A stretch of DNA of 64,000 nt, from the IMG/VR virus record IMGVR_UViG_3300028073_000008, positions 1-64,000 of that record. The stretch is one strand, 5' to 3'. Numbering within the stretch: position 1 is the first letter of the stretch; each line of letters starts with the position of its first letter. This document shows positions 1-64,000 of this stretch, piece by piece. The stretch is from a virus. Made by a program: the position numbers and the translations under genes. The notes under the pieces were generated by a model that had not been told where the DNA came from, ran no database searches, and worked only from the letters and a program-made list of their open reading frames with translations.

Positions 1-465
1 CTAAGAACCATAGCCTCTGGTGCGACATTGACTATAATGGCCATAAGATTAAAGACAGCATTTAGAACCTATGCTAACCGTATGATAGTTCGTTCTGGCA
101 ACTTAAATGTATTCAGCGACGGCGACAGTATTAAATGGCGTTTGATCAAACTGCCCAATCAGGCCGCACTAACAGGATCTACGTGGGCGGACGTTGATGA
201 TGACAGTGGCGTTCAATATAACGCTACCTGTACAGCATTCACAGGCGGCGATGAAATGGACAACGGATTTGTTGGCGCCAGCACACAGGGCAGTCAAAAA
301 GCAGGCGGCGCTCCAGCAAGTAACTTGCCCAGTGAAGCCAAAAAGAATTACATCGTACAAAACTATGACAGCACAGACAGTGAGATCTATGTTGTAGTAG
401 CAACTAACATAGGCTCACAGAGTACTAACGTGGGTGTAGGTTGGCAGTGGCGGGAAATATATTAG
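1..465 (+). CDS. Virion structural protein, C-terminal part (likely truncated by window edge)
   Basis: Frame open from window start; G/T/N-rich, ends WQWREIY. Confidence 0.5.
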   Translation, partial: LRTIASGATLTIMAIRLKTAFRTYANRMIVRSGNLNVFSDGDSIKWRLIKLPNQAALTGSTWADVDDDSGVQYNATCTAFTGGDEMDNGFVGASTQGSQKAGGAPASNLPSEAKKNYIVQNYDSTDSEIYVVVATNIGSQSTNVGVGWQWREIY

Positions 466-505
466 AAATTATCTAAGAAGTTAGCAAGGAAGGTTCTATT
501 GTTAA

Positions 506-1141
506 ATGATACAGTTAACTCCTAATAAACTAGACCCTAATGGGTACTGGGACAAACCGATAGGCAAGATGTTGTATATTCCTATAGCAGAAGACCTAGC
601 ACTGTTTGATCAGAACGGCTATGACCTAACTGTACTAGAACAACATTTTGCCAGCACAAACGATGCTATCACACAACAGCATCGAAAGCATAGAACAGCA
701 CTCAAACAAGAATGGTTTACACAAGAACCAAAGGTAGAAGGTGCTGTACTAAATCACAGCCTGTTGTTCGAACGCAAAGCCTACGCCGGAGCTGCCCTAG
801 AGCAGCTTAAATTTTGGGCTAAAACTCTACCATTGATATACAAAATTATAGCCATGCGTCCTAAGTGGGGACTAGATTTTAGCATGGATTACGTCGATCG
901 TGAAGGCAATGCTTTTGAAATCATACATTGGGAGTATGACGGGTTTAGCTACGAAGAAATATGCGCAGTTAAAGATGCTATAGAACCTATAATTAAAGCT
1001 ATTGATTTTGAGCAAGCAGGGCGTGATCTGCTTAAATACAAAGACAAATGGCATCATCTGGATTTCTTCGCACAGAGCGATTGGAAATGTGAATTCTTTG
1101 GTATTCCCAAGGAACGATTTAAAATGGTGATCTGGGAATAA
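506..1141 (+). CDS. Hypothetical phage protein
   Basis: 211-aa ORF abutting next gene. Confidence 0.6.
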   Translation: MIQLTPNKLDPNGYWDKPIGKMLYIPIAEDLALFDQNGYDLTVLEQHFASTNDAITQQHRKHRTALKQEWFTQEPKVEGAVLNHSLLFERKAYAGAALEQLKFWAKTLPLIYKIIAMRPKWGLDFSMDYVDREGNAFEIIHWEYDGFSYEEICAVKDAIEPIIKAIDFEQAGRDLLKYKDKWHHLDFFAQSDWKCEFFGIPKERFKMVIWE

Positions 1142-1143
1142 AA

Positions 1144-1965
1144 ATGAAAAAAATCTTAACAACAATTTTGTTAACACTGGTAGGTTTTACCAGTTCTTAT
1201 GCTTGGGACCAGAGACCACCATTACCTGTACAGAGCTGCCAAGTACACAGCCCATACGGATGGGCACAAACACAGCGACAAGCACAACCTATATGTAGGG
1301 AAGCATATCTTGTAGCATACGATCCTCCTGCTAAGATCCCTATGTATGTCGCCTACACACTACTTCCACAAAATGCCTTAGGATGCTTTCCACGTACGAA
1401 CGCATTCGTCGCAGATCAGTCAATACAGGGCGGACCACGTCCAGATGACTACGCAGGCACAGGCTACGACAAAGGACATGCTGCTCCCGATGGTGACCTA
1501 AGTTGGTCACAGATCGTGGAGTATGAGAGTTTTCTCATGACCAACATGTATCCACAGCATGGCAGCTTAAATCGAGGAATATGGAAACTGTTAGAAACTT
1601 CGATACGAGGCTGGACGGTACAGCAGAACCGCGCTTTTACCATATACGTTGGAGCATTATATGGACCTTCAAATGAAAAGATAGGGTCTGGAGTGATAGT
1701 GCCAACTGGTTTTTACAAGATCGTTATTGATCAACAGACAGGTGCTACAGCCGGTTGGCTGTTTCCGCACACAAAACCTTATCAGAATCTAGGCAACGAT
1801 CTAACTAAATTCCGCTCACCAATAGCACAGATCGAACAACTTTCAGGTATTGATTTTCAATTCCCGGCTAATGCTCGTGAATTACAACCTGGTCAAGAAT
1901 GGCCTGTAGACTATGGTGCGTTGACTAACGCCAAACGTGCCAAGTGTGGGAAGAACGCAGAATGA
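1144..1965 (+). CDS. Secreted DNA/RNA non-specific endonuclease (NucA/EndoG family)
   Basis: Signal peptide; YDKGH motif, ESFLMTNMYPQ, LNRGIWKLLE. Confidence 0.9.
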   Translation: MKKILTTILLTLVGFTSSYAWDQRPPLPVQSCQVHSPYGWAQTQRQAQPICREAYLVAYDPPAKIPMYVAYTLLPQNALGCFPRTNAFVADQSIQGGPRPDDYAGTGYDKGHAAPDGDLSWSQIVEYESFLMTNMYPQHGSLNRGIWKLLETSIRGWTVQQNRAFTIYVGALYGPSNEKIGSGVIVPTGFYKIVIDQQTGATAGWLFPHTKPYQNLGNDLTKFRSPIAQIEQLSGIDFQFPANARELQPGQEWPVDYGALTNAKRAKCGKNAE

Positions 1966-2798
1966 AAACATTTAGAGATTACTTAAACGAAGAAGATCGC
2001 AAAAAGAAAAAAGACGATGAGCCAGAATCACGTCCAACGGCTGAACCTCAAGAAAAACCTAACATAGATTGGGGTTGGGATTTCAAAGAACCTACAGACG
2101 ATAATCTACCAGCCAAAGCACCTGAACCAGAACCCGACCAACCTCGCGGCAATGATCAACCTAATGATCCTAGACGCAGAGCTTCACAGCGTGATACACA
2201 AAGAGCAGCTGGCAATGTAGCACCTAATCAACGAATGAGAGATCTGTTGAGTCGTATGCGAGATATAGAAGCCGATCCGGACGATCCCGGTTACCCAGAA
2301 CCAGAAGATGCTAATCTGCCAGCAGTGCGTGTGGATACAGATAACTTGCCAGCAGTAGCAGGAAGGAATCTAGCGGCCGCAGGAGTAGAAAATCCCGAGT
2401 TTCATCAGGTGGCTAACTTGCCTGGAAACATGCAACGTGCTATCCGTACATTAGGACGACAGCTCTTTAGATCTTTTACCCGTACGGATACTAATGATAT
2501 ATGGATGATTGGCAATCTAAACGGACAAGGACCTAACACTAGACAAGAAGTAAATGCTGTAGCCAACTGGGCTCGTGAAAACGGTGAGGATGTAGGTACA
2601 GGAGATATAGATTTTGATACAACTATTCCAGGATATCGAGCACAAATACATCAATATTCTGCGGGAGGAATCCGTTGGCTTCTAGTGCGTGACGAGTTTG
2701 GAGACTACATTTATAGCTGGCCTGAACAGGACAGTGTAGATGCTGAAGCCAATCCTAGAGCCCTAGGACAAGACCGTCCGAGATTACCTAATCGTTAA
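1962..2798 (+). CDS. Putative virion internal protein
   Basis: Start MKTFRDYLNE resembles T4 internal-protein capsid targeting sequence; repeated DNLPA. Confidence 0.6.
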   Translation: MKTFRDYLNEEDRKKKKDDEPESRPTAEPQEKPNIDWGWDFKEPTDDNLPAKAPEPEPDQPRGNDQPNDPRRRASQRDTQRAAGNVAPNQRMRDLLSRMRDIEADPDDPGYPEPEDANLPAVRVDTDNLPAVAGRNLAAAGVENPEFHQVANLPGNMQRAIRTLGRQLFRSFTRTDTNDIWMIGNLNGQGPNTRQEVNAVANWARENGEDVGTGDIDFDTTIPGYRAQIHQYSAGGIRWLLVRDEFGDYIYSWPEQDSVDAEANPRALGQDRPRLPNR

Positions 2799-2821
2799 AA
2801 CTATAGAGAAATAAATACGTT

Positions 2822-3709
2822 ATGAGAATAGAAACTTGCCATTTATTTGCCCAATTATGCGAAGGCGTCCTTGCTGAAGTCAGTTCAAGTCTTGACCTAG
2901 TTAAAAACCAGCCTGGAGGACAGGAGGTTATACAGTATCTACACAAAACACAAGGATTAGGACACGATATCAAGTACGGTCCTGTAGAAAAGATTTCCTG
3001 GAGCGAACTAAAGAATGCCTATAGGGGTGCTTGGGTAGTTATACAAGGAACCAAAGGTGTTGCTGCTATCAAAGCATCACAGGGTAGCTATCATTCTGTA
3101 GCCAGCGCAGGCGGTGAGCCAGAAACTTTTAACAATGACCGCGGCGGCAATAATATCGATTTTATCAAAGGCAAGATCGGCAAGCTGACCAAATTTTATG
3201 TAGGTACTAACACAACAACAGTCACTGATAAACGCAAGAAAAGAAAAGAGTATCAAGCTCAGGCAAAGAAGGGAGGGCTGGGCAATGTTACTACAGAATA
3301 TCTCATAGAGAAATTTAGACCTATGTGGGTCAAAGCTATGGAAGCTGCTATCGTTAGCTTACGTGGACATATTGTTACTATGATCAAAAATGATGCTTTC
3401 AGTAAAGCTAAGAAAAAACTAGATTATGTAGAAAGATTAGAAAATCAAATAGATGAGATACGCAGAGGCGGCACAGAAGCACCCGGTATCGTGAAAAAAA
3501 CTATCAATCACGCTGTGCTAATGACCGCAGCACATTATTATCCAGAACAGACAGGAGCATTACAGAGACCACAGTATGCTCGAGGCGATGAATTACAGCC
3601 TCAGTTCGAAGAAGGACCAAAGATGTTATTGAAAGACATCTCTAATGGTGATATGAAAAAGCTAGGAACGATCCTAGGTTTCTTTAAAAGGGTCGTGATA
3701 TCAGGATGA
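2822..3709 (+). CDS. Hypothetical late protein
   Basis: TAAATA at 2812; 295-aa ORF. Confidence 0.6.
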   Translation: MRIETCHLFAQLCEGVLAEVSSSLDLVKNQPGGQEVIQYLHKTQGLGHDIKYGPVEKISWSELKNAYRGAWVVIQGTKGVAAIKASQGSYHSVASAGGEPETFNNDRGGNNIDFIKGKIGKLTKFYVGTNTTTVTDKRKKRKEYQAQAKKGGLGNVTTEYLIEKFRPMWVKAMEAAIVSLRGHIVTMIKNDAFSKAKKKLDYVERLENQIDEIRRGGTEAPGIVKKTINHAVLMTAAHYYPEQTGALQRPQYARGDELQPQFEEGPKMLLKDISNGDMKKLGTILGFFKRVVISG

Positions 3710-4821
3710 AACTAAATCAAGTCATATTAGAAGCCAACGTAGCGGCAAAGATAAAAGATCCACAGATGGTCAAACAGGTCTATCTGGCCCTGATACACGA
3801 CCATACTATCCCCAAAGGCGATTTGGCTAAATTAGGGACAAAACCCGAACCAGAAGAAGTAATGAAACTATGGAGTGACCTATTAGATAGATCATTGTCA
3901 GCGACTGACTACGGTGATGTATCCACAGATGGCAAGTTTGATGAGTGGCTGACCAGACTGTATTCAAAAGGTGTAGTTGACTATGAAGATGTAGACGGTG
4001 AAGGCGGCGATGCTCTAGGTGCGTGGAAAGCTCTCAGTCTGCGTAAAAAACTAAAACCAGAACATCAAGATTTTAACAAGTTTAAGAACCTACGTCAGAT
4101 ACAGGCAATCGTACAAGATAGACATTACAGAGACGAACTAGAACGCATCAAAGATGCCGGTATCATAGAAAAACACAAGAAAGAAAAGAAAGAAACTATT
4201 CTTATAGACGATGATAGATTCTTTGCGGTAATTCCTTATAACTACGGATCATGTTATACATTTAACAACGCAGCAGGATTCCGTGCTAGTTTCTGTACAG
4301 GTTCTAGTTCAGGTATACGTTGGTTCAACAACTATGCTCCCGATGGTCCTTTGATCTCAATCGTCGATAAAGCAAACATAGATGATGTTAATGGTAAGTG
4401 GCAAATACATGCTCCTACTAATCAAATGAACAACGGTAATCAAACCATAAGTTACAGTCGAGGTGATGAAAAATTTGCTGAATTGTTCCCGGGTCTGCTA
4501 CAACGCATAGCCAAGGCTATGAAAGATAATGCTCAAGAGATCAAGACTAATTCTAACGAAATTGCTCGCGGCGGGTATGATATCGACAAAGCTATAACTG
4601 ATTTACAAAATAAGTTTCCACAAAGCTGGAATAGCAAAGCAGCAGAACCAGAACCAGAAGATCAGCCACAAGAAGGTGTTGGCACTTATCTAGTAACACA
4701 GATAGCATCGGGCAGACAAGCTCGCATCGATGGTGAAAGCCGTGCTGACATCATACAGAAGCTGACCACACGTTTTCCTAACACAACAGAAGCTGACTAT
4801 CAGATAGAATTCCAAGGTTAA
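3706..4821 (+). CDS. Putative virion internal protein
   Basis: Start MKLNQVILEA; ATGA overlap with previous gene. Confidence 0.6.
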   Translation: MKLNQVILEANVAAKIKDPQMVKQVYLALIHDHTIPKGDLAKLGTKPEPEEVMKLWSDLLDRSLSATDYGDVSTDGKFDEWLTRLYSKGVVDYEDVDGEGGDALGAWKALSLRKKLKPEHQDFNKFKNLRQIQAIVQDRHYRDELERIKDAGIIEKHKKEKKETILIDDDRFFAVIPYNYGSCYTFNNAAGFRASFCTGSSSGIRWFNNYAPDGPLISIVDKANIDDVNGKWQIHAPTNQMNNGNQTISYSRGDEKFAELFPGLLQRIAKAMKDNAQEIKTNSNEIARGGYDIDKAITDLQNKFPQSWNSKAAEPEPEDQPQEGVGTYLVTQIASGRQARIDGESRADIIQKLTTRFPNTTEADYQIEFQG

Positions 4822-4822
4822 T

Positions 4823-5443
4823 ATGATGCCTATAAGGTATGAAACATTACCTTTAGGATACCTATACACTGACGGTCTCTGGAATATAGAAGATCATTAT
4901 ATAGAAATTATGGGACCAGTGTTTGGTGCTATTATGTCTAAATGGCATTTGTTTAACGATCTAGAAATATTTGATACCAATAGATACCTAATTAAACAAC
5001 TAGTCTCTAGCGTTAAAAAGACTACATTAGAAAAAAACTTTCTAACTAGATTAGAAAAGATTATCAAGCTGTCATTAATATGGAATAGAGATCGCTGCTG
5101 GAGAGATCCTATACCTGCTATACGATTAAATGACCAACGATATTATGGCGGTATAGATAGAGTAGCTGTAATGAAACACTATGGACAGCAATCATATCGA
5201 TTTTTAGTCATAGAAAAAGATTATGCTGTAGAAGCTAATCTAGAAATCATACGTAGTTATTGGACTCCACCTTATGGAGATAATCTTGTTATCAATAATG
5301 GTAGCATAGAAAATTCTACAGCCGATATGGAAAACTTTAATCCCACACAATTAACAGAATGGCTATCTTCCAAACTGCCGATTTCGTTATATGCTTCAGG
5401 AAATAAAAGAAATCAAGCGATTTATCTAATGCGAAAAATATGA
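4823..5443 (+). CDS. Hypothetical protein
   Basis: 206-aa AT-rich ORF ending at terminator. Confidence 0.55.
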   Translation: MMPIRYETLPLGYLYTDGLWNIEDHYIEIMGPVFGAIMSKWHLFNDLEIFDTNRYLIKQLVSSVKKTTLEKNFLTRLEKIIKLSLIWNRDRCWRDPIPAIRLNDQRYYGGIDRVAVMKHYGQQSYRFLVIEKDYAVEANLEIIRSYWTPPYGDNLVINNGSIENSTADMENFNPTQLTEWLSSKLPISLYASGNKRNQAIYLMRKI

Positions 5444-5465
5444 AAGGACTCCGAAGAGTCCTTTC
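5442..5465. terminator. Intrinsic terminator between convergent genes
   Basis: GAAAGGACTC-CGAA-GAGTCCTTTC perfect hairpin. Confidence 0.75.
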
Positions 5466-5507
5466 TGTTTACTAATAAAATATATGTAATCCGCTATGCG
5501 GTAATAA

Positions 5508-5789
5508 TTACTTCTTCACGCCTGAGTTAACAAATGCGTACATTTTCTCGGCAGTTTCTAGTACCTTATCGAGCCCTGGGAATTCAGGCATGCTAACAGT
5601 GCTAACGATCTGACCAGTCTTCTCATCACGAGTAGCAGTCATTTCCCAACCTTGAAACTTGACTTGAAAGTCTTGAGCAACAAGGTCTTTAGCCATAGCC
5701 AGAATGTCTGTACGGATTTCATACCCGTTCTTATTAAATTTAACTTCTGGGGCTTTGATCATTTCATGTAGTCCGTTTGATTGTGACAT
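5508..5789 (-). CDS. Small phage protein
   Basis: AAAGGAGA SD; NGYEIRTDILAMAKD...AEKMYAFV. Confidence 0.75.
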   Translation of the reverse strand: MSQSNGLHEMIKAPEVKFNKNGYEIRTDILAMAKDLVAQDFQVKFQGWEMTATRDEKTGQIVSTVSMPEFPGLDKVLETAEKMYAFVNSGVKK

Positions 5790-5825
5790 AATATTCTCCT
5801 TTGTGTGTGTGTATGTCTAAGACCT

Positions 5826-6047
5826 TTAGGCGGTCCATTCCTTCTTTGGAAACCAATGTTTGCTAATGGAATCCACAGAATACTTAGCCATGTCGATGGT
5901 ATTGTTGATAGCCATCTTGGCAAATTGCGTCTGTGCATCGATGTATGCGTGTGCTGCTTTATTCAATGCTGGATCTTTGAAAATTTGGTCTGCGACAACT
6001 TTCTTGGTGTTTTGAAAAGTGTCGACGAAAAATTGTGGTGAAAACAT
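5826..6047 (-). CDS. Phasin-like small helical protein
   Basis: CAGGAGAG SD before MFSPQ; amphipathic helix AYIDAQTQFAK. Confidence 0.5.
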   Translation of the reverse strand: MFSPQFFVDTFQNTKKVVADQIFKDPALNKAAHAYIDAQTQFAKMAINNTIDMAKYSVDSISKHWFPKKEWTA

Positions 6048-6072
6048 AAAACTCTCCTGTGTGTATGTGTAC

Positions 6073-6102
6073 ATTATATATCCTCGCTTGTTAACAAGTC
6101 AA
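6073..6102 (-). promoter_or_regulatory. Sigma70-type promoter
   Basis: TTGACT-N18-TATAAT on minus strand. Confidence 0.6.
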
Positions 6103-6279
6103 TTATTTATAACCTAATATGCTGGTATCATAATATGGAACTTTACCCAATTTCAACATATGATAAGCATAGTCCGCGTCATTTCGATATTCTGTCCTTG
6201 CCAGCTGTAACCATTCTTTCTCTTGTACTGGATCACAAGAATCAAAAAATGACATGATGGCCTTAACAATATATCTCAT
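6103..6279 (-). CDS. Small hypothetical protein
   Basis: MRYIVKAIMSFF...ARTEYRNDADYAY, in tight minus-strand operon. Confidence 0.55.
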   Translation of the reverse strand: MRYIVKAIMSFFDSCDPVQEKEWLQLARTEYRNDADYAYHMLKLGKVPYYDTSILGYK

Positions 6280-6280
6280 A

Positions 6281-6400
6281 TCAGTCACCAGTCATCAATT
6301 TGAGTGCTGATTCGTAGTCGCCCTTTTGTGCGAAATGTGCTGCTGCTCTAGCTTTACCAATTTGCTCTAGCCAGCTATAAAATGCTTTAATAAACGTCAT
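6281..6400 (-). CDS. 39-aa protein not in ORF track (MTFIKAFYSWLEQIGKARAAAHFAQKGDYESALKLMTGD)
   Basis: GGAGGG SD; overlaps upstream stop (ATGA); fills the operon gap. Confidence 0.6.
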   Translation of the reverse strand: MTFIKAFYSWLEQIGKARAAAHFAQKGDYESALKLMTGD

Positions 6401-6588
6401 TGTGTTGCCCTCCATGAATAGGTCGATTGCTGCTTATCAAACTCGCGAGTCCAATGTTCTACATCAGCTACGGAAGTGGGATATTTTGATGATACGTACC
6501 TATCCAGTTCGGATTGGTAGTTTTGTTTGGGGAACATCTCTGCTAGACGTTCTAAGATGCCAAGCATCTTTTCAGATAATTGCTTCAT
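6397..6588 (-). CDS. DUF3563-like small protein
   Basis: CAGGAGA SD; ELDRYV...VADVEHWTREFD pattern. Confidence 0.5.
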   Translation of the reverse strand: MKQLSEKMLGILERLAEMFPKQNYQSELDRYVSSKYPTSVADVEHWTREFDKQQSTYSWRATQ

Positions 6589-6724
6589 TACTATCTCCTG
6601 TGTAAGTGTGTTAGAAACTCATGGTTTCTACTGACTATTTAGTATTTTAGTGTGCGTCGCACAAAAAATCAATACTTGTTGTTTCCGAAAAATCGTGTTA
6701 AATATACTGTCAGGAAGGCATAAA

Positions 6725-7006
6725 ATGAAACTAAGCACAAGATCGATTTTACAAGAACTCAATCAAGTAGCCAGTGTAAGAAACACGGACGCCCTTATGG
6801 AAAGCAGGGCTACCAACATAATCAACAGTGCTATAAATCTTATAGAATCTTTGAATAAGCACTACGATCCCGAGATGGCCGACGAGCTCGAAAGACGATT
6901 GCTCAATGCTATCAAAGGCAAAGACCCTGCTAAATTTACTCGCGGAATACGCAAGATAGCTGAGTCTAGAAAACAAAAGAAGAAATTGGATGAGAGTAAT
7001 GATTGA
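6725..7006 (+). CDS. Hypothetical late protein
   Basis: TAAATA 6699; start MKLSTRSILQE. Confidence 0.65.
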   Translation: MKLSTRSILQELNQVASVRNTDALMESRATNIINSAINLIESLNKHYDPEMADELERRLLNAIKGKDPAKFTRGIRKIAESRKQKKKLDESND

Positions 7007-7778
7007 TCTATTAGAAGGTGGAAATGTATTCAAGGGTGCTGACAAACAGCCACTGACACGCAGAATAACCAAGGATGAAATCCCCGGAACTATCGCTTAT
7101 CTAGAACGGATTACCGGATTAGATTTCACATTAGACAAAGACGAAGCAGGTGTGCCTATTAAATGGTTAGGTACTACAGGACGCAAAGCAGATAGCGGAG
7201 ACCTAGATCTCAGCGTTGATGCTAACCAAATAGACAAAAAAGAATTCGCACAGCAATTGATCGCCAAGTTTGGCAAAGAAAGTGTAAAACTCAGCGGCGA
7301 CAATGTACACTTAAAAACAGCCGTATTAGGTGACCCTGCTAATGGGTTTGCTCAAACAGATTTTATGTTTAGCACCAATCCTAAATTCCAACAAGGCAGT
7401 ATGTTGGGCGGGTCGGATGCTTATCGTGGTGAACATAGACATATACTGCTATCTAGCATCGCTCGGGCTAGAGGACTAAAGTATAGTCCTAAGTTTGGTC
7501 TAGTAGATCCAGAGACTAAAGAACCTATCGCTAACGGCGATGACTGGAATGTGATAGCCAAGAAACTGTTAGGACAGACAGCTACGGTCAAAGATATTAG
7601 ATCAGTAGAAAGCATAACTAACTATATCAAGAAGCTGCCCAACTATGAAGAGCTCATTGCTGCGGCACAAGAAACTCTAGGTCGTTCAGGAATAGAACTG
7701 CCAAAGAAAGAAGCTCTAGAACACTACACACCAAACAGTCCTAGTTGGATGAGAAAGATCATAGACCTAGTAAGATGA
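6999..7778 (+). CDS. Pol-beta-superfamily nucleotidyltransferase-like protein
   Basis: LGTTG...SGDLDL motif and later QTDFM; start MIDLLEGG. Confidence 0.6.
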   Translation: MIDLLEGGNVFKGADKQPLTRRITKDEIPGTIAYLERITGLDFTLDKDEAGVPIKWLGTTGRKADSGDLDLSVDANQIDKKEFAQQLIAKFGKESVKLSGDNVHLKTAVLGDPANGFAQTDFMFSTNPKFQQGSMLGGSDAYRGEHRHILLSSIARARGLKYSPKFGLVDPETKEPIANGDDWNVIAKKLLGQTATVKDIRSVESITNYIKKLPNYEELIAAAQETLGRSGIELPKKEALEHYTPNSPSWMRKIIDLVR

Positions 7779-9007
7779 GAATAAGAGAAGTCATAAACGA
7801 GAAATGGAGCGAGAAATACAAACGCTCGATCAACTGTTCTAATCCCAAAGGGTTTAGCCAGAAGGCGCATTGTGCTGGTCGCAAGAAAACTAACGAAGCT
7901 GCTACTCCTAAAGTTGGCAGAGCATTACAACACGCAGAAGACCTAGTCATTGTCGATGGGAGCAAAGGCGCATTAGAAGCCATAGACGAATTAGCCAGCA
8001 TGGCCAAGAGCGTAGACGATGTCACTGTCAAATGGGACGGCAGTCCTGCTGTGTTCTTTGGACGCAACGAACAAGGACAGTTCGTGTTAACAGACAACAG
8101 CGGATTCACTGCCAAGGGTTACAATGGTCGTGTTACCAGCGCAGGCGATCTAGAAACTATGTTGTTGAGCAGAGGCAAGCAGGATCCAGAAAAGGAAGCC
8201 AGCCGTAGAGAATTCGCAGGTAGTATGAAAAGTCTTTGGCCTAGACTAGAAAGCATGATAGAACCTAGCTTTAGAGGTTATATCAAAGGCGATCTATTAT
8301 ATTATGCTCGTCCGCCTGTGGACAAGAACGGTGATTATACATTTACTCCTAACACTGTTAGCTATCATATAGATACTAACAGCAGCATAGGACAACGTAT
8401 CACACAAAGCACAGCTGGTATAGTGGTACACAGTTATACAGACCTTGAAGGTAACAGCCAGCCATTGACTGGACCTATCAAAGGCATCAAGGAACAAGGT
8501 CCTGTTATGATCCAGGGTCCAGTAACTGTCAATCATATGCCCACAGTAGATGACAAGAGCATACAGCGAGTCAAACAGTTCGTGGCCAAACATGCCAATG
8601 ACATCGATTCTCTCCTAGATGATCAGAGACTAGCAGCAGAAAAACTCAGCGACCTAAAGAATATACTGTATACTTTTGTAAACCAACAGGTAGATACTGG
8701 TGATCTTACCAATCTTAATACTAAGTTTGACAGCTGGCTAACCAGCAGTAAAGTCAGTGCGCCTAAACAGGCCAAGATACAGCAGTATCGTAAAACACAT
8801 GCCAATTCGTTCGCTGCCATATTCAGTACACTAGAACAGATCATGGCTGTAAAAGACGATATCATATCACAGCTAGATGCTAGAGCAGAAGTGCGTTCTA
8901 GCATAGCAGGTAAACAGGGCGGCGAAGGTTATGTCAAGAGCGGTAGCAGTATCAAACTAGTGCCTAGATTACACTTTACCCAAGCAAACCGCGCAAAACC
9001 ACGCTGA
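7775..9007 (+). CDS. Ligase-type (KxDG) nucleotidyltransferase-like protein, DUF6267-like
   Basis: TVKWDG (motif I), KGDLLY, GGEGYV, IKLV; start MRIREVINE. Confidence 0.6.
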   Translation: MRIREVINEKWSEKYKRSINCSNPKGFSQKAHCAGRKKTNEAATPKVGRALQHAEDLVIVDGSKGALEAIDELASMAKSVDDVTVKWDGSPAVFFGRNEQGQFVLTDNSGFTAKGYNGRVTSAGDLETMLLSRGKQDPEKEASRREFAGSMKSLWPRLESMIEPSFRGYIKGDLLYYARPPVDKNGDYTFTPNTVSYHIDTNSSIGQRITQSTAGIVVHSYTDLEGNSQPLTGPIKGIKEQGPVMIQGPVTVNHMPTVDDKSIQRVKQFVAKHANDIDSLLDDQRLAAEKLSDLKNILYTFVNQQVDTGDLTNLNTKFDSWLTSSKVSAPKQAKIQQYRKTHANSFAAIFSTLEQIMAVKDDIISQLDARAEVRSSIAGKQGGEGYVKSGSSIKLVPRLHFTQANRAKPR

Positions 9008-9085
9008 TCCTCACGGTTTTTTCCAAAACGAATAAATAAACATGCCAGTCCCGGAGCGGGACTATACATTTAAGGAGAACTTATC

Positions 9086-9466
9086 ATGGCATGGACATAT
9101 ACCAACGTTCCAGCACCAGACGCAACAGTCAGTGCTAACTACAATCTATTTCAAATCGCAAATGGTCTAAACGGTCGCACATTGATCGTTAAGGTCGCAT
9201 TGACCAACATGACAACCGCAAACCTACGTAGCATCTACGCTGCTATCACCCAATCAGGTGGTTCAGGTGGTACTCTACCAGCTGACACAGGTGATGCGTT
9301 CACAGTAGCAGGTTTTGGTACAGCAAACGGTTCGGCTTTCGAAAGCGGCGTAACCGATGTTGTTTACTTCGCTGTACAAGGTACAGGTACATTTGACACT
9401 ACTGACGCAGCAGCAGGCACAGGCGCAACCGTTACTGTTGAAGCAACTTTCGTAGCTAACAAGTAA
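9086..9466 (+). CDS. Putative virion structural/decoration protein
   Basis: Late promoter 9033, AAGGAG SD, A/T/G-rich, own terminator. Confidence 0.6.
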   Translation: MAWTYTNVPAPDATVSANYNLFQIANGLNGRTLIVKVALTNMTTANLRSIYAAITQSGGSGGTLPADTGDAFTVAGFGTANGSAFESGVTDVVYFAVQGTGTFDTTDAAAGTGATVTVEATFVANK

Positions 9467-9492
9467 TCAATAATTCCTAGGGATGGGAATTG

Positions 9493-9519
9493 AGGGCGGA
9501 AATTTTTCCGCCCTTTTTT
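9493..9519 (+). terminator. Intrinsic terminator
   Basis: AGGGCGGAA..TTCCGCCCT followed by T-run. Confidence 0.8.
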
Positions 9520-9542
9520 ATTGACGTAAATAATAGCAGATT

Positions 9543-9950
9543 ATGGAAAGCTATAGAGTTACCACCCTAGTGGACATCACAAGATCAAGACCAACGAGAT
9601 CAGACACCGATCACGTTAGGCAAAGCCAACAGGCCAATTTCAACAGTCTTATACAGGCCATAGGACTGAGGGCCATAATATTCTCCGATAGAGATCCCGT
9701 CTTAAACGAAGGCAGACTGCCTGACCCTTTCGAAGGCAAGGCTAAACATTGGGTCTATGAGTTTACAGTAGATCGTGATGAAATATTCTTATCAAACAAA
9801 GATCCAGTAGGACTGTTAAAACAGGATCTAGACGGTGTGCCTATAATAGATCAACTAAATAATGATGTAGGGTTTAAGATACCCGCATTTAGGACCTTGG
9901 GATCAGAAATAAACACCAAAATAGAAATTCTGTCAAATCCTAATAAATAA
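9543..9950 (+). CDS. Hypothetical late protein
   Basis: TAAATA 9527; TLVDIT...QQANFNSLIQAIGLRA. Confidence 0.65.
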   Translation: MESYRVTTLVDITRSRPTRSDTDHVRQSQQANFNSLIQAIGLRAIIFSDRDPVLNEGRLPDPFEGKAKHWVYEFTVDRDEIFLSNKDPVGLLKQDLDGVPIIDQLNNDVGFKIPAFRTLGSEINTKIEILSNPNK

Positions 9951-10044
9951 AATATCAGGCATCAAGTTAGGCTATCATAAAACACATTAAGGCATCGGCT
10001 CGGAGCGAGCATTGTTTTTAATTGGTATTTGAATGGAGAGCCTA

Positions 10045-10443
10045 ATGGCAAGAGCAGCTACAGCACTTAGACCGTCTACGACGGAACGAGTAAGTGTACT
10101 AGAAACAAAAGTAGATAATATAGACGTCAAGATCTGCGAATTAAAAGAAGACGTCAAGGACATGCACGACTGCCTAGATCGTACTCGTGACAGCATCATG
10201 GACAAGCTAGAAATAATGAACTCTAGCTATGAAAAAAATAGAGATCTTTACTACGCACACGCAGACAAATTACACCAAGAACAGACAGCACAACATCACG
10301 AGCTAGCTGGCAAGATATCGGAACTAGAAAAATTTAAAAATAAAGGTACTATGTATTTTATGGTGTTGTTGGCTTTCCTAGCAGGTGCTGGATGGTTAGG
10401 ACACATGGATCTCGCAAAGATAATCAAGTTCGTGGGTTTATAA
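10045..10443 (+). CDS. Coiled-coil protein with C-terminal TM helix (XhlA/holin-like)
   Basis: GGAGAG SD; heptad region followed by hydrophobic YFMVLLAFLAGAGWL. Confidence 0.55.
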   Translation: MARAATALRPSTTERVSVLETKVDNIDVKICELKEDVKDMHDCLDRTRDSIMDKLEIMNSSYEKNRDLYYAHADKLHQEQTAQHHELAGKISELEKFKNKGTMYFMVLLAFLAGAGWLGHMDLAKIIKFVGL

Positions 10444-10461
10444 TATACCCAGATATTAAAT

Positions 10462-10484
10462 AAAGGACCGTAGGTCCTTTTTTT
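10462..10484 (+). terminator. Intrinsic terminator
   Basis: AAAGGACC-GTA-GGTCCTTT followed by T-run. Confidence 0.65.
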
Positions 10485-10919
10485 ATGAGTAAAGCACAGC
10501 AGAATCTAGATCTGGTCGTCAGTAATGTCCACAGGCAGCTGCTGGACAAGCAGACTCTAATACCTAAAAAAACAGAACGTGGTATTGAAATCGGTAGATA
10601 TACCATAGTCAGCAACGACTGCCTTAAAGACATTTACAAAGGTGATACTCTGGTATTCAAGGATATCAGTTTAAATCGTGTGGCAGTCAAAGTGGCCAAT
10701 CTGTTAAATTTTGGACAGGATACTAAAATAAACGAGTTGATTTCTATGGATCTTAAATTTGGGCAGAGTCTAGTAGATTACAAGATGTTCAAAGACAAGC
10801 TGTCAAAAGCACACAAAGAACAGGATCAATTCAAGATAGATCTTTATCTAGCCAGGTTGATTTTCGCCAAAGACGCAGCAGAATACTACAAACGCGAAGC
10901 TAACCGTTTGGCTCTTTAA
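10485..10919 (+). CDS. Hypothetical protein
   Basis: 144-aa ORF. Confidence 0.6.
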   Translation: MSKAQQNLDLVVSNVHRQLLDKQTLIPKKTERGIEIGRYTIVSNDCLKDIYKGDTLVFKDISLNRVAVKVANLLNFGQDTKINELISMDLKFGQSLVDYKMFKDKLSKAHKEQDQFKIDLYLARLIFAKDAAEYYKREANRLAL

Positions 10920-10955
10920 GTAATAAATATACTACAAACCACCGGATGTGCTCAT

Positions 10956-13043
10956 ATGAAAACAAATGATTTATTTGACAGGGTTGACGCTAAAAAGCTC
11001 AATGAGACTTTGTCTAAAACCTTTGGTCAAAAACTGGATTTAGAATCCTATACTTTACCGCAGCTAGAAGATGCTCGCAACAAGCTAAGGACCCAGATCT
11101 ATACTTACAAGCAAAAAGCCAATTTCAACGAAACTGTAAACAACGAAACATTTACTAAGACACAATGGATGCTGGACACTATCAATAAAGAAATTGCCAG
11201 CAGGATAGATGAAAGCACACAAAGAGTAGACGAATTTTGGGGGTTGCTGGCCAGAGGCGCAGTAGCAGCATTACCTCATCTAGCTAGAATGTTTGGTACA
11301 GTAGGAAGAGGAGCAGCAGCCGGTGCACGTGCGGCAGCACCAGCAGCAGGTGCTGCTGTTAAAGGTGGTGCTGAGATAGCAGCAAAGAATGCTCATAAAC
11401 TGGCATTAGCTGATATCATGTATCAAGCATGGGATCATGTTGAACCGTTGGTCAAAGACCTAGGCGATGTCCATGAAGTATTCAAAGATGCTGACGAATA
11501 TATACAAGCTATTAAGAAATATGCTCCTAGTATAGCAGCGATGGTGGCAACTACAGACCTAGCTGCTCTAGGTACATTAGCAGCTACATATGCTCTGCCA
11601 ATTGGGCTGGTGATCGTGTTAGCATGGGGTGGAAAGAAACTTTGGGATCAATTTACTACTGCTGAAAAACAGCCACAGGGCAAGCCCGCATTGAACATGT
11701 CGGAAGATGAAGGCGGTGATTCTTTAAGAAGTGAAGTTACGCAAATTCTAAGACGGTTCGATCAAAATATGAACGAGATCGGCGGATACGGTGATCCAAA
11801 TTATGATAAAGTTATTAAATTGTTACAACAGGGAGAAGTAGAAGCTGCGGTAGAGGAAGTATCTTATTCATATGCCGATAAAGACGGCGGCGAAATCCGT
11901 TACATGGATGATTATCTTCAAGACCTAGCAGCAGATTTTGAAGCTTTGGTTCCTCCCGAGCCCGACACATATCCAGACGAAGGCGGCGAAACAGATGATG
12001 GATATGCCCTAGCATCAGCGGGTTTCGGTTCCGACGAAGACTACGGTGATTATGGCCAAGATGAAAGTGTAGAAACAGAAGCTGGATACTTTGGCGGTGG
12101 CGGCAGTTACGATCGCAATTGGTCTTTTAGCCGCAGAAATCGAGAAGATGATTGGGACGAAGGCAACACAGAACCGCCAAACAATTTTGCTATCTACATC
12201 AATGGCAAGAAATGGAAAGTATTCCAAGGTCAAGGAACCTATGCCGATGACAACAGAGAAATGGCCCAACTTCGTAGATTACAAGACATGTGCCGCAAAA
12301 AATCTGAACAGACTGGTAAGAAGTGGGAAGTGTCTCGTACAGGTGAAGCAGCAACAGAAAGCATTCAAATGGAGAAGGCACCTCCGGGTGATAAGTACGA
12401 ACGTATGGTCAAACATATCAAGAAAGGCTATGCCAAGGATGGCGAGCTAACTGATAAAGAAAGATCCATTGCCTATGCCACAGCATGGAAGCATAAAAAC
12501 AAAAGCGAATCAACTGAAACAGGAGATAACATGAATCAAGTTAGAGAAAGCGCCACAGATAAAGCCAGTGCGATCGTTACGGCAAAGTCAATGGTGGACA
12601 GAATTACACGTTGGATTGAAGAACTATCCGGCATGGAAAACGATCAATTGCTCAGTCTAGGAGATGATATCCGTGACGAGTTCGGACAGCAAGAAGCCAA
12701 GGCTTTCTTAAGCCAAGTAGCACCTGCTATCCAACAGGCTTTACAAAATCTAAAAGCAACGAGAGAAACTATGGCCAACGGTGTGCGTTCACTATCAGGT
12801 GAAGGTGCCCCCGCAGACATGATCGGTGCTGAACCAGAAGGCGATATGGCTGCTGATACAGGTAGCATCGATGACCTTGCTCCGCCAGCAGACGCAGGCG
12901 CAGACATGGCCGCAGACGCAGAAGCTCCAGCAGATGATTTCGCAGCAGCTGAACCAGCAGCCGGCGGCGCTGAAGAAGCAGGCCGTGCTAAAAGAGAAAG
13001 CATAGAACAACAAAATCGTTTACTCAAAGTATTAGCCGGATGA
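10956..13043 (+). CDS. Large acidic modular protein, putative prohead core/scaffold or internal protein
   Basis: Late promoter 10924; acidic low-complexity segments and coiled coils. Confidence 0.5.
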   Translation: MKTNDLFDRVDAKKLNETLSKTFGQKLDLESYTLPQLEDARNKLRTQIYTYKQKANFNETVNNETFTKTQWMLDTINKEIASRIDESTQRVDEFWGLLARGAVAALPHLARMFGTVGRGAAAGARAAAPAAGAAVKGGAEIAAKNAHKLALADIMYQAWDHVEPLVKDLGDVHEVFKDADEYIQAIKKYAPSIAAMVATTDLAALGTLAATYALPIGLVIVLAWGGKKLWDQFTTAEKQPQGKPALNMSEDEGGDSLRSEVTQILRRFDQNMNEIGGYGDPNYDKVIKLLQQGEVEAAVEEVSYSYADKDGGEIRYMDDYLQDLAADFEALVPPEPDTYPDEGGETDDGYALASAGFGSDEDYGDYGQDESVETEAGYFGGGGSYDRNWSFSRRNREDDWDEGNTEPPNNFAIYINGKKWKVFQGQGTYADDNREMAQLRRLQDMCRKKSEQTGKKWEVSRTGEAATESIQMEKAPPGDKYERMVKHIKKGYAKDGELTDKERSIAYATAWKHKNKSESTETGDNMNQVRESATDKASAIVTAKSMVDRITRWIEELSGMENDQLLSLGDDIRDEFGQQEAKAFLSQVAPAIQQALQNLKATRETMANGVRSLSGEGAPADMIGAEPEGDMAADTGSIDDLAPPADAGADMAADAEAPADDFAAAEPAAGGAEEAGRAKRESIEQQNRLLKVLAG

Positions 13044-13465
13044 GATTCGACGAATTTGCCCCTGTTTCAGAAAAAGAGAAGCTGGATGAATTCCTTCCAG
13101 CTCTTGCCGCTGTAGGTGGGGCTTTGGCCAGAGGCGCATCGGCGATAGGCCAAGGTGCTGTAAAAGTCGGTCAGGGTGCTGTGAAAGGTGCGCAGGCACT
13201 AGGAAGTCTAGCAGTTAAAGGTGGACGAGCAGTCGGAAATGTAGCAAAGAATGTAGCCACTGTAGCAACTGGCGGAGGATCATCAGATACTACAGCGACC
13301 GCAGCACAGACCGGTGCCAACACTACGGCAGGACAGCAACAACAGCAGCAGGCAGATCAACAGGCCATACAGGCCGCAGCCAAACAGCAACAAGATTTAC
13401 AGTCTTATATACAAAACATAGAAAAATCTTTAGCAGCATTAAAACAAACAGCAGGCGTAAAATGA
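13040..13465 (+). CDS. Putative internal virion protein, Ala/Gly/Gln-rich
   Basis: MRFDEF start; LDEFLPAL motif. Confidence 0.55.
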   Translation: MRFDEFAPVSEKEKLDEFLPALAAVGGALARGASAIGQGAVKVGQGAVKGAQALGSLAVKGGRAVGNVAKNVATVATGGGSSDTTATAAQTGANTTAGQQQQQQADQQAIQAAAKQQQDLQSYIQNIEKSLAALKQTAGVK

Positions 13466-13821
13466 GATTTTATGAATTCCAAGTTGAAGGCGATGATGAG
13501 TTCGTCCTATTATTAAAAAACCTAGTGGGACGTGCTCAAAGCAAAAAGGCTCCTGCTAAGTTCAACTGGGCAAGCATAAACACTCTATTAAAAAATACCA
13601 ATCAGGGACAACTAGATTACGATGCTTTTAAGCAGATGTATGACATGAGCCCTGTCTTACAAAAACTAGTCTATAACTTCAATGCAGATGGTATAGAATT
13701 AAATGTTCCTGGCGTAGGCCAAGACCAGAACCCATCACAGAGTCAAGTAGATAAATCTAAAGAAGAAGTCAATAAAATCGCTGCGCAAGCTGCGCCTAAA
13801 ATGATTGACAAAGGCCTTTAA
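13462..13821 (+). CDS. Hypothetical protein
   Basis: MRFYEF start; ATGA overlap. Confidence 0.6.
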   Translation: MRFYEFQVEGDDEFVLLLKNLVGRAQSKKAPAKFNWASINTLLKNTNQGQLDYDAFKQMYDMSPVLQKLVYNFNADGIELNVPGVGQDQNPSQSQVDKSKEEVNKIAAQAAPKMIDKGL

Positions 13822-13834
13822 TTTATTGTAAACT
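13805..13834 (+). promoter_or_regulatory. Sigma70-type promoter
   Basis: TTGACA-N18-TAAACT. Confidence 0.5.
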
Positions 13835-13841
13835 TGACTAT

Positions 13842-14567
13842 ATGACTACATTCACACCCCCACCTTACGTAGAAAGATATCAATATAAAAACTGTAAACA
13901 GATAACAGATCCTGTGACAGGTAAGAGAGTCTATCAGACTCCAGACGGTGATACTACTCCTAGCGTGACTACCATACTAGGTGCTACCAAAGATATGACA
14001 GCACTTAACGAATGGAAGAAACGTGTGGGTGAGCAAAATGCCAAACAGATCACCCAAGAAGCTGCGGGCATAGGCACAGCGATGCATTCCAATCTAGAAC
14101 GTTTCATGGTCGGCGAAACCAGACAACCCGGAAATGCTCCTGTACATCAACAGGCACACAAGATGGCCGATCAAATCATTATCAACGCATTGAGTCAAGT
14201 AGACGAAGTATGGGCTATGGAACAGAGTTTGTATTTCCCTGGACTGTATTCGGGAACTACTGATTTGGTTTGTGTTTATAAAGGTAATCCCAGCGTCTGT
14301 GACTACAAACAGACTAACAAGCCTAAAAAAGCAGAATGGGTCGAAGATTACTACTTACAATTAACTGCTTATATTATGGCTCACAACGAAGTATATGGAT
14401 CCGATATACGCGAAGGACACGTATTCATGTGTTCTCGAGATTTACAATATCAGCAGTTTGACCTTTGGCCTGATGATTTTAATATGTGGCAGGACAAATG
14501 GTTGGCTAGAGTTGAAGATTACTACACAAAAGGTCTACAGGGCTACAAGCAACTGCTCACGCAATAG
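13842..14567 (+). CDS. PD-(D/E)xK exonuclease (Cas4/MGME1-like phage exonuclease)
   Basis: PSVTTIL, GTAMH, GTTDLV..DYKQT, YYLQLTAY. Confidence 0.85.
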   Translation: MTTFTPPPYVERYQYKNCKQITDPVTGKRVYQTPDGDTTPSVTTILGATKDMTALNEWKKRVGEQNAKQITQEAAGIGTAMHSNLERFMVGETRQPGNAPVHQQAHKMADQIIINALSQVDEVWAMEQSLYFPGLYSGTTDLVCVYKGNPSVCDYKQTNKPKKAEWVEDYYLQLTAYIMAHNEVYGSDIREGHVFMCSRDLQYQQFDLWPDDFNMWQDKWLARVEDYYTKGLQGYKQLLTQ

Positions 14568-14600
14568 AATAAATACTCTATATAACAAGGGTATCGTTCT

Positions 14601-16169
14601 ATGGCTGTAGTCCAAATTTCAAAAATACAAGTAAGAAGAGGTAGGAAACTCGGTGAATCCGGTATTCCCCAGCTATCCAGCGGAGAAATGGCTTGGACTG
14701 TAGATACCCAAGAACTGTTTATAGGTAACGGTGCTGTAGCCGAAGGTGCTCCCGCAGTAGGCAATACCAAAGTATTGACCGAGCATGATAACTTACTTGA
14801 ACTGATTCAAAGCTATCGTTTTGGTAGGAACAGTCCTAGCATCACTAAGAGTGTGTTTAGGACACTACAGTCTAAACTAGACGATCGAGTTAACGTTAAA
14901 GATTTTGGTGCTAAAGGCGATGGCGTGGCCGATGATACTGAAGCATTTCAAAACGCACTAGATCAGCTGTTTAGAAATACAGACAATGAATTTCGAAAAC
15001 AGCTTTTCGTGCCTACAGGTCATTATAGGATACTAGGCAACATAACTATACCATCGGCTGCTTATATCACTGGTGAATCAGACATTGGTACCATAATCGC
15101 TTTTAACGCAGTCACGGTATCGTTTACTTCTTTCAACGGTACACAACCTATTAATTTTTCTTCATCAGATAGACCACATGATGTTTATATCAATAATCTA
15201 ACGATGAGATTCACAACAGGACATTGTGACTTAACAGGTCTAGCTGACAGCACGTTTGAAGCAGTGATTTTCCAAGGAGCAGAAGCCACGCTGCTCAATG
15301 CTATCAACACAACCAATCAACATTCATTGATCATGATGACCAACACAGACAACATAGGTACTGTGATCAGTAATGTAGAATTCAAAGCCTGTGTTTTCAA
15401 AAATGCGTGGAATGCTGTATTCTTCGAACAGACACAGTCATATCATTCAGAAGTATATTTCAGTCAGTGTAAGTTTAATACATTGAACACAGGCATCATA
15501 GTAGACGGCCAATCTGGACAGATCAATGCTTGGGGTATATCCGAGTCACTGTTTCAATCTATAGGTTCACAGGCGATCAGATCCATCTACGGATCAGGAA
15601 TGAAAATCGTCGACAGCAAATTTATAGATTGCGGTAACGGTATCAACTTAGCTAACAACCCAGAAGACTATATCATAACATTTCTCGAGCCCTATGACAA
15701 TGTGGTATTAAACTGCTATTTTAATAGACAACAGAATGCCTATGCGGATGTTGCCATCGGCGACCAACGTAGAGCAATACAAGAAGTGTTCAATGGTAGC
15801 ATGGTCACGATAGCAGATCAAATCAAACAAGATCTTTATAATTCACTTTCTATCTCTCCGTTGGCAATGTTTTCAGCACTGAATAGATCTACTACATTAG
15901 ACTATACTATAAACTTTGCTTCCGGTAGCGCAAGGTCAGGAACACTGACTATCACTATAGGTGATAATACTCTCAATCCTGTGTTGACAGATAGTTATGC
16001 TGTTACACAAGGTGATTTGGATGCCGAAGCTGTGGAATTCGTCATACAGCTATTAGATAGAAGTGACTCTACTGCCGGATCAGAAACTATAATATTAAAC
16101 TACAAGAATCCCAATAACCCTGGAATCAATCCAGATCAATTGACTTATTTTGTAAAATACAGTGTTTGA
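14601..16169 (+). CDS. Tail fibre/tailspike protein with pectate-lyase-like beta-helix
   Basis: IQVRRG..PQL..GE tail-fibre N-terminus; VNVKDFGAKGDGVADDTEAFQ. Confidence 0.8.
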   Translation: MAVVQISKIQVRRGRKLGESGIPQLSSGEMAWTVDTQELFIGNGAVAEGAPAVGNTKVLTEHDNLLELIQSYRFGRNSPSITKSVFRTLQSKLDDRVNVKDFGAKGDGVADDTEAFQNALDQLFRNTDNEFRKQLFVPTGHYRILGNITIPSAAYITGESDIGTIIAFNAVTVSFTSFNGTQPINFSSSDRPHDVYINNLTMRFTTGHCDLTGLADSTFEAVIFQGAEATLLNAINTTNQHSLIMMTNTDNIGTVISNVEFKACVFKNAWNAVFFEQTQSYHSEVYFSQCKFNTLNTGIIVDGQSGQINAWGISESLFQSIGSQAIRSIYGSGMKIVDSKFIDCGNGINLANNPEDYIITFLEPYDNVVLNCYFNRQQNAYADVAIGDQRRAIQEVFNGSMVTIADQIKQDLYNSLSISPLAMFSALNRSTTLDYTINFASGSARSGTLTITIGDNTLNPVLTDSYAVTQGDLDAEAVEFVIQLLDRSDSTAGSETIILNYKNPNNPGINPDQLTYFVKYSV

Positions 16170-16585
16170 TGTTTGATGTCCACAAGACTGACAGGATAAA
16201 AGTCTGGAGAGATTTCAGAGACAGCCTCGAAATGGCTGAGAATCCACTGCGCGATGTCGCAGAATTTTGGAGCAAGGCTCCTTTCGTTTCCAAATACTTA
16301 GATCCATATCGGCCAGACATTTGGCCCGATCCTTGGCATTTGGTTGTCGAAAACCGCTACGACAACCTTGCTATCGCCTTGGGCATGTGTTATACTCTTC
16401 AATTAACAGAACGTTTTAAGGCTTCAGGTTTCGAGATACATATGTCTATATCACCCAAGGACAATTCATATGTATTACTAGTCGATAATTGTTCACTATT
16501 GAACCTGGAACCAAGGGCAGTGAAGGATGTCAGTGAGATTCCATACAATTCTATAAAAATATGGAGCGGAGGTGGGCCTTTATAA
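16166..16585 (+). CDS. Hypothetical protein
   Basis: 139 aa, WPDPWHLV motif. Confidence 0.6.
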   Translation: MMFDVHKTDRIKVWRDFRDSLEMAENPLRDVAEFWSKAPFVSKYLDPYRPDIWPDPWHLVVENRYDNLAIALGMCYTLQLTERFKASGFEIHMSISPKDNSYVLLVDNCSLLNLEPRAVKDVSEIPYNSIKIWSGGGPL

Positions 16586-16588
16586 ATA
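16581..16588 (+). promoter_or_regulatory. T4-type late promoter TATAAATA (representative; TAAATA recurs before >20 genes)
   Basis: TAAATA at 2812, 6699, 9033, 9527, 9944, 10457, 10924, 14570, 23393, 23619, 26545, 27224, 28057, 29986, 32456, 36536, 39010, 39386, 40611, 43342, 46750, 49344, 51403; minus strand at 6636 and 55169. Confidence 0.75.
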
Positions 16589-16606
16589 CTCACCCGGAAA
16601 TGAAAT

Positions 16607-18964
16607 ATGTTAGAGGCGACAAATGAAATGATTACAGTAGTGAAAAGAAATGGTTCTAGAGAACCGCTAGACTTAACGAAATGGCAGACACAGGTAGCAA
16701 AAGTATGTAGAGGTATAGCTGACGTAAGTCAGAGCATGATCGAAATAAAAGCATCGCCTCACTTTTATGATGGGATCACAACTAAAGAAGTAGATGCTCT
16801 TACATTGAGAGCCATCGTTGATCTTATCGATGTAGAAAACAATCCAGATGTAGGCAATACCAATTATCAGTATGTGGCCGGCAAGCAACGTCTCAGTATG
16901 TTGCGCAAGGATGTGTATGGCCAATACGAACCTCCCCACCTCTATGACATCGTAAAGAAGAATGTAGAGGTAGGTCTATATACTCCAGAGTTACTGTCTT
17001 GGTACAGCCAGGATGACTGGAACAAGATGAATGACATGCTCGATCATTCTAAAGATGAGGAGTATTCATATGCTGCTATCGAGCAGTTGATTGAAAAATA
17101 TTTGGTACGCAATCGTGCCACAAAGGAAATTTATGAAACACCGCAAGTCCGATACATGGTTGCTGCCGCAACTGTTTTCCACAAGGAAGAACCAAACACC
17201 GCAAGAATGCGATACATCAAAGAATACTATAACGCCGCTTCTGATGGCCTATTTACTCTCGCTACTCCTGTTCTTGCTGGGCTTGGGACCCCTACAAAGC
17301 AGTTCAGTAGCTGTGTACTCATTCGTAGTGATGATGATCTTGACTCCATTTTCGCTTCTGGAGAAATGATGGCCAAGTATGCTAGCAAACGTGCTGGCAT
17401 TGGTCTAGAGATTGGTCGTCTTCGTCCTTTAGGATCTCCGATCCGTGGTGGAGAAATCATGCACACTGGCATGATTCCCTTCCTTAAGAAGTGGTTCGGG
17501 GACCTACGTTCGTGTTCACAAGGAGGTATCCGTAATGCGAGTGCTACTGTTTTTTATCCTATTTGGCATCATCAGTTTGATGATCTCATCGTTCTTAAAA
17601 ACAATCAAGGAACAGAAGAAACCCGAGTTAGGCACATGGACTATGGAGTTGTCTTATCCGCCTTCTTCTGGAGACGATTTCGAAATAAGGAGAATATAAC
17701 ATTCTTCGATCCTAACGAAGTTCCTGACCTCTACGAAGCATTTTACAAAGACACAGAGCTGTTTGAACAGCTATATGTAAAGTATGAAAAGCGCAAGGAT
17801 CTACGTAAGAAGACTATGAACGCAGAAGATGTGTTCAAAGGTGGCATACTGAAAGAGCGCACTGATACTGGACGCATCTATCTAGTGTTCATAGATAACG
17901 TTATGAACCAAGGACCATTTGATCCTGAGTATCACACTATCTATCAAAGTAACTTATGCTGTGAAATACTATTACCTACTAAACCTTTTAAACGTCTCGA
18001 TGACGCTGACGGCCGCATCGCTCTATGTACGTTGGGCAGTATCAACTGGGGAGCATTCCGTAATCCAGAAGATATGCGCCGTGCTTGCCGCATTTTACAG
18101 CGCAGTCTATGTAACATACTTGATTACCAAGATTTCCTAAGCATACAAAGCAAACTAAGCAATGACGAGATCCAGCCACTAGGCATTGGTGTTACTAATC
18201 TTGCCTACTGGCATGCCAAGCGTGGTTTGAAGTATGGCGACAAAGATGCCCTACAAGATGTTAAGTCTTGGATGGAACATCAGGCCTACTACTTAACAGA
18301 AGCTACAGTTGAACTTGCCCGAGAGCGTGGACCTTGTCTGCATAGCGCACATACACGATACGGCAAGGGAGAGTTTCCATGGGAACATCGTGCCAAGGGC
18401 GTAAATCAACTAGCTGACTTCCGACCAGAACTAGACTGGGAATCACTAAGAGAGGAAATGAAGATCCATGGTGTTAGAAATGCGACTCTTATGGCTATCG
18501 CTCCTGTGGAAAGCAGTAGCGTGGTTATTAATTCTACCAATGGTATTGAGCTTCCGATGAGTCTTATCAGTGTGAAAGAATCTAAAGCAGGATCATTCAC
18601 ACAGGTAGTACCAGAATACGCTAAACTTAAAAACAAATACCAATTGATGTGGGAGCAGAAAGACTGTGTTGGATATCTTAAAACTGCGGCTGTTCTTGCT
18701 GCTTACGTGGATCAGAGCATCAGTACTAATACTTTCTATAACCCTGCTCACTACGCAGATCGTAAAGTACCTACAACGTTGATAGCCAAGAATTTGATGC
18801 AGGCACACCTATGGGGATTGAAGACTTTCTATTACAGTCTAATCAACAAAGCAGGTGCCAAGAAAGAATTTGAAGAACCACAGATCAACGGTTTCCATAT
18901 CGAAACTAATGGTCATAACATATACGAATTAGACGAAGAAGATTGTGAGGCATGTAAACTATGA
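16607..18964 (+). CDS. nrdA: Ribonucleoside-diphosphate reductase class Ia alpha subunit (start may be 16628)
   Basis: ATP cone VVKRNG; FSSC, SNLCCEI, CTLG, KTFYY, C-terminal CEAC. Confidence 0.97.
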   Translation: MLEATNEMITVVKRNGSREPLDLTKWQTQVAKVCRGIADVSQSMIEIKASPHFYDGITTKEVDALTLRAIVDLIDVENNPDVGNTNYQYVAGKQRLSMLRKDVYGQYEPPHLYDIVKKNVEVGLYTPELLSWYSQDDWNKMNDMLDHSKDEEYSYAAIEQLIEKYLVRNRATKEIYETPQVRYMVAAATVFHKEEPNTARMRYIKEYYNAASDGLFTLATPVLAGLGTPTKQFSSCVLIRSDDDLDSIFASGEMMAKYASKRAGIGLEIGRLRPLGSPIRGGEIMHTGMIPFLKKWFGDLRSCSQGGIRNASATVFYPIWHHQFDDLIVLKNNQGTEETRVRHMDYGVVLSAFFWRRFRNKENITFFDPNEVPDLYEAFYKDTELFEQLYVKYEKRKDLRKKTMNAEDVFKGGILKERTDTGRIYLVFIDNVMNQGPFDPEYHTIYQSNLCCEILLPTKPFKRLDDADGRIALCTLGSINWGAFRNPEDMRRACRILQRSLCNILDYQDFLSIQSKLSNDEIQPLGIGVTNLAYWHAKRGLKYGDKDALQDVKSWMEHQAYYLTEATVELARERGPCLHSAHTRYGKGEFPWEHRAKGVNQLADFRPELDWESLREEMKIHGVRNATLMAIAPVESSSVVINSTNGIELPMSLISVKESKAGSFTQVVPEYAKLKNKYQLMWEQKDCVGYLKTAAVLAAYVDQSISTNTFYNPAHYADRKVPTTLIAKNLMQAHLWGLKTFYYSLINKAGAKKEFEEPQINGFHIETNGHNIYELDEEDCEACKL

Positions 18965-20061
18965 GCAAAGCTCAATATAACTTAAACACAAAGACAGACT
19001 ATTTGAAACGTCAAATGTTTTTGGATCCACAGGGTCCTGTTACCATACAGCGTTTTGAAGAATTCCGTTACCCCAAGGTAGCCAAGTTCGAAGAAACAGC
19101 ACGTGGTTTCTTTTGGGTTCCGGAAGAAATTTCATTGACTAAAGATGCTAGCGATTTCAAAGATGCTAGCGACACTGTCAAACATATCTTTACCAGCAAC
19201 CTATTAAGACAGACAGCATTAGACAGTATCCAAGGTCGTGGACCAACGCAGATCTTTACGCCTGTGGTAAGTGTGCCGGAGATGGAAGCATTGTGTTTGC
19301 TTTGGGGATTCTTTGAAACTAATCTACATTCAAAGAGCTACAGCCACATCATCCGTAATATCTACAACGTGCCTAAAGATGTGTTCAACACTATTCACGA
19401 CACTAATGAGATCATCGGCATGGCTGCTGCTGTTGGCAAGTACTATGATGAGCTACATGAAATCAACTGTAAAGCAGAAATGGGTGAAACTATTCCTGAA
19501 AAAGAATACATCCGTGCTATCTGGATGGCACTACATGCCAGCTATGCTCTAGAAGGTCTGCGTTTCATGGTGTCATTTGCCACCAGCTTGGCTATGGTAG
19601 AGAATAAGATTTTTATCGGTAATGGCAATATCATTAGCCTGATCCTACAGGATGAGATCCTACATAGAGATTGGACTGCTTATATCATCAATCAGGTAGT
19701 AAAGGATGATCCACGTTTCCTAGAAGCCAAAAACGAATGCGTTGACGAAGTGTACAAATTGTACATGGATGTGATCCAAGAAGAAAAAAATTGGGCAGAC
19801 TATCTATTCCAAAAAGGACCAGTTATTGGACTAAATGCCAACATCCTAAAAGACTTCATGGATTATACAGCAGCCAACACGCTAAAAGAAATCGGCATCA
19901 AATACAATCAACCTGCTCCAAAGACTACGCCTATTCCTTGGTTCAACAAGCATAGCGACACGCACAAGAAACAGACAGCTCTACAGGAAAACGAATCGAC
20001 CAATTATGTCATTGGTGTGATGAGTGATCAGATAAATTATGATGAGCTACCAGTTTTATAA
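18961..20061 (+). CDS. nrdB: Ribonucleoside-diphosphate reductase beta subunit
   Basis: FFWVPEE, ETNLHSKSY, DEILH, ALQENE. Confidence 0.97.
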   Translation: MSKAQYNLNTKTDYLKRQMFLDPQGPVTIQRFEEFRYPKVAKFEETARGFFWVPEEISLTKDASDFKDASDTVKHIFTSNLLRQTALDSIQGRGPTQIFTPVVSVPEMEALCLLWGFFETNLHSKSYSHIIRNIYNVPKDVFNTIHDTNEIIGMAAAVGKYYDELHEINCKAEMGETIPEKEYIRAIWMALHASYALEGLRFMVSFATSLAMVENKIFIGNGNIISLILQDEILHRDWTAYIINQVVKDDPRFLEAKNECVDEVYKLYMDVIQEEKNWADYLFQKGPVIGLNANILKDFMDYTAANTLKEIGIKYNQPAPKTTPIPWFNKHSDTHKKQTALQENESTNYVIGVMSDQINYDELPVL

Positions 20062-20069
20062 GGAAAGAG

Positions 20070-20300
20070 ATGAAAGCTATCGTTTGGAGCAAGGATCAAT
20101 GTCCATTTTGTGATCAGGCCAAAAACCTGCTCAAGATGAAGAACATTGAATTTGAAGAAAGAAATATACAGAAAGAGTGGACCAAAGAGCAACTGCTAGA
20201 AGCTGTTCCTGGAGCACGTACAGTACCGCAGATTTTCCTAGACGGAGAATTGGTAGGCGGTTTCACAGAACTCAAGAAAAGGTTTACAAATGTTAATTGA
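20070..20300 (+). CDS. Glutaredoxin
   Basis: CPFC, TVPQIF, GG motifs; follows nrdAB. Confidence 0.95.
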   Translation: MKAIVWSKDQCPFCDQAKNLLKMKNIEFEERNIQKEWTKEQLLEAVPGARTVPQIFLDGELVGGFTELKKRFTNVN

Positions 20301-20577
20301 TAAAGGAATATCAGCTGGCGAAGTGATCACGCTCAAGCTGACCAGCGGAGAAGAATTGATCGCGAGACTGTCAGAAGAAACGCCCACAGCCTACAAGCTG
20401 ACCAAGCCTATGGTTATTGGTATGGGACAGAAAGGACCAGGATTGATGCCCTATCTGTTTACAGTATCTCCTGACAAGGAAATCCCATTACTAAAAACTG
20501 CCGTGGCTATGATAGTACACAGCGATAAATCATTCGCAGATCAATATCTTCAGAGTACTACTAATCTAGTGATATAA
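20290..20577 (+). CDS. Small beta-rich (Sm-like) phage protein
   Basis: ITLKLTSGEELIAR pattern. Confidence 0.55.
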   Translation: MLIDKGISAGEVITLKLTSGEELIARLSEETPTAYKLTKPMVIGMGQKGPGLMPYLFTVSPDKEIPLLKTAVAMIVHSDKSFADQYLQSTTNLVI

Positions 20578-20588
20578 GGAGATAAAAT

Positions 20589-29508: not shown

Positions 29509-29892
29509 ATGTCGATGCATTTGGTTGGTCCCTGGTTATCAACTACCAGTACCAAGAAACGCAAGCATATCAAATTTAAAAGCGCAGAGCACAAGCGCAA
29601 GTACGAGGAAGAACGAGCAGAATGGGAAAAGCTAGTCAAGAAATATGGCATAGACAAGCTGCCCAAAACTACCAAATCCAAAGATACTTTCAAACCTACT
29701 GAAAGCTATCGTAGAGAAACTCCGCATATCCCTAGCTTAGATCCTACCAATATGGCTCCTTGCCTCAAGAAGGAAAGCCACAAATATACAGGTACGTTGA
29801 TCAAGGGTATAGCCACGATGCACAAGAGCAATGCGGTTCCTGTGCTTAACGATGAACAGGCTATAGAAATTTCCAAAATGCGCAGAGGTTGA
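29509..29892 (+). CDS. Basic T4-like phage protein
   Basis: C-terminal YTGTLIKGIATMHKSNAVPV...ISKMRRG. Confidence 0.75.
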   Translation: MSMHLVGPWLSTTSTKKRKHIKFKSAEHKRKYEEERAEWEKLVKKYGIDKLPKTTKSKDTFKPTESYRRETPHIPSLDPTNMAPCLKKESHKYTGTLIKGIATMHKSNAVPVLNDEQAIEISKMRRG

Positions 29893-29918
29893 CAACTACT
29901 GTTGAAAAACTGTATAAT
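29889..29918 (+). promoter_or_regulatory. Sigma70-type promoter
   Basis: TTGACA-N18-TATAAT. Confidence 0.65.
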
Positions 29919-29992
29919 ATGCGTATATTAAGTAAAAAAACAGTCAAAATCGACCTATATACTGGACGATCAGGACTAATTACTTTAAATAT

Positions 29993-30236
29993 TATGCGGA
30001 AGAAACTCCGTGTAGCAATGAGCAAGGTGTTAGCAGGTAACTGCGAAACATCAAGCGATAGGGATCTTCGGAAGATTCCATCGTTGACAACTGGTATTGG
30101 TACATATGATCATCTGATAGCAAAGATGAAAGTGTGCCCGAGAGAGTATGCCAAAGATCGGTCCGAGGTCCGTGAAAATTCTCTGTCCATATGTCAACGC
30201 ATCGGTACGCTCAAAAAGTGTTACCGATTTTTTGTT
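29993..30236 (+). ncRNA. Candidate structured ncRNA or leader RNA of unknown class
   Basis: TAAATA 29986, several hairpins, long-range helix, terminal hairpin plus T-run. Confidence 0.55.
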
Positions 30237-30307
30237 TCCGATAGTGACGATATAGTTCACACCTGTATTTTAAGTGTGAATTAAACAATAACATAGGAGG
30301 TTATTTT

Positions 30308-30871
30308 ATGGATAAAATCATTAGGATAGGAGCCGCTGCCCTAGGGTTTTTTGTAGTATTTTGTATCGTGTCTTCAGTGACACAGGCCAAGATGTTAAAG
30401 CTCAAGGAAAGCAATGCCCAAACTACTGATGTAGTCACAGTAAAGACCAGAGAAAAGCAACTGGACTGTTTGGCCATCAACATCTACCGAGAAGCCGGTG
30501 GTGAATCATTCGAAGGCAAGGTCGCAGTAGCACAGGTCACGATAAACAGGACAGAGTCGGGTAAGTTCCCTAAAGACATTTGCTCTGTGGTTTATCAAAA
30601 GAATGTCATAATGGAAAAAGTCGTATGCCAATTTTCTTGGGCATGTGGTCCAGATCATCTGAGAGCCCCAGTCAAGAATGACGCATATCGCGAAAGCTAT
30701 GAAGTAGCCAAGAAGGTGCTTCTGGAAGGTTTCCGTTTAGACATGCTCAAGCAGGCATTGTATTATCATGCCGATTATGTTAACCCAAGGTGGCCTTTTG
30801 AAAAGATCGGCAAAGTCGGTCAACACGTTTTCTATAAGGCACCGTTCTTAGGAGAAACAAATGGATCTTAA
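30308..30871 (+). CDS. SleB-family cell wall hydrolase (Hydrolase_2)
   Basis: CLAINIYREAGGE, VAVAQVTINR, CQFSW, YYHADYVNPRW, IGKVGQHVFY. Confidence 0.92.
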   Translation: MDKIIRIGAAALGFFVVFCIVSSVTQAKMLKLKESNAQTTDVVTVKTREKQLDCLAINIYREAGGESFEGKVAVAQVTINRTESGKFPKDICSVVYQKNVIMEKVVCQFSWACGPDHLRAPVKNDAYRESYEVAKKVLLEGFRLDMLKQALYYHADYVNPRWPFEKIGKVGQHVFYKAPFLGETNGS

Positions 30872-31184
30872 ATCTCTAAAATTTGATTTTGATTTAGAGA
30901 AGTTCCGTAACAACATTAGTGAAACATTTTCACATATTTCAGCAGAGACTTTGGGATGGGTCGCTATTTTGCTACTACACGCATCCACTATACCCAGTCT
31001 ACTTGCTGTGATGAGCGGCTTGACTGATAGGATGCCGCCAGTGGACATCGTTCTTTTAGTATGGACTGGCTTAACACTGTTATTCATCCGAGCAGCCATC
31101 CAAAAAGACATGCTTAATTTAATTACTATAGGTGTTGGTTTTATCGTCCAATCAGCACTTATGGCATTTATATTCTTTAAGTAA
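30861..31184 (+). CDS. Small multi-pass membrane protein, possible holin
   Basis: Three hydrophobic segments; follows hydrolase. Confidence 0.6.
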   Translation: MDLKSLKFDFDLEKFRNNISETFSHISAETLGWVAILLLHASTIPSLLAVMSGLTDRMPPVDIVLLVWTGLTLLFIRAAIQKDMLNLITIGVGFIVQSALMAFIFFK

Positions 31185-31201
31185 TTTGGTAAACACCACT
31201 A

Positions 31202-31230
31202 TTGACTTCGGTTGGTAGTGGTGTTATCAT
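31202..31230 (+). promoter_or_regulatory. Sigma70-type promoter overlapping a hairpin
   Basis: TTGACT-N17-TATCAT inside AACACCACT...AGTGGTGTT inverted repeat. Confidence 0.55.
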
Positions 31231-31264
31231 TTAAGCTATCAGTAATTCACACAGAAAGGCACAA

Positions 31265-31741
31265 ATGAAAAAGGCACTATTAATGGTACCAGTACTGGCT
31301 GCGTTGACAGCTTGTTCCACCATGAAAGAAATCGAAGAACGCAAGACTTATGCCCAACCGAGTTGGTATTCCGACTGCGCACAAGAAGGTGTCAAAGGTT
31401 GGTTCTGGTGGTCTAAAGATTATGTCTATGCCTGTGGTGCTGGCGAATCAACATTTTCGCAGGCAGCAGAAGAACAGATGGACGCTATCGCGATGAATAA
31501 CTTTGCCAAGCGTATCAACGGCACAGTTAATTCCGAAACTGTTATCGATATCAAAGACGACAAGAAAACTACTCGTACTATGATTAGTTACAAAGTCGAT
31601 AATACAGCCATCCGCAAACACGTTAAGACTGAAAAAGGTCATTTCACTATGAATGGACGTCATTACACGTTTGTTCGTTTAGAAATGCCCAAGGATACAT
31701 TCGAACAATTGGTCACCGAAGCTAAAGCCAAAGGCCAATAA
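31265..31741 (+). CDS. Lipoprotein (LPP20-like)
   Basis: Lipobox LTAC; PSWY motif. Confidence 0.75.
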   Translation: MKKALLMVPVLAALTACSTMKEIEERKTYAQPSWYSDCAQEGVKGWFWWSKDYVYACGAGESTFSQAAEEQMDAIAMNNFAKRINGTVNSETVIDIKDDKKTTRTMISYKVDNTAIRKHVKTEKGHFTMNGRHYTFVRLEMPKDTFEQLVTEAKAKGQ

Positions 31742-32112
31742 TGAATCCTTATCGATTGAAAGAGATCTTTTGGGTGGTGATCGCACTACTCTATTGTATT
31801 CTATTTCTGATCCTTGGGGGTTGTTCTTCGGTACCTCAATCAAAGATGTCTCCGGCTATGGCGGAACCTCAGTTTTGTTATACCAAAAAAACTATAGAGG
31901 TACAAGACGATGAACAAGTGTCAAGTCGGACTGTAGTAGAATGCGATGACGATCGAGTTGGCAGAGTGGCTATCAAGCGAGCTGGGTTGGCACAGAATTG
32001 TGGTGTTTATAACTATTGGATGAAACGCGGAAATGACATTGTTTGGAAAAAAGGCGTCAGTTGTTTCAAGCCTGATGGTACTTGGGAAATTATTGATACT
32101 GACTTTCGCTAG
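31741..32112 (+). CDS. Cys-rich lipoprotein
   Basis: Lipobox LGGC; C-terminal CFKPDGTWEI. Confidence 0.65.
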   Translation: MNPYRLKEIFWVVIALLYCILFLILGGCSSVPQSKMSPAMAEPQFCYTKKTIEVQDDEQVSSRTVVECDDDRVGRVAIKRAGLAQNCGVYNYWMKRGNDIVWKKGVSCFKPDGTWEIIDTDFR

Positions 32113-32455
32113 TTCAACTGCGTTGGCTGGTGAACCGTTCAAGTATGATTCTACCCTAGTAAACAGGCCAGCTGATCTTTCATTTGGTTGGTTTAAAAAA
32201 CTGGATGAAGATCAAGAAACGGCCTATGTTTCATCTATGGTACATGCCTTGATGTATGCGGATAACGGTCAAAGAGTAGAATGGTATAAAAACGGTGCTT
32301 ATGGGTTTGCTGTGCCAGTTTATACTAAATCTACAGGGGGTGGCTATTGTAGGCGCATACAGGCCTATGTATATGCTTTTAATCAGGAAAGGCAATTTAG
32401 CGAAACTGCCTGTTATACTAATTTCAACGACAGTTGGAGATGGGTAGTTGAGTAA
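32075..32455 (+). CDS. Exported 17-kDa surface-antigen-like protein
   Basis: Signal peptide; GYCRRI...ETAC...WRW. Confidence 0.6.
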   Translation: MVLGKLLILTFASSTALAGEPFKYDSTLVNRPADLSFGWFKKLDEDQETAYVSSMVHALMYADNGQRVEWYKNGAYGFAVPVYTKSTGGGYCRRIQAYVYAFNQERQFSETACYTNFNDSWRWVVE

Positions 32456-32468
32456 TAAATATACAACG

Positions 32469-33800
32469 ATGAAAATAAGAATCACAGATAAAATAATTGC
32501 CTATTTGACTCTATTAAGCGGCCTTAGCATCAGTGCTGTGGCCGTTTATTATTCTGTGGCGGGATTGGTATCTATATTTGCTGCCGCTGCTGTACCTATT
32601 ATGGTCATGGGCATCACACTGGAAGTCAGCAAACTAATAGCCACTGTATGGCTAAAGCAGAATTGGTCTATAGCACCTAAATTAATCAGAGCCTATTTAA
32701 TGATAGCGGTATTCACGCTGATGTTGATTACCTCTATGGGTATTTTTGGATACCTTTCAAAGGCACATCTTGATCAAGCAGTGCCAACTGGTGACGTAGC
32801 CGCAAAAATTGAACTGATCGACGAAAAGATAAAAACACAAAGAGATAACATCTCTACCGCTCAGGCTGCTATCAGGCAAATGGATAATCAAGTCAACGAG
32901 ATGTTGAGCCGTAGTACCGATAATAAAGGTACAGAACGTGCTGTTCAGATTCGACGTAACCAAGCCAAGGAAAGAGAAAAGCTAGCAGCAGATATTGGTA
33001 GAGCCCAAACAGAAATAGCCAAGCTCAACGAAGAACGAGCTCCTATAGCCAAAGAGCTTCGCAAAGTAGAAGCCGAAGTTGGACCTATCAAATATATTGC
33101 TGCCTTGATATATGATACCAACCCCGGCCCCGAACTGTTAGAAAAAGCAGTACGTTGGGTTATCATATTGATCGTGTTCATCTTCGATCCTTTGGCCGTG
33201 GTGTTGCTACTGGCCAGTCAATACAGCTTCAGTTGGTTTAGAAAACGTGAAGATGAAGAATTTGAACAAGAATTAGAAAAGAAACGAGCAGTCGCAGAAG
33301 CACTAGATAAGAAAGAAGATCTGCCAGTGCCTACGACTATAGTTCCTGTAAACCTAGACAATGAAGATGCCGACAACGATGTTGTAGTTGTTAAAGAAGA
33401 TCATACCCAATCATGGCCTCCAGTTTCTGACAAATGGCCGTTTCCGGTAGCTCAACGTCCGGATGAAGAAAAAGAACCTGAGATTACAGCTGACAGTTTG
33501 AATCCTGTTGACCAATGGAACAAACTGATAGCAGAAGCTGAAAAAGCTGCCGAAGAAGAAAATAAAAAACTAAAAGAAGAAGATCCTATCGAAGAAGAAG
33601 GCGATACCGAAGAACTAGTAAAAGCCAAGACACAGTGGAAACAGGATCATCCCGATGACAGCCTCAAACATCAAAGACAACTGCTAGAGCTTGGTGTTAT
33701 CAAAGTTCTACCTTGGACAGTACCGCCATATTTTGATCCAACTCCTACTGGTTTACAGATCATACCTGACCTCGAAGAAGATCTAAAAAAAAAGATCTGA
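32469..33800 (+). CDS. Membrane coiled-coil protein; possible -1 frameshift extension to 34114
   Basis: N-terminal TM helices, coiled coil, GPIKYIA, FDPLAV; ends at A_AAA_AAG. Confidence 0.8.
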   Translation: MKIRITDKIIAYLTLLSGLSISAVAVYYSVAGLVSIFAAAAVPIMVMGITLEVSKLIATVWLKQNWSIAPKLIRAYLMIAVFTLMLITSMGIFGYLSKAHLDQAVPTGDVAAKIELIDEKIKTQRDNISTAQAAIRQMDNQVNEMLSRSTDNKGTERAVQIRRNQAKEREKLAADIGRAQTEIAKLNEERAPIAKELRKVEAEVGPIKYIAALIYDTNPGPELLEKAVRWVIILIVFIFDPLAVVLLLASQYSFSWFRKREDEEFEQELEKKRAVAEALDKKEDLPVPTTIVPVNLDNEDADNDVVVVKEDHTQSWPPVSDKWPFPVAQRPDEEKEPEITADSLNPVDQWNKLIAEAEKAAEEENKKLKEEDPIEEEGDTEELVKAKTQWKQDHPDDSLKHQRQLLELGVIKVLPWTVPPYFDPTPTGLQIIPDLEEDLKKKI

Positions 33801-34114
33801 CCTACATTGAAAAAATAGGCAAGGATCAAATAACTAAAACTGTTTCTTATGTACAAAATGCCGAGCAAGGTAACAGCACTATATGGGCTAAATTGAACAA
33901 GAACGCCGAAACTGTTCGATTCCAATATCTTAATAATCTATACGGCTATCTAAACAATGACAAGATTGATGCTTACGAATTTCCTGAAGTAGAAGATGAA
34001 GAATATAAACGTATAGTAGGCATGATTATACAATTAAGAAATAGGTTGATTACTCCAGATGATCTCAACAATGACGATCTAGTCACTATCGTAGAAATAT
34101 TAGCCAAGATATGA
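33794..34114 (+). CDS. Open -1 frame continuing the previous gene (or separate gene from TTG 33893)
   Basis: No stop from 33794 to 34114; no ATG start or SD near its 5' end. Confidence 0.55.
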   Translation, partial: DLTYIEKIGKDQITKTVSYVQNAEQGNSTIWAKLNKNAETVRFQYLNNLYGYLNNDKIDAYEFPEVEDEEYKRIVGMIIQLRNRLITPDDLNNDDLVTIVEILAKI

Positions 34115-34479
34115 TTACTATAGTAACACCGCCAGATAACAACCTAGGAGACGAATTTAAGATACTCTTAGTAGGGCTTACCGCGGAACAAACGGATACT
34201 GCTAGCAAAGCACTGTTAGATCACGAAGGTCCAGATATCATAGTCTATATGTGGACACAAGGCGAAACACATTGGCTCTTAGATAAAAAGCTCAAGAGCG
34301 ATCTTATCGTATTCAATGCCGAACACGATGACCAAATAGTAGTGGGATATATGGCTGCTCAATTAAATGCTTATTATTTTGGTAATCTCAGATCTTTGAA
34401 CAGTATTAACAAACGTGTATTATATACACAGTCAGATTTTTCTGATATTCTAAGGAGAACTATTAACTCACATGAGTAA
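34111..34479 (+). CDS. Hypothetical protein
   Basis: MITIVTPPD; ATGA overlap. Confidence 0.65.
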   Translation: MITIVTPPDNNLGDEFKILLVGLTAEQTDTASKALLDHEGPDIIVYMWTQGETHWLLDKKLKSDLIVFNAEHDDQIVVGYMAAQLNAYYFGNLRSLNSINKRVLYTQSDFSDILRRTINSHE

Positions 34480-34723
34480 ACATTTTAACAACGGCGACTT
34501 TCCTAAGAAAGGTACCAAAGTCTATCTCAGAGAAGGTGAGCCTATCGAACGAGCTTTAAAGAAGCTCAAAAACAAAGTCAATGACGCTAAGATTTTTGAT
34601 GCTCTAAGAGAAAAAGAGCATTACGTGAAACCGTCCGAACGCAGGAAGAAAGCCAAATCGGCTGCTGTGGCAAGATGGAAGAAATTCCTAAAAAGCCAAG
34701 ATCTACCAAAAAGAATGTATTGA
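34472..34723 (+). CDS. rpsU: Ribosomal protein bS21
   Basis: EPIERALKKLK...EKEHYVKPSERRK. Confidence 0.9.
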   Translation: MSKHFNNGDFPKKGTKVYLREGEPIERALKKLKNKVNDAKIFDALREKEHYVKPSERRKKAKSAAVARWKKFLKSQDLPKRMY

Positions 34724-34749
34724 CAAATACTTAAGAAAGGTGTTATAAT
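34720..34749 (+). promoter_or_regulatory. Sigma70-type promoter
   Basis: TTGACA-N18-TATAAT with TG extension. Confidence 0.7.
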
Positions 34750-34755
34750 AATATC

Positions 34756-35337
34756 ATGAATACAGATATCATGATAGACCTTGAAACATTGGCCACATCA
34801 CCTGATGCGGCCATTCTCACAATTGGTGCTGTTCGTTTTGATCCATTTGGTATGGATCTTAAAGAGCCCAAGATGGATAGTTTTTATGTCAAGGTTGACA
34901 TAGACACCTGTCACAATATTGGATTGACGACCAGCGATGCTACACTAGATTGGTGGGCATCACAATCCCCAGAAGCACAAGCAGAAGCGTTCGGAGCAGA
35001 AGGTCGCATAGCTATTCACGAAGCTATGAATCAGCTGTATAAATTCTGTTGGGGTGCTAAACGTGTTTGGAGTCACGGTGCTGGCTTCGATGTCGTTATC
35101 TGCGAAAATATCTTTAGAAAGCTCAATAAGGCTATTCCCTGGAACTTTTGGCAGGTACGTGACACACGTACACTTTATGACCTCGGCTTAGAATTCGATA
35201 GGCCGCAGGTACTCAAACATCATGCTCTACATGATGCTTATAGTCAAGCAGTAGGCGTACAAAACATCATCCGTAAATTGCGTGGTTCTACTACCTACGA
35301 CGGACAGATGATACAACCATTCAAAGAGTTCAAATGA
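34756..35337 (+). CDS. DEDDh 3'-5' exonuclease (DUF5051/RNase AS-like)
   Basis: MIDLETL, GAGFD, RDTRT, HHALHDA. Confidence 0.88.
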   Translation: MNTDIMIDLETLATSPDAAILTIGAVRFDPFGMDLKEPKMDSFYVKVDIDTCHNIGLTTSDATLDWWASQSPEAQAEAFGAEGRIAIHEAMNQLYKFCWGAKRVWSHGAGFDVVICENIFRKLNKAIPWNFWQVRDTRTLYDLGLEFDRPQVLKHHALHDAYSQAVGVQNIIRKLRGSTTYDGQMIQPFKEFK

Positions 35338-35507
35338 AAAAGTTTTTATCTTGGTTCCAGCAACATAGACAGACTATCGGTTATACTATTGGTGCGTTAA
35401 ACGCACTGACAGGAGTAGCCAACATCGCGATAGGTCATTTCTTAGAAGGAATTTTCTGGGTCGTGATCGGGACAGCTATCATCGTAGATACAAAATACTT
35501 CAAATGA
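35334..35507 (+). CDS. 57-aa membrane protein not in ORF track
   Basis: ATGA overlap; two hydrophobic segments. Confidence 0.55.
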   Translation: MKKFLSWFQQHRQTIGYTIGALNALTGVANIAIGHFLEGIFWVVIGTAIIVDTKYFK

Positions 35508-35518
35508 TGGGTTGATCG

Positions 35519-36538
35519 ATGAGAATCGAAGACGAAATTAAACTTGATTTCAGCGACGTGCTGATTAGACCAAAACGCAGTACTCTAGCAAGCCGTAAAG
35601 AAGTAGATCTAACTCGCACATACAAATTTAAACACAGTGGGTTTGAATGGACTGGTGTACCGGTTATGGCATCCAACATGGATGGAGTCGGTACTATTGA
35701 GATGGCTCGGGCATTGTACAAGCATCAGCTGTTTACCTGTTTGGTCAAAAGCTACGCAGAAGATGATCTATATGAACTAGCAAGTAAATTTGGCGGAAAC
35801 TATTTTGCTGTTAGCACAGGTACCAGTGACGCCGATTTCAATAAGCTGAAAAGAATCTTAAATTCTTACCCCGAAGTACACTTTATCTGTATAGACATAG
35901 CTAATGGATATAGTGAACATTTTGGTGACTATGTTGCTAGAGTAAGAACAGAATTTCCTAAAGCAACAATTATCGCAGGTAATGTAGTTACCGCTGATAT
36001 GACACAGGAGTTGATTCTACGTGGCGCAGATATTATCAAAGTTGGGATTGGGCCAGGAAGCGTATGTACGACTAGGGTTCAAACTGGTGTTGGGTATCCT
36101 CAGCTTTCCGCTATTATTGAATGTGCTGATGCTGCTCATGGCCTTGGCGGACACATCATTGCTGATGGAGGATGTACCTGTCCTGGAGACATCGCAAAAG
36201 CTTTTGGTGCTGGCGCTGATTTTGTCATGCTTGGCGGTATGCTAGCAGGGCACGATGAGGGCGGTGGCACAGTAGAAAACGATATGGTAACATTTTATGG
36301 AATGAGTTCAGATACTGCTATGAACAAACATCACGGTGGTGTTGCTGAATATCGTAGTAGCGAAGGACGTACAGTTAGTATTCCATATCGCGGAGCAGTA
36401 AAAGACACAGTACTAAATATTCTAGGCGGGTTGCGTAGTACCTGTACATATGTTGGCGCACCCACGCTAAAACAGCTTTCAAAGTGTACTACATTTATTC
36501 GTGTCAGTAGACAAATAAATGATGTATTTCTGAGATAA
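35519..36538 (+). CDS. guaC: GMP reductase
   Basis: [46 protein letters not shown]. Confidence 0.95.
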
Positions 36539-36545
36539 ATAAATT

Positions 36546-36618
36546 TGTTACGGTGCCCAGGTGGGGCTGTAACAGGGGCAGTTGCCCAAAACTTACTCGC
36601 TTATTAAAGGAGAAAACG
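36546..36618 (+). promoter_or_regulatory. ROSE-like RNA thermometer 5'UTR of dnaK
   Basis: Two hairpins then CTCGCT-TATTAA-AGGAG. Confidence 0.65.
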
Positions 36619-38508
36619 ATGAGTAAAATCATAGGTATCGATCTAGGTACCACTAATTCATGCGTTGCTATTATCGAAAGCAACATTCCAAAAGTAATCG
36701 AAAACAGCGAGGGTGCTAGAACTACACCGTCTATTATCGCTTATAGTGATGACGAAGTCCTAGTAGGAGCACCAGCTAAACGACAAGCTGTAACAAACCC
36801 TAAAAATACTCTATATGCTGTCAAGCGTTTGATTGGACGCAAGTTCAAAGAAGATGCTGTACAGAAAGATATCGACTTGATGCCGTTTGAGATCATGGAA
36901 TCTAAGAATGGCGATGCTTGGGTAAAGGCTAACGGAAAAGAATTGGCTCCTCCACAAGTATCAGCAGAAGTTCTGCGCAAGATGAAAAAGACCGCAGAAG
37001 ACTATCTCGGTCATGAAGTCACCCAAGCAGTTATTACTGTACCTGCGTACTTCAACGACAGCCAACGCCAAGCTACTAAGGACGCTGGCAAGATCGCAGG
37101 ACTAGAAGTACTGCGTATTATCAATGAACCAACAGCAGCCGCACTGGCCTACGGTGTTGACAAAGCAGACAAGCGTGATCGTAAGATTGCGGTCTACGAC
37201 TTAGGTGGTGGTACATTTGATATTTCAATCATCGAAATCGCTAACGTCGACGGCGACAAGCAAATCGAAGTGTTGTCTACAAACGGTGACACATTCCTGG
37301 GTGGTGAAGACTTTGACCAACGTATCATGGACTACCTAGTAGATGAGTTCAAAAAAGAAAGTGGTATCGATCTCAAGAAAGACACATTGGCGCTACAGCG
37401 TTTGAAAGATTCAGCTGAAAAGGCCAAGATCGAACTGTCTAGCAGTTCACAAACTGAAGTCAACTTGCCATACATCACAGCTGATGCTTCAGGTCCTAAG
37501 CATCTAAATGTCAAGATCACTCGCGCTAAGTTTGAAGCATTAGTTGACGATTTGATCAAACGTTCTCTAGAACCTTGTAAGACCGCTATGAAAGACGCGG
37601 GTGTAAGTGCCAGCGACATTGACGAAGTTATCCTAGTCGGTGGTCAGACACGTATGCCTAAAGTACAAGAAGCAGTTGAGAAACTGTTTGGTAAAGCACC
37701 ACGTAAAGATGTCAATCCAGACGAAGCAGTAGCAGCTGGTGCTGCTATCCAAGGTGCCGTACTAGGTGGCGATCGCACAGACGTTCTATTGCTAGACGTT
37801 ACACCATTGAGTCTTGGTATCGAAACCATGGGCGGTGTGTTTGCTAGATTGATCGACAAGAACACTACTATTCCTACCAAGAAGAGTCAGATCTTTAGCA
37901 CAGCAGAAGATAATCAACCTGCTGTTACTATTAAGGTATATCAAGGCGAACGTGATTTGGTACAATACAATAAGATGTTGGGTGTGTTCAATCTAGAAGG
38001 TATCGCCCCTGCTCCTAGAGGTATTCCGCAGATTGAAGTGACCTTTGATATCGATGCTAATGGTATCATGAACATCGGTGCTAAAGACAAAGGTACTAAC
38101 AAGGAAGCCAAGATCACTATCAAAAGCGATAGCGGTCTAAGCGAATCCGAGATCCAGACGATGATCAAGGAAGCAGAAGAAAACGCCGAGAGCGATAAGA
38201 AACAACGTGAACTTATCGAAGCTCGCAACAGTGCTGAAGCTTTGATTAACTCTACCAAGAAAGATTTGGAAGAACTCAAAGATCAGTTGACAGCTGATGA
38301 TATCACTAAGTTAGAAGAAGCTGTCAAGGCAGCAGAAGACTCATTAGGCTCCGACGATAAAGAAACTATCGGCGAAAAGGTCAATGAAATCTACGCTGCT
38401 TCTAAACCTCTGTTTGACGCCAAAGCCAAGAAAATGGAAGACAGCCAAAAAACAGAGGATAAGAAAGACGATAATGTGGTTGACGCAGAGTTCAAGCAGA
38501 CTACATAA
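36619..38508 (+). CDS. dnaK: Chaperone DnaK (Hsp70)
   Basis: [27 protein letters not shown]; AAGGAG SD fixes start at 36619. Confidence 0.98.
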
Positions 38509-38515
38509 TCGTATA

Positions 38516-38571
38516 GTGCGGTGCCCGGGTGGGGCCGCACATAACGTTCTTGCTTATTAAAGGAGAAAACT
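38516..38571 (+). promoter_or_regulatory. ROSE-like RNA thermometer 5'UTR of hsp20
   Basis: GTGCGGTGCCC-GGGT-GGGGCCGCAC then TTCTTGCT-TATTAA-AGGAGAA. Confidence 0.7.
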
Positions 38572-39012
38572 ATGAACGCATTAAATAGATTTGACGCAAA
38601 CGCTCTTAATAGGGCTCTAATTGGTTTTGATACAATGTTCGATCAACTCGAACGTCGTTTCGCTAACCAAATCCAAAACAATTATCCACCTCACAATATT
38701 ATCAGGACTGGTGAAAACACCTACGCCATCGAAGTGGCTGTAGCTGGCTTTGCCAAGAATGAAGTTTCAGTCACCATCGAAAATAATGAACTTTCGATCA
38801 AGGGCGAAAAGGTAGATACCGTCGTAGACGAAAATATCCAGTATCTACATCGCGGGCTAGCTAGTCGCGATTTTGTTCGCGTGTTCCCTCTTGCTGAACA
38901 CATCGAAGTTAAAGGTGCCGAAATCAAGGACGGAATTCTCACAGTTAAGTTGGAGCGAATCGTCCCTGAAGAACTGAAACCACGTGTTATCGACGTAGTG
39001 GAAGTCAAGTAA
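38572..39012 (+). CDS. Small heat-shock protein (IbpA/Hsp20)
   Basis: NYPPHNI, AVAGF, YLHRGLASRDF, DGILTV. Confidence 0.95.
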   Translation: MNALNRFDANALNRALIGFDTMFDQLERRFANQIQNNYPPHNIIRTGENTYAIEVAVAGFAKNEVSVTIENNELSIKGEKVDTVVDENIQYLHRGLASRDFVRVFPLAEHIEVKGAEIKDGILTVKLERIVPEELKPRVIDVVEVK

Positions 39013-39060
39013 ATAGTAAAACAGAGGGAGGGGAAACTCTCCCTCACCATGGAGCCTAAA

Positions 39061-39360
39061 ATGACAACTGATATTCAAATTGATCAAAAGATTAAAATCG
39101 AAATTTCACCTCCTAAGTACTGGAAAGTGATTTTTCTGAATGACGATCAAACGCCAATGGAATTCGTAATTGACGTTCTAAAAACTATTTTTAGGCACGA
39201 CGAAGGCAAAGCACGTGAACTAACTTTAGAAGTACATGAATCTGGTTCTGCTGTAGCAGGTGTTTATACATATGAAATCGCAGAACACAAAGGTACTGAA
39301 GCTAGTAGAGCTGCTTTAGAAAATGGATTTCCTCTACAGATTCGTGTAGAAGAAGAATAA
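39061..39360 (+). CDS. clpS: Clp protease adaptor ClpS
   Basis: VIFLNDDQTPMEFV, VHESG, EIAEHK, GFPL. Confidence 0.92.
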   Translation: MTTDIQIDQKIKIEISPPKYWKVIFLNDDQTPMEFVIDVLKTIFRHDEGKARELTLEVHESGSAVAGVYTYEIAEHKGTEASRAALENGFPLQIRVEEE

Positions 39361-39412
39361 TTTTTCGGCCACCGTCCAGGCTCACTAAATACCTTGACAT
39401 TTAGGAGACAGC

Positions 39413-39961
39413 ATGAGCCTTAAAGAACTCACACAAGAAAAACACAAAGACGCAGAACGTACCGCTTTTGCTAAATTGTTACTAAGCGGTTCTATTGATA
39501 AAGAACAATATGCCAACTATCTTTTACAGATGTTGGAAATCTACAGCGTGTTAGAATACCACGCTGCCAATCATGGGTTGCTTACAGACCTAACAGGTCT
39601 ACCTAGATCAAAAGCTATCTATGAAGATCTAATCGAACTATCAGAAGATGGTACAGGTCGAGTGTTACAGGCAACAGTAGACTATGTTAGCTATCTACAT
39701 CAATTGGCTGAAACTAATCCTAACAATCTAATGGCTCACTTGTATGTCCGCCACATGGGTGATCTATATGGCGGCCAGATGATAGCTAAAAAAGTACCTG
39801 GTAAAGGTAAGTTTTATCAGTTCACAGACAAAGACGGACTCATAGCCAAGATTCGTGCCAAACTAGACGACAGTATGGGTGACGAAGCCAACGTAGCATT
39901 TGATCACGCTATCAATATCATGAAGGAACTAAATGAGTCAAGTTTGGTCCACGCTGATTGA
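39413..39961 (+). CDS. Heme oxygenase
   Basis: LKELTQEKHKDAE proximal His; HLYVRHMGDLYGGQ. Confidence 0.92.
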   Translation: MSLKELTQEKHKDAERTAFAKLLLSGSIDKEQYANYLLQMLEIYSVLEYHAANHGLLTDLTGLPRSKAIYEDLIELSEDGTGRVLQATVDYVSYLHQLAETNPNNLMAHLYVRHMGDLYGGQMIAKKVPGKGKFYQFTDKDGLIAKIRAKLDDSMGDEANVAFDHAINIMKELNESSLVHAD

Positions 39962-40613
39962 TATTCAGCATTTGCTAGAAGAAAGGTTTAATGCCACAGG
40001 AACCGAGATCAACGAACCAGGAATGGATAGGTTTAATCAGCCTGGTTGGGTTAATCGTGTGTGGACTTCTGATGTTTATCGTCGTGCTCACATCGATGTG
40101 GTAGATGCTCGTGAAACTCGCAGCCTATGGATGATGCACTGCTGTATATTTCCCCACACACATAATCCTGCTCCTATATGGGGTTTTGATGTAGTAGCTG
40201 GTAAAAACAAAATCACGGGCTGTTTCCACGACTACTCGGCAGCAGGAGACAAACATCATCCTATGATGGATTGGTTTGGCGATTATGTCAGTAATCTAGA
40301 ATGGCGCAAGGTACGTGAATTACCTGACTGGGCACAGCGTATATTCAGCCCACATATGGTGGCTGCTAGCAATATACAAGCAGAAGAAGAACTAGAACAG
40401 ATCACACAGATGGCCCGAGATACGCTAGAACACTATCTTAGCACAGTAGCTGAAACTAATAACACCCACGCAGATACCACAGAATATCAAAATTACTATG
40501 CTATAAATCAAAAGCAAAACCCGCATACACCGCGTGTAATGGCTAGTTTAGGGTTAGATGAAGAAGATGTACGTGTTTTTATCCAAGATTGCCTGTTCCC
40601 AGAGATTCGATAA
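39933..40613 (+). CDS. Ferredoxin-dependent bilin reductase (PcyA/PcyX-like)
   Basis: RRAHI, MMHCCIFP, PIWGFD, RELPDWAQRIFS, QKQNPHT; coupled to heme oxygenase. Confidence 0.85.
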   Translation: MSQVWSTLIDIQHLLEERFNATGTEINEPGMDRFNQPGWVNRVWTSDVYRRAHIDVVDARETRSLWMMHCCIFPHTHNPAPIWGFDVVAGKNKITGCFHDYSAAGDKHHPMMDWFGDYVSNLEWRKVRELPDWAQRIFSPHMVAASNIQAEEELEQITQMARDTLEHYLSTVAETNNTHADTTEYQNYYAINQKQNPHTPRVMASLGLDEEDVRVFIQDCLFPEIR

Positions 40614-40623
40614 ATATTAAACT

Positions 40624-42204
40624 ATGAGATTTTTCGAATTCAAACTTCCCAGTGCTAACTCACCTCTTTTAAACAAGATCGTAAGCTCTATTACAGATCT
40701 TGTAAATTCTGCTAAAAAACTGCCCGAAAATGATCCAGCACGTAAAGAAGCCGACGATCTCATTAATTCTCTTAAAAATAAAGCAGGTATAACAGAATCC
40801 GATGCTATTTCAGAATTAGAACATGATATGATTGTTGCCATAGCCAAAGCATTGATTTCGACAGGAAATCAACAGGCAACATTAAGTTTGATTGATATAG
40901 AAAAAATCAAGAAAAATATCGAAGTACAACAAAAAACTAAAAAGGTAGCACAAGCACATCAAGAGCTTGGTAAACAGCAATACGTAAAATCTCAAGAAAC
41001 TGATACTAGCGATCTTGACGAGATAGGAGCAGCGATCGAGAAAAAATTAGGAACACCTAAAGGATGGACTAAATCTAAAATCATTAATCCTTTATTGTCT
41101 GTAGGAATTGACAAAGAACTACTTTATGTGTTTCTAGATCAATGTGCGTCCGGCACGGCTATGAATTGGAATTTCAACGATGGAATTCACCCTATCACTG
41201 ATTTTAAATCGTTAATGTCTGACGAATCTAAAGAAATATTTTCTAACAAACAAGCTAAAGATATTCTTTTAACAGCCAGGTGGTCAGAAGCCGGCGGCGA
41301 AGGCGACGGAGAAGTGATGATAGGATTACTAGCAGATGCTAGCCATCCAGAGAAAGGTGATATCACAGTCAAAGGTGTTCCTTATGAAGTCAAAGCCACA
41401 GGATGGAGATTTAACAAAAAAGGCGATGTTAGTGGTACAGAAGCATGGTTAGATGCTGGTCCTTACTCGTCTAATATCGAAGGTGTTAAAGCTATCTTTA
41501 AGAAATTAATTAATGCCAGGGGTATTACTGCTTCTGAAGAAAATATAGCATTAGCTGATTTTAGAAAAGCAGGAACACAAAGTCTTAAACAGATAATGTC
41601 TCGTGTTAAAGATCCTGTTGATTTAATGTCGTCTTTACATTCTGCTGTGTTCCCTAATGCTGATAAAAATCAAATCAAACAGGCTTCTGAAAATATTGTA
41701 GCATCACAATATGATTACAGAGTATCGGCTAAGGAACAGGGATTACTAGCTATGGCAGAATATGCTGCCGAGCATGACAATTTTGGTTTTGTTTTTATCG
41801 ATAAAACTAATTTTAGTGGAATGATTTCTAAAAACGCAGTAGGAGAAAGTGAAGCATTTACATTTAGTTCTCCTATGACTATGTCAACAGCCAAAACCAC
41901 AGATGCTACAACTACTACTAAGAAAAGAAAAGCTAGTCCAGGAATAATGACTGGTTCTAGAGCACAAGCACAAAAGACTCTAGGTTGGCAATCTAAAAGA
42001 CAACCAGCACAACCAGCAGTATCTACAGCGTTAGCTAATGATCCAAAAAAGGGATTTTATTCTAAGTACGACAAAGCTACTATGGATCAAATCCTAACAA
42101 CTTTTAAAGATAGAAAACAATTAGTCGCCGATTACAAAAGTTTAACTCTGCCAGAGTTTGAAAAGAAGTATGTAGAACCCATACTTCAACCTAAACTTAT
42201 ATAA
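40624..42204 (+). CDS. Putative internal virion protein with PD-(D/E)xK-like motif
   Basis: TAAATA 40611; MRFFEF start; GDGE...KGDI...YEVK. Confidence 0.55.
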   Translation: MRFFEFKLPSANSPLLNKIVSSITDLVNSAKKLPENDPARKEADDLINSLKNKAGITESDAISELEHDMIVAIAKALISTGNQQATLSLIDIEKIKKNIEVQQKTKKVAQAHQELGKQQYVKSQETDTSDLDEIGAAIEKKLGTPKGWTKSKIINPLLSVGIDKELLYVFLDQCASGTAMNWNFNDGIHPITDFKSLMSDESKEIFSNKQAKDILLTARWSEAGGEGDGEVMIGLLADASHPEKGDITVKGVPYEVKATGWRFNKKGDVSGTEAWLDAGPYSSNIEGVKAIFKKLINARGITASEENIALADFRKAGTQSLKQIMSRVKDPVDLMSSLHSAVFPNADKNQIKQASENIVASQYDYRVSAKEQGLLAMAEYAAEHDNFGFVFIDKTNFSGMISKNAVGESEAFTFSSPMTMSTAKTTDATTTTKKRKASPGIMTGSRAQAQKTLGWQSKRQPAQPAVSTALANDPKKGFYSKYDKATMDQILTTFKDRKQLVADYKSLTLPEFEKKYVEPILQPKLI

Positions 42205-43273
42205 TCTTTTCCCAAGAAATATATTCAGGATCTGTAAATTCCTGTAGACGTGCTGTAGGATTTGTCTTGAACATGCCGCTGGCATATCTCACATAAACAT
42301 CTAGCAGTGCGTTATTCTCCGCACCAGGTTTGCCTATCTTGGCAACGAACAACTGTCCAGTACCGTCTGGATTCCCATATTTGAGATCATTAAGACTCAA
42401 TTCGCCTACTTGCTCTTTAGTAGGCACGAGGTAGAGACTGTCACCGTTGGTATAGAAGTAAGGAGTGTCTGTAAACTGTAGCAGATCAACTAATAGATCA
42501 CTGTTCTGTAGATGACCTTTGATCGTGGTTTCAAACTTTTCTGCTATCTCTGAAAAGTATGGTTTGATGAGATCTCTGTAAGTTTCCCAATTGGCATTAA
42601 ACCAATCACCGAACACACGCTGCCATGTCTTGTTCTGTTTGAGATTACTTAAAATCTGCTCTCTAGTAAAGTCTTTGATTTTTACACCATTACTGATCTC
42701 ATAACCAGTTTCTGTAGTCCTGATAAAATACTTGGCATCATCGGATGGCCATACATTGGCTACTGTGATATGATCTAGAAGATCAGTAAACACCTTGTGT
42801 TTGATAGATACCCATTGTTCGACATTGCCATATGTGACAAAGATATCTTCACCGCGTACAGTTTCCAAACCTAAAGATTTAGGTTTAAGGTTAGCCAACA
42901 TCTTAGAGCCAGCTTTTACCTGTATACCGCCTGTAGCAGCATCGTGGAATCGAACGTCATATGGACCACCGGCGATATTATTACCAGCTGCCCAACTGTA
43001 TTTGGTATTATTTGTAATACCGCCACGTTTTTCTAAAGTGGGTTTTTGTTGTTTGGCTGTAGCTGCCCAACTGTTGAATACTTCGGGTTCGTATGCTTTA
43101 GCCAAAAAAGTCTTTATATAACCATATACTTTGTTAGGATCATATAGCTTATCAGATGGCAGTGATTTTTCAGGTTCTAGTGGGTCGAAATTTCCGGAAC
43201 CTATAAGCCCGAATAGGTAACCCACTTCGCTGTTAAATCTTACTGTGTTTGTAGATTTACGTTCTTTAGTCAT
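42197..43273 (-). CDS. Hypothetical, restriction-endonuclease-like protein
   Basis: PYDVRF...GIQVK motif; lone minus-strand gene. Confidence 0.5.
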   Translation of the reverse strand: MTKERKSTNTVRFNSEVGYLFGLIGSGNFDPLEPEKSLPSDKLYDPNKVYGYIKTFLAKAYEPEVFNSWAATAKQQKPTLEKRGGITNNTKYSWAAGNNIAGGPYDVRFHDAATGGIQVKAGSKMLANLKPKSLGLETVRGEDIFVTYGNVEQWVSIKHKVFTDLLDHITVANVWPSDDAKYFIRTTETGYEISNGVKIKDFTREQILSNLKQNKTWQRVFGDWFNANWETYRDLIKPYFSEIAEKFETTIKGHLQNSDLLVDLLQFTDTPYFYTNGDSLYLVPTKEQVGELSLNDLKYGNPDGTGQLFVAKIGKPGAENNALLDVYVRYASGMFKTNPTARLQEFTDPEYISWEKII

Positions 43274-43379
43274 ATTACGTTAATTTTAGCATTATACAGA
43301 TAATTTGTAAAGTCTGTTTTTAATTTATAGCCGGGATTGGGTAAATACCTATAAGAAAGATTCGTCCCGGGAGTGAACA

Positions 43380-43823
43380 ATGTATAAAAGGATATGTATT
43401 CTTCTAGTAGCACTGACTACGTCAGCACAGGCTACAGAACTGGTACATCAATTCCAAAGTCCGGCCTTTATACCGGGCAATGGATACTCCTCTCATGTCC
43501 TAGCTATTGAGCAGCTAGAGTCGCAGCGCAAACAAAAGATCAAAGATGACGAAAAAGCAGCCATAGAAGCAGAAGCATTGGCTAAGAAAAATACGAACCT
43601 ATCCAAGTTTCTAGTAAACGTAGAAGCTAGAATATATGCGCAGTTATCTAAGCAGCTAGCAGATCAGCTGTTTGCCGAAGGTGGAGCTACGAACGGCACT
43701 ATGAACTTCCAGGGAACCAATATTAGTTGGGTTAAGACAGGCACAGAAGTTACTTTAACCATTATCGAATCTAATGGCAGCAAAACAGAAATAACAGTAC
43801 CTATAGCGAGCTTTTCTTTCTAA
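43380..43823 (+). CDS. csgF: Curli assembly protein CsgF-like
   Basis: Signal peptide then ELVHQFQSPAF..G.G; ARIYAQLSKQL; next to csgG. Confidence 0.8.
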   Translation: MYKRICILLVALTTSAQATELVHQFQSPAFIPGNGYSSHVLAIEQLESQRKQKIKDDEKAAIEAEALAKKNTNLSKFLVNVEARIYAQLSKQLADQLFAEGGATNGTMNFQGTNISWVKTGTEVTLTIIESNGSKTEITVPIASFSF

Positions 43824-45001
43824 TGAAAAAAATATTATTGATACCGCTGCTAGCATTGGTTTTGTCTGGGTGTGCTACAGTTCACATGGAACTGGCACAG
43901 GAAGAACCTGTGGCTATACAACCAAAACAAAACCTGTATGATAAGATACCACCATTAGATGGTCCACCTATGACTGTAGCAGTGTATGGTTTTACTGACA
44001 AAACTGGACAGATGAAACCCAATGATAAATTGGCAGTTTTCAGTAAAGCGGTAACACAAGGAGCAGAAGTATTTCTTATCAAAGCTCTACAAGATACCAA
44101 ATGGTTCCGTGTAGTAGAACGTGTTGGTCTTGATAATCTAATCAAAGAACGCCAGCTGATACGCAATCAACGAGAAGTATATGAAGGTAAAGATGCTAAA
44201 CCATTAGCACCTATGGTAGTAGCCGGAGTGATGATCGAAGGTGGTATCATAGGCTACGACAGTAACATTAGATCAGGTGGTAATGGTGCTAGATTCTTAG
44301 GTATCGGAGGAAGCCAACAATACAGAGTAGATGAGATAGTTATATCTATGCGTTTGATCAGTGTAAACACAGGAGAAGTTATATTAACTAACTCTGTTAG
44401 TAAAACAATTTATAGCACACAGCATAATGTGGGTGTGCTACGTTTCGTAGATGCAGGTACCAAAGCAGTAGAGCTAGAAAATGGTCAAGCATTAAACGAA
44501 CCAACTACTTATGCTGTTCGTGTTGCGATCGAACAGGCTGTTTATGACATGATCATGGACGGACAACGCAGAGGTTTTTGGCGTTTCAAACTTCCATTGC
44601 GTCAAACACCTCCTTTACCTGAGGAGAAAAAAGATGAGTTGGTTCAACCACAGAGCGAGACGCAGAAAGAAACCAATCCAGCCGCCGCCACAAGAGCAGC
44701 GCCTGCCGCAGAAACCAAACCAGCAGTAGTAGCAACTCCTGCTGAAACCAGATTAATAGTTACACCATCACAACAGGCACAATTAGTTGGCAAAAAAGGC
44801 AAAATGAAAGACACGATTTATGTTAGGAGAGAACCTAACGAAACTTCTACTCGAGTTTGGCTGTTTACAAAAAGCACAGTAGTAAATGTAACAGAAGAAA
44901 ACGGAGAGTGGATCAAAATAGTTGCCGAGGACGGCAAGAAAGGATATGTTAAGAGAGATAGCATAACTGTAGATAGTAGTACCAACAATACTGGTCGATA
45001 A
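43823..45001 (+). CDS. csgG: Curli secretion channel CsgG-like lipoprotein with C-terminal SH3b-like domain
   Basis: Lipobox LSGC; VAVYGFTDKTGQ, AVTQG, WFRVVERVGLDNLIKERQLIR, EGGIIGYD. Confidence 0.92.
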   Translation: MKKILLIPLLALVLSGCATVHMELAQEEPVAIQPKQNLYDKIPPLDGPPMTVAVYGFTDKTGQMKPNDKLAVFSKAVTQGAEVFLIKALQDTKWFRVVERVGLDNLIKERQLIRNQREVYEGKDAKPLAPMVVAGVMIEGGIIGYDSNIRSGGNGARFLGIGGSQQYRVDEIVISMRLISVNTGEVILTNSVSKTIYSTQHNVGVLRFVDAGTKAVELENGQALNEPTTYAVRVAIEQAVYDMIMDGQRRGFWRFKLPLRQTPPLPEEKKDELVQPQSETQKETNPAAATRAAPAAETKPAVVATPAETRLIVTPSQQAQLVGKKGKMKDTIYVRREPNETSTRVWLFTKSTVVNVTEENGEWIKIVAEDGKKGYVKRDSITVDSSTNNTGR

Positions 45002-45021
45002 ATTGGCCAAGGCGGAGCGAA

Positions 45022-45684
45022 ATGAAAACGAGAATGACGGGTATAGGCAAACCTAGCACAATTGCCTTAGTAGCGGCAATGCTATTTTCAAGCGTAGCAT
45101 TAGCCAACGATCTTTACATCGAACAATCGGGCGATGATACGGCTGTGACTATCTTACAAGACGGATCGCAGAATAAGATCGAAGGACTTACTCCTGGAGA
45201 TAATGCTTATATCGGAGGTGGCGGTAACGTTGTTAATATCCAACAAGTTGGCGCTAACAACCTTATTTCTCTATCTTTGAATAACCCTAACATGGGTGGA
45301 GTGGGTACAGGTACAGCTCTTACGATAAATCAGCTTGGTAACGATAATATTTCTACTGTACAATGCGGTACATCTTTGGCTGCTACCTGTAATGCTTCAG
45401 TTATCACTCAAAACATCACTGGTAGTAGCAACGATGTAACTCAGACCTTGACAGGTGGCGGTGCTTACAGCAGCGTGGTCAATGTCACAGGCGATTGGAC
45501 CAAAGTCACTCATACACAAACAGGTGCAGGAGCGCACACAGGAAACATCACCGTGAACAGCACAGCGACTTCGCTAGCTGATAAAAATAATGTATCCTTG
45601 ACGCAGACAGGAGCGATAGCGAAAAGTGCCACGATCAGCAGTTCAGGAGCTAATATTAATATTTCTGTTACTCAGCACGACTAA
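45022..45684 (+). CDS. Curlin-like repeat protein
   Basis: Signal peptide; repeats IEQSGDD, ILQDGSQN, IQQVGANN, INQLGNDN. Confidence 0.8.
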   Translation: MKTRMTGIGKPSTIALVAAMLFSSVALANDLYIEQSGDDTAVTILQDGSQNKIEGLTPGDNAYIGGGGNVVNIQQVGANNLISLSLNNPNMGGVGTGTALTINQLGNDNISTVQCGTSLAATCNASVITQNITGSSNDVTQTLTGGGAYSSVVNVTGDWTKVTHTQTGAGAHTGNITVNSTATSLADKNNVSLTQTGAIAKSATISSSGANINISVTQHD

Positions 45685-46723
45685 TGTCTGGGCAGGAGTA
45701 GGAACAGTAACTGAACAAACTGGTCCTACAGAAATATTTAGAGCTAAGAAATCTATACCTTCGAGCCTAAACACGGCTGTGGAAATGAATGACGCAGTTT
45801 CCACAGCCAAGGCTACTGCTCAGCTGACCTTTGAAGACAAGACTACAGTAAAGATCAACGAGCATAGCAAAATAGTCATAGATGATTTTGTCTACGATCC
45901 TAACAAAGGTTCAGGAAAACTGGCCATGAAGATGGCCATAGGCACTGCTCGCTATACGTCAGGACAGATAGCTAAAAATAGTCCACAACAGGTAGCCATC
46001 AATACTCCTACAGCCAGTGTAGGTGTGCGTGGTACTGATTTTTCTATGACTGTAGACGAGATGGGGCGCAGTCTTATCGTGCTATTACCTAGCTGCGATA
46101 AAAAAGGCTGTGTAACTGGTGCTATCGAAGTGCGCAATGAAGGAGGTGTTGTCATATTAGATGTTCCTTTCCAAGCTACCATGGTCAACACTGCTTATCA
46201 AGCACCTAGCCAACCAGTGGTAGTTAGATTAGATCAAGCTAGTATCAGTAATATGTTGATCATCAGTAAACCAGCAGAAATACAAGATGACGGTAGTGAA
46301 CATAAAAAAGCTCTAAGAGAAAGAGGACTACTTGACTTTGATAAACTAGATGTAGATCTATTGAAATATACCAAGCTAGATGAAAATAAACTAGATGATA
46401 ACAGAGCACTAGATCGTAACGATCTTAATGCTGACCTACTGGCTTTTTATGCGTGGAACGAGTTAGACGCACAGAATAAAACACTGTTAGCTAATGACAT
46501 GGATAATAGTCTGTTACCTAACTATAATGCTGCTAGCGGCCTATTATATTATTTCAATGAAGATCAAAGCAAAGTCACGCTATACCGTGTGACTAATCAT
46601 ACAGCCGTAGTCACACTGCCTACTACACAAAATACTACGCTGAGTATAAACCAAGACGGCCAGCAGGTCGTACAGCAGGTAAACAAGGGTGCTACATCCA
46701 CTATTACTATAACTCAAAAGTAA
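45626..46723 (+). CDS. Exported FecR-domain protein
   Basis: Signal peptide overlapping curlin end; FEDKTTV, INTPTASVGVRGTDF; curlin-like tail. Confidence 0.85.
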   Translation: MPRSAVQELILIFLLLSTTNVWAGVGTVTEQTGPTEIFRAKKSIPSSLNTAVEMNDAVSTAKATAQLTFEDKTTVKINEHSKIVIDDFVYDPNKGSGKLAMKMAIGTARYTSGQIAKNSPQQVAINTPTASVGVRGTDFSMTVDEMGRSLIVLLPSCDKKGCVTGAIEVRNEGGVVILDVPFQATMVNTAYQAPSQPVVVRLDQASISNMLIISKPAEIQDDGSEHKKALRERGLLDFDKLDVDLLKYTKLDENKLDDNRALDRNDLNADLLAFYAWNELDAQNKTLLANDMDNSLLPNYNAASGLLYYFNEDQSKVTLYRVTNHTAVVTLPTTQNTTLSINQDGQQVVQQVNKGATSTITITQK

Positions 46724-46781
46724 TAGTTTAATTTTTACCGACTTATCTTTAAATAACTATACTAACCGGGAGCGAATCGGT

Positions 46782-49343
46782 ATGAAAATTAAAAGAAGCC
46801 TTCTGGCGGTTGCCATCACCGCCTTATTGTCAGGTACGGCCATGGCGCAAAACTATGGTTTCGAGGATGGAACATTAACAGGATGGACAGTCGGTGGTGA
46901 CACTGGCGCTACTCCAACAACAGGTACTGTAAATGGTTTTACAGGCACTGTTAACAATATTACACAACAAGGCATGGGAGTTAAGCTCTTAAACGGTCCT
47001 ATCGCCTTCCAAGCAGGTTCACACCCAGCAGTAGGTACGCCAGGTACTGATTATTATCAACCTGCTGTTACTCCAAAGACTTGGGTATTCAGTCCTTATG
47101 GTAACTACATGGTTGGTCTACAACCTAACCAAGGACAAAGCTCAGCAGCATTTACAGCATTGGGTCTAACAAGTTCTTCTGTAGCAGCTATCAATCAAAC
47201 GATCACGGATCAAAAGAACGCAGCTGGTTATGGTATGACTGGTATCACAACAGCAGCATGGATCTATCGTGATGTTGCTATGACCCCAGGAACTACTGTG
47301 AAGTTTGGTTGGAACTATATCGGTACAGACTATGTGCCATTCAATGATGGTTCTATAGCATCATTGGTCCACACAACGGACAACACCATACTAGGTACGG
47401 TCAACAACTATAATGCTCAGTATGCGTTATTAGGTTTTACTAATCCTAAGACAGGTGACTACTCAGCAGGAACATTTGGTTCTACTGGTTGGCAGATCGC
47501 TACATTCGATGTCACAACAGCAGGTACATATAAACTAGGTTTTGCTTCTTTCAACCTAGGCGACACTGCTCTTAGTCCACTACTGCTAGTAGACGAATGG
47601 CAAGGCGCTACAGTGACCTGTGTCACAGGAACTTGTACTACATTTGGTGTAGTTGCTCCTAACAACTCAACAGCACCAACAGCAGACTCAGCCGGTGGTT
47701 CGGGTTCGGGAGGCAGTGGTTCGAGTGGAAGTGGATCAGGTGGCGGATCAAGTGGTCCTACATTAGTCAACAATATCACTGGCGCGGTAACAACAGCGAC
47801 TCTAGACACAGCACCTAAGTTCAACGGTGGTACACTGACAGTATCAGACGGTGACATTATTGTCAAGAACTTTACTGTGGCAACAGCTGGTGGTACGATC
47901 AACACAGGTACAGGCGCAGTATCACAGATAAACGGTGTCATCAGCAATGACGGAACAGATACCGCAGGTCCTATAACAGTAACAGGTAACGGCACACTTA
48001 AACTAAATGCTGCCAATACCTACACAGGCGCGACCACTATCGACAATGGCGCTACAGTGGTAGCACTGAACTCAAATGCTCTAGGGGGAAGTTCCAGTGT
48101 TACTAACAATGGTGGCTTGAACATCACTGGCACAGGCGCTACTGGCCTTAATGTAAACAGCTACACACAGGGTGCTAATGGCGGCTTGATCGGAAAACTA
48201 TGGGCTAACGGAGATGCTACTAAAATCAACTCCACAGGTCCAGTGAGCCTAGCAGGCACATACTCATTGTATGGCGATGCTACAGGCACATATAGCATTG
48301 GCAAGTATCCATTGATCACCGGATCTAGTGTGTCTGGACAGTTTGACACATTTGCCAGCAACTTGGGCAACTACACAGATCTAGGCTACTACTTAAAGTA
48401 TACACCAACAGGCGTACAACTTTGGATGACTCCTAATGCTGCTGCCACACAGGCCAGCATCGACACAACGGCCAACAGCATTAGCAGTAACAACAGCCTA
48501 CAGGCCAGCGTGTTGAACAGCAGTCTAGGCAATGACTCTAATATGTACGGTGATACAAACAGTTCTGTAACAGTCAGTTACGGTAACACTAAAGTTGGCA
48601 CAGGCGATCTAAACACAGCAGGCATCACAGCTTCTAAGAAGATCAACGACAACTGGCGTGTTGGCGTGTTTGCTGATCAACCATTGAACAGCTCAACAGT
48701 CGGTGGCGTCACACAAAAGAACGACATGGGCTTTGGTGGATTTGTAGCATGGAATCAAAATGCTGATCAGACAGGTCTAGGCATACAGGCCAGTGCTGTA
48801 CAGAACAAAGGCGAAGCTACCATTACACGTACAGGTCCAGAGACAGGTGTAGGCAAGGCAGCTACAGAAGGCAAGGCATATCAAGTTAAAGTTTCCTATG
48901 CTAAACCAATCAATGAAAAAACTACCGTAACTCCTTATGTTGGCATCCGTCAGACCGAAGTCAAGACAAATGGTTACACAGAACAAGGCGCGGTGTTTCC
49001 TTTGACTGTGAACAGCAATACACATTCAACGACAGATGCTCTAGCAGGTGTTGGTGTTAGCCATAAACTAACAGACAAACTAACAGCTACAGGCGCAGTT
49101 GGTGTTACACAGAATGTGAGTTCTAGCACAGGCAGCTTCAGCGGCACAAGCGACATTGCTGGCAAAGGCACATTCAACAACGCATTACCTAACAATGGTA
49201 AGACCAGCGTTGGTGTAGGTGCTGGACTAAGCTATCAGCTAACCAAGAACTCAAAGATCGGCGTAAATGTAGGTTTCCAAGACAAGACACCTAGCGGTAA
49301 TAATGTAGGATCAATAGGCATAAGCTATACACTAGCGTTCTAA
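46782..49343 (+). CDS. Autotransporter-like surface protein
   Basis: Signal peptide; Gly/Ser linker; passenger repeat GNGTLKLNAANTYTGATTI; C-terminal beta-barrel ending YTLAF. Confidence 0.8.
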   Translation: MKIKRSLLAVAITALLSGTAMAQNYGFEDGTLTGWTVGGDTGATPTTGTVNGFTGTVNNITQQGMGVKLLNGPIAFQAGSHPAVGTPGTDYYQPAVTPKTWVFSPYGNYMVGLQPNQGQSSAAFTALGLTSSSVAAINQTITDQKNAAGYGMTGITTAAWIYRDVAMTPGTTVKFGWNYIGTDYVPFNDGSIASLVHTTDNTILGTVNNYNAQYALLGFTNPKTGDYSAGTFGSTGWQIATFDVTTAGTYKLGFASFNLGDTALSPLLLVDEWQGATVTCVTGTCTTFGVVAPNNSTAPTADSAGGSGSGGSGSSGSGSGGGSSGPTLVNNITGAVTTATLDTAPKFNGGTLTVSDGDIIVKNFTVATAGGTINTGTGAVSQINGVISNDGTDTAGPITVTGNGTLKLNAANTYTGATTIDNGATVVALNSNALGGSSSVTNNGGLNITGTGATGLNVNSYTQGANGGLIGKLWANGDATKINSTGPVSLAGTYSLYGDATGTYSIGKYPLITGSSVSGQFDTFASNLGNYTDLGYYLKYTPTGVQLWMTPNAAATQASIDTTANSISSNNSLQASVLNSSLGNDSNMYGDTNSSVTVSYGNTKVGTGDLNTAGITASKKINDNWRVGVFADQPLNSSTVGGVTQKNDMGFGGFVAWNQNADQTGLGIQASAVQNKGEATITRTGPETGVGKAATEGKAYQVKVSYAKPINEKTTVTPYVGIRQTEVKTNGYTEQGAVFPLTVNSNTHSTTDALAGVGVSHKLTDKLTATGAVGVTQNVSSSTGSFSGTSDIAGKGTFNNALPNNGKTSVGVGAGLSYQLTKNSKIGVNVGFQDKTPSGNNVGSIGISYTLAF

Positions 49344-49369
49344 TAAATATTAGCAGAAGGGAGACAGCC

Positions 49370-49693
49370 ATGCGTACAAAAATATACATGGCGTTCCTAT
49401 TTTGCTTGACCAGCTCTATAGCCAACGCCGATTCGGTATTATTTCAAACTAACAAACCAGTCGTTTGTTCTGATTTAAAATCTATTGTTGAAACTTTAGG
49501 TGAGTCTGAAATAGATGAAAAGCCTATCTTCAAAGGTAAAGATGATAGAGCTACTTATTTTCTCAGTCTGAATAAGAAAACCGGATCCTGGACTATGGTA
49601 CAATTTAGAGAAGATGTTGCCTGTATCCTAGGATTTGGTAAAGATGGAAAGACTTATAATCTAGACGAAGTATTATCTAAGCGTAGAGATTAA
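49370..49693 (+). CDS. Small exported protein
   Basis: Signal peptide; KPVVC...GSWT...ACIL. Confidence 0.65.
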   Translation: MRTKIYMAFLFCLTSSIANADSVLFQTNKPVVCSDLKSIVETLGESEIDEKPIFKGKDDRATYFLSLNKKTGSWTMVQFREDVACILGFGKDGKTYNLDEVLSKRRD

Positions 49694-50523
49694 AGATTAG
49701 CTTTCCACCCAAAAAGGGCCGTCTTTGCGTTCTTGCGCAATATGTCGGTCCTTTCTTGTGATCGCTTCTCGCTCAATTCTTTTTTGATAAACTCTGGATC
49801 TAGGATAGTTTTCTCTGTCAAAATACCTTGTATGAATCCTTCAGTGACATCTAACGGAACGCCGTTTGTAAATGTATCAAATAACTTTTGTGCGAACACT
49901 TCGTGATTGCTAAGACACATGTGATTAAATCTAGGATCAAACATCTTGATCACTCTGTTATAATCATCACCGTCTTTGATATTTGGTATTTCTTTGAAGC
50001 TTACACATTCGGTTAGATCGCCCGTACCGAATATGATATGTTCATATTCTTTTGCTATAAAGTAATCCTGCTTGTGGGCGTTGATAACTATAGGTCTACG
50101 CCATTTGCGGAAGTATGTATTGTAAGCCAACCATCCCAATCTGTTTTCTACTTCTGTACTATCTAATAAAGGACGTTGTATGTGTTTATCCCACAGTTCT
50201 CCGGCCTTGGCCAGATCCCAAGATACCTTGCCTTCTCTAGCATAGACATGTAGGTGCGCGGGTTTACCGATAGAAGGGTCATCGTGTACGTACCATTTAC
50301 GAGCAGGATGCGTCATTACGATGACCTGATAATCATCGGGTTGTATTTCTTTACACAACGCATGTTGCGCAGCAAAAGTATATTCTTGGCTGCTGCCTAA
50401 CACACCATAATTTCTAACTTCAGTGATACCTAATTTAGTCGCCAACAGTCCCGGCCAGCAATTCATCTCTCCTTTTGTCTCGAAGTTGACAAAACTATCT
50501 CCCCACACCCACAATCTACTCAT
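49690..50523 (-). CDS. SGNH/GDSL-like hydrolase-fold protein (paralog 2)
   Basis: WVWGDSF, RFNHMCLSNH. Confidence 0.65.
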   Translation of the reverse strand: MSRLWVWGDSFVNFETKGEMNCWPGLLATKLGITEVRNYGVLGSSQEYTFAAQHALCKEIQPDDYQVIVMTHPARKWYVHDDPSIGKPAHLHVYAREGKVSWDLAKAGELWDKHIQRPLLDSTEVENRLGWLAYNTYFRKWRRPIVINAHKQDYFIAKEYEHIIFGTGDLTECVSFKEIPNIKDGDDYNRVIKMFDPRFNHMCLSNHEVFAQKLFDTFTNGVPLDVTEGFIQGILTEKTILDPEFIKKELSEKRSQERTDILRKNAKTALFGWKANL

Positions 50524-51347
50524 TTTCTTAACCCTAACTTTTCTGCCCAGGGCACACGGAATTCGTTTTTGCTCTGTTTGAATACTTCTACCCTAGCTTT
50601 ACATAATTCATTTTCTACAAATGTTGAATCGTCTATACGAGACCTATCTATGATGTCTGCGATAAATCCTGTGGTTAGATCTATATCTTTTCCTTCGGTC
50701 ATATATGATTTTATCTTATCAGCTAGTATAGCATGATTGGATAAGCACATATGATTGTACCTGACATCTCTACCTTTGAATAATGAACTACGAAACTCGT
50801 AGGTTTTAGGTCCTATAGGTTCGCCGTCGGCTATATCATTTAGACAACCGTTAGCAAAAGTTAAACCAGGATATAACGAACGATCTTCTATAAATTGATC
50901 AAAGGCTAACAGGATAATAGGTTTGCGCCATCCATGTATAGTAACCATATGATTCAACCAACCTAGCCTATGTTCTAATTGTAGACTGTCTAGTTGCATT
51001 CTCTGTATATGTTTGATATAAAGTTCTGCTGCTTTAAGTCTTTCTGGTTCGATTACTTTGTCAATGTCCGCGATATGGATATTAGTCGCTCCAGGTCTAT
51101 CTTCAAAAAACCAATATCTGCTAGGATGTGTAAGTACAATTAGTAACTGATCATCTTTGGTAAGATTTGGACGGAGTCTGTTTATACCCTCCCATGACCA
51201 ATCTTGGCTAACGCCTGCTTGGCTGTAGTTCTTTAGCGTATAGCCGAGATCATTGGCTACTTTGTAAAACCATACATTTGGATTGTCGTCGTCGGGCTCT
51301 GAAAAACTGAAACTGTCTCCAGTGACCCATAATGTTGAATTAGGCAT
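50520..51347 (-). CDS. SGNH/GDSL-like hydrolase-fold protein (paralog 1)
   Basis: WVTGDSF, RYNHMCLSNH. Confidence 0.65.
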   Translation of the reverse strand: MPNSTLWVTGDSFSFSEPDDDNPNVWFYKVANDLGYTLKNYSQAGVSQDWSWEGINRLRPNLTKDDQLLIVLTHPSRYWFFEDRPGATNIHIADIDKVIEPERLKAAELYIKHIQRMQLDSLQLEHRLGWLNHMVTIHGWRKPIILLAFDQFIEDRSLYPGLTFANGCLNDIADGEPIGPKTYEFRSSLFKGRDVRYNHMCLSNHAILADKIKSYMTEGKDIDLTTGFIADIIDRSRIDDSTFVENELCKARVEVFKQSKNEFRVPWAEKLGLRK

Positions 51348-51431
51348 AATCTAATTTATGCTTTAGAAATTTTACGTTCAAAGATCTAGGTTTTATGTGT
51401 GCTAAATATTCTAGCATTATGGATTCTACGT

Positions 51432-51584
51432 ATGAAACTTAAAACTTCTGTGATTATCTTGATATCAAGTATATTACTATCCGGCTGCGCAGGCATACGT
51501 TTCTGCGAAAAAGAAGAATCATCTAAAACTGGTTGTCGTCCTTGGGATCCTGCTACGAGATCAGGGGGGTCAGTTAGATCATGA
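51432..51584 (+). CDS. Small lipoprotein coupled to the cyclase gene
   Basis: Lipobox LSGC; TAAATA 51403; ATGA overlap. Confidence 0.6.
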   Translation: MKLKTSVIILISSILLSGCAGIRFCEKEESSKTGCRPWDPATRSGGSVRS

Positions 51585-53650
51585 AAAAGTTTCTAAAAAA
51601 TATTTTATTATCGCCATGGACAGCATTGCTAACATTGGCCCTTGTATTAAGTATAAGAATTACTGATCCTGCCTTTGTAGAAAGTATAAGACTACGTTAT
51701 TTTGATACTCTGATAGCGGCCAAAGAACCGACAGTTAATAATATCTTCACAGTAAATATCGACGAAGCAGCATTAGACAAATATGGACAGTGGCCTTTAC
51801 CTAGAGCAGAATATGCCAAAATCATACGAGATCTATACCAGAGGGGAGCAGGTCTTGTGGTACTTAATGTACTCATGCCAGAACCGGACCGTACAGGTGG
51901 TGACGGTGCGCTGGGTCAAGCTCTAAAAGAATTTCCTGTAGTGCTAGGATCTGCTCCTAGCCAAAAGACTAAAAATACTCCTAAAGTTCCCGGCAGTGCT
52001 GTACTCAATCCAGAATGGTTAGATCAGATTGTACAATATCCTGGATTGATAGCCAACGTTCCGCAAATAGAACAAAACGCTGCTGGAGTGGGTATCACTA
52101 ATACACTGCCAGAGATAGATGGTGTTAACCGTAGGATACCATTGATAGTCGCAGTAGACGATAAATTGTATCCAGGATTATCTTTAGAAACTCTGCGTGT
52201 AGCTACAGGCAATGATACATTCCAGGTTAAATTGTTCGAAGGCGGAGTTGAAAAAATGCGCTTGCCGGGAGATATCGGTATCATACCTACAGATAATTTA
52301 GGCCGTGTATGGATAGATTGGAGTCAAAAATCTCAGTCAATGAGTCTTTCTGATGCCATGTCTATAAAAACGTTCGAAGGTGCTATAGTAGTTTTAGGAC
52401 CAACCGCAGCTGGCATAGGCAATCCTGTGCCTACTAGTATAGGTGCTGTGTTTCCTCACGAAGTACAGGCTGCTGTCATCGGCACTATGATCAATAAAAC
52501 AAACATACAGCGACCTGATTGGGCAGACGGAGCAGAGATACTTACATTGGCCTTGTTGGGATTGATAATCATTGGAATGTCGAGGTGGACTTATGTGGGT
52601 ATTTTTACAACTGTTGGTGGTATCGCTGCCGTTGTTTTTGCCAGTCGTTATGGTTTCACTAACTACCAAATCTTGGGAGACGCGACGGCAAGCACAGCTG
52701 GCCTTGTGCTCGTGGCTCTTCATACTTATGGGATTAAGTTTATAAGCGAGTTTTTACAAAAGCAACAGATCAAGAAACAATTCGGCACTTATCTTAGCCC
52801 AGACCTTGTGGCAAGACTACAACGTCAACCAGAACTACTACAGCTAGGAGGTGATAGCCGTGAACTGTCAATCATGTTTACAGATGTTAGAGGATTTACT
52901 AGTATTTCTGAACACTACGGTAAAGATGTTCAAGGACTTACTAAGATCATGAATCGTTATATGACTGCCATGACTAAAAAGATTCTAGAAAATCATGGCA
53001 CGTTAGACAAGTACATCGGAGACGCACAGATGGCGTTCTGGAATGCTCCGTTGGATAATGCTAAACACGCCAAAGATGCTGTAAAGACAGCTTTAGAAAT
53101 GTTAGGAAGTCTCGATGAGTTTAATAGAGAAATCAAAGAAGAAGGTGTCCCACCTTTTGGTATGGGGCTGGGAATTAATACTGATGTTGTCGTGGTTGGC
53201 AATATGGGCAGCGATCAGCGGTTTGACTATACTTGCCTTGGTGATGGAGTCAACCTTGCGTCAAGGTTAGAAGGACAGAGCAAGCCTTACCATGTTGCTA
53301 TGGTTATAGGACCTAAGACACACGAATATGTCAAAGATGAATACTATTGCCTAGAACTAGATTGTCTAGCTGTCAAAGGCAAGCACGAAGGAGTTAATGT
53401 TTATACAGTGTTGGGTCGTATAGACGAATTAAAAATCCCATTATCAGACACACAGATGCACGCTGCCATGTTACATCTATACAGAAATCAAAACTTCGTA
53501 AGAGCTATTACATTCTGTAAAGATCTCAAAGGTCGTTTCAACGGAGCGATGGATGGGTACTACGATATGTGGATAGAACGCTGCGAGGAGATGAAAGATG
53601 CAGGACTACCAAAAGATTGGGACGGAGTATTTAGGACTAATACAAAGTAA
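51581..53650 (+). CDS. CHASE2-domain transmembrane class III adenylate cyclase
   Basis: GQWPLPR (CHASE2), TM helices, FTDVRGFT, DKYIGD, DYTCLGDGVNLASRLEG. Confidence 0.93.
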   Translation: MKKFLKNILLSPWTALLTLALVLSIRITDPAFVESIRLRYFDTLIAAKEPTVNNIFTVNIDEAALDKYGQWPLPRAEYAKIIRDLYQRGAGLVVLNVLMPEPDRTGGDGALGQALKEFPVVLGSAPSQKTKNTPKVPGSAVLNPEWLDQIVQYPGLIANVPQIEQNAAGVGITNTLPEIDGVNRRIPLIVAVDDKLYPGLSLETLRVATGNDTFQVKLFEGGVEKMRLPGDIGIIPTDNLGRVWIDWSQKSQSMSLSDAMSIKTFEGAIVVLGPTAAGIGNPVPTSIGAVFPHEVQAAVIGTMINKTNIQRPDWADGAEILTLALLGLIIIGMSRWTYVGIFTTVGGIAAVVFASRYGFTNYQILGDATASTAGLVLVALHTYGIKFISEFLQKQQIKKQFGTYLSPDLVARLQRQPELLQLGGDSRELSIMFTDVRGFTSISEHYGKDVQGLTKIMNRYMTAMTKKILENHGTLDKYIGDAQMAFWNAPLDNAKHAKDAVKTALEMLGSLDEFNREIKEEGVPPFGMGLGINTDVVVVGNMGSDQRFDYTCLGDGVNLASRLEGQSKPYHVAMVIGPKTHEYVKDEYYCLELDCLAVKGKHEGVNVYTVLGRIDELKIPLSDTQMHAAMLHLYRNQNFVRAITFCKDLKGRFNGAMDGYYDMWIERCEEMKDAGLPKDWDGVFRTNTK

Positions 53651-53824
53651 TCCGTTTTATCAGTTATGGGAACATCAAATTTGTAATACGATTGATTTGG
53701 CTGTTTGGTTTATGTTACAATCGTATTTCTTCTTTCCTTATGTCGTAAGTAAACAAGACGATTGGGGTAAGTGGATTTCTATTTCTAGCCTTAATGGGTT
53801 GAAAGGCAATATCTGTAGACCAAG

Positions 53825-54124
53825 TTAAGAAGCTTTCTTTTCTTCTTCGACTTCGTTGATTTTCTTTTCAGCTTCTACACGCTCATGATCTATAGTCTTA
53901 CCTCTAAGGTGTAGGACTACATCTACTTTCTGATTGAGCCTAATAAGATCATTATCTAACATACGGATACGATCTATTAGAGCTATCAACACAGTATTAG
54001 CATTGCTCAGGACCGGCTTGACTTCTTTCGTGGCCCATGTCCAGACGTAATATATCATATAGCCCATGCCACCTGCTGCTACTATCGGAAAACCATACTT
54101 GTTGATTAGCTCTACTAAATCCAT
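53825..54124 (-). CDS. Small membrane protein, paralog of 54868-55149
   Basis: YGFPIVAAGG; LIDRIRMLDNDLIRL. Confidence 0.7.
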   Translation of the reverse strand: MDLVELINKYGFPIVAAGGMGYMIYYVWTWATKEVKPVLSNANTVLIALIDRIRMLDNDLIRLNQKVDVVLHLRGKTIDHERVEAEKKINEVEEEKKAS

Positions 54125-54133
54125 AACTCTACC

Positions 54134-54667
54134 TCAAATGAATAAGAAATATCCTTGTGCTAACAAAGCAGCACCTAGAGCACCTACCCATATGCTGGCT
54201 TTGAACATGCGATTATCTACAGCCAAGATACTGGCAGACAATAGCACGATAGCCAATTGAAACAGCATACCAGAAAATGTTAACCAAGGACCATGTGCTC
54301 TGGCCGCATCTCGTTCTGCTTCTAATTGTTTAGCTTTGGCTAATAGCTCTTTCTTGCCTTCGCCTGTTAGTGGATCGCTTTCATAGCGATCAATCTTGGC
54401 CTGTAGTTGATCTATTCTAGACTTGTTACCTACTTGTCTAGCATCTTCTAATTGGCCTTCTGCTATGCTCTGTTTGATGCTCTTGGCTTGATAAAAGCCA
54501 TAGGTGTTAGTTGCTTGTAAAAGTTTAGTCTGTGCTGTACCACTGAATCCGTTAGCTAGATAAGTGTTACCCGCTAGGAACAGGGCCATGATAACGATGA
54601 CTAATCCTGCTTTATCTTTGATAGCAGCTTCTCTTTCGCTGCGCGATGGCTTTTTTACTTCTTCCAT
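54134..54667 (-). CDS. DUF4337-like membrane protein
   Basis: YGFYQAKSIK; FQLAIVLLSASIL. Confidence 0.75.
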   Translation of the reverse strand: MEEVKKPSRSEREAAIKDKAGLVIVIMALFLAGNTYLANGFSGTAQTKLLQATNTYGFYQAKSIKQSIAEGQLEDARQVGNKSRIDQLQAKIDRYESDPLTGEGKKELLAKAKQLEAERDAARAHGPWLTFSGMLFQLAIVLLSASILAVDNRMFKASIWVGALGAALLAQGYFLFI

Positions 54668-54669
54668 TA

Positions 54670-54867
54670 TCAGTCCTTTCTATAGGCTTCTTCGCCTTCT
54701 TTGATAAATTTTACTAACGGATCTACTTTCCTCAAGATCTGTCTCCCGTTGACATTGATCAGTTGAAAATAATCTCCACCCTTCCATCCTAGAGCATCAG
54801 AGTTAAACTCTTCGTCTAGGATAATTCCATTTGGGCTCACATCCCAATTGTAGTCTATGTATAGCAT
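54670..54867 (-). CDS. Small hypothetical protein
   Basis: LGWKGGDYF; within minus-strand operon. Confidence 0.6.
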   Translation of the reverse strand: MLYIDYNWDVSPNGIILDEEFNSDALGWKGGDYFQLINVNGRQILRKVDPLVKFIKEGEEAYRKD

Positions 54868-55149
54868 TTAGTCCCTTCTGGCATCATTTTTACCGTCTGC
54901 TCTAGCGATCCTGTTAATATCAGGTTTGAGACCCAATGCGTTAGATACGACAGTGTCTATTCTTATGACATCATGATTCATAGTCTTGACACGGTTGTCT
55001 AGAGCTGTGATGATTCCAGCTAGGCCCTGTACAGAACCCATAACACCTGCCAAAATAAACTTTAGTGTTAGAAAAATGAAATAGCCGCCCGCACAAGCTG
55101 CTGCTATTGGAAATCCTACTTCTGCTACTAATTTGAAAAATTCTGTCAT
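54868..55149 (-). CDS. Small membrane protein
   Basis: GGAG SD; VGFPIAAA; LDNRVKTMNHDVIRID. Confidence 0.7.
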   Translation of the reverse strand: MTEFFKLVAEVGFPIAAACAGGYFIFLTLKFILAGVMGSVQGLAGIITALDNRVKTMNHDVIRIDTVVSNALGLKPDINRIARADGKNDARRD

Positions 55150-55178
55150 GTTCTCGCTCCGTACATGGTATTTATTAA

Positions 55179-55207
55179 TTGACAAGCCCAAAATACGAAG
55201 CTATAAT
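55179..55207 (+). promoter_or_regulatory. Sigma70-type promoter (consensus)
   Basis: TTGACA-N17-TATAAT. Confidence 0.8.
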
Positions 55208-55235
55208 AGTAGCATATATTAAATACGGATACCCT

Positions 55236-55811
55236 ATGAAAAACGAACTAGATAACTATCTCTGTCAGACTTATCCCAAGATTTTTGCGGATAGACACAA
55301 GCCCATGACTGAGACTTGTATGTGCTGGGGATTTGAATGCGGTGACGGTTGGTTCAATATCCTCAACCATCTGTGTTCTAACATACAGCATCATATCGAT
55401 TGGTCCATTAAAAACAATCAGTGGGATCAAGATTGGAATGATGCTGTACACGCAGGACTAGCTGGTAATCTAGAACCTCTAGAAAAGCGATTTGGATCGT
55501 TTGTTAATGCTGATGAACGTATCCAAGAAGCACTAGAAAATGGTGTCCGTACAGTCAGGCCAGTTATTCCTCAAGTAATAGCACAGCAGGTCAAAGAAAA
55601 GTTTGGTACTTTGCGTTTCTATTATCAAGGAGGCGACGACTACATCAACGGGTTAGTTGCTATGGCCGAAAGCCTAAGCGGTAATACCTGCGAAACTTGC
55701 GGCAAGCCAGGACACAGGACTAGTGGTGGTTGGATCAAGACTGCGTGTGTAGAACACGGTGGTAAAGATCTAACCGAAGAAGACTATCTTAAACAAGGTT
55801 TCGAAGGATGA
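55236..55811 (+). CDS. Phage protein with C-terminal zinc ribbon
   Basis: ECGDGW, QVKEKFGTLRFY, CETCG...C..H. Confidence 0.75.
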   Translation: MKNELDNYLCQTYPKIFADRHKPMTETCMCWGFECGDGWFNILNHLCSNIQHHIDWSIKNNQWDQDWNDAVHAGLAGNLEPLEKRFGSFVNADERIQEALENGVRTVRPVIPQVIAQQVKEKFGTLRFYYQGGDDYINGLVAMAESLSGNTCETCGKPGHRTSGGWIKTACVEHGGKDLTEEDYLKQGFEG

Positions 55812-56608
55812 AAATAAAATTAGTATCAGATCTACATCTTGAGTTTTCCGATATAAACATCAAGAACGACAACGACTACGATGTGCTCATCCTAGGCGGC
55901 GATATCCTTGTGGCTGAATATCTCAAGAGAGAAAACGGAGAGCGAGGCAAACGTTTTCATGATTTCCTCAAGCGTGTGAGCTTTCAGTTTCCGCACGTAG
56001 TCTATGTTGCCGGTAACCACGAGTTTTACAATGGCAAGTTTTATGACTGCCTTGATATATTAGAAAGTCTTAAAGACCTTTATCCTAACATCTACTTCTT
56101 GGAAAATGGTGCTAGGACTATAGGCGATGTGACTTTCATCGGCTGTACTCTTTGGACAGATATGAACAAGGCTGATCCACTTACACTGTTACATGTCAGC
56201 CAAATGATGAATGACTTTAGAGCTATCCGTAATGACAAGGCCGGATATCGTCCTTGGTCTACGGAGGACGCAGTAAGACGTCATAGACTCAGTCTTGAGT
56301 ACATCAGCGCAGTGGTAGCCGAAAAGCATGATCAAAAGTTCGTAGTGGTCGGACATCATAGTCCTAGCCATCAGAGCATACATCCACAGTATCATTACGA
56401 TCAGATCATGAACGGTGGATACCACAGCAACTTAGATGAGTTTATCTTAGATAGACCGCAGATTAAACTTTGGACACATGGTCATACCCATCATCCTTTC
56501 GATTATATGATCGGTGAGACTCGTATAGTATGTAACCCACGTGGCTATGAAGATGGCCACTACAGCGAGAACACAGGATGGGATCCAAATATAGTAATCG
56601 AAGTCTAG
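55808..56608 (+). CDS. Calcineurin-like metallophosphoesterase
   Basis: SDLHLE, GGDI, GNHE, HHSP, HGHTH, NPRGY. Confidence 0.9.
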   Translation: MKIKLVSDLHLEFSDINIKNDNDYDVLILGGDILVAEYLKRENGERGKRFHDFLKRVSFQFPHVVYVAGNHEFYNGKFYDCLDILESLKDLYPNIYFLENGARTIGDVTFIGCTLWTDMNKADPLTLLHVSQMMNDFRAIRNDKAGYRPWSTEDAVRRHRLSLEYISAVVAEKHDQKFVVVGHHSPSHQSIHPQYHYDQIMNGGYHSNLDEFILDRPQIKLWTHGHTHHPFDYMIGETRIVCNPRGYEDGHYSENTGWDPNIVIEV

Positions 56609-56853
56609 AAGATCAGATAGTCGAATCTCTAGGAAACGAAATGCGGAAAGAGATTGACTTTGAAGTCATGACTGGTCTCTTACAGGAACTAGGATGGCGC
56701 AAAGTCGTTCTCTCTCCCATGACGCACGAAAAAGGCGAAGCTATCGATCGTTGGGTCAAAGACAACTGTAAAGACCGTGTACACACTATGGGTTTGGTTT
56801 GGGTTTTCGAAAACGACAAAGAAGCCAATTGGTTTACTCTAAAATGGGCGTAA
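56578..56853 (+). CDS. Small protein, 'F.LKW' paralog family
   Basis: WVKDNC...WVFENDKEANWFTLKWA. Confidence 0.65.
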   Translation: MGSKYSNRSLEDQIVESLGNEMRKEIDFEVMTGLLQELGWRKVVLSPMTHEKGEAIDRWVKDNCKDRVHTMGLVWVFENDKEANWFTLKWA

Positions 56854-57243
56854 ATGAAAATACATCCTTGGCAAATAGATATGCTTGATAAAATGACAAA
56901 ATACAAAGGGCGCGGCATGGTACAGGTAACTGGTAGACAGATCGGTAAAAGCATGGTATCGGCATTAAACGCTGTCTTTCGTGATGTCTATTATCCACAG
57001 CTTACAGATATAGTGTTATCTGAAGGTAAAGTCTACGGTGCTAGATACTATACCGCACAGCCTATAGGCGGCAACTGGCACGAAATGACCGCATGGTGTT
57101 TAGAACATTTTGGTTCTTCTGGAAGCAACATGTGGGGAGAAGATAAGGCTCCCGAACCTGCTGAACGTTGGTATATGAATAATCGCAAGTTTTGGTTCCG
57201 CGATGAAATGGATCGTATGATTTTTGTGTTGAAGTGGAGATAA
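56854..57243 (+). CDS. Small protein, 'F.LKW' paralog family
   Basis: WCLEHF...FWFRDEMDRMIFVLKWR. Confidence 0.65.
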   Translation: MKIHPWQIDMLDKMTKYKGRGMVQVTGRQIGKSMVSALNAVFRDVYYPQLTDIVLSEGKVYGARYYTAQPIGGNWHEMTAWCLEHFGSSGSNMWGEDKAPEPAERWYMNNRKFWFRDEMDRMIFVLKWR

Positions 57244-57244
57244 C

Positions 57245-57526
57245 ATGAAAAAGAAAAGGCTATTGACAGATAGAGAAGGACAGTATCAATTGCCTTTTGG
57301 AATGATCGGATTATCTTGGTCGCGAACACGAGAACATCCTATCACTTTAGAATGCCAGGCTCTTTACGAAAACGGTGCCGTGACTATGACTGGACTTAGA
57401 GAAGAAACATTTGTAGAAATAGCCAACTGGTGTTCAGAACACAACTGCGGTAAACGCATGGCTTGGAACCAATTTCAATTCAAAAGTGAAAAACAAGTAA
57501 CTATGTTTTTGTTAAAATGGGCGTAA
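57245..57526 (+). CDS. Small protein, 'F.LKW' paralog family
   Basis: WCSEHNC...FQFKSEKQVTMFLLKWA. Confidence 0.65.
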   Translation: MKKKRLLTDREGQYQLPFGMIGLSWSRTREHPITLECQALYENGAVTMTGLREETFVEIANWCSEHNCGKRMAWNQFQFKSEKQVTMFLLKWA

Positions 57527-57768
57527 AAGTAGCTGACATCAGATCTATACTATCTACACGATCTCGCGCCACGTTTCCTTATAGGATTAATTTTGATACT
57601 GTGGGTTACGAAACTTTGCCGAAGATGAACAAGTGGTGCGAAGAACAGTGTAAAGGATTATGGAGAGCTCAATCAGTACATGCTCTTTACTGGCAGTTTG
57701 AAAATGATCACGATGCTACTATGTTTATGTTAAAATGGGCCAATGCTGAAGGGAACAAAATAAAATGA
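57517..57768 (+). CDS. Small protein, 'F.LKW' paralog family
   Basis: WCEEQC...WQFENDHDATMFMLKWA. Confidence 0.65.
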   Translation: MGVKVADIRSILSTRSRATFPYRINFDTVGYETLPKMNKWCEEQCKGLWRAQSVHALYWQFENDHDATMFMLKWANAEGNKIK

Positions 57769-58256
57769 ATATCTATGTCGACATGGACGATGTTGTAGCC
57801 GATTGGTTTGGCTATGCTAGAGAATATCTTAACGAACCTTTGTTCAAGGACGGAGACATACTGCCAGACGCTACTTGGCAAAAGCTCAAAGATGATCAAC
57901 GCATGTATAGCAAACTACCAGTCAAGGAAGGAGCATACCAATTGATCAATTGGTTAACTGCTTATGCTACAGAACATGCCTGTGGTCTATACTTCTTAAC
58001 TGCTATCCCCAAAGGCAACGACATGCCTTGGGCGCCAACTGACAAAATATTTTGGGCTAACAAATATTTTCCACAAGTGCCTGTATTCTTGGGACCATAC
58101 AGTTTCGACAAATGGGTTCGCTGCCAACCCGGAGATATCTTGATCGACGATCGCAAATCTAACTGTGAAGATTGGAAACGTGCCGGAGGCAGGGCACACA
58201 TGTATAGATCTTGGGAAGAATGTAAGCCATGGCTGGAAGAGACCCTTGGGGTGTAA
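57765..58256 (+). CDS. HAD-family 5'(3')-deoxyribonucleotidase-like protein
   Basis: YVDMDDVVAD, FLTA, K, ILIDDR. Confidence 0.85.
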   Translation: MNIYVDMDDVVADWFGYAREYLNEPLFKDGDILPDATWQKLKDDQRMYSKLPVKEGAYQLINWLTAYATEHACGLYFLTAIPKGNDMPWAPTDKIFWANKYFPQVPVFLGPYSFDKWVRCQPGDILIDDRKSNCEDWKRAGGRAHMYRSWEECKPWLEETLGV

Positions 58257-58264
58257 GCGATAGG

Positions 58265-58609
58265 ATGATCAACCATTGGCTACACGAATCGTGGTGTAGC
58301 CAAGATCCTGGCAGGATTCGATATCCTGTGATAAACAACTATATGCTTATAGATGACAAACTGTACGAAGTAAAAGAAATCACAGTACATGAGTTTACCA
58401 TGGGCGATGTAGAAGATCCTGATCTATATGCTGCCGAACCTTTATACAATTGGCAAAAAAGTGAACAAGGGCAATGGGTAATGAAAAATGCTCTCGAAAC
58501 CCCCAGTTGGTACAGGATGACGGACCATGTAGCATTTGGATACAAGTATGCCATACGTGCTAAATTCATAGGTCCAAAAATCACTGAGTGGTATCTTAAA
58601 TTCAAATGA
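58265..58609 (+). CDS. Hypothetical protein
   Basis: MGDVEDPDLYAAEPL; ends WYLKFK. Confidence 0.65.
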   Translation: MINHWLHESWCSQDPGRIRYPVINNYMLIDDKLYEVKEITVHEFTMGDVEDPDLYAAEPLYNWQKSEQGQWVMKNALETPSWYRMTDHVAFGYKYAIRAKFIGPKITEWYLKFK

Positions 58610-58839
58610 AAGTAGTTGCCTATGGTCAACTTAATCTTTTAGACGATCAACGACTGATGTCGTTGCTCGATACATATCATCCAATAAAGTCTTTCGATGA
58701 TCAATTTCCAGAAAAATTAGTTTGGTGTTTGGAACACTGTAATAGCAAATTTAGAGATATCAAAGATGAAAATTATCGAATTTGGTATTTCCAAAATGAG
58801 CATGATGCTACTATGTTTGCTATGCGATGGGCTTCTTGA
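58606..58839 (+). CDS. Small protein, 'F.LKW' paralog family
   Basis: WCLEHC...WYFQNEHDATMFAMRWA. Confidence 0.65.
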   Translation: MKVVAYGQLNLLDDQRLMSLLDTYHPIKSFDDQFPEKLVWCLEHCNSKFRDIKDENYRIWYFQNEHDATMFAMRWAS

Positions 58840-58864
58840 CTTTTCAATTTAGCTGTGCTATAAT
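58836..58864 (+). promoter_or_regulatory. Sigma70-type promoter
   Basis: TTGACT-N17-TATAAT with TG extension. Confidence 0.75.
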
Positions 58865-58887
58865 ATAGAACACTTAAAGGAGTCTAT

Positions 58888-64000: not shown

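Follow-up and report, generated by a model that had tools for sequence, protein, structure and literature searches.

The question raised by this locus is what occupies the 415-nt gap between a phage gene of unknown function (PHROG 27048) and the gene of a membrane-anchored, SleB-type cell-wall hydrolase, and what it does there. The window analyzed here, a stretch of 64,000 nt, is the first 64 kb of a 169-kb virus record rated by CheckV as 48% complete, a size and a rating which together imply a jumbo-size phage. The phage is uncultivated, its source being the metagenome record alone. An original prediction, made by reading the letters of this DNA, had proposed that the gap encodes a highly structured RNA, being either an undescribed non-coding RNA or an attenuator or riboswitch of the hydrolase operon. 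The gap does hold a structured RNA, and this RNA belongs to a real, uncatalogued family, here called type B. With moderate confidence we read positions 29997-30307 of the window as a cis-acting, riboswitch-like 5' leader of this type which would control the SleB-type endolysin gene. The features of the locus are collected in Table 1.

Table 1. Position of the type B leader, its structural elements and its flanking signals in the window.
Feature	Position	Strand	Remarks
Upstream gene of unknown function	29509-29892	+	PHROG 27048
Sigma-70-type promoter	29889-29918	+	-35 29889-29894, -10 29913-29918; predicted
TAAATA box	29986-29991	+	Probable phage (late-type) promoter element; putative
5' hairpin H1	29993-30014	+	MFE folds; sequence window-specific, relatives without it
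Hairpin H2 (P0 position, just 5' of Pa)	30026-30052	+	MFE folds
Type B leader core	30038-30207	+	R1 118 bits, E about 1e-36, model positions 1-167 (full length)
Hairpin Pa	30061-30079	+	Compensatory changes in 5/7 pairs (50 sequences)
Pa loop	30068-30072	+	Nearly invariant
P1 5' strand, closing helix of core domain	30082-30089	+	96% of cells paired
Junction J1/2	30090-30098	+	Conserved, unpaired; mostly invariant columns in alignments A3 and A6
Variable hairpin P2	30099-30138	+	Stem 30099-30105 with 30132-30138; all 9 pairs compensatory
Conserved junction block	30141-30157	+	Invariant in A3 and A6; 30144-30157 nearly invariant, unpaired
Helix P4 (tentative)	30141-30147 with 30178-30184	+	7 bp in window; 4% of shuffled tails equal
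Site complementary to Pa loop (candidate pseudoknot PK1)	30163-30168	+	Tentative
P1 3' strand	30192-30199	+	Pairs with 30082-30089
Intrinsic-terminator-like hairpin and U-run	30201-30228 and 30229-30237	+	-11.7 kcal/mol; predicted
Window counterpart of UCCG element	30236-30244	+	Between P5 and P6
Hairpin at position of other members' pseudoknotted hairpin	30256-30280	+	MFE fold
Shine-Dalgarno sequence of hydrolase gene	30295-30300	+	
SleB-type hydrolase gene, membrane-anchored, 187 aa	30308-30871	+	PF07486 E = 6.6e-24; PHROG endolysin families

The predicted sigma-70-type promoter matches the consensus in 12 out of 12 positions with an 18-nt spacer, and is the best such site within positions 27500-32000. 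The TAAATA hexamer has 32 plus-strand copies in the window, among them those at 26545, 28057, 29986, 43342, 46750, and 49344; while sequence outside plus-strand ORFs makes up just 13% of the window, 23 of the 32 copies are found there, mostly 10-90 nt before starts. From this distribution TAAATA is probably the phage's own, late-type promoter element, and if the box at 29986 serves as a promoter the RNA would have its 5' end near 29997. The distance of 316 nt from this box to the hydrolase start codon is exceptional when compared with the usual 10-90 nt. The enrichment of two 7-8-mers found near the RNA was not above chance.

All of the helices that had been listed for the leader are present in the sequence and recur in minimum-free-energy (MFE) folds. 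A transcript covering positions 29925-30310 (386 nt) folds at -110.8 kcal/mol, as against -84.1 +/- 5.0 kcal/mol in dinucleotide shuffles (z = -5.35), and none of 100 shuffles folded as well. Comparison with relatives separates these helices into those which belong to a family and those which are particular to this phage. The proposed long-range helix corresponds to P1, and the GGTACAT/GTGTGCC hairpin to P2; both are kept in relatives and covary. For the third hairpin the prediction holds in its inner part, Pa, which is conserved and covarying, but not in the outer AGCGAT/ATCGTT extension, which is not conserved. The TGGTAT/ATGCCA pairing is present in the window but is not kept by the relatives, and likewise the first two hairpins, H1 and H2, appear in the folds of the window but have sequences that are not conserved elsewhere. 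Where the flanks of other members were read there is again a hairpin directly 5' of Pa, although its sequence differs.

The gap also contains a 131-aa ORF (29889-30284), conservation of which as a protein had been named as the finding that would speak against an RNA. This ORF opens at the TTG of the -35 box and its frame is open in the window. It has no family match in Pfam or PHROG and is not conserved in relatives: in most of them stop codons interrupt each of the three forward frames across the core, and the relatives differ by indels of non-triplet length. Treating TAG as a sense codon gave no better gene at the locus, nor did it improve the ORFs in 27000-33500.

Searches for known RNAs in 29800-30400 (E <= 10) and in eight relatives (E <= 1) gave no family of Rfam 15, while a scan of the window and ten relatives at both gathering and permissive thresholds returned nothing relevant, and BLAST of the region found no match in the GenBank phage collection. 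The original proposal of an undescribed RNA is supported by the lack of a counterpart in Rfam 15, by covariation across a family, and by the non-coding nature of the core. Structured leaders are found upstream of bacterial genes for cell-wall hydrolases in the case of the c-di-AMP riboswitch (ydaO-yuaA, RF00379) and the lysM-Actino, lysM-Prevotella, lysM-TM7, and M23 motif RNAs, of which the lysM and M23 motif RNAs are orphan candidates without a known ligand (PMC5737381). Type B is similar to all of these in being a structured 5' leader of a gene for a cell-wall-degrading enzyme; it differs in that they are bacterial RNAs with a different downstream gene family, and neither the window (E <= 10) nor the eight relatives (E <= 1) matched their Rfam models.

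Members of type B were gathered with nhmmer (five loci), then with two-part DNA patterns in viral and metagenome contigs, and then through the relatives of distant hydrolases. The covariance model R1, which was built from 13 sequences with the window among its seeds, recognizes 51 loci in uncultivated phage contigs (50 distinct sequences) at 55-159 bits, and the later-found, independent members score 55-142 bits. Its match to the leader core is the sole one in the window and in the 169-kb record, and each of five phage records searched whole, one of them rated 97% complete, contains a single type B copy. R1 has no match in the loci of a second leader type (type A, described below), in chance pattern matches, or in bacterial genomes. 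Soil and bacterial matches to the two-part pattern were discarded, as they lack an R1 match and are not type B, and the matches listed for a 14-base exact pattern in viral contigs were mostly due to chance. A G+C-rich element, near-identical in about a dozen metagenome contigs (L286, L288, L289, L297, L299-L301, and L303-L306), was also picked up as a chance pattern match; it bears no relation to the leader RNA, L286, the one tested, having no R1 match.

When the proposed structure was imposed on the 50 distinct sequences, 91.3% of cells were standard pairs, compared to 32-45% when the 3' partners were slid by 1-3 columns. Compensatory double changes are seen in sixteen pairs, five in Pa, two in P1, and nine in P2, with values that no shuffle attains, and both pairing and covariation also hold on a MAFFT alignment which was not fitted to R1. 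The original prediction had been ready to yield if homologous leaders lacked covariation; the 50 distinct leaders gathered here do covary. As an example, pair 47:184 in P1 is A-U in 26 sequences, G-C in 16, and G-U in eight. The window itself forms six of the seven Pa pairs, all eight P1 pairs, and eight of the nine P2 pairs, and extends P2 distally by a window-specific helix (30110-30115 with 30124-30129). In addition to the helices, type B RNA has about 40 nearly invariant unpaired bases. The P2 loop (alignment A6 columns 73-97) has conserved motifs that depend on the subgroup, GAAACAAA being that of the largest one and GGAC that of several of the rest; neither is present in the window.

Other pairings within the core were assessed in the same set. 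Helix P4 exists with different sequences in several subgroups; as a family-wide helix it was rejected, since in the largest subgroup it does no better than shuffled tails. Also rejected were a mini-hairpin P3 of 3 bp, whose middle pair does not form in 22 of 50 sequences, a lengthening of P1 by 3 bp (ACU:AGU) that RNAalifold had suggested and that the largest subgroup has lost without compensation, and a role for the 3' arm of Pa as an anti-Shine-Dalgarno sequence, for which the window (-3.8 kcal/mol, shuffle mean -3.9 kcal/mol) is not better than shuffled arms. The candidate pseudoknot PK1, between the Pa loop and its complementary site within the core, is paired in 97% of cells across the 50 sequences, with changes that are one-sided and none that is compensatory.

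Most members extend for about 55 nt to the start codon through a 3' module composed of P5, a UCCG element, P6, and the ribosome-binding site. P5 is a hairpin of 5-6 bp in the other members inspected, with compensatory changes seen by eye, and the UCCG element is conserved in nearly all members. In most members the three bases following UCCG find their partners at the start of the P6 loop, with covariation at all three positions: the combinations are CUG:CAG (15 by script and two by eye), GUG:CAC (nine and a further one by eye), CCG:CGG (one), and probably CGU:ACG (nine, read by eye). This pattern is that of an H-type pseudoknot, which is predicted to lie just a few bases 5' of the Shine-Dalgarno sequence. 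H-type pseudoknots at the ribosome-binding site are known from the translational riboswitches preQ1-II and SAM-II/V. As in those, a strand 5' of the hairpin pairs with the hairpin loop near the Shine-Dalgarno sequence in most type B members; unlike those, type B has no match in Rfam and its pseudoknot forms just the final module of an RNA that is far larger. The pairing of the P6 loop is uncertain in the window, there being two weak 3-bp options. The predicted pairing probability of the ribosome-binding site runs from 0.03 to 1.0 overall, and at 0.2-0.55 that of the window is weakly paired.

At the counterpart of the UCCG element, six bases (30236-30241) could pair with the Pa loop region (30068-30073), making up a tentative alternative pseudoknot, PK2. 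Its loop base and its element base have changed jointly in one lineage, being A and U, respectively, in 41 sequences and in the window, and C and G in six. Because PK1 and PK2 use the same Pa loop bases, only one of them can form at once. Their alternation would make a natural switch, for which the support is thin, as PK2 shows a single compensatory event and PK1 shows none. A long-range helix that would close the whole leader by pairing its 5' region with the UCCG element was also considered, and was rejected for the family as it is significant in L322 and L323 only. In these two loci (L322:800-1200, L323:700-1100) the UCCG element together with its flank has a perfect complement of 7-9 nt, located about 64 nt 5' of Pa (-13 to -16 kcal/mol, with at most 5% of shuffles as good), which suggests a further long-range pairing in this subgroup.

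The terminator-like hairpin and T-run of the original prediction are both present in the window, where they represent P5 enlarged to 11 bp. A simple terminator scan did not list this hairpin, perhaps on account of one bulged base in the stem. Since no such terminator is found in the other members whose 3' region was inspected, attenuation is not the general mechanism of type B. The start codon follows the core at a distance of 100 nt in the window, against about 47 nt in other members (the hydrolase start being about 45-60 nt after the end of the R1 model in type B loci), and no TAAATA or other promoter-like site was seen between the terminator and the start codon. The 3' arm of the terminator (30215-30228) matches 30129-30142, which is the 3' side of P2 and the adjoining junction, in 11 of 14 positions, so that the 5' arm could pair instead with 30130-30152, at a predicted -13.1 kcal/mol. 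A folded core would then be expected to favor termination. This candidate antiterminator must open P2, a stable local hairpin that forms first, and none of the mutually exclusive structures is backed by covariation across the type B family. In the late leader of phage lambda, transcription from PR' is terminated at tR' to give the 6S RNA, and Q acts as the antiterminator. The window is similar in its succession of a strong promoter, a short terminated transcript, and a lysis gene that would need read-through; it differs in that the lambda 6S RNA is not a conserved fold and in that the other inspected type B members have no terminator. Antiterminators of the Q families PF06530 and PF03589 are absent from the 48%-complete record.

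The association of type B with the hydrolase gene is exclusive. A SleB-type hydrolase gene lies directly downstream in 50 of the 51 loci, and the contig of the 51st ends 15 nt after the RNA. Representatives of all six subgroups tested match PF07486, and the RNA is kept where the hydrolases are merely 34-58% identical to that of the window; the upstream neighbors vary between subgroups. In a tree of the hydrolases type B occupies no fewer than three distinct lineages, interspersed among others that carry type A or short leaders, although the long branches of this tree make the exact number of gains and losses unreliable.

Searches with the flanking proteins showed that most related contigs keep the order of upstream gene, gap of about 300 nt, and hydrolase gene. 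In most of these relatives the gap holds the type A RNA (44 distinct sequences), which has covarying hairpins, is very well conserved, and is likewise absent from Rfam; examples are L002-L066 and others, where an RNA of about 230 nt lies about 290 nt upstream of the hydrolase gene (L002:2713-3000). The two types have in common their placement, between a promoter and an orthologous gene for a membrane-anchored PF07486 hydrolase in uncultivated relatives, as well as a length of about 230-300 nt, covarying hairpins, and a highly conserved core; type A differs from the more widely distributed type B in being confined to one shallow hydrolase clade. Homology between them was rejected at the level of sequences and profiles: the nhmmer profiles do not cross-match, R1 is blank in type A loci, and the profile of the type A alignment A1 has no match in the leader region of the window. 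In five contigs with gaps of 725-797 nt (L046, L049, L058, L085, and L087) an extra ORF of about 0.5 kb lies between the upstream gene and the type A leader, an insertion which leaves both the leader and its promoter intact. A further three contigs have short leaders of 150-175 nt (L095:3397-3548, L131:3400-3574, L134:3397-3564) in which a terminator-like hairpin is followed, before the hydrolase gene, by a tiny upstream ORF of 7-12 codons with its own Shine-Dalgarno sequence; these may be a third kind of leader.

Linkage to a single gene family, one copy per genome, and a fixed proximity to the ribosome-binding site argue for a cis-acting leader of the riboswitch kind, and so do the many invariant unpaired bases and the fact that sister phages have an unrelated RNA in this place. 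The differing 3' arrangement of the window points in the same direction, as the expression platforms of riboswitches vary. Of the general features of a riboswitch, type B has a covarying structured domain, conserved unpaired bases, and a constant position in the 5' UTR. According to this reading the leader would work in cis much like a riboswitch, sensing a metabolite or a phage or host factor, and would set the amount of endolysin made. In most members control would be exerted on translation by way of the pseudoknot near the ribosome-binding site, and the Pa loop may switch between its two complementary sites. In the phage of the window, where P5 has turned into a predicted intrinsic terminator, this would add a transcriptional layer, with RNA polymerase having to read through before the endolysin gene could be expressed. 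A membrane-targeted endolysin made prematurely could plausibly harm the host too early, which would be a reason for tight control.

Several other readings of the locus have to be weighed against this one. It is unlikely that the RNA is a stand-alone, trans-acting small RNA of about 240-310 nt, transcribed from the promoter at 29889 or the TAAATA at 29986 to about 30237, which merely adjoins the hydrolase gene or is processed from its leader. The perfect sigma-70-type promoter and the good intrinsic terminator that flank the RNA in the window would fit such a transcript equally well, its unpaired regions are very highly conserved in sequence, and the phage carries other RNA genes, for a tmRNA and a tRNA. 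On the other hand, the terminator is missing from the other members with an inspected 3' region, and in those members conserved structure continues almost as far as the ribosome-binding site, stopping a few bases short of it with near-constant spacing; moreover, type B was never found away from a SleB-type gene.

The leader could alternatively sense nothing and act on mRNA stability or processing, or provide timing by promoter choice, as documented for the lysozyme gene e of phage T4. There the structure of the leader RNA prevents premature synthesis, since the ribosome-binding site is hidden in the long early transcripts and accessible in the late ones (PMC3014915), a form of control which is attributed in a passage of that review to McPheeters et al., 1986. 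T4 gene e and the window have in common a structured leader RNA on the gene of a phage lysis enzyme and both early and late promoter types upstream. In T4, however, a single simple hairpin covers the ribosome-binding site and has the late promoter within it, whereas type B is a conserved multi-helix structure of more than 170 nt which lies wholly downstream of both promoter-like elements. We consider a leader of this non-sensing kind distinctly unlikely, even with the T4 precedent, two promoter-like elements of different type upstream, and a gene product that could be harmful when made early. As the TAAATA box precedes the start codon by 316 nt, the entire fold would still be part of the late transcripts, and this placement, together with the weak predicted pairing of the ribosome-binding site in the window (0.2-0.55), differs from the sequestration seen in T4. 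Furthermore, some 40 nearly invariant unpaired bases and the pseudoknot candidates exceed what a simple occluding hairpin would need.

Many small ribozymes are associated with phages, and a compact pseudoknotted fold with many invariant unpaired bases in the 5' leader of a cell-wall-related gene could also suit a self-cleaving or otherwise catalytic leader akin to the glmS ribozyme; this is very improbable, as type B matches no Rfam ribozyme family and no cleavage-site signature was identified in it. The notion that the region codes for the 131-aa protein, or that its structure is a chance feature of an ordinary spacer, draws on the frame being open in the window and is already refuted by a start within the -35 box, the lack of any Pfam or PHROG family, the stops and non-triplet indels of relatives, the compensatory changes in the helices, and the z-score of the fold.

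The timing of phage lysis is normally ascribed to holins and to transcriptional timing. A dedicated and deeply conserved RNA fold on an endolysin gene, which in sister phages is swapped for an unrelated fold, points to a form of lysis control at the RNA level that has not been described before. Extending the riboswitch-like reading of type B, it is conceivable, although we regard it as doubtful, that types A and B, and perhaps further leaders, are unrelated riboswitch classes that sense the same signal, gate the endolysin, and so time lysis. If true, a phage lysis enzyme would for the first time be seen under riboswitch-type control, and the ligand-sensing RNA fold would be new as well. Should the RNA bind a ligand it would constitute a new class of sensor, and offer a way of learning what giant uncultivated phages keep track of before they kill the cell. 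New in this work are the type B class, its model, the 3' pseudoknot, and the terminator-bearing variant; the 50 distinct sequences and their clear covariation suffice for an Rfam entry and for biochemistry on synthetic RNA without culture of the phage.

Some other features were noted in the same part of the genome. A tRNA gene at 22831-22904 has the anticodon CUA, which would read amber; it is called as tRNA-Pyl by ARAGORN and scores 42.7 bits with the Rfam tRNA model. Positions 28480-28866 and 28962-29414 hold a gene for an S-adenosylmethionine decarboxylase (PF02675, E = 1e-18) and an adjoining small protein whose matches to outer-membrane beta-barrel families are weak and below threshold. 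A circularly permuted, two-piece tmRNA is encoded at 28032-28495 (Rfam tmRNA_permuted, 138.7 bits), with the TAAATA box at 28057 just upstream and a tag peptide given by ARAGORN as ANDNVYALAA.

Follow-up and report, generated by a model that had tools for sequence, protein, structure and literature searches.

Why would a phage carry, in one stretch, genes for a curli-type secretion channel, a FecR-fold protein, an autotransporter, and a CHASE2 adenylate cyclase? The block in question lies at positions 43380 to 53650 of the window, i.e., the whole 64,000-nucleotide stretch of viral DNA analyzed here (coordinates are those of the window, and features are on the plus strand unless stated). It belongs to the 169-kb record (~48% completeness by CheckV; 42% G+C) of a large T4-like phage, probably freshwater and probably jumbo. 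An earlier note on this DNA had proposed a trans-envelope system remodelling the surface of the infected cell and signalling through cAMP. The domain calls (CsgF, CsgG with SH3, curlin-like, FecR, autotransporter, and CHASE2-cyclase) were all reproduced, and inspection by eye shows an export signal, either a signal peptide or a lipobox, on every plus-strand product. The core csgF-csgG-curlin-FecR-second slot-cyclase is already known from pelagiphages (PMC9599517) as "viral curli" (type VIII secretion), and the present block is this phage's variant of it. The main oddity here is a sugar-binding-like surface protein carried on an autotransporter barrel, not on curlin repeats.

Gene content of the block

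The first gene (43380–43823) encodes a CsgF-like secreted protein of 147 aa with a signal peptide, a putative channel cap/nucleation factor (Pfam CsgF, E = 1e-19; phrog_35372, E = 5e-48). Its mature N-terminus (…HQFQSPAFIPGNG…) appears to resemble the E. coli CsgF segment that inserts into CsgG. The following gene (43823–45001) encodes a CsgG outer-membrane lipoprotein channel of 392 aa with a lipobox (Pfam CsgG, 1e-54), which aligns over its full length with E. coli CsgG structures (E = 6e-51) and carries a C-terminal linker and SH3 domain (SH3_3, 6e-9); this long form (>345 aa) is also found in about 25 relatives. Of the E. coli constriction-loop residues Tyr51, Asn55, and Phe56, only Phe56 is kept; the phage protein has Asn in place of Tyr51 and Val in place of Asn55. 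The fibre subunit candidate C1 (220 aa, 45022–45684) comes next, its own copy being sub-threshold against Curlin_rpt (18.1 bits; cut-off 20.7). Because 53 of the 62 C1 orthologues in related loci match Curlin_rpt (best E = 6e-17), the C1 family is truly curlin; outside C1, no curlin-repeat signal was found in the 169-kb record.

The exported FecR-fold protein (365 aa, 45626–46723; Pfam FecR, 2e-11) comprises a signal peptide, a FecR beta-domain, a flexible linker of ~100 aa, and a small C-terminal beta-domain ending in …ITITQK. In its AF2 model (mean pLDDT 84), residues 53 to 217 match the PupR cell-surface signalling domain (CCSSD; Z 15.6) and BDI_1681 (Z 14.6), and residues 22 to 117 match the RTX-adhesin retention domain 5ix9 at Z 6.9, within the range usual for common small beta-folds. 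The view that FecR relays outer-membrane signals carries over to this protein for the fold only, as it bears a signal peptide and, in its sequence and AF2 model, neither an anti-sigma nor a transmembrane part. The motif [ILVT]x[ILVT]xQ closes the C-terminal end of 87% of FecR orthologues, 69% of the proteins encoded in the second-curlin (C2) slot, and 39% of C1 proteins, versus 1% of background ORFs; profile comparison of the FecR tail with the curlins gave a weak match (probability 13%, E = 0.002).

In the C2 slot itself lies the gene of a type Va autotransporter of 853 aa (46782–49343; Pfam Autotransporter beta-domain, 1e-20; 77.5 bits on the genome), in which an N-terminal CBM-like head (residues ~22 to 300) is followed by a Gly/Ser linker, a passenger with beta-helix-type repeats, and a C-terminal barrel whose last residue is Phe. 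In 10+ loci, curlin-tailed C2 proteins carry heads 37 to 44% identical to this one, whose model, of moderate pLDDT (63; pTM 0.70), matches beta-sandwiches of the CBM61/CBM4/CBM16 type. An Atlas structure search connected the protein with viral clusters of both kinds, curlin-tailed and autotransporter, as well as with choice-of-anchor L; the related viral autotransporter clusters count 117 members. Across relatives, C2 heads are PA14, F5/8-type-C (discoidin), or CBM-like, and the tail is either curlin or an autotransporter barrel. The "second curlin" slot holds a modular adhesin with lectin-like heads on alternative anchors; the autotransporter, previously listed with the module, is one of the two anchors used in this variable slot and not a fixed member.

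Several small genes accompany these parts. The small exported accessory protein of 107 aa (49370–49693; signal peptide by eye) has no match in Pfam and other family searches and has homologues in 14 related loci, mostly adjoining the cyclase gene. We confirmed the two-gene inverted insert described ahead of a lipoprotein gene: two paralogous minus-strand genes (49690–51347; 277 and 275 aa) interrupt the block, without any Pfam, PHROG, or NCBIfam family and with only 5 related clusters among 5.8 billion proteins. Missing from 80+ related loci, save one homologue in the same slot of a single locus, this insert is a lineage-specific orphan pair outside the conserved module. The N-terminal GDSF of the pair looks like an SGNH motif, to which family searches give no support. 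The lipoprotein (about 50 aa, 51432–51584; likely start ATG 51432, lipobox LLSGC) overlaps the cyclase start and has tblastn homologues directly 5' of the cyclase gene in eight related loci (L042, L043, L045, L050, L052, L061, L067, and L130). Beyond the cyclase, two minus-strand paralogs termed "h" encode small membrane/coiled-coil proteins of 99 aa (53825–54124; phrog_18771, E = 1e-31) and 107 aa (54868–55191; phrog_18771, E = 1.5e-32). In each of 77 loci the gene is found twice, without exception adjoining the module, and 40 of 40 well-flanked cyclase-centred loci have these genes; possibly they are the genes called "HK" by Wittmers et al., and a family search found no kinase domain in their products.

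The CHASE2 receptor adenylate cyclase (689 aa, 51581–53650; Pfam CHASE2, 2e-40; Guanylate_cyc, 2e-19; phrog_35576, E = 1e-225) has a C-terminal extension of ~80 to 110 aa, and its metal, Lys, Asn, and Arg motif residues are invariant in 12 phage homologues. The Lys of KYIGD and the Asp of DYT had been read as specifying ATP. In the alignment with P. aeruginosa CyaB (3r5g) and Spirulina CyaC (1wc0/1wc1), the Thr of DYT stands opposite their Thr, the residue that partners the specificity Lys in class IIIb cyclases, and this points to a Lys-Thr class IIIb enzyme as the probable type, not Lys-Asp. The class III assignment stands, and cAMP is still the predicted product. No cNMP-binding domain or receptor was found in the 169-kb phage record, itself ~48% complete by CheckV.

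Linkage and promoter-like motifs across phages

CsgF, CsgG, FecR, and the cyclase occur together in 40 of 40 cyclase-centred loci and in 19 of 19 CsgG-centred loci with flanks of at least 8 kb, these loci having been fetched by similarity to the window's proteins and not sampled at random. Nine linked loci are rearranged: the csg block and the cyclase gene face opposite ways there, yet the linkage is kept. The earlier note had made its proposal depend on FecR and the cyclase accompanying csgF/csgG in relatives, and they do so in all adequately flanked ones as well as in phages Melnitz and HTVC008M. Because of this co-occurrence, a joint role in surface remodelling and cAMP signalling is reasonable, in agreement with the hypotheses in PMC9599517. 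The trans-envelope system first envisaged is supported in part, since its linkage is borne out for FecR, the cyclase, and the csg genes, but the autotransporter and the two-gene insert are not conserved members.

The four promoter-like TAAATA motifs noticed earlier are all in place, 33 nt upstream of csgF (43342–43347), 27 nt upstream of the autotransporter gene (46750–46755), 21 nt upstream of the 107-aa gene (49344–49349), and 24 nt upstream of ATG 51432 (51403–51408). In the window, 15 of 32 plus-strand TAAATA copies lie at most 40 nt upstream of a plus-strand gene, versus ~1.6 expected by area; the full T4 octamer TATAAATA showed no enrichment. Of 70 distinct relatives, 43 (61%) have the motif at most 60 nt ahead of csgF; for the csgG, curlin, and FecR genes the share is 0 to 3%. 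We propose that TAAATA-type promoters would drive the block, one ahead of csgF-csgG-curlin-FecR and further ones ahead of the autotransporter gene, the 107-aa gene, and the lipoprotein gene together with that of the cyclase; "late" timing is suggested by analogy with T4 biology.

Proposed function and alternative readings

Whether the block as a whole provides fibre and adhesin display plus a cAMP-making envelope sensor on the infected Gram-negative cell is, in our judgment, an even call. The proposal starts from the gene content, the intact catalytic motifs, the folds, and the strict co-occurrence across diverged and rearranged phages, and from there we infer that fibres form, that there is adhesion, that FecR and CHASE2 touch, when the genes are expressed, and what cAMP acts on. 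CsgG-CsgF would form an outer-membrane channel through which C1 would leave to form fibres, next to a surface adhesin with a carbohydrate-binding-type head, mostly curlin-fused in relatives and here on an autotransporter barrel. The exported FecR-fold protein and the inner-membrane CHASE2 adenylate cyclase would be the two parts of the sensor. As its C-terminal motif is that of curlins and its N-terminal part is like signalling domains and a retention plug, the FecR-fold protein may report the condition of the fibre, or of the secretion apparatus, to CHASE2 in the periplasm, and this domain would set the synthesis of cAMP acting on host receptors. Counter-evidence comes from Melnitz-infected cells, which were not clumped (Buchholz et al., PMC9004378), and from the search of the 169-kb record that turned up no cNMP-binding domain.

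The identity of the cyclase to that of the window is uncorrelated with the identities of CsgF, CsgG, and FecR (r about -0.1, versus 0.74 to 0.91 among these three); therefore, the parts recombine yet stay together. Such independent recombination argues against tight co-adaptation of the cyclase with FecR and favours a reading that we still hold to be rather unlikely, namely, two unrelated functions in one hypervariable island. The csg, curlin, and adhesin genes would then change the surface (aggregation, "sibling capture," or superinfection exclusion), an independent cyclase would raise host cAMP as a host-takeover gene answering an external cue, and FecR would belong to one of the two, with no cross talk. 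Also in its favour, 0 to 5 variable genes separate the cyclase from FecR in relatives, 28% of them have a separate TAAATA motif for the cyclase gene, this gene lies on the other strand in the 9 rearranged loci, bacterial curli operons lack FecR and cyclase (PMC9599517), and no CsgG was found in four bacterial genomes with the closest cyclases. Nevertheless, co-occurrence in 59 of 59 loci despite recombination and inversion speaks against it, as do the reported transfer of the block, frequently including the cyclase, from one virus family to another (PMC9599517) and the independent bacterial adjacency of FecR and CHASE2 near secretion or adhesin genes, which makes a functional pair likely.

For Melnitz, modelling and synteny led to the proposal of a gated outer-membrane pore (PMC9004378): CsgG-CsgF, pinholin- or secretin-like, would time progeny release, and the cyclase and FecR would sense the moment of opening. 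CsgE, CsgC, and CsgD are unreported in viral blocks (PMC9599517), a CsgE-type gate included, and the late-type promoter motifs fit such a role. [quoted passage not shown] Least probable is the alternative offered by Wittmers et al. (PMC9599517), in which an open CsgG channel admits cofactors or siderophores and FecR acts as an iron sensor, as its counterpart does in the Fec system. In its favour, the FecR fold is shared with regulators of iron-siderophore signalling. Against it, the phage protein has a cleavable signal peptide where FecR/PupR have a cytoplasmic anti-sigma domain and a membrane helix, and the neighbours found for bacterial FecR+CHASE2 belong to adhesins and secretion systems and not to iron uptake.

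Comparison with known systems

Display of fibres and adhesin joined to a cAMP-making sensor, the reading that we prefer, can be set against the viral curli regions of Wittmers et al. 2022 (PMC9599517), Zaragoza-Solas et al. 2020 (PMC7029224), and Buchholz et al. 2022 (PMC9004378). The pelagiphage block CsgF–CsgG–curlin–FecR–second curlin–adenylate cyclase was described with metatranscriptome expression (PMC9599517), and the same block is annotated in Pelagibacter phage HTVC008M (KC465899, 7562–13807) and Methylophilales phage Melnitz (MZ577097, 50731–56876). The present block shares with these two the order csgF-csgG-curlin-FecR-[second slot]-cyclase, with proteins 38 to 48% identical, and the two accompanying small membrane-protein genes. 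Unlike theirs, its second-curlin slot holds an autotransporter with a homologous head, its CsgG has an SH3 extension, the orphan pair, small exported protein, and lipoprotein lie between slot and cyclase, and the small membrane-protein genes are downstream on the opposite strand. CHASE2, autotransporters, and lectin heads are not mentioned in the three papers. With E. coli curli (CsgA/B/E/F/G; 4uv3, 6l7a, and 6si7), the phage has in common full-length CsgG, the CsgF family, and the curlin repeats of the C1 family; FecR, cyclase, and adhesin are extra.

Bacteria also bring FecR and CHASE2 together. All 20 alphaproteobacterial CHASE2 proteins sampled are cyclases, and a FecR-domain gene lies within ~4 kb in 6 of them, as also near the CHASE2 cyclase in 4 of 4 SAR116 loci and in one Desulfuromonas locus. 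The pair is recurrent but, given only 6 of 20, not obligate. Among the FecR partners of these cyclases are giant adhesins that combine FecR with cadherin/Big_9, RTX repeats being present as well in one of them, and an operon that has type I secretion components with cNMP-binding domains; CsgG was never found beside the pair in the loci and genomes examined. Identity between phage and bacterial homologues is only ~25 to 31%. In Burkholderia, "BiofilmReg" joins LysM/FecR to a CHASE2 histidine kinase, and published FecR+CHASE2 kinase operons affect biofilm formation (PMC5192318); S. meliloti has the CHASE2 cyclases CyaD1/CyaD2/CyaK, with the FecR-domain SMc02177 in their Clr regulon (PMC5498481); the SAR116 operon found in this analysis (L092–L094) is a further pair. 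As in the phage, an exported FecR-fold protein gene adjoins a membrane CHASE2 sensor gene, and the alphaproteobacterial output is the same cyclase type; unlike in the phage, the bacterial pairs sit beside type I secretion genes or within giant cadherin/RTX-type adhesins.

The phage FecR resembles FecR/PupR (6ovk) in its periplasmic-domain fold and RTX-adhesin retention modules (MpIBP 5ix9, LapA) in the fold of its N-terminal half. In both known systems, a conduit in the outer membrane is connected with a partner in the periplasm or the inner membrane; in contrast, the phage protein lacks an anti-sigma domain or membrane helix, and its predicted partner is a cyclase, not a sigma factor or protease. 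The autotransporter has the signal peptide, beta-helix-type repeat passenger, Pfam beta-domain, and C-terminal Phe of type Va adhesins, and differs in being phage-encoded and in sharing its head with curlin-tailed proteins of related phages. Our analysis adds three points to the known viral block: the second-curlin slot is a modular adhesin, FecR and CHASE2-cyclase recur as a neighbouring pair in bacteria, and a C-terminal motif is common to the FecR protein and the curlins.

The viral curli block and its genomic setting

CheckV estimated the 169-kb IMG/VR record holding the window to be ~48% complete. The record encodes T4-type functions, e.g., ribonucleotide reductase, a tail spike, and a clamp-loader-like ATPase. 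One minus-strand protein of the region (49690-50523) is recorded as an exact copy on 37 contigs, the longest reaching 354,650 bp, suggesting a genome about twice the size of this record, and the phage is therefore probably a jumbo phage. A tmRNA gene lies at 28055-28495, and Methylophilales phage Melnitz (OM43 host) likewise carries a tmRNA just upstream of its own curli block; a tRNA gene at 22831-22904 has the anticodon CUA, which ARAGORN classed as tRNA-Pyl, an amber suppressor. Megablast of the region against phage records returned no match, so that its relatives are visible only at the protein level.

The ORF layout of 43380-53650 agrees with that described in the earlier note, and all of the domain calls made there were reproduced by Pfam. 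The block opens with csgF (43380-43823; E 1e-19, 71.5 bits for a cut-off of 25.8) and csgG (43823-45001; E 1e-54), whose product has a lipobox and an extra C-terminal SH3 domain and aligns to structures 6lqh and 4uv3. These are followed by C1 (45022-45684), the candidate for the first curlin-repeat gene, by a gene for a FecR-domain protein (45626-46723; E 2e-11), and by an 853-aa autotransporter (46782-49343; beta-domain E 1e-20) standing in the "second curlin" slot, C2. Beyond a 107-aa exported protein, two paralogous minus-strand genes (49690-51347), and a small lipoprotein, the block closes with the cyclase (51581-53650), which combines a CHASE2 domain with a class III cyclase domain (E 2e-19).

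The four TAAATA late promoters claimed for this block are all present as sequence motifs, 21 to 33 nt ahead of gene starts, and the stretches immediately upstream of plus-strand genes contain 15 of the 32 TAAATA copies for ~1.6 expected by area. Only the hexamer is informative, the full T4 late octamer TATAAATA showing no enrichment (3 copies versus 4.5 expected). The copy at 51403 places the real start of the lipoprotein, with good probability, at ATG 51432. Among relatives, TAAATA precedes csgF by no more than 60 nt in 61% of cases, and the cyclase has the motif in 28% of loci; since it is rare (0 to 3%) before csgG, the curlin gene, and the FecR gene, csgF-csgG-curlin-FecR fits a single transcription unit.

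Scanning IMG/VR with the cyclase yielded >570 confirmed relatives, from which 80 loci were kept, and scanning with CsgG added 42 closer relatives. When linkage was counted over distinct loci in which the anchor gene had 8 kb or more of flank on either side, CsgF, CsgG, and FecR were present in 40 of 40 cyclase-centred loci, and FecR and the cyclase in 19 of 19 CsgG-centred loci. The co-occurrence of FecR and cyclase with csg genes, on which the earlier note had staked its proposal, thus holds among the relatives. Clustering all ORFs of 88 viral loci gave the canonical order CsgF, CsgG (254 to 429 aa), C1 (190 to 365 aa), FecR (335 to 401 aa), C2 (155 to 853 aa), 0 to 5 variable genes, and cyclase, the long CsgG forms covering the SH3 extension seen in the window. 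Between csgG and the cyclase lie 2.4 to 10 kb (median, 5 kb; 99 loci), and nine loci have the csg-FecR block on the strand opposite to the cyclase.

The identities of CsgF, CsgG, and FecR to their window counterparts are intercorrelated (r 0.74 to 0.91) and that of the cyclase is uncorrelated with them (r ~-0.1), values that are only indicative for loci selected by similarity to the window. In two relatives, L105 and L004, FecR is 88% and 56% identical and the cyclase 59% and 73% identical, respectively. The block is therefore mosaic. The cyclase is always kept nearby despite the mosaic, which argues for selection on co-occurrence. A rival explanation, independent functions that share a genome island, we regard as rather unlikely, while granting it some weight.

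Other genes around the block are less constant. Directly upstream of csgF, two large ORFs at 40624-43273 (526 aa, plus strand; 358 aa, minus strand) have no Pfam, PHROGs, or NCBIfam match and almost no homologues among related loci. The minus-strand pair at 49690-51347 belongs to no family of these three collections and has only five related clusters in a large protein database, one homologue occupying the equivalent slot in L105; its reading as SGNH hydrolases was dropped for want of support in the same collections and of homologues. Beside the cyclase, homologues of the 107-aa exported protein were counted in 14 loci and those of the small lipoprotein in at least 8. Two phrog_18771 paralogs (~100 aa, N-terminal membrane helix and coiled coil) always adjoin the curli-cyclase block (77 loci), usually just upstream of csgF, whereas in the window they lie downstream of the cyclase (53825-54124 and 54868-55191, both minus strand). 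No kinase domain was detected in them, and our guess is that they are the genes called "HK" by Wittmers et al., which in the published block come before csgF. Between them, on the minus strand, a DUF4337 protein (54134-54667; E 1.5e-29) has homologues in 7 related loci.

Candidate fibre subunit and modular adhesin slot

The product of C1 is a Q/N/G-rich repeat protein and the candidate fibre subunit. Although the window copy falls just below the Curlin_rpt cut-off (18.1 versus 20.7 bits), 53 of 62 family members match this profile (best E 6e-17), and on these repeats C1 is assigned to a true curlin family. This assignment contradicts the statement that such phages lack fibre genes (Buchholz et al. 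2022, PMC9004378).

The C2 slot reads as modular, with interchangeable heads of sugar-binding type and interchangeable anchors. The N-terminal heads include PA14 (Pelagibacter phage HTVC008M, which infects SAR11, and locus L031), F5/8 type C (L044), and the window's own head domain. Two kinds of tail were found. At least 46 of the 62 C2 proteins have curlin repeats that finish with a conserved Cys-loop motif, and an autotransporter barrel with an aromatic last residue is present in the window and in L005, L031, L033, L040, and L044, the protein of L031 having both. Residues 3 to 300 of the window protein show 37 to 44% identity to the heads found on curlin-tailed C2 proteins, and its barrel resembles that of L033. 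Among the closer relatives, four loci (L107, L109, L122, and L130) combine a window-type barrel with other heads, and four (L110, L118, L120, and L143) have a window-type head with no barrel match. The best structural matches of the moderate head model (pLDDT 63, pTM 0.70) are carbohydrate-binding beta-sandwiches (CBM61, CBM4, CBM16, and HpiC1/DUF642). In the ESM Atlas the head is linked to viral clusters, some with curlin repeats and others (117 members) with autotransporter domains, and a weaker link leads to "choice-of-anchor L" domains; a PDB sequence search with it returned nothing real, the matches falling on its Gly/Ser linker.

The window protein has the features of a type Va autotransporter, i.e., a signal peptide, a passenger, and a C-terminal beta-domain ending in an aromatic residue. 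As the 169-kb record holds no second curlin-repeat or autotransporter gene, the adhesin head of this phage is predicted to be displayed by type V, not type VIII, secretion. Altogether, the display of a fibre or an adhesin by the infected cell is likely.

FecR-fold protein and CHASE2 cyclase

In the cyclase (51581-53650), the CHASE2 domain spans residues 18 to 329 (Pfam E 2e-40) and is flanked by hydrophobic stretches on both sides. The catalytic motifs FTDVRGFT, KYIGDA, and DYTCLGDGVNLASRLE are present, and 12 phage homologues all retain D435, K477, D481, and R562. We take the roles of these residues (metal-binding Asp, specificity Lys and its partner, transition-state Asn/Arg) to be those of the class III literature, in which the Thr of DYT presumably occupies the position that partners the specificity Lys of class IIIb cyclases. 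The ATP-specifying Lys and the prediction of cAMP made in the earlier note stand; the Asp of DYT, named there as its partner, is probably not so, because the Thr of this motif aligns with the corresponding Thr of Pseudomonas aeruginosa CyaB and Spirulina CyaC. The window enzyme is thus probably a Lys-Thr cyclase and is predicted to make cAMP. A search for cNMP_binding domains in the 169-kb record gave no match, and a cAMP receptor was not found there.

The extension that follows the catalytic domain of the cyclase, its last ~110 residues, has homologues in standalone proteins of 99 to 128 aa encoded near csgF in ~14 related phages (L004:4062-4448, L005:2580-2954, L020:4968-5288, L044:3522-3863, and ~10 more loci); no such standalone protein was found in the 169-kb record. 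At 55808-56608 (plus strand), 2 kb downstream from the cyclase gene, a calcineurin-like metallophosphoesterase (phrog_1649) is encoded, with homologues near the block in 23 loci. This enzyme was dropped as a candidate cAMP phosphodiesterase, having a generic Metallophos match only and no PDB relative.

The AlphaFold2 model of the FecR-domain protein (45626-46723; 70-sequence alignment, mean pLDDT 84) comprises a signal peptide, a confident beta-domain (residues 25 to 200), a low-confidence linker of ~100 residues, and a confident six-strand C-terminal domain whose strand starts are 21 residues apart. Residues 53 to 217 match the PupR cell-surface signalling domain 6ovk (Z 15.6; rmsd 2.6 over 136 residues) and the anti-sigma protein BDI_1681 (Z 14.6). 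The periplasmic fold is common to this protein and to FecR/PupR-type regulators, but the N-terminal cytoplasmic anti-sigma domain and membrane helix of the latter are absent, only a signal peptide of ~23 residues preceding the beta-domain; the protein thus shares the FecR fold and is not a FecR-type regulator. A PDB sequence search with its profile gave nothing real, and NCBIfam gave only far-sub-threshold matches to Leptospira Lsa33/LipL45.

Residues 22 to 117 also match 5ix9 (Z 6.9; rmsd 2.4 over 73 residues), the N-terminal domain of MpIBP and the template for a model of the LapA periplasmic retention module. As the alignment falls on these residues, a likeness of the C-terminal domain to 5ix9 was rejected; that domain has only weak Ig-like matches (Z 2.6 to 3.0). 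A tail ending in [ILVT]x[ILVT]xQ, at most 3 residues from the C terminus, is found in 87% of FecR, 69% of C2, and 39% of C1 proteins and in 1% of other ORFs. When the profiles for the FecR tail and C1 were compared by hhalign, the probability was only 13%; the tail was therefore rejected as a curlin repeat, and the terminal motif is all that we retain of a FecR-curlin likeness.

The closest cellular relatives of the phage cyclase are those of SAR116 (~30% identity). "Bacterial" matches of 38 to 53% identity proved to be phage contigs binned into MAGs, as seen from the csg genes and small membrane proteins on them, so that the whole csg-FecR-cyclase block was rejected as a bacterial one. These contigs (L084 to L091) are filed under MAGs of Rhodobacteraceae, Chitinophagaceae, Bacteroidetes, Luteolibacter, and Legionellales; most have the small membrane proteins along with the full phage block, on the shorter ones only the cyclase and a small membrane-protein gene were seen, and they are almost certainly mis-binned phage contigs.

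The SAR116 cyclase has a FecR-domain protein of 225 to 234 aa behind it and a C39-peptidase ABC exporter and an HlyD-type protein ahead of it (L092:4476-12748, L093:1388-8980, and L094:3462-8706). Across these three loci the exporter and the HlyD-type protein were each seen with a cNMP-binding domain, and L092 adds a TolC-type protein. This operon looks like a type I secretion system that would be gated by the cyclic nucleotide from the adjoining cyclase. CHASE2 proteins occur in 63 of 151 sampled alphaproteobacterial genomes. All 20 alphaproteobacterial loci taken from 20 genomes encode CHASE2-cyclases, and a FecR-domain gene lies within ~4 kb in 6 of them, a count that phage-derived HMMs may underestimate; such a gene is also near the CHASE2 sensor in 4 of 4 SAR116 loci and in one Desulfuromonas locus, where it encodes FecR and a TbpB-like barrel domain. 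FecR-CHASE2 proximity, constant in the phage loci, is found in only part of the sampled bacterial ones. Neither CsgG nor CsgF was found in the 20 alphaproteobacterial loci, nor CsgG in the four bacterial genomes with the closest cyclases.

Two giant FecR neighbours, divergent from CHASE2 adenylate cyclases in two alphaproteobacterial genomes (L151:1-3777 and L152:227-4348, both minus strand), start with an N-terminal FecR domain and continue with cadherin-like and Big_9 repeats, with RTX repeats also in L152; their FecR domain may be the periplasmic end of a secreted adhesin. A Burkholderia biofilm operon (PMC5192318) encodes a LysM/FecR protein next to a CHASE2 histidine kinase, an arrangement also present in P. 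aeruginosa, and in Sinorhizobium meliloti the cAMP-Clr regulon, which CHASE2 cyclases drive, includes the FecR-domain protein SMc02177 (PMC5498481). We read the FecR protein and the CHASE2 cyclase as a putative sensor pair, of a kind also present beside bacterial secretion and adhesin genes, and do not read the FecR protein as an iron regulator. Whether the two proteins act as a functional pair is, in our estimate, an even question.

Proposed working and comparison with the published block

We propose a model in which the infected cell would assemble a CsgG-CsgF channel, export C1 as a fibre, and display a head of glycan-binding type, here by its own autotransporter. The exported FecR-fold protein would report the state of the secretion/fibre apparatus to the periplasmic CHASE2 domain, which would control cAMP synthesis. 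Intact genes, catalytic motifs, folds, and strict linkage are the basis of this composite reading, a fibre/adhesin display coupled to a FecR-CHASE2 envelope sensor making cAMP; from these we infer the mechanism itself, to which we give about a one-in-two standing.

An improbable variant is that the FecR protein acts as a tether. Its curlin-like C-terminal end would leave through CsgG and join the fibre, and the folded FecR domain, too large to pass, would be held in the periplasm like the retention module of an RTX adhesin. Contact of this domain with CHASE2 would then read out fibre assembly, load, or attachment as cAMP. If such a tether exists, it would suggest a general kind of stimulus for CHASE2 sensors, the end that a surface fibre or adhesin keeps in the periplasm, and the giant FecR-cadherin(-RTX) proteins beside alphaproteobacterial CHASE2 cyclases would fit this scheme. 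That the block provides a lysis-timing pore seems very improbable, and import or iron sensing, which a FecR fold could bring to mind, is hardly credible here.

Returning to the composite reading of display and envelope sensing, the modular C2 adhesin, the FecR-CHASE2 sensor pair, and the curlin-type signature at the FecR C terminus make the question of its role more testable. The block is widespread in aquatic phages and supplies infected cells with functions that their hosts lack; knowing its role bears on how abundant phages alter cell surfaces, aggregation, and carbon flow.

With near certainty, the window block is the one published by Wittmers et al. (2022, PMC9599517). PHROGs families already exist for CsgF, CsgG, FecR, and the cyclase (752 bits for the latter). 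By tblastn, the cyclase and CsgG lie a few kb apart in Melnitz and HTVC008M, whose GenBank annotation (CsgF, CsgG, curlin-associated, FecR/hypothetical, second curlin-associated/hypothetical, and cyclase) follows the order of the window. A "curli operon" was discussed by Zaragoza-Solas et al. (2020, PMC7029224) and Buchholz et al. (2022, PMC9004378), FecR and the cyclase being left unnamed. Wittmers et al. described the whole set in myo- and podovirus pelagiphages, i.e., 1 or 2 "histidine kinase" genes, CsgF, CsgG, CsgA/B, FecR, a frequent second CsgA/B, and adenylate cyclase, as a block of alphaproteobacterial origin, transferred between virus families and expressed in metatranscriptomes, with viral curli proteins amounting to ~0.1% of assembled viral proteins in ocean viromes. 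Their printed functional guesses are identical to those of the earlier note, which had proposed a trans-envelope system remodelling the infected cell surface and signalling through cAMP; this interpretation is thus partly supported and already in print. CHASE2, autotransporters, PA14, lectins, and adhesins are absent from the text of that paper.

As in the published block, adjacent csgF and csgG are followed in the window by a gene of the C1 curlin family and directly after it by a FecR-domain gene, and the cyclase is close to the csg genes, 7.8 kb from csgG. The second curlin-repeat gene, frequent but optional in the block of Wittmers et al., is replaced here by an autotransporter devoid of curlin repeats. 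The module itself being already published, the window copy adds a variant and not a discovery: a block with an autotransporter in the adhesin slot, a CsgG with an SH3 domain, and extra cargo.
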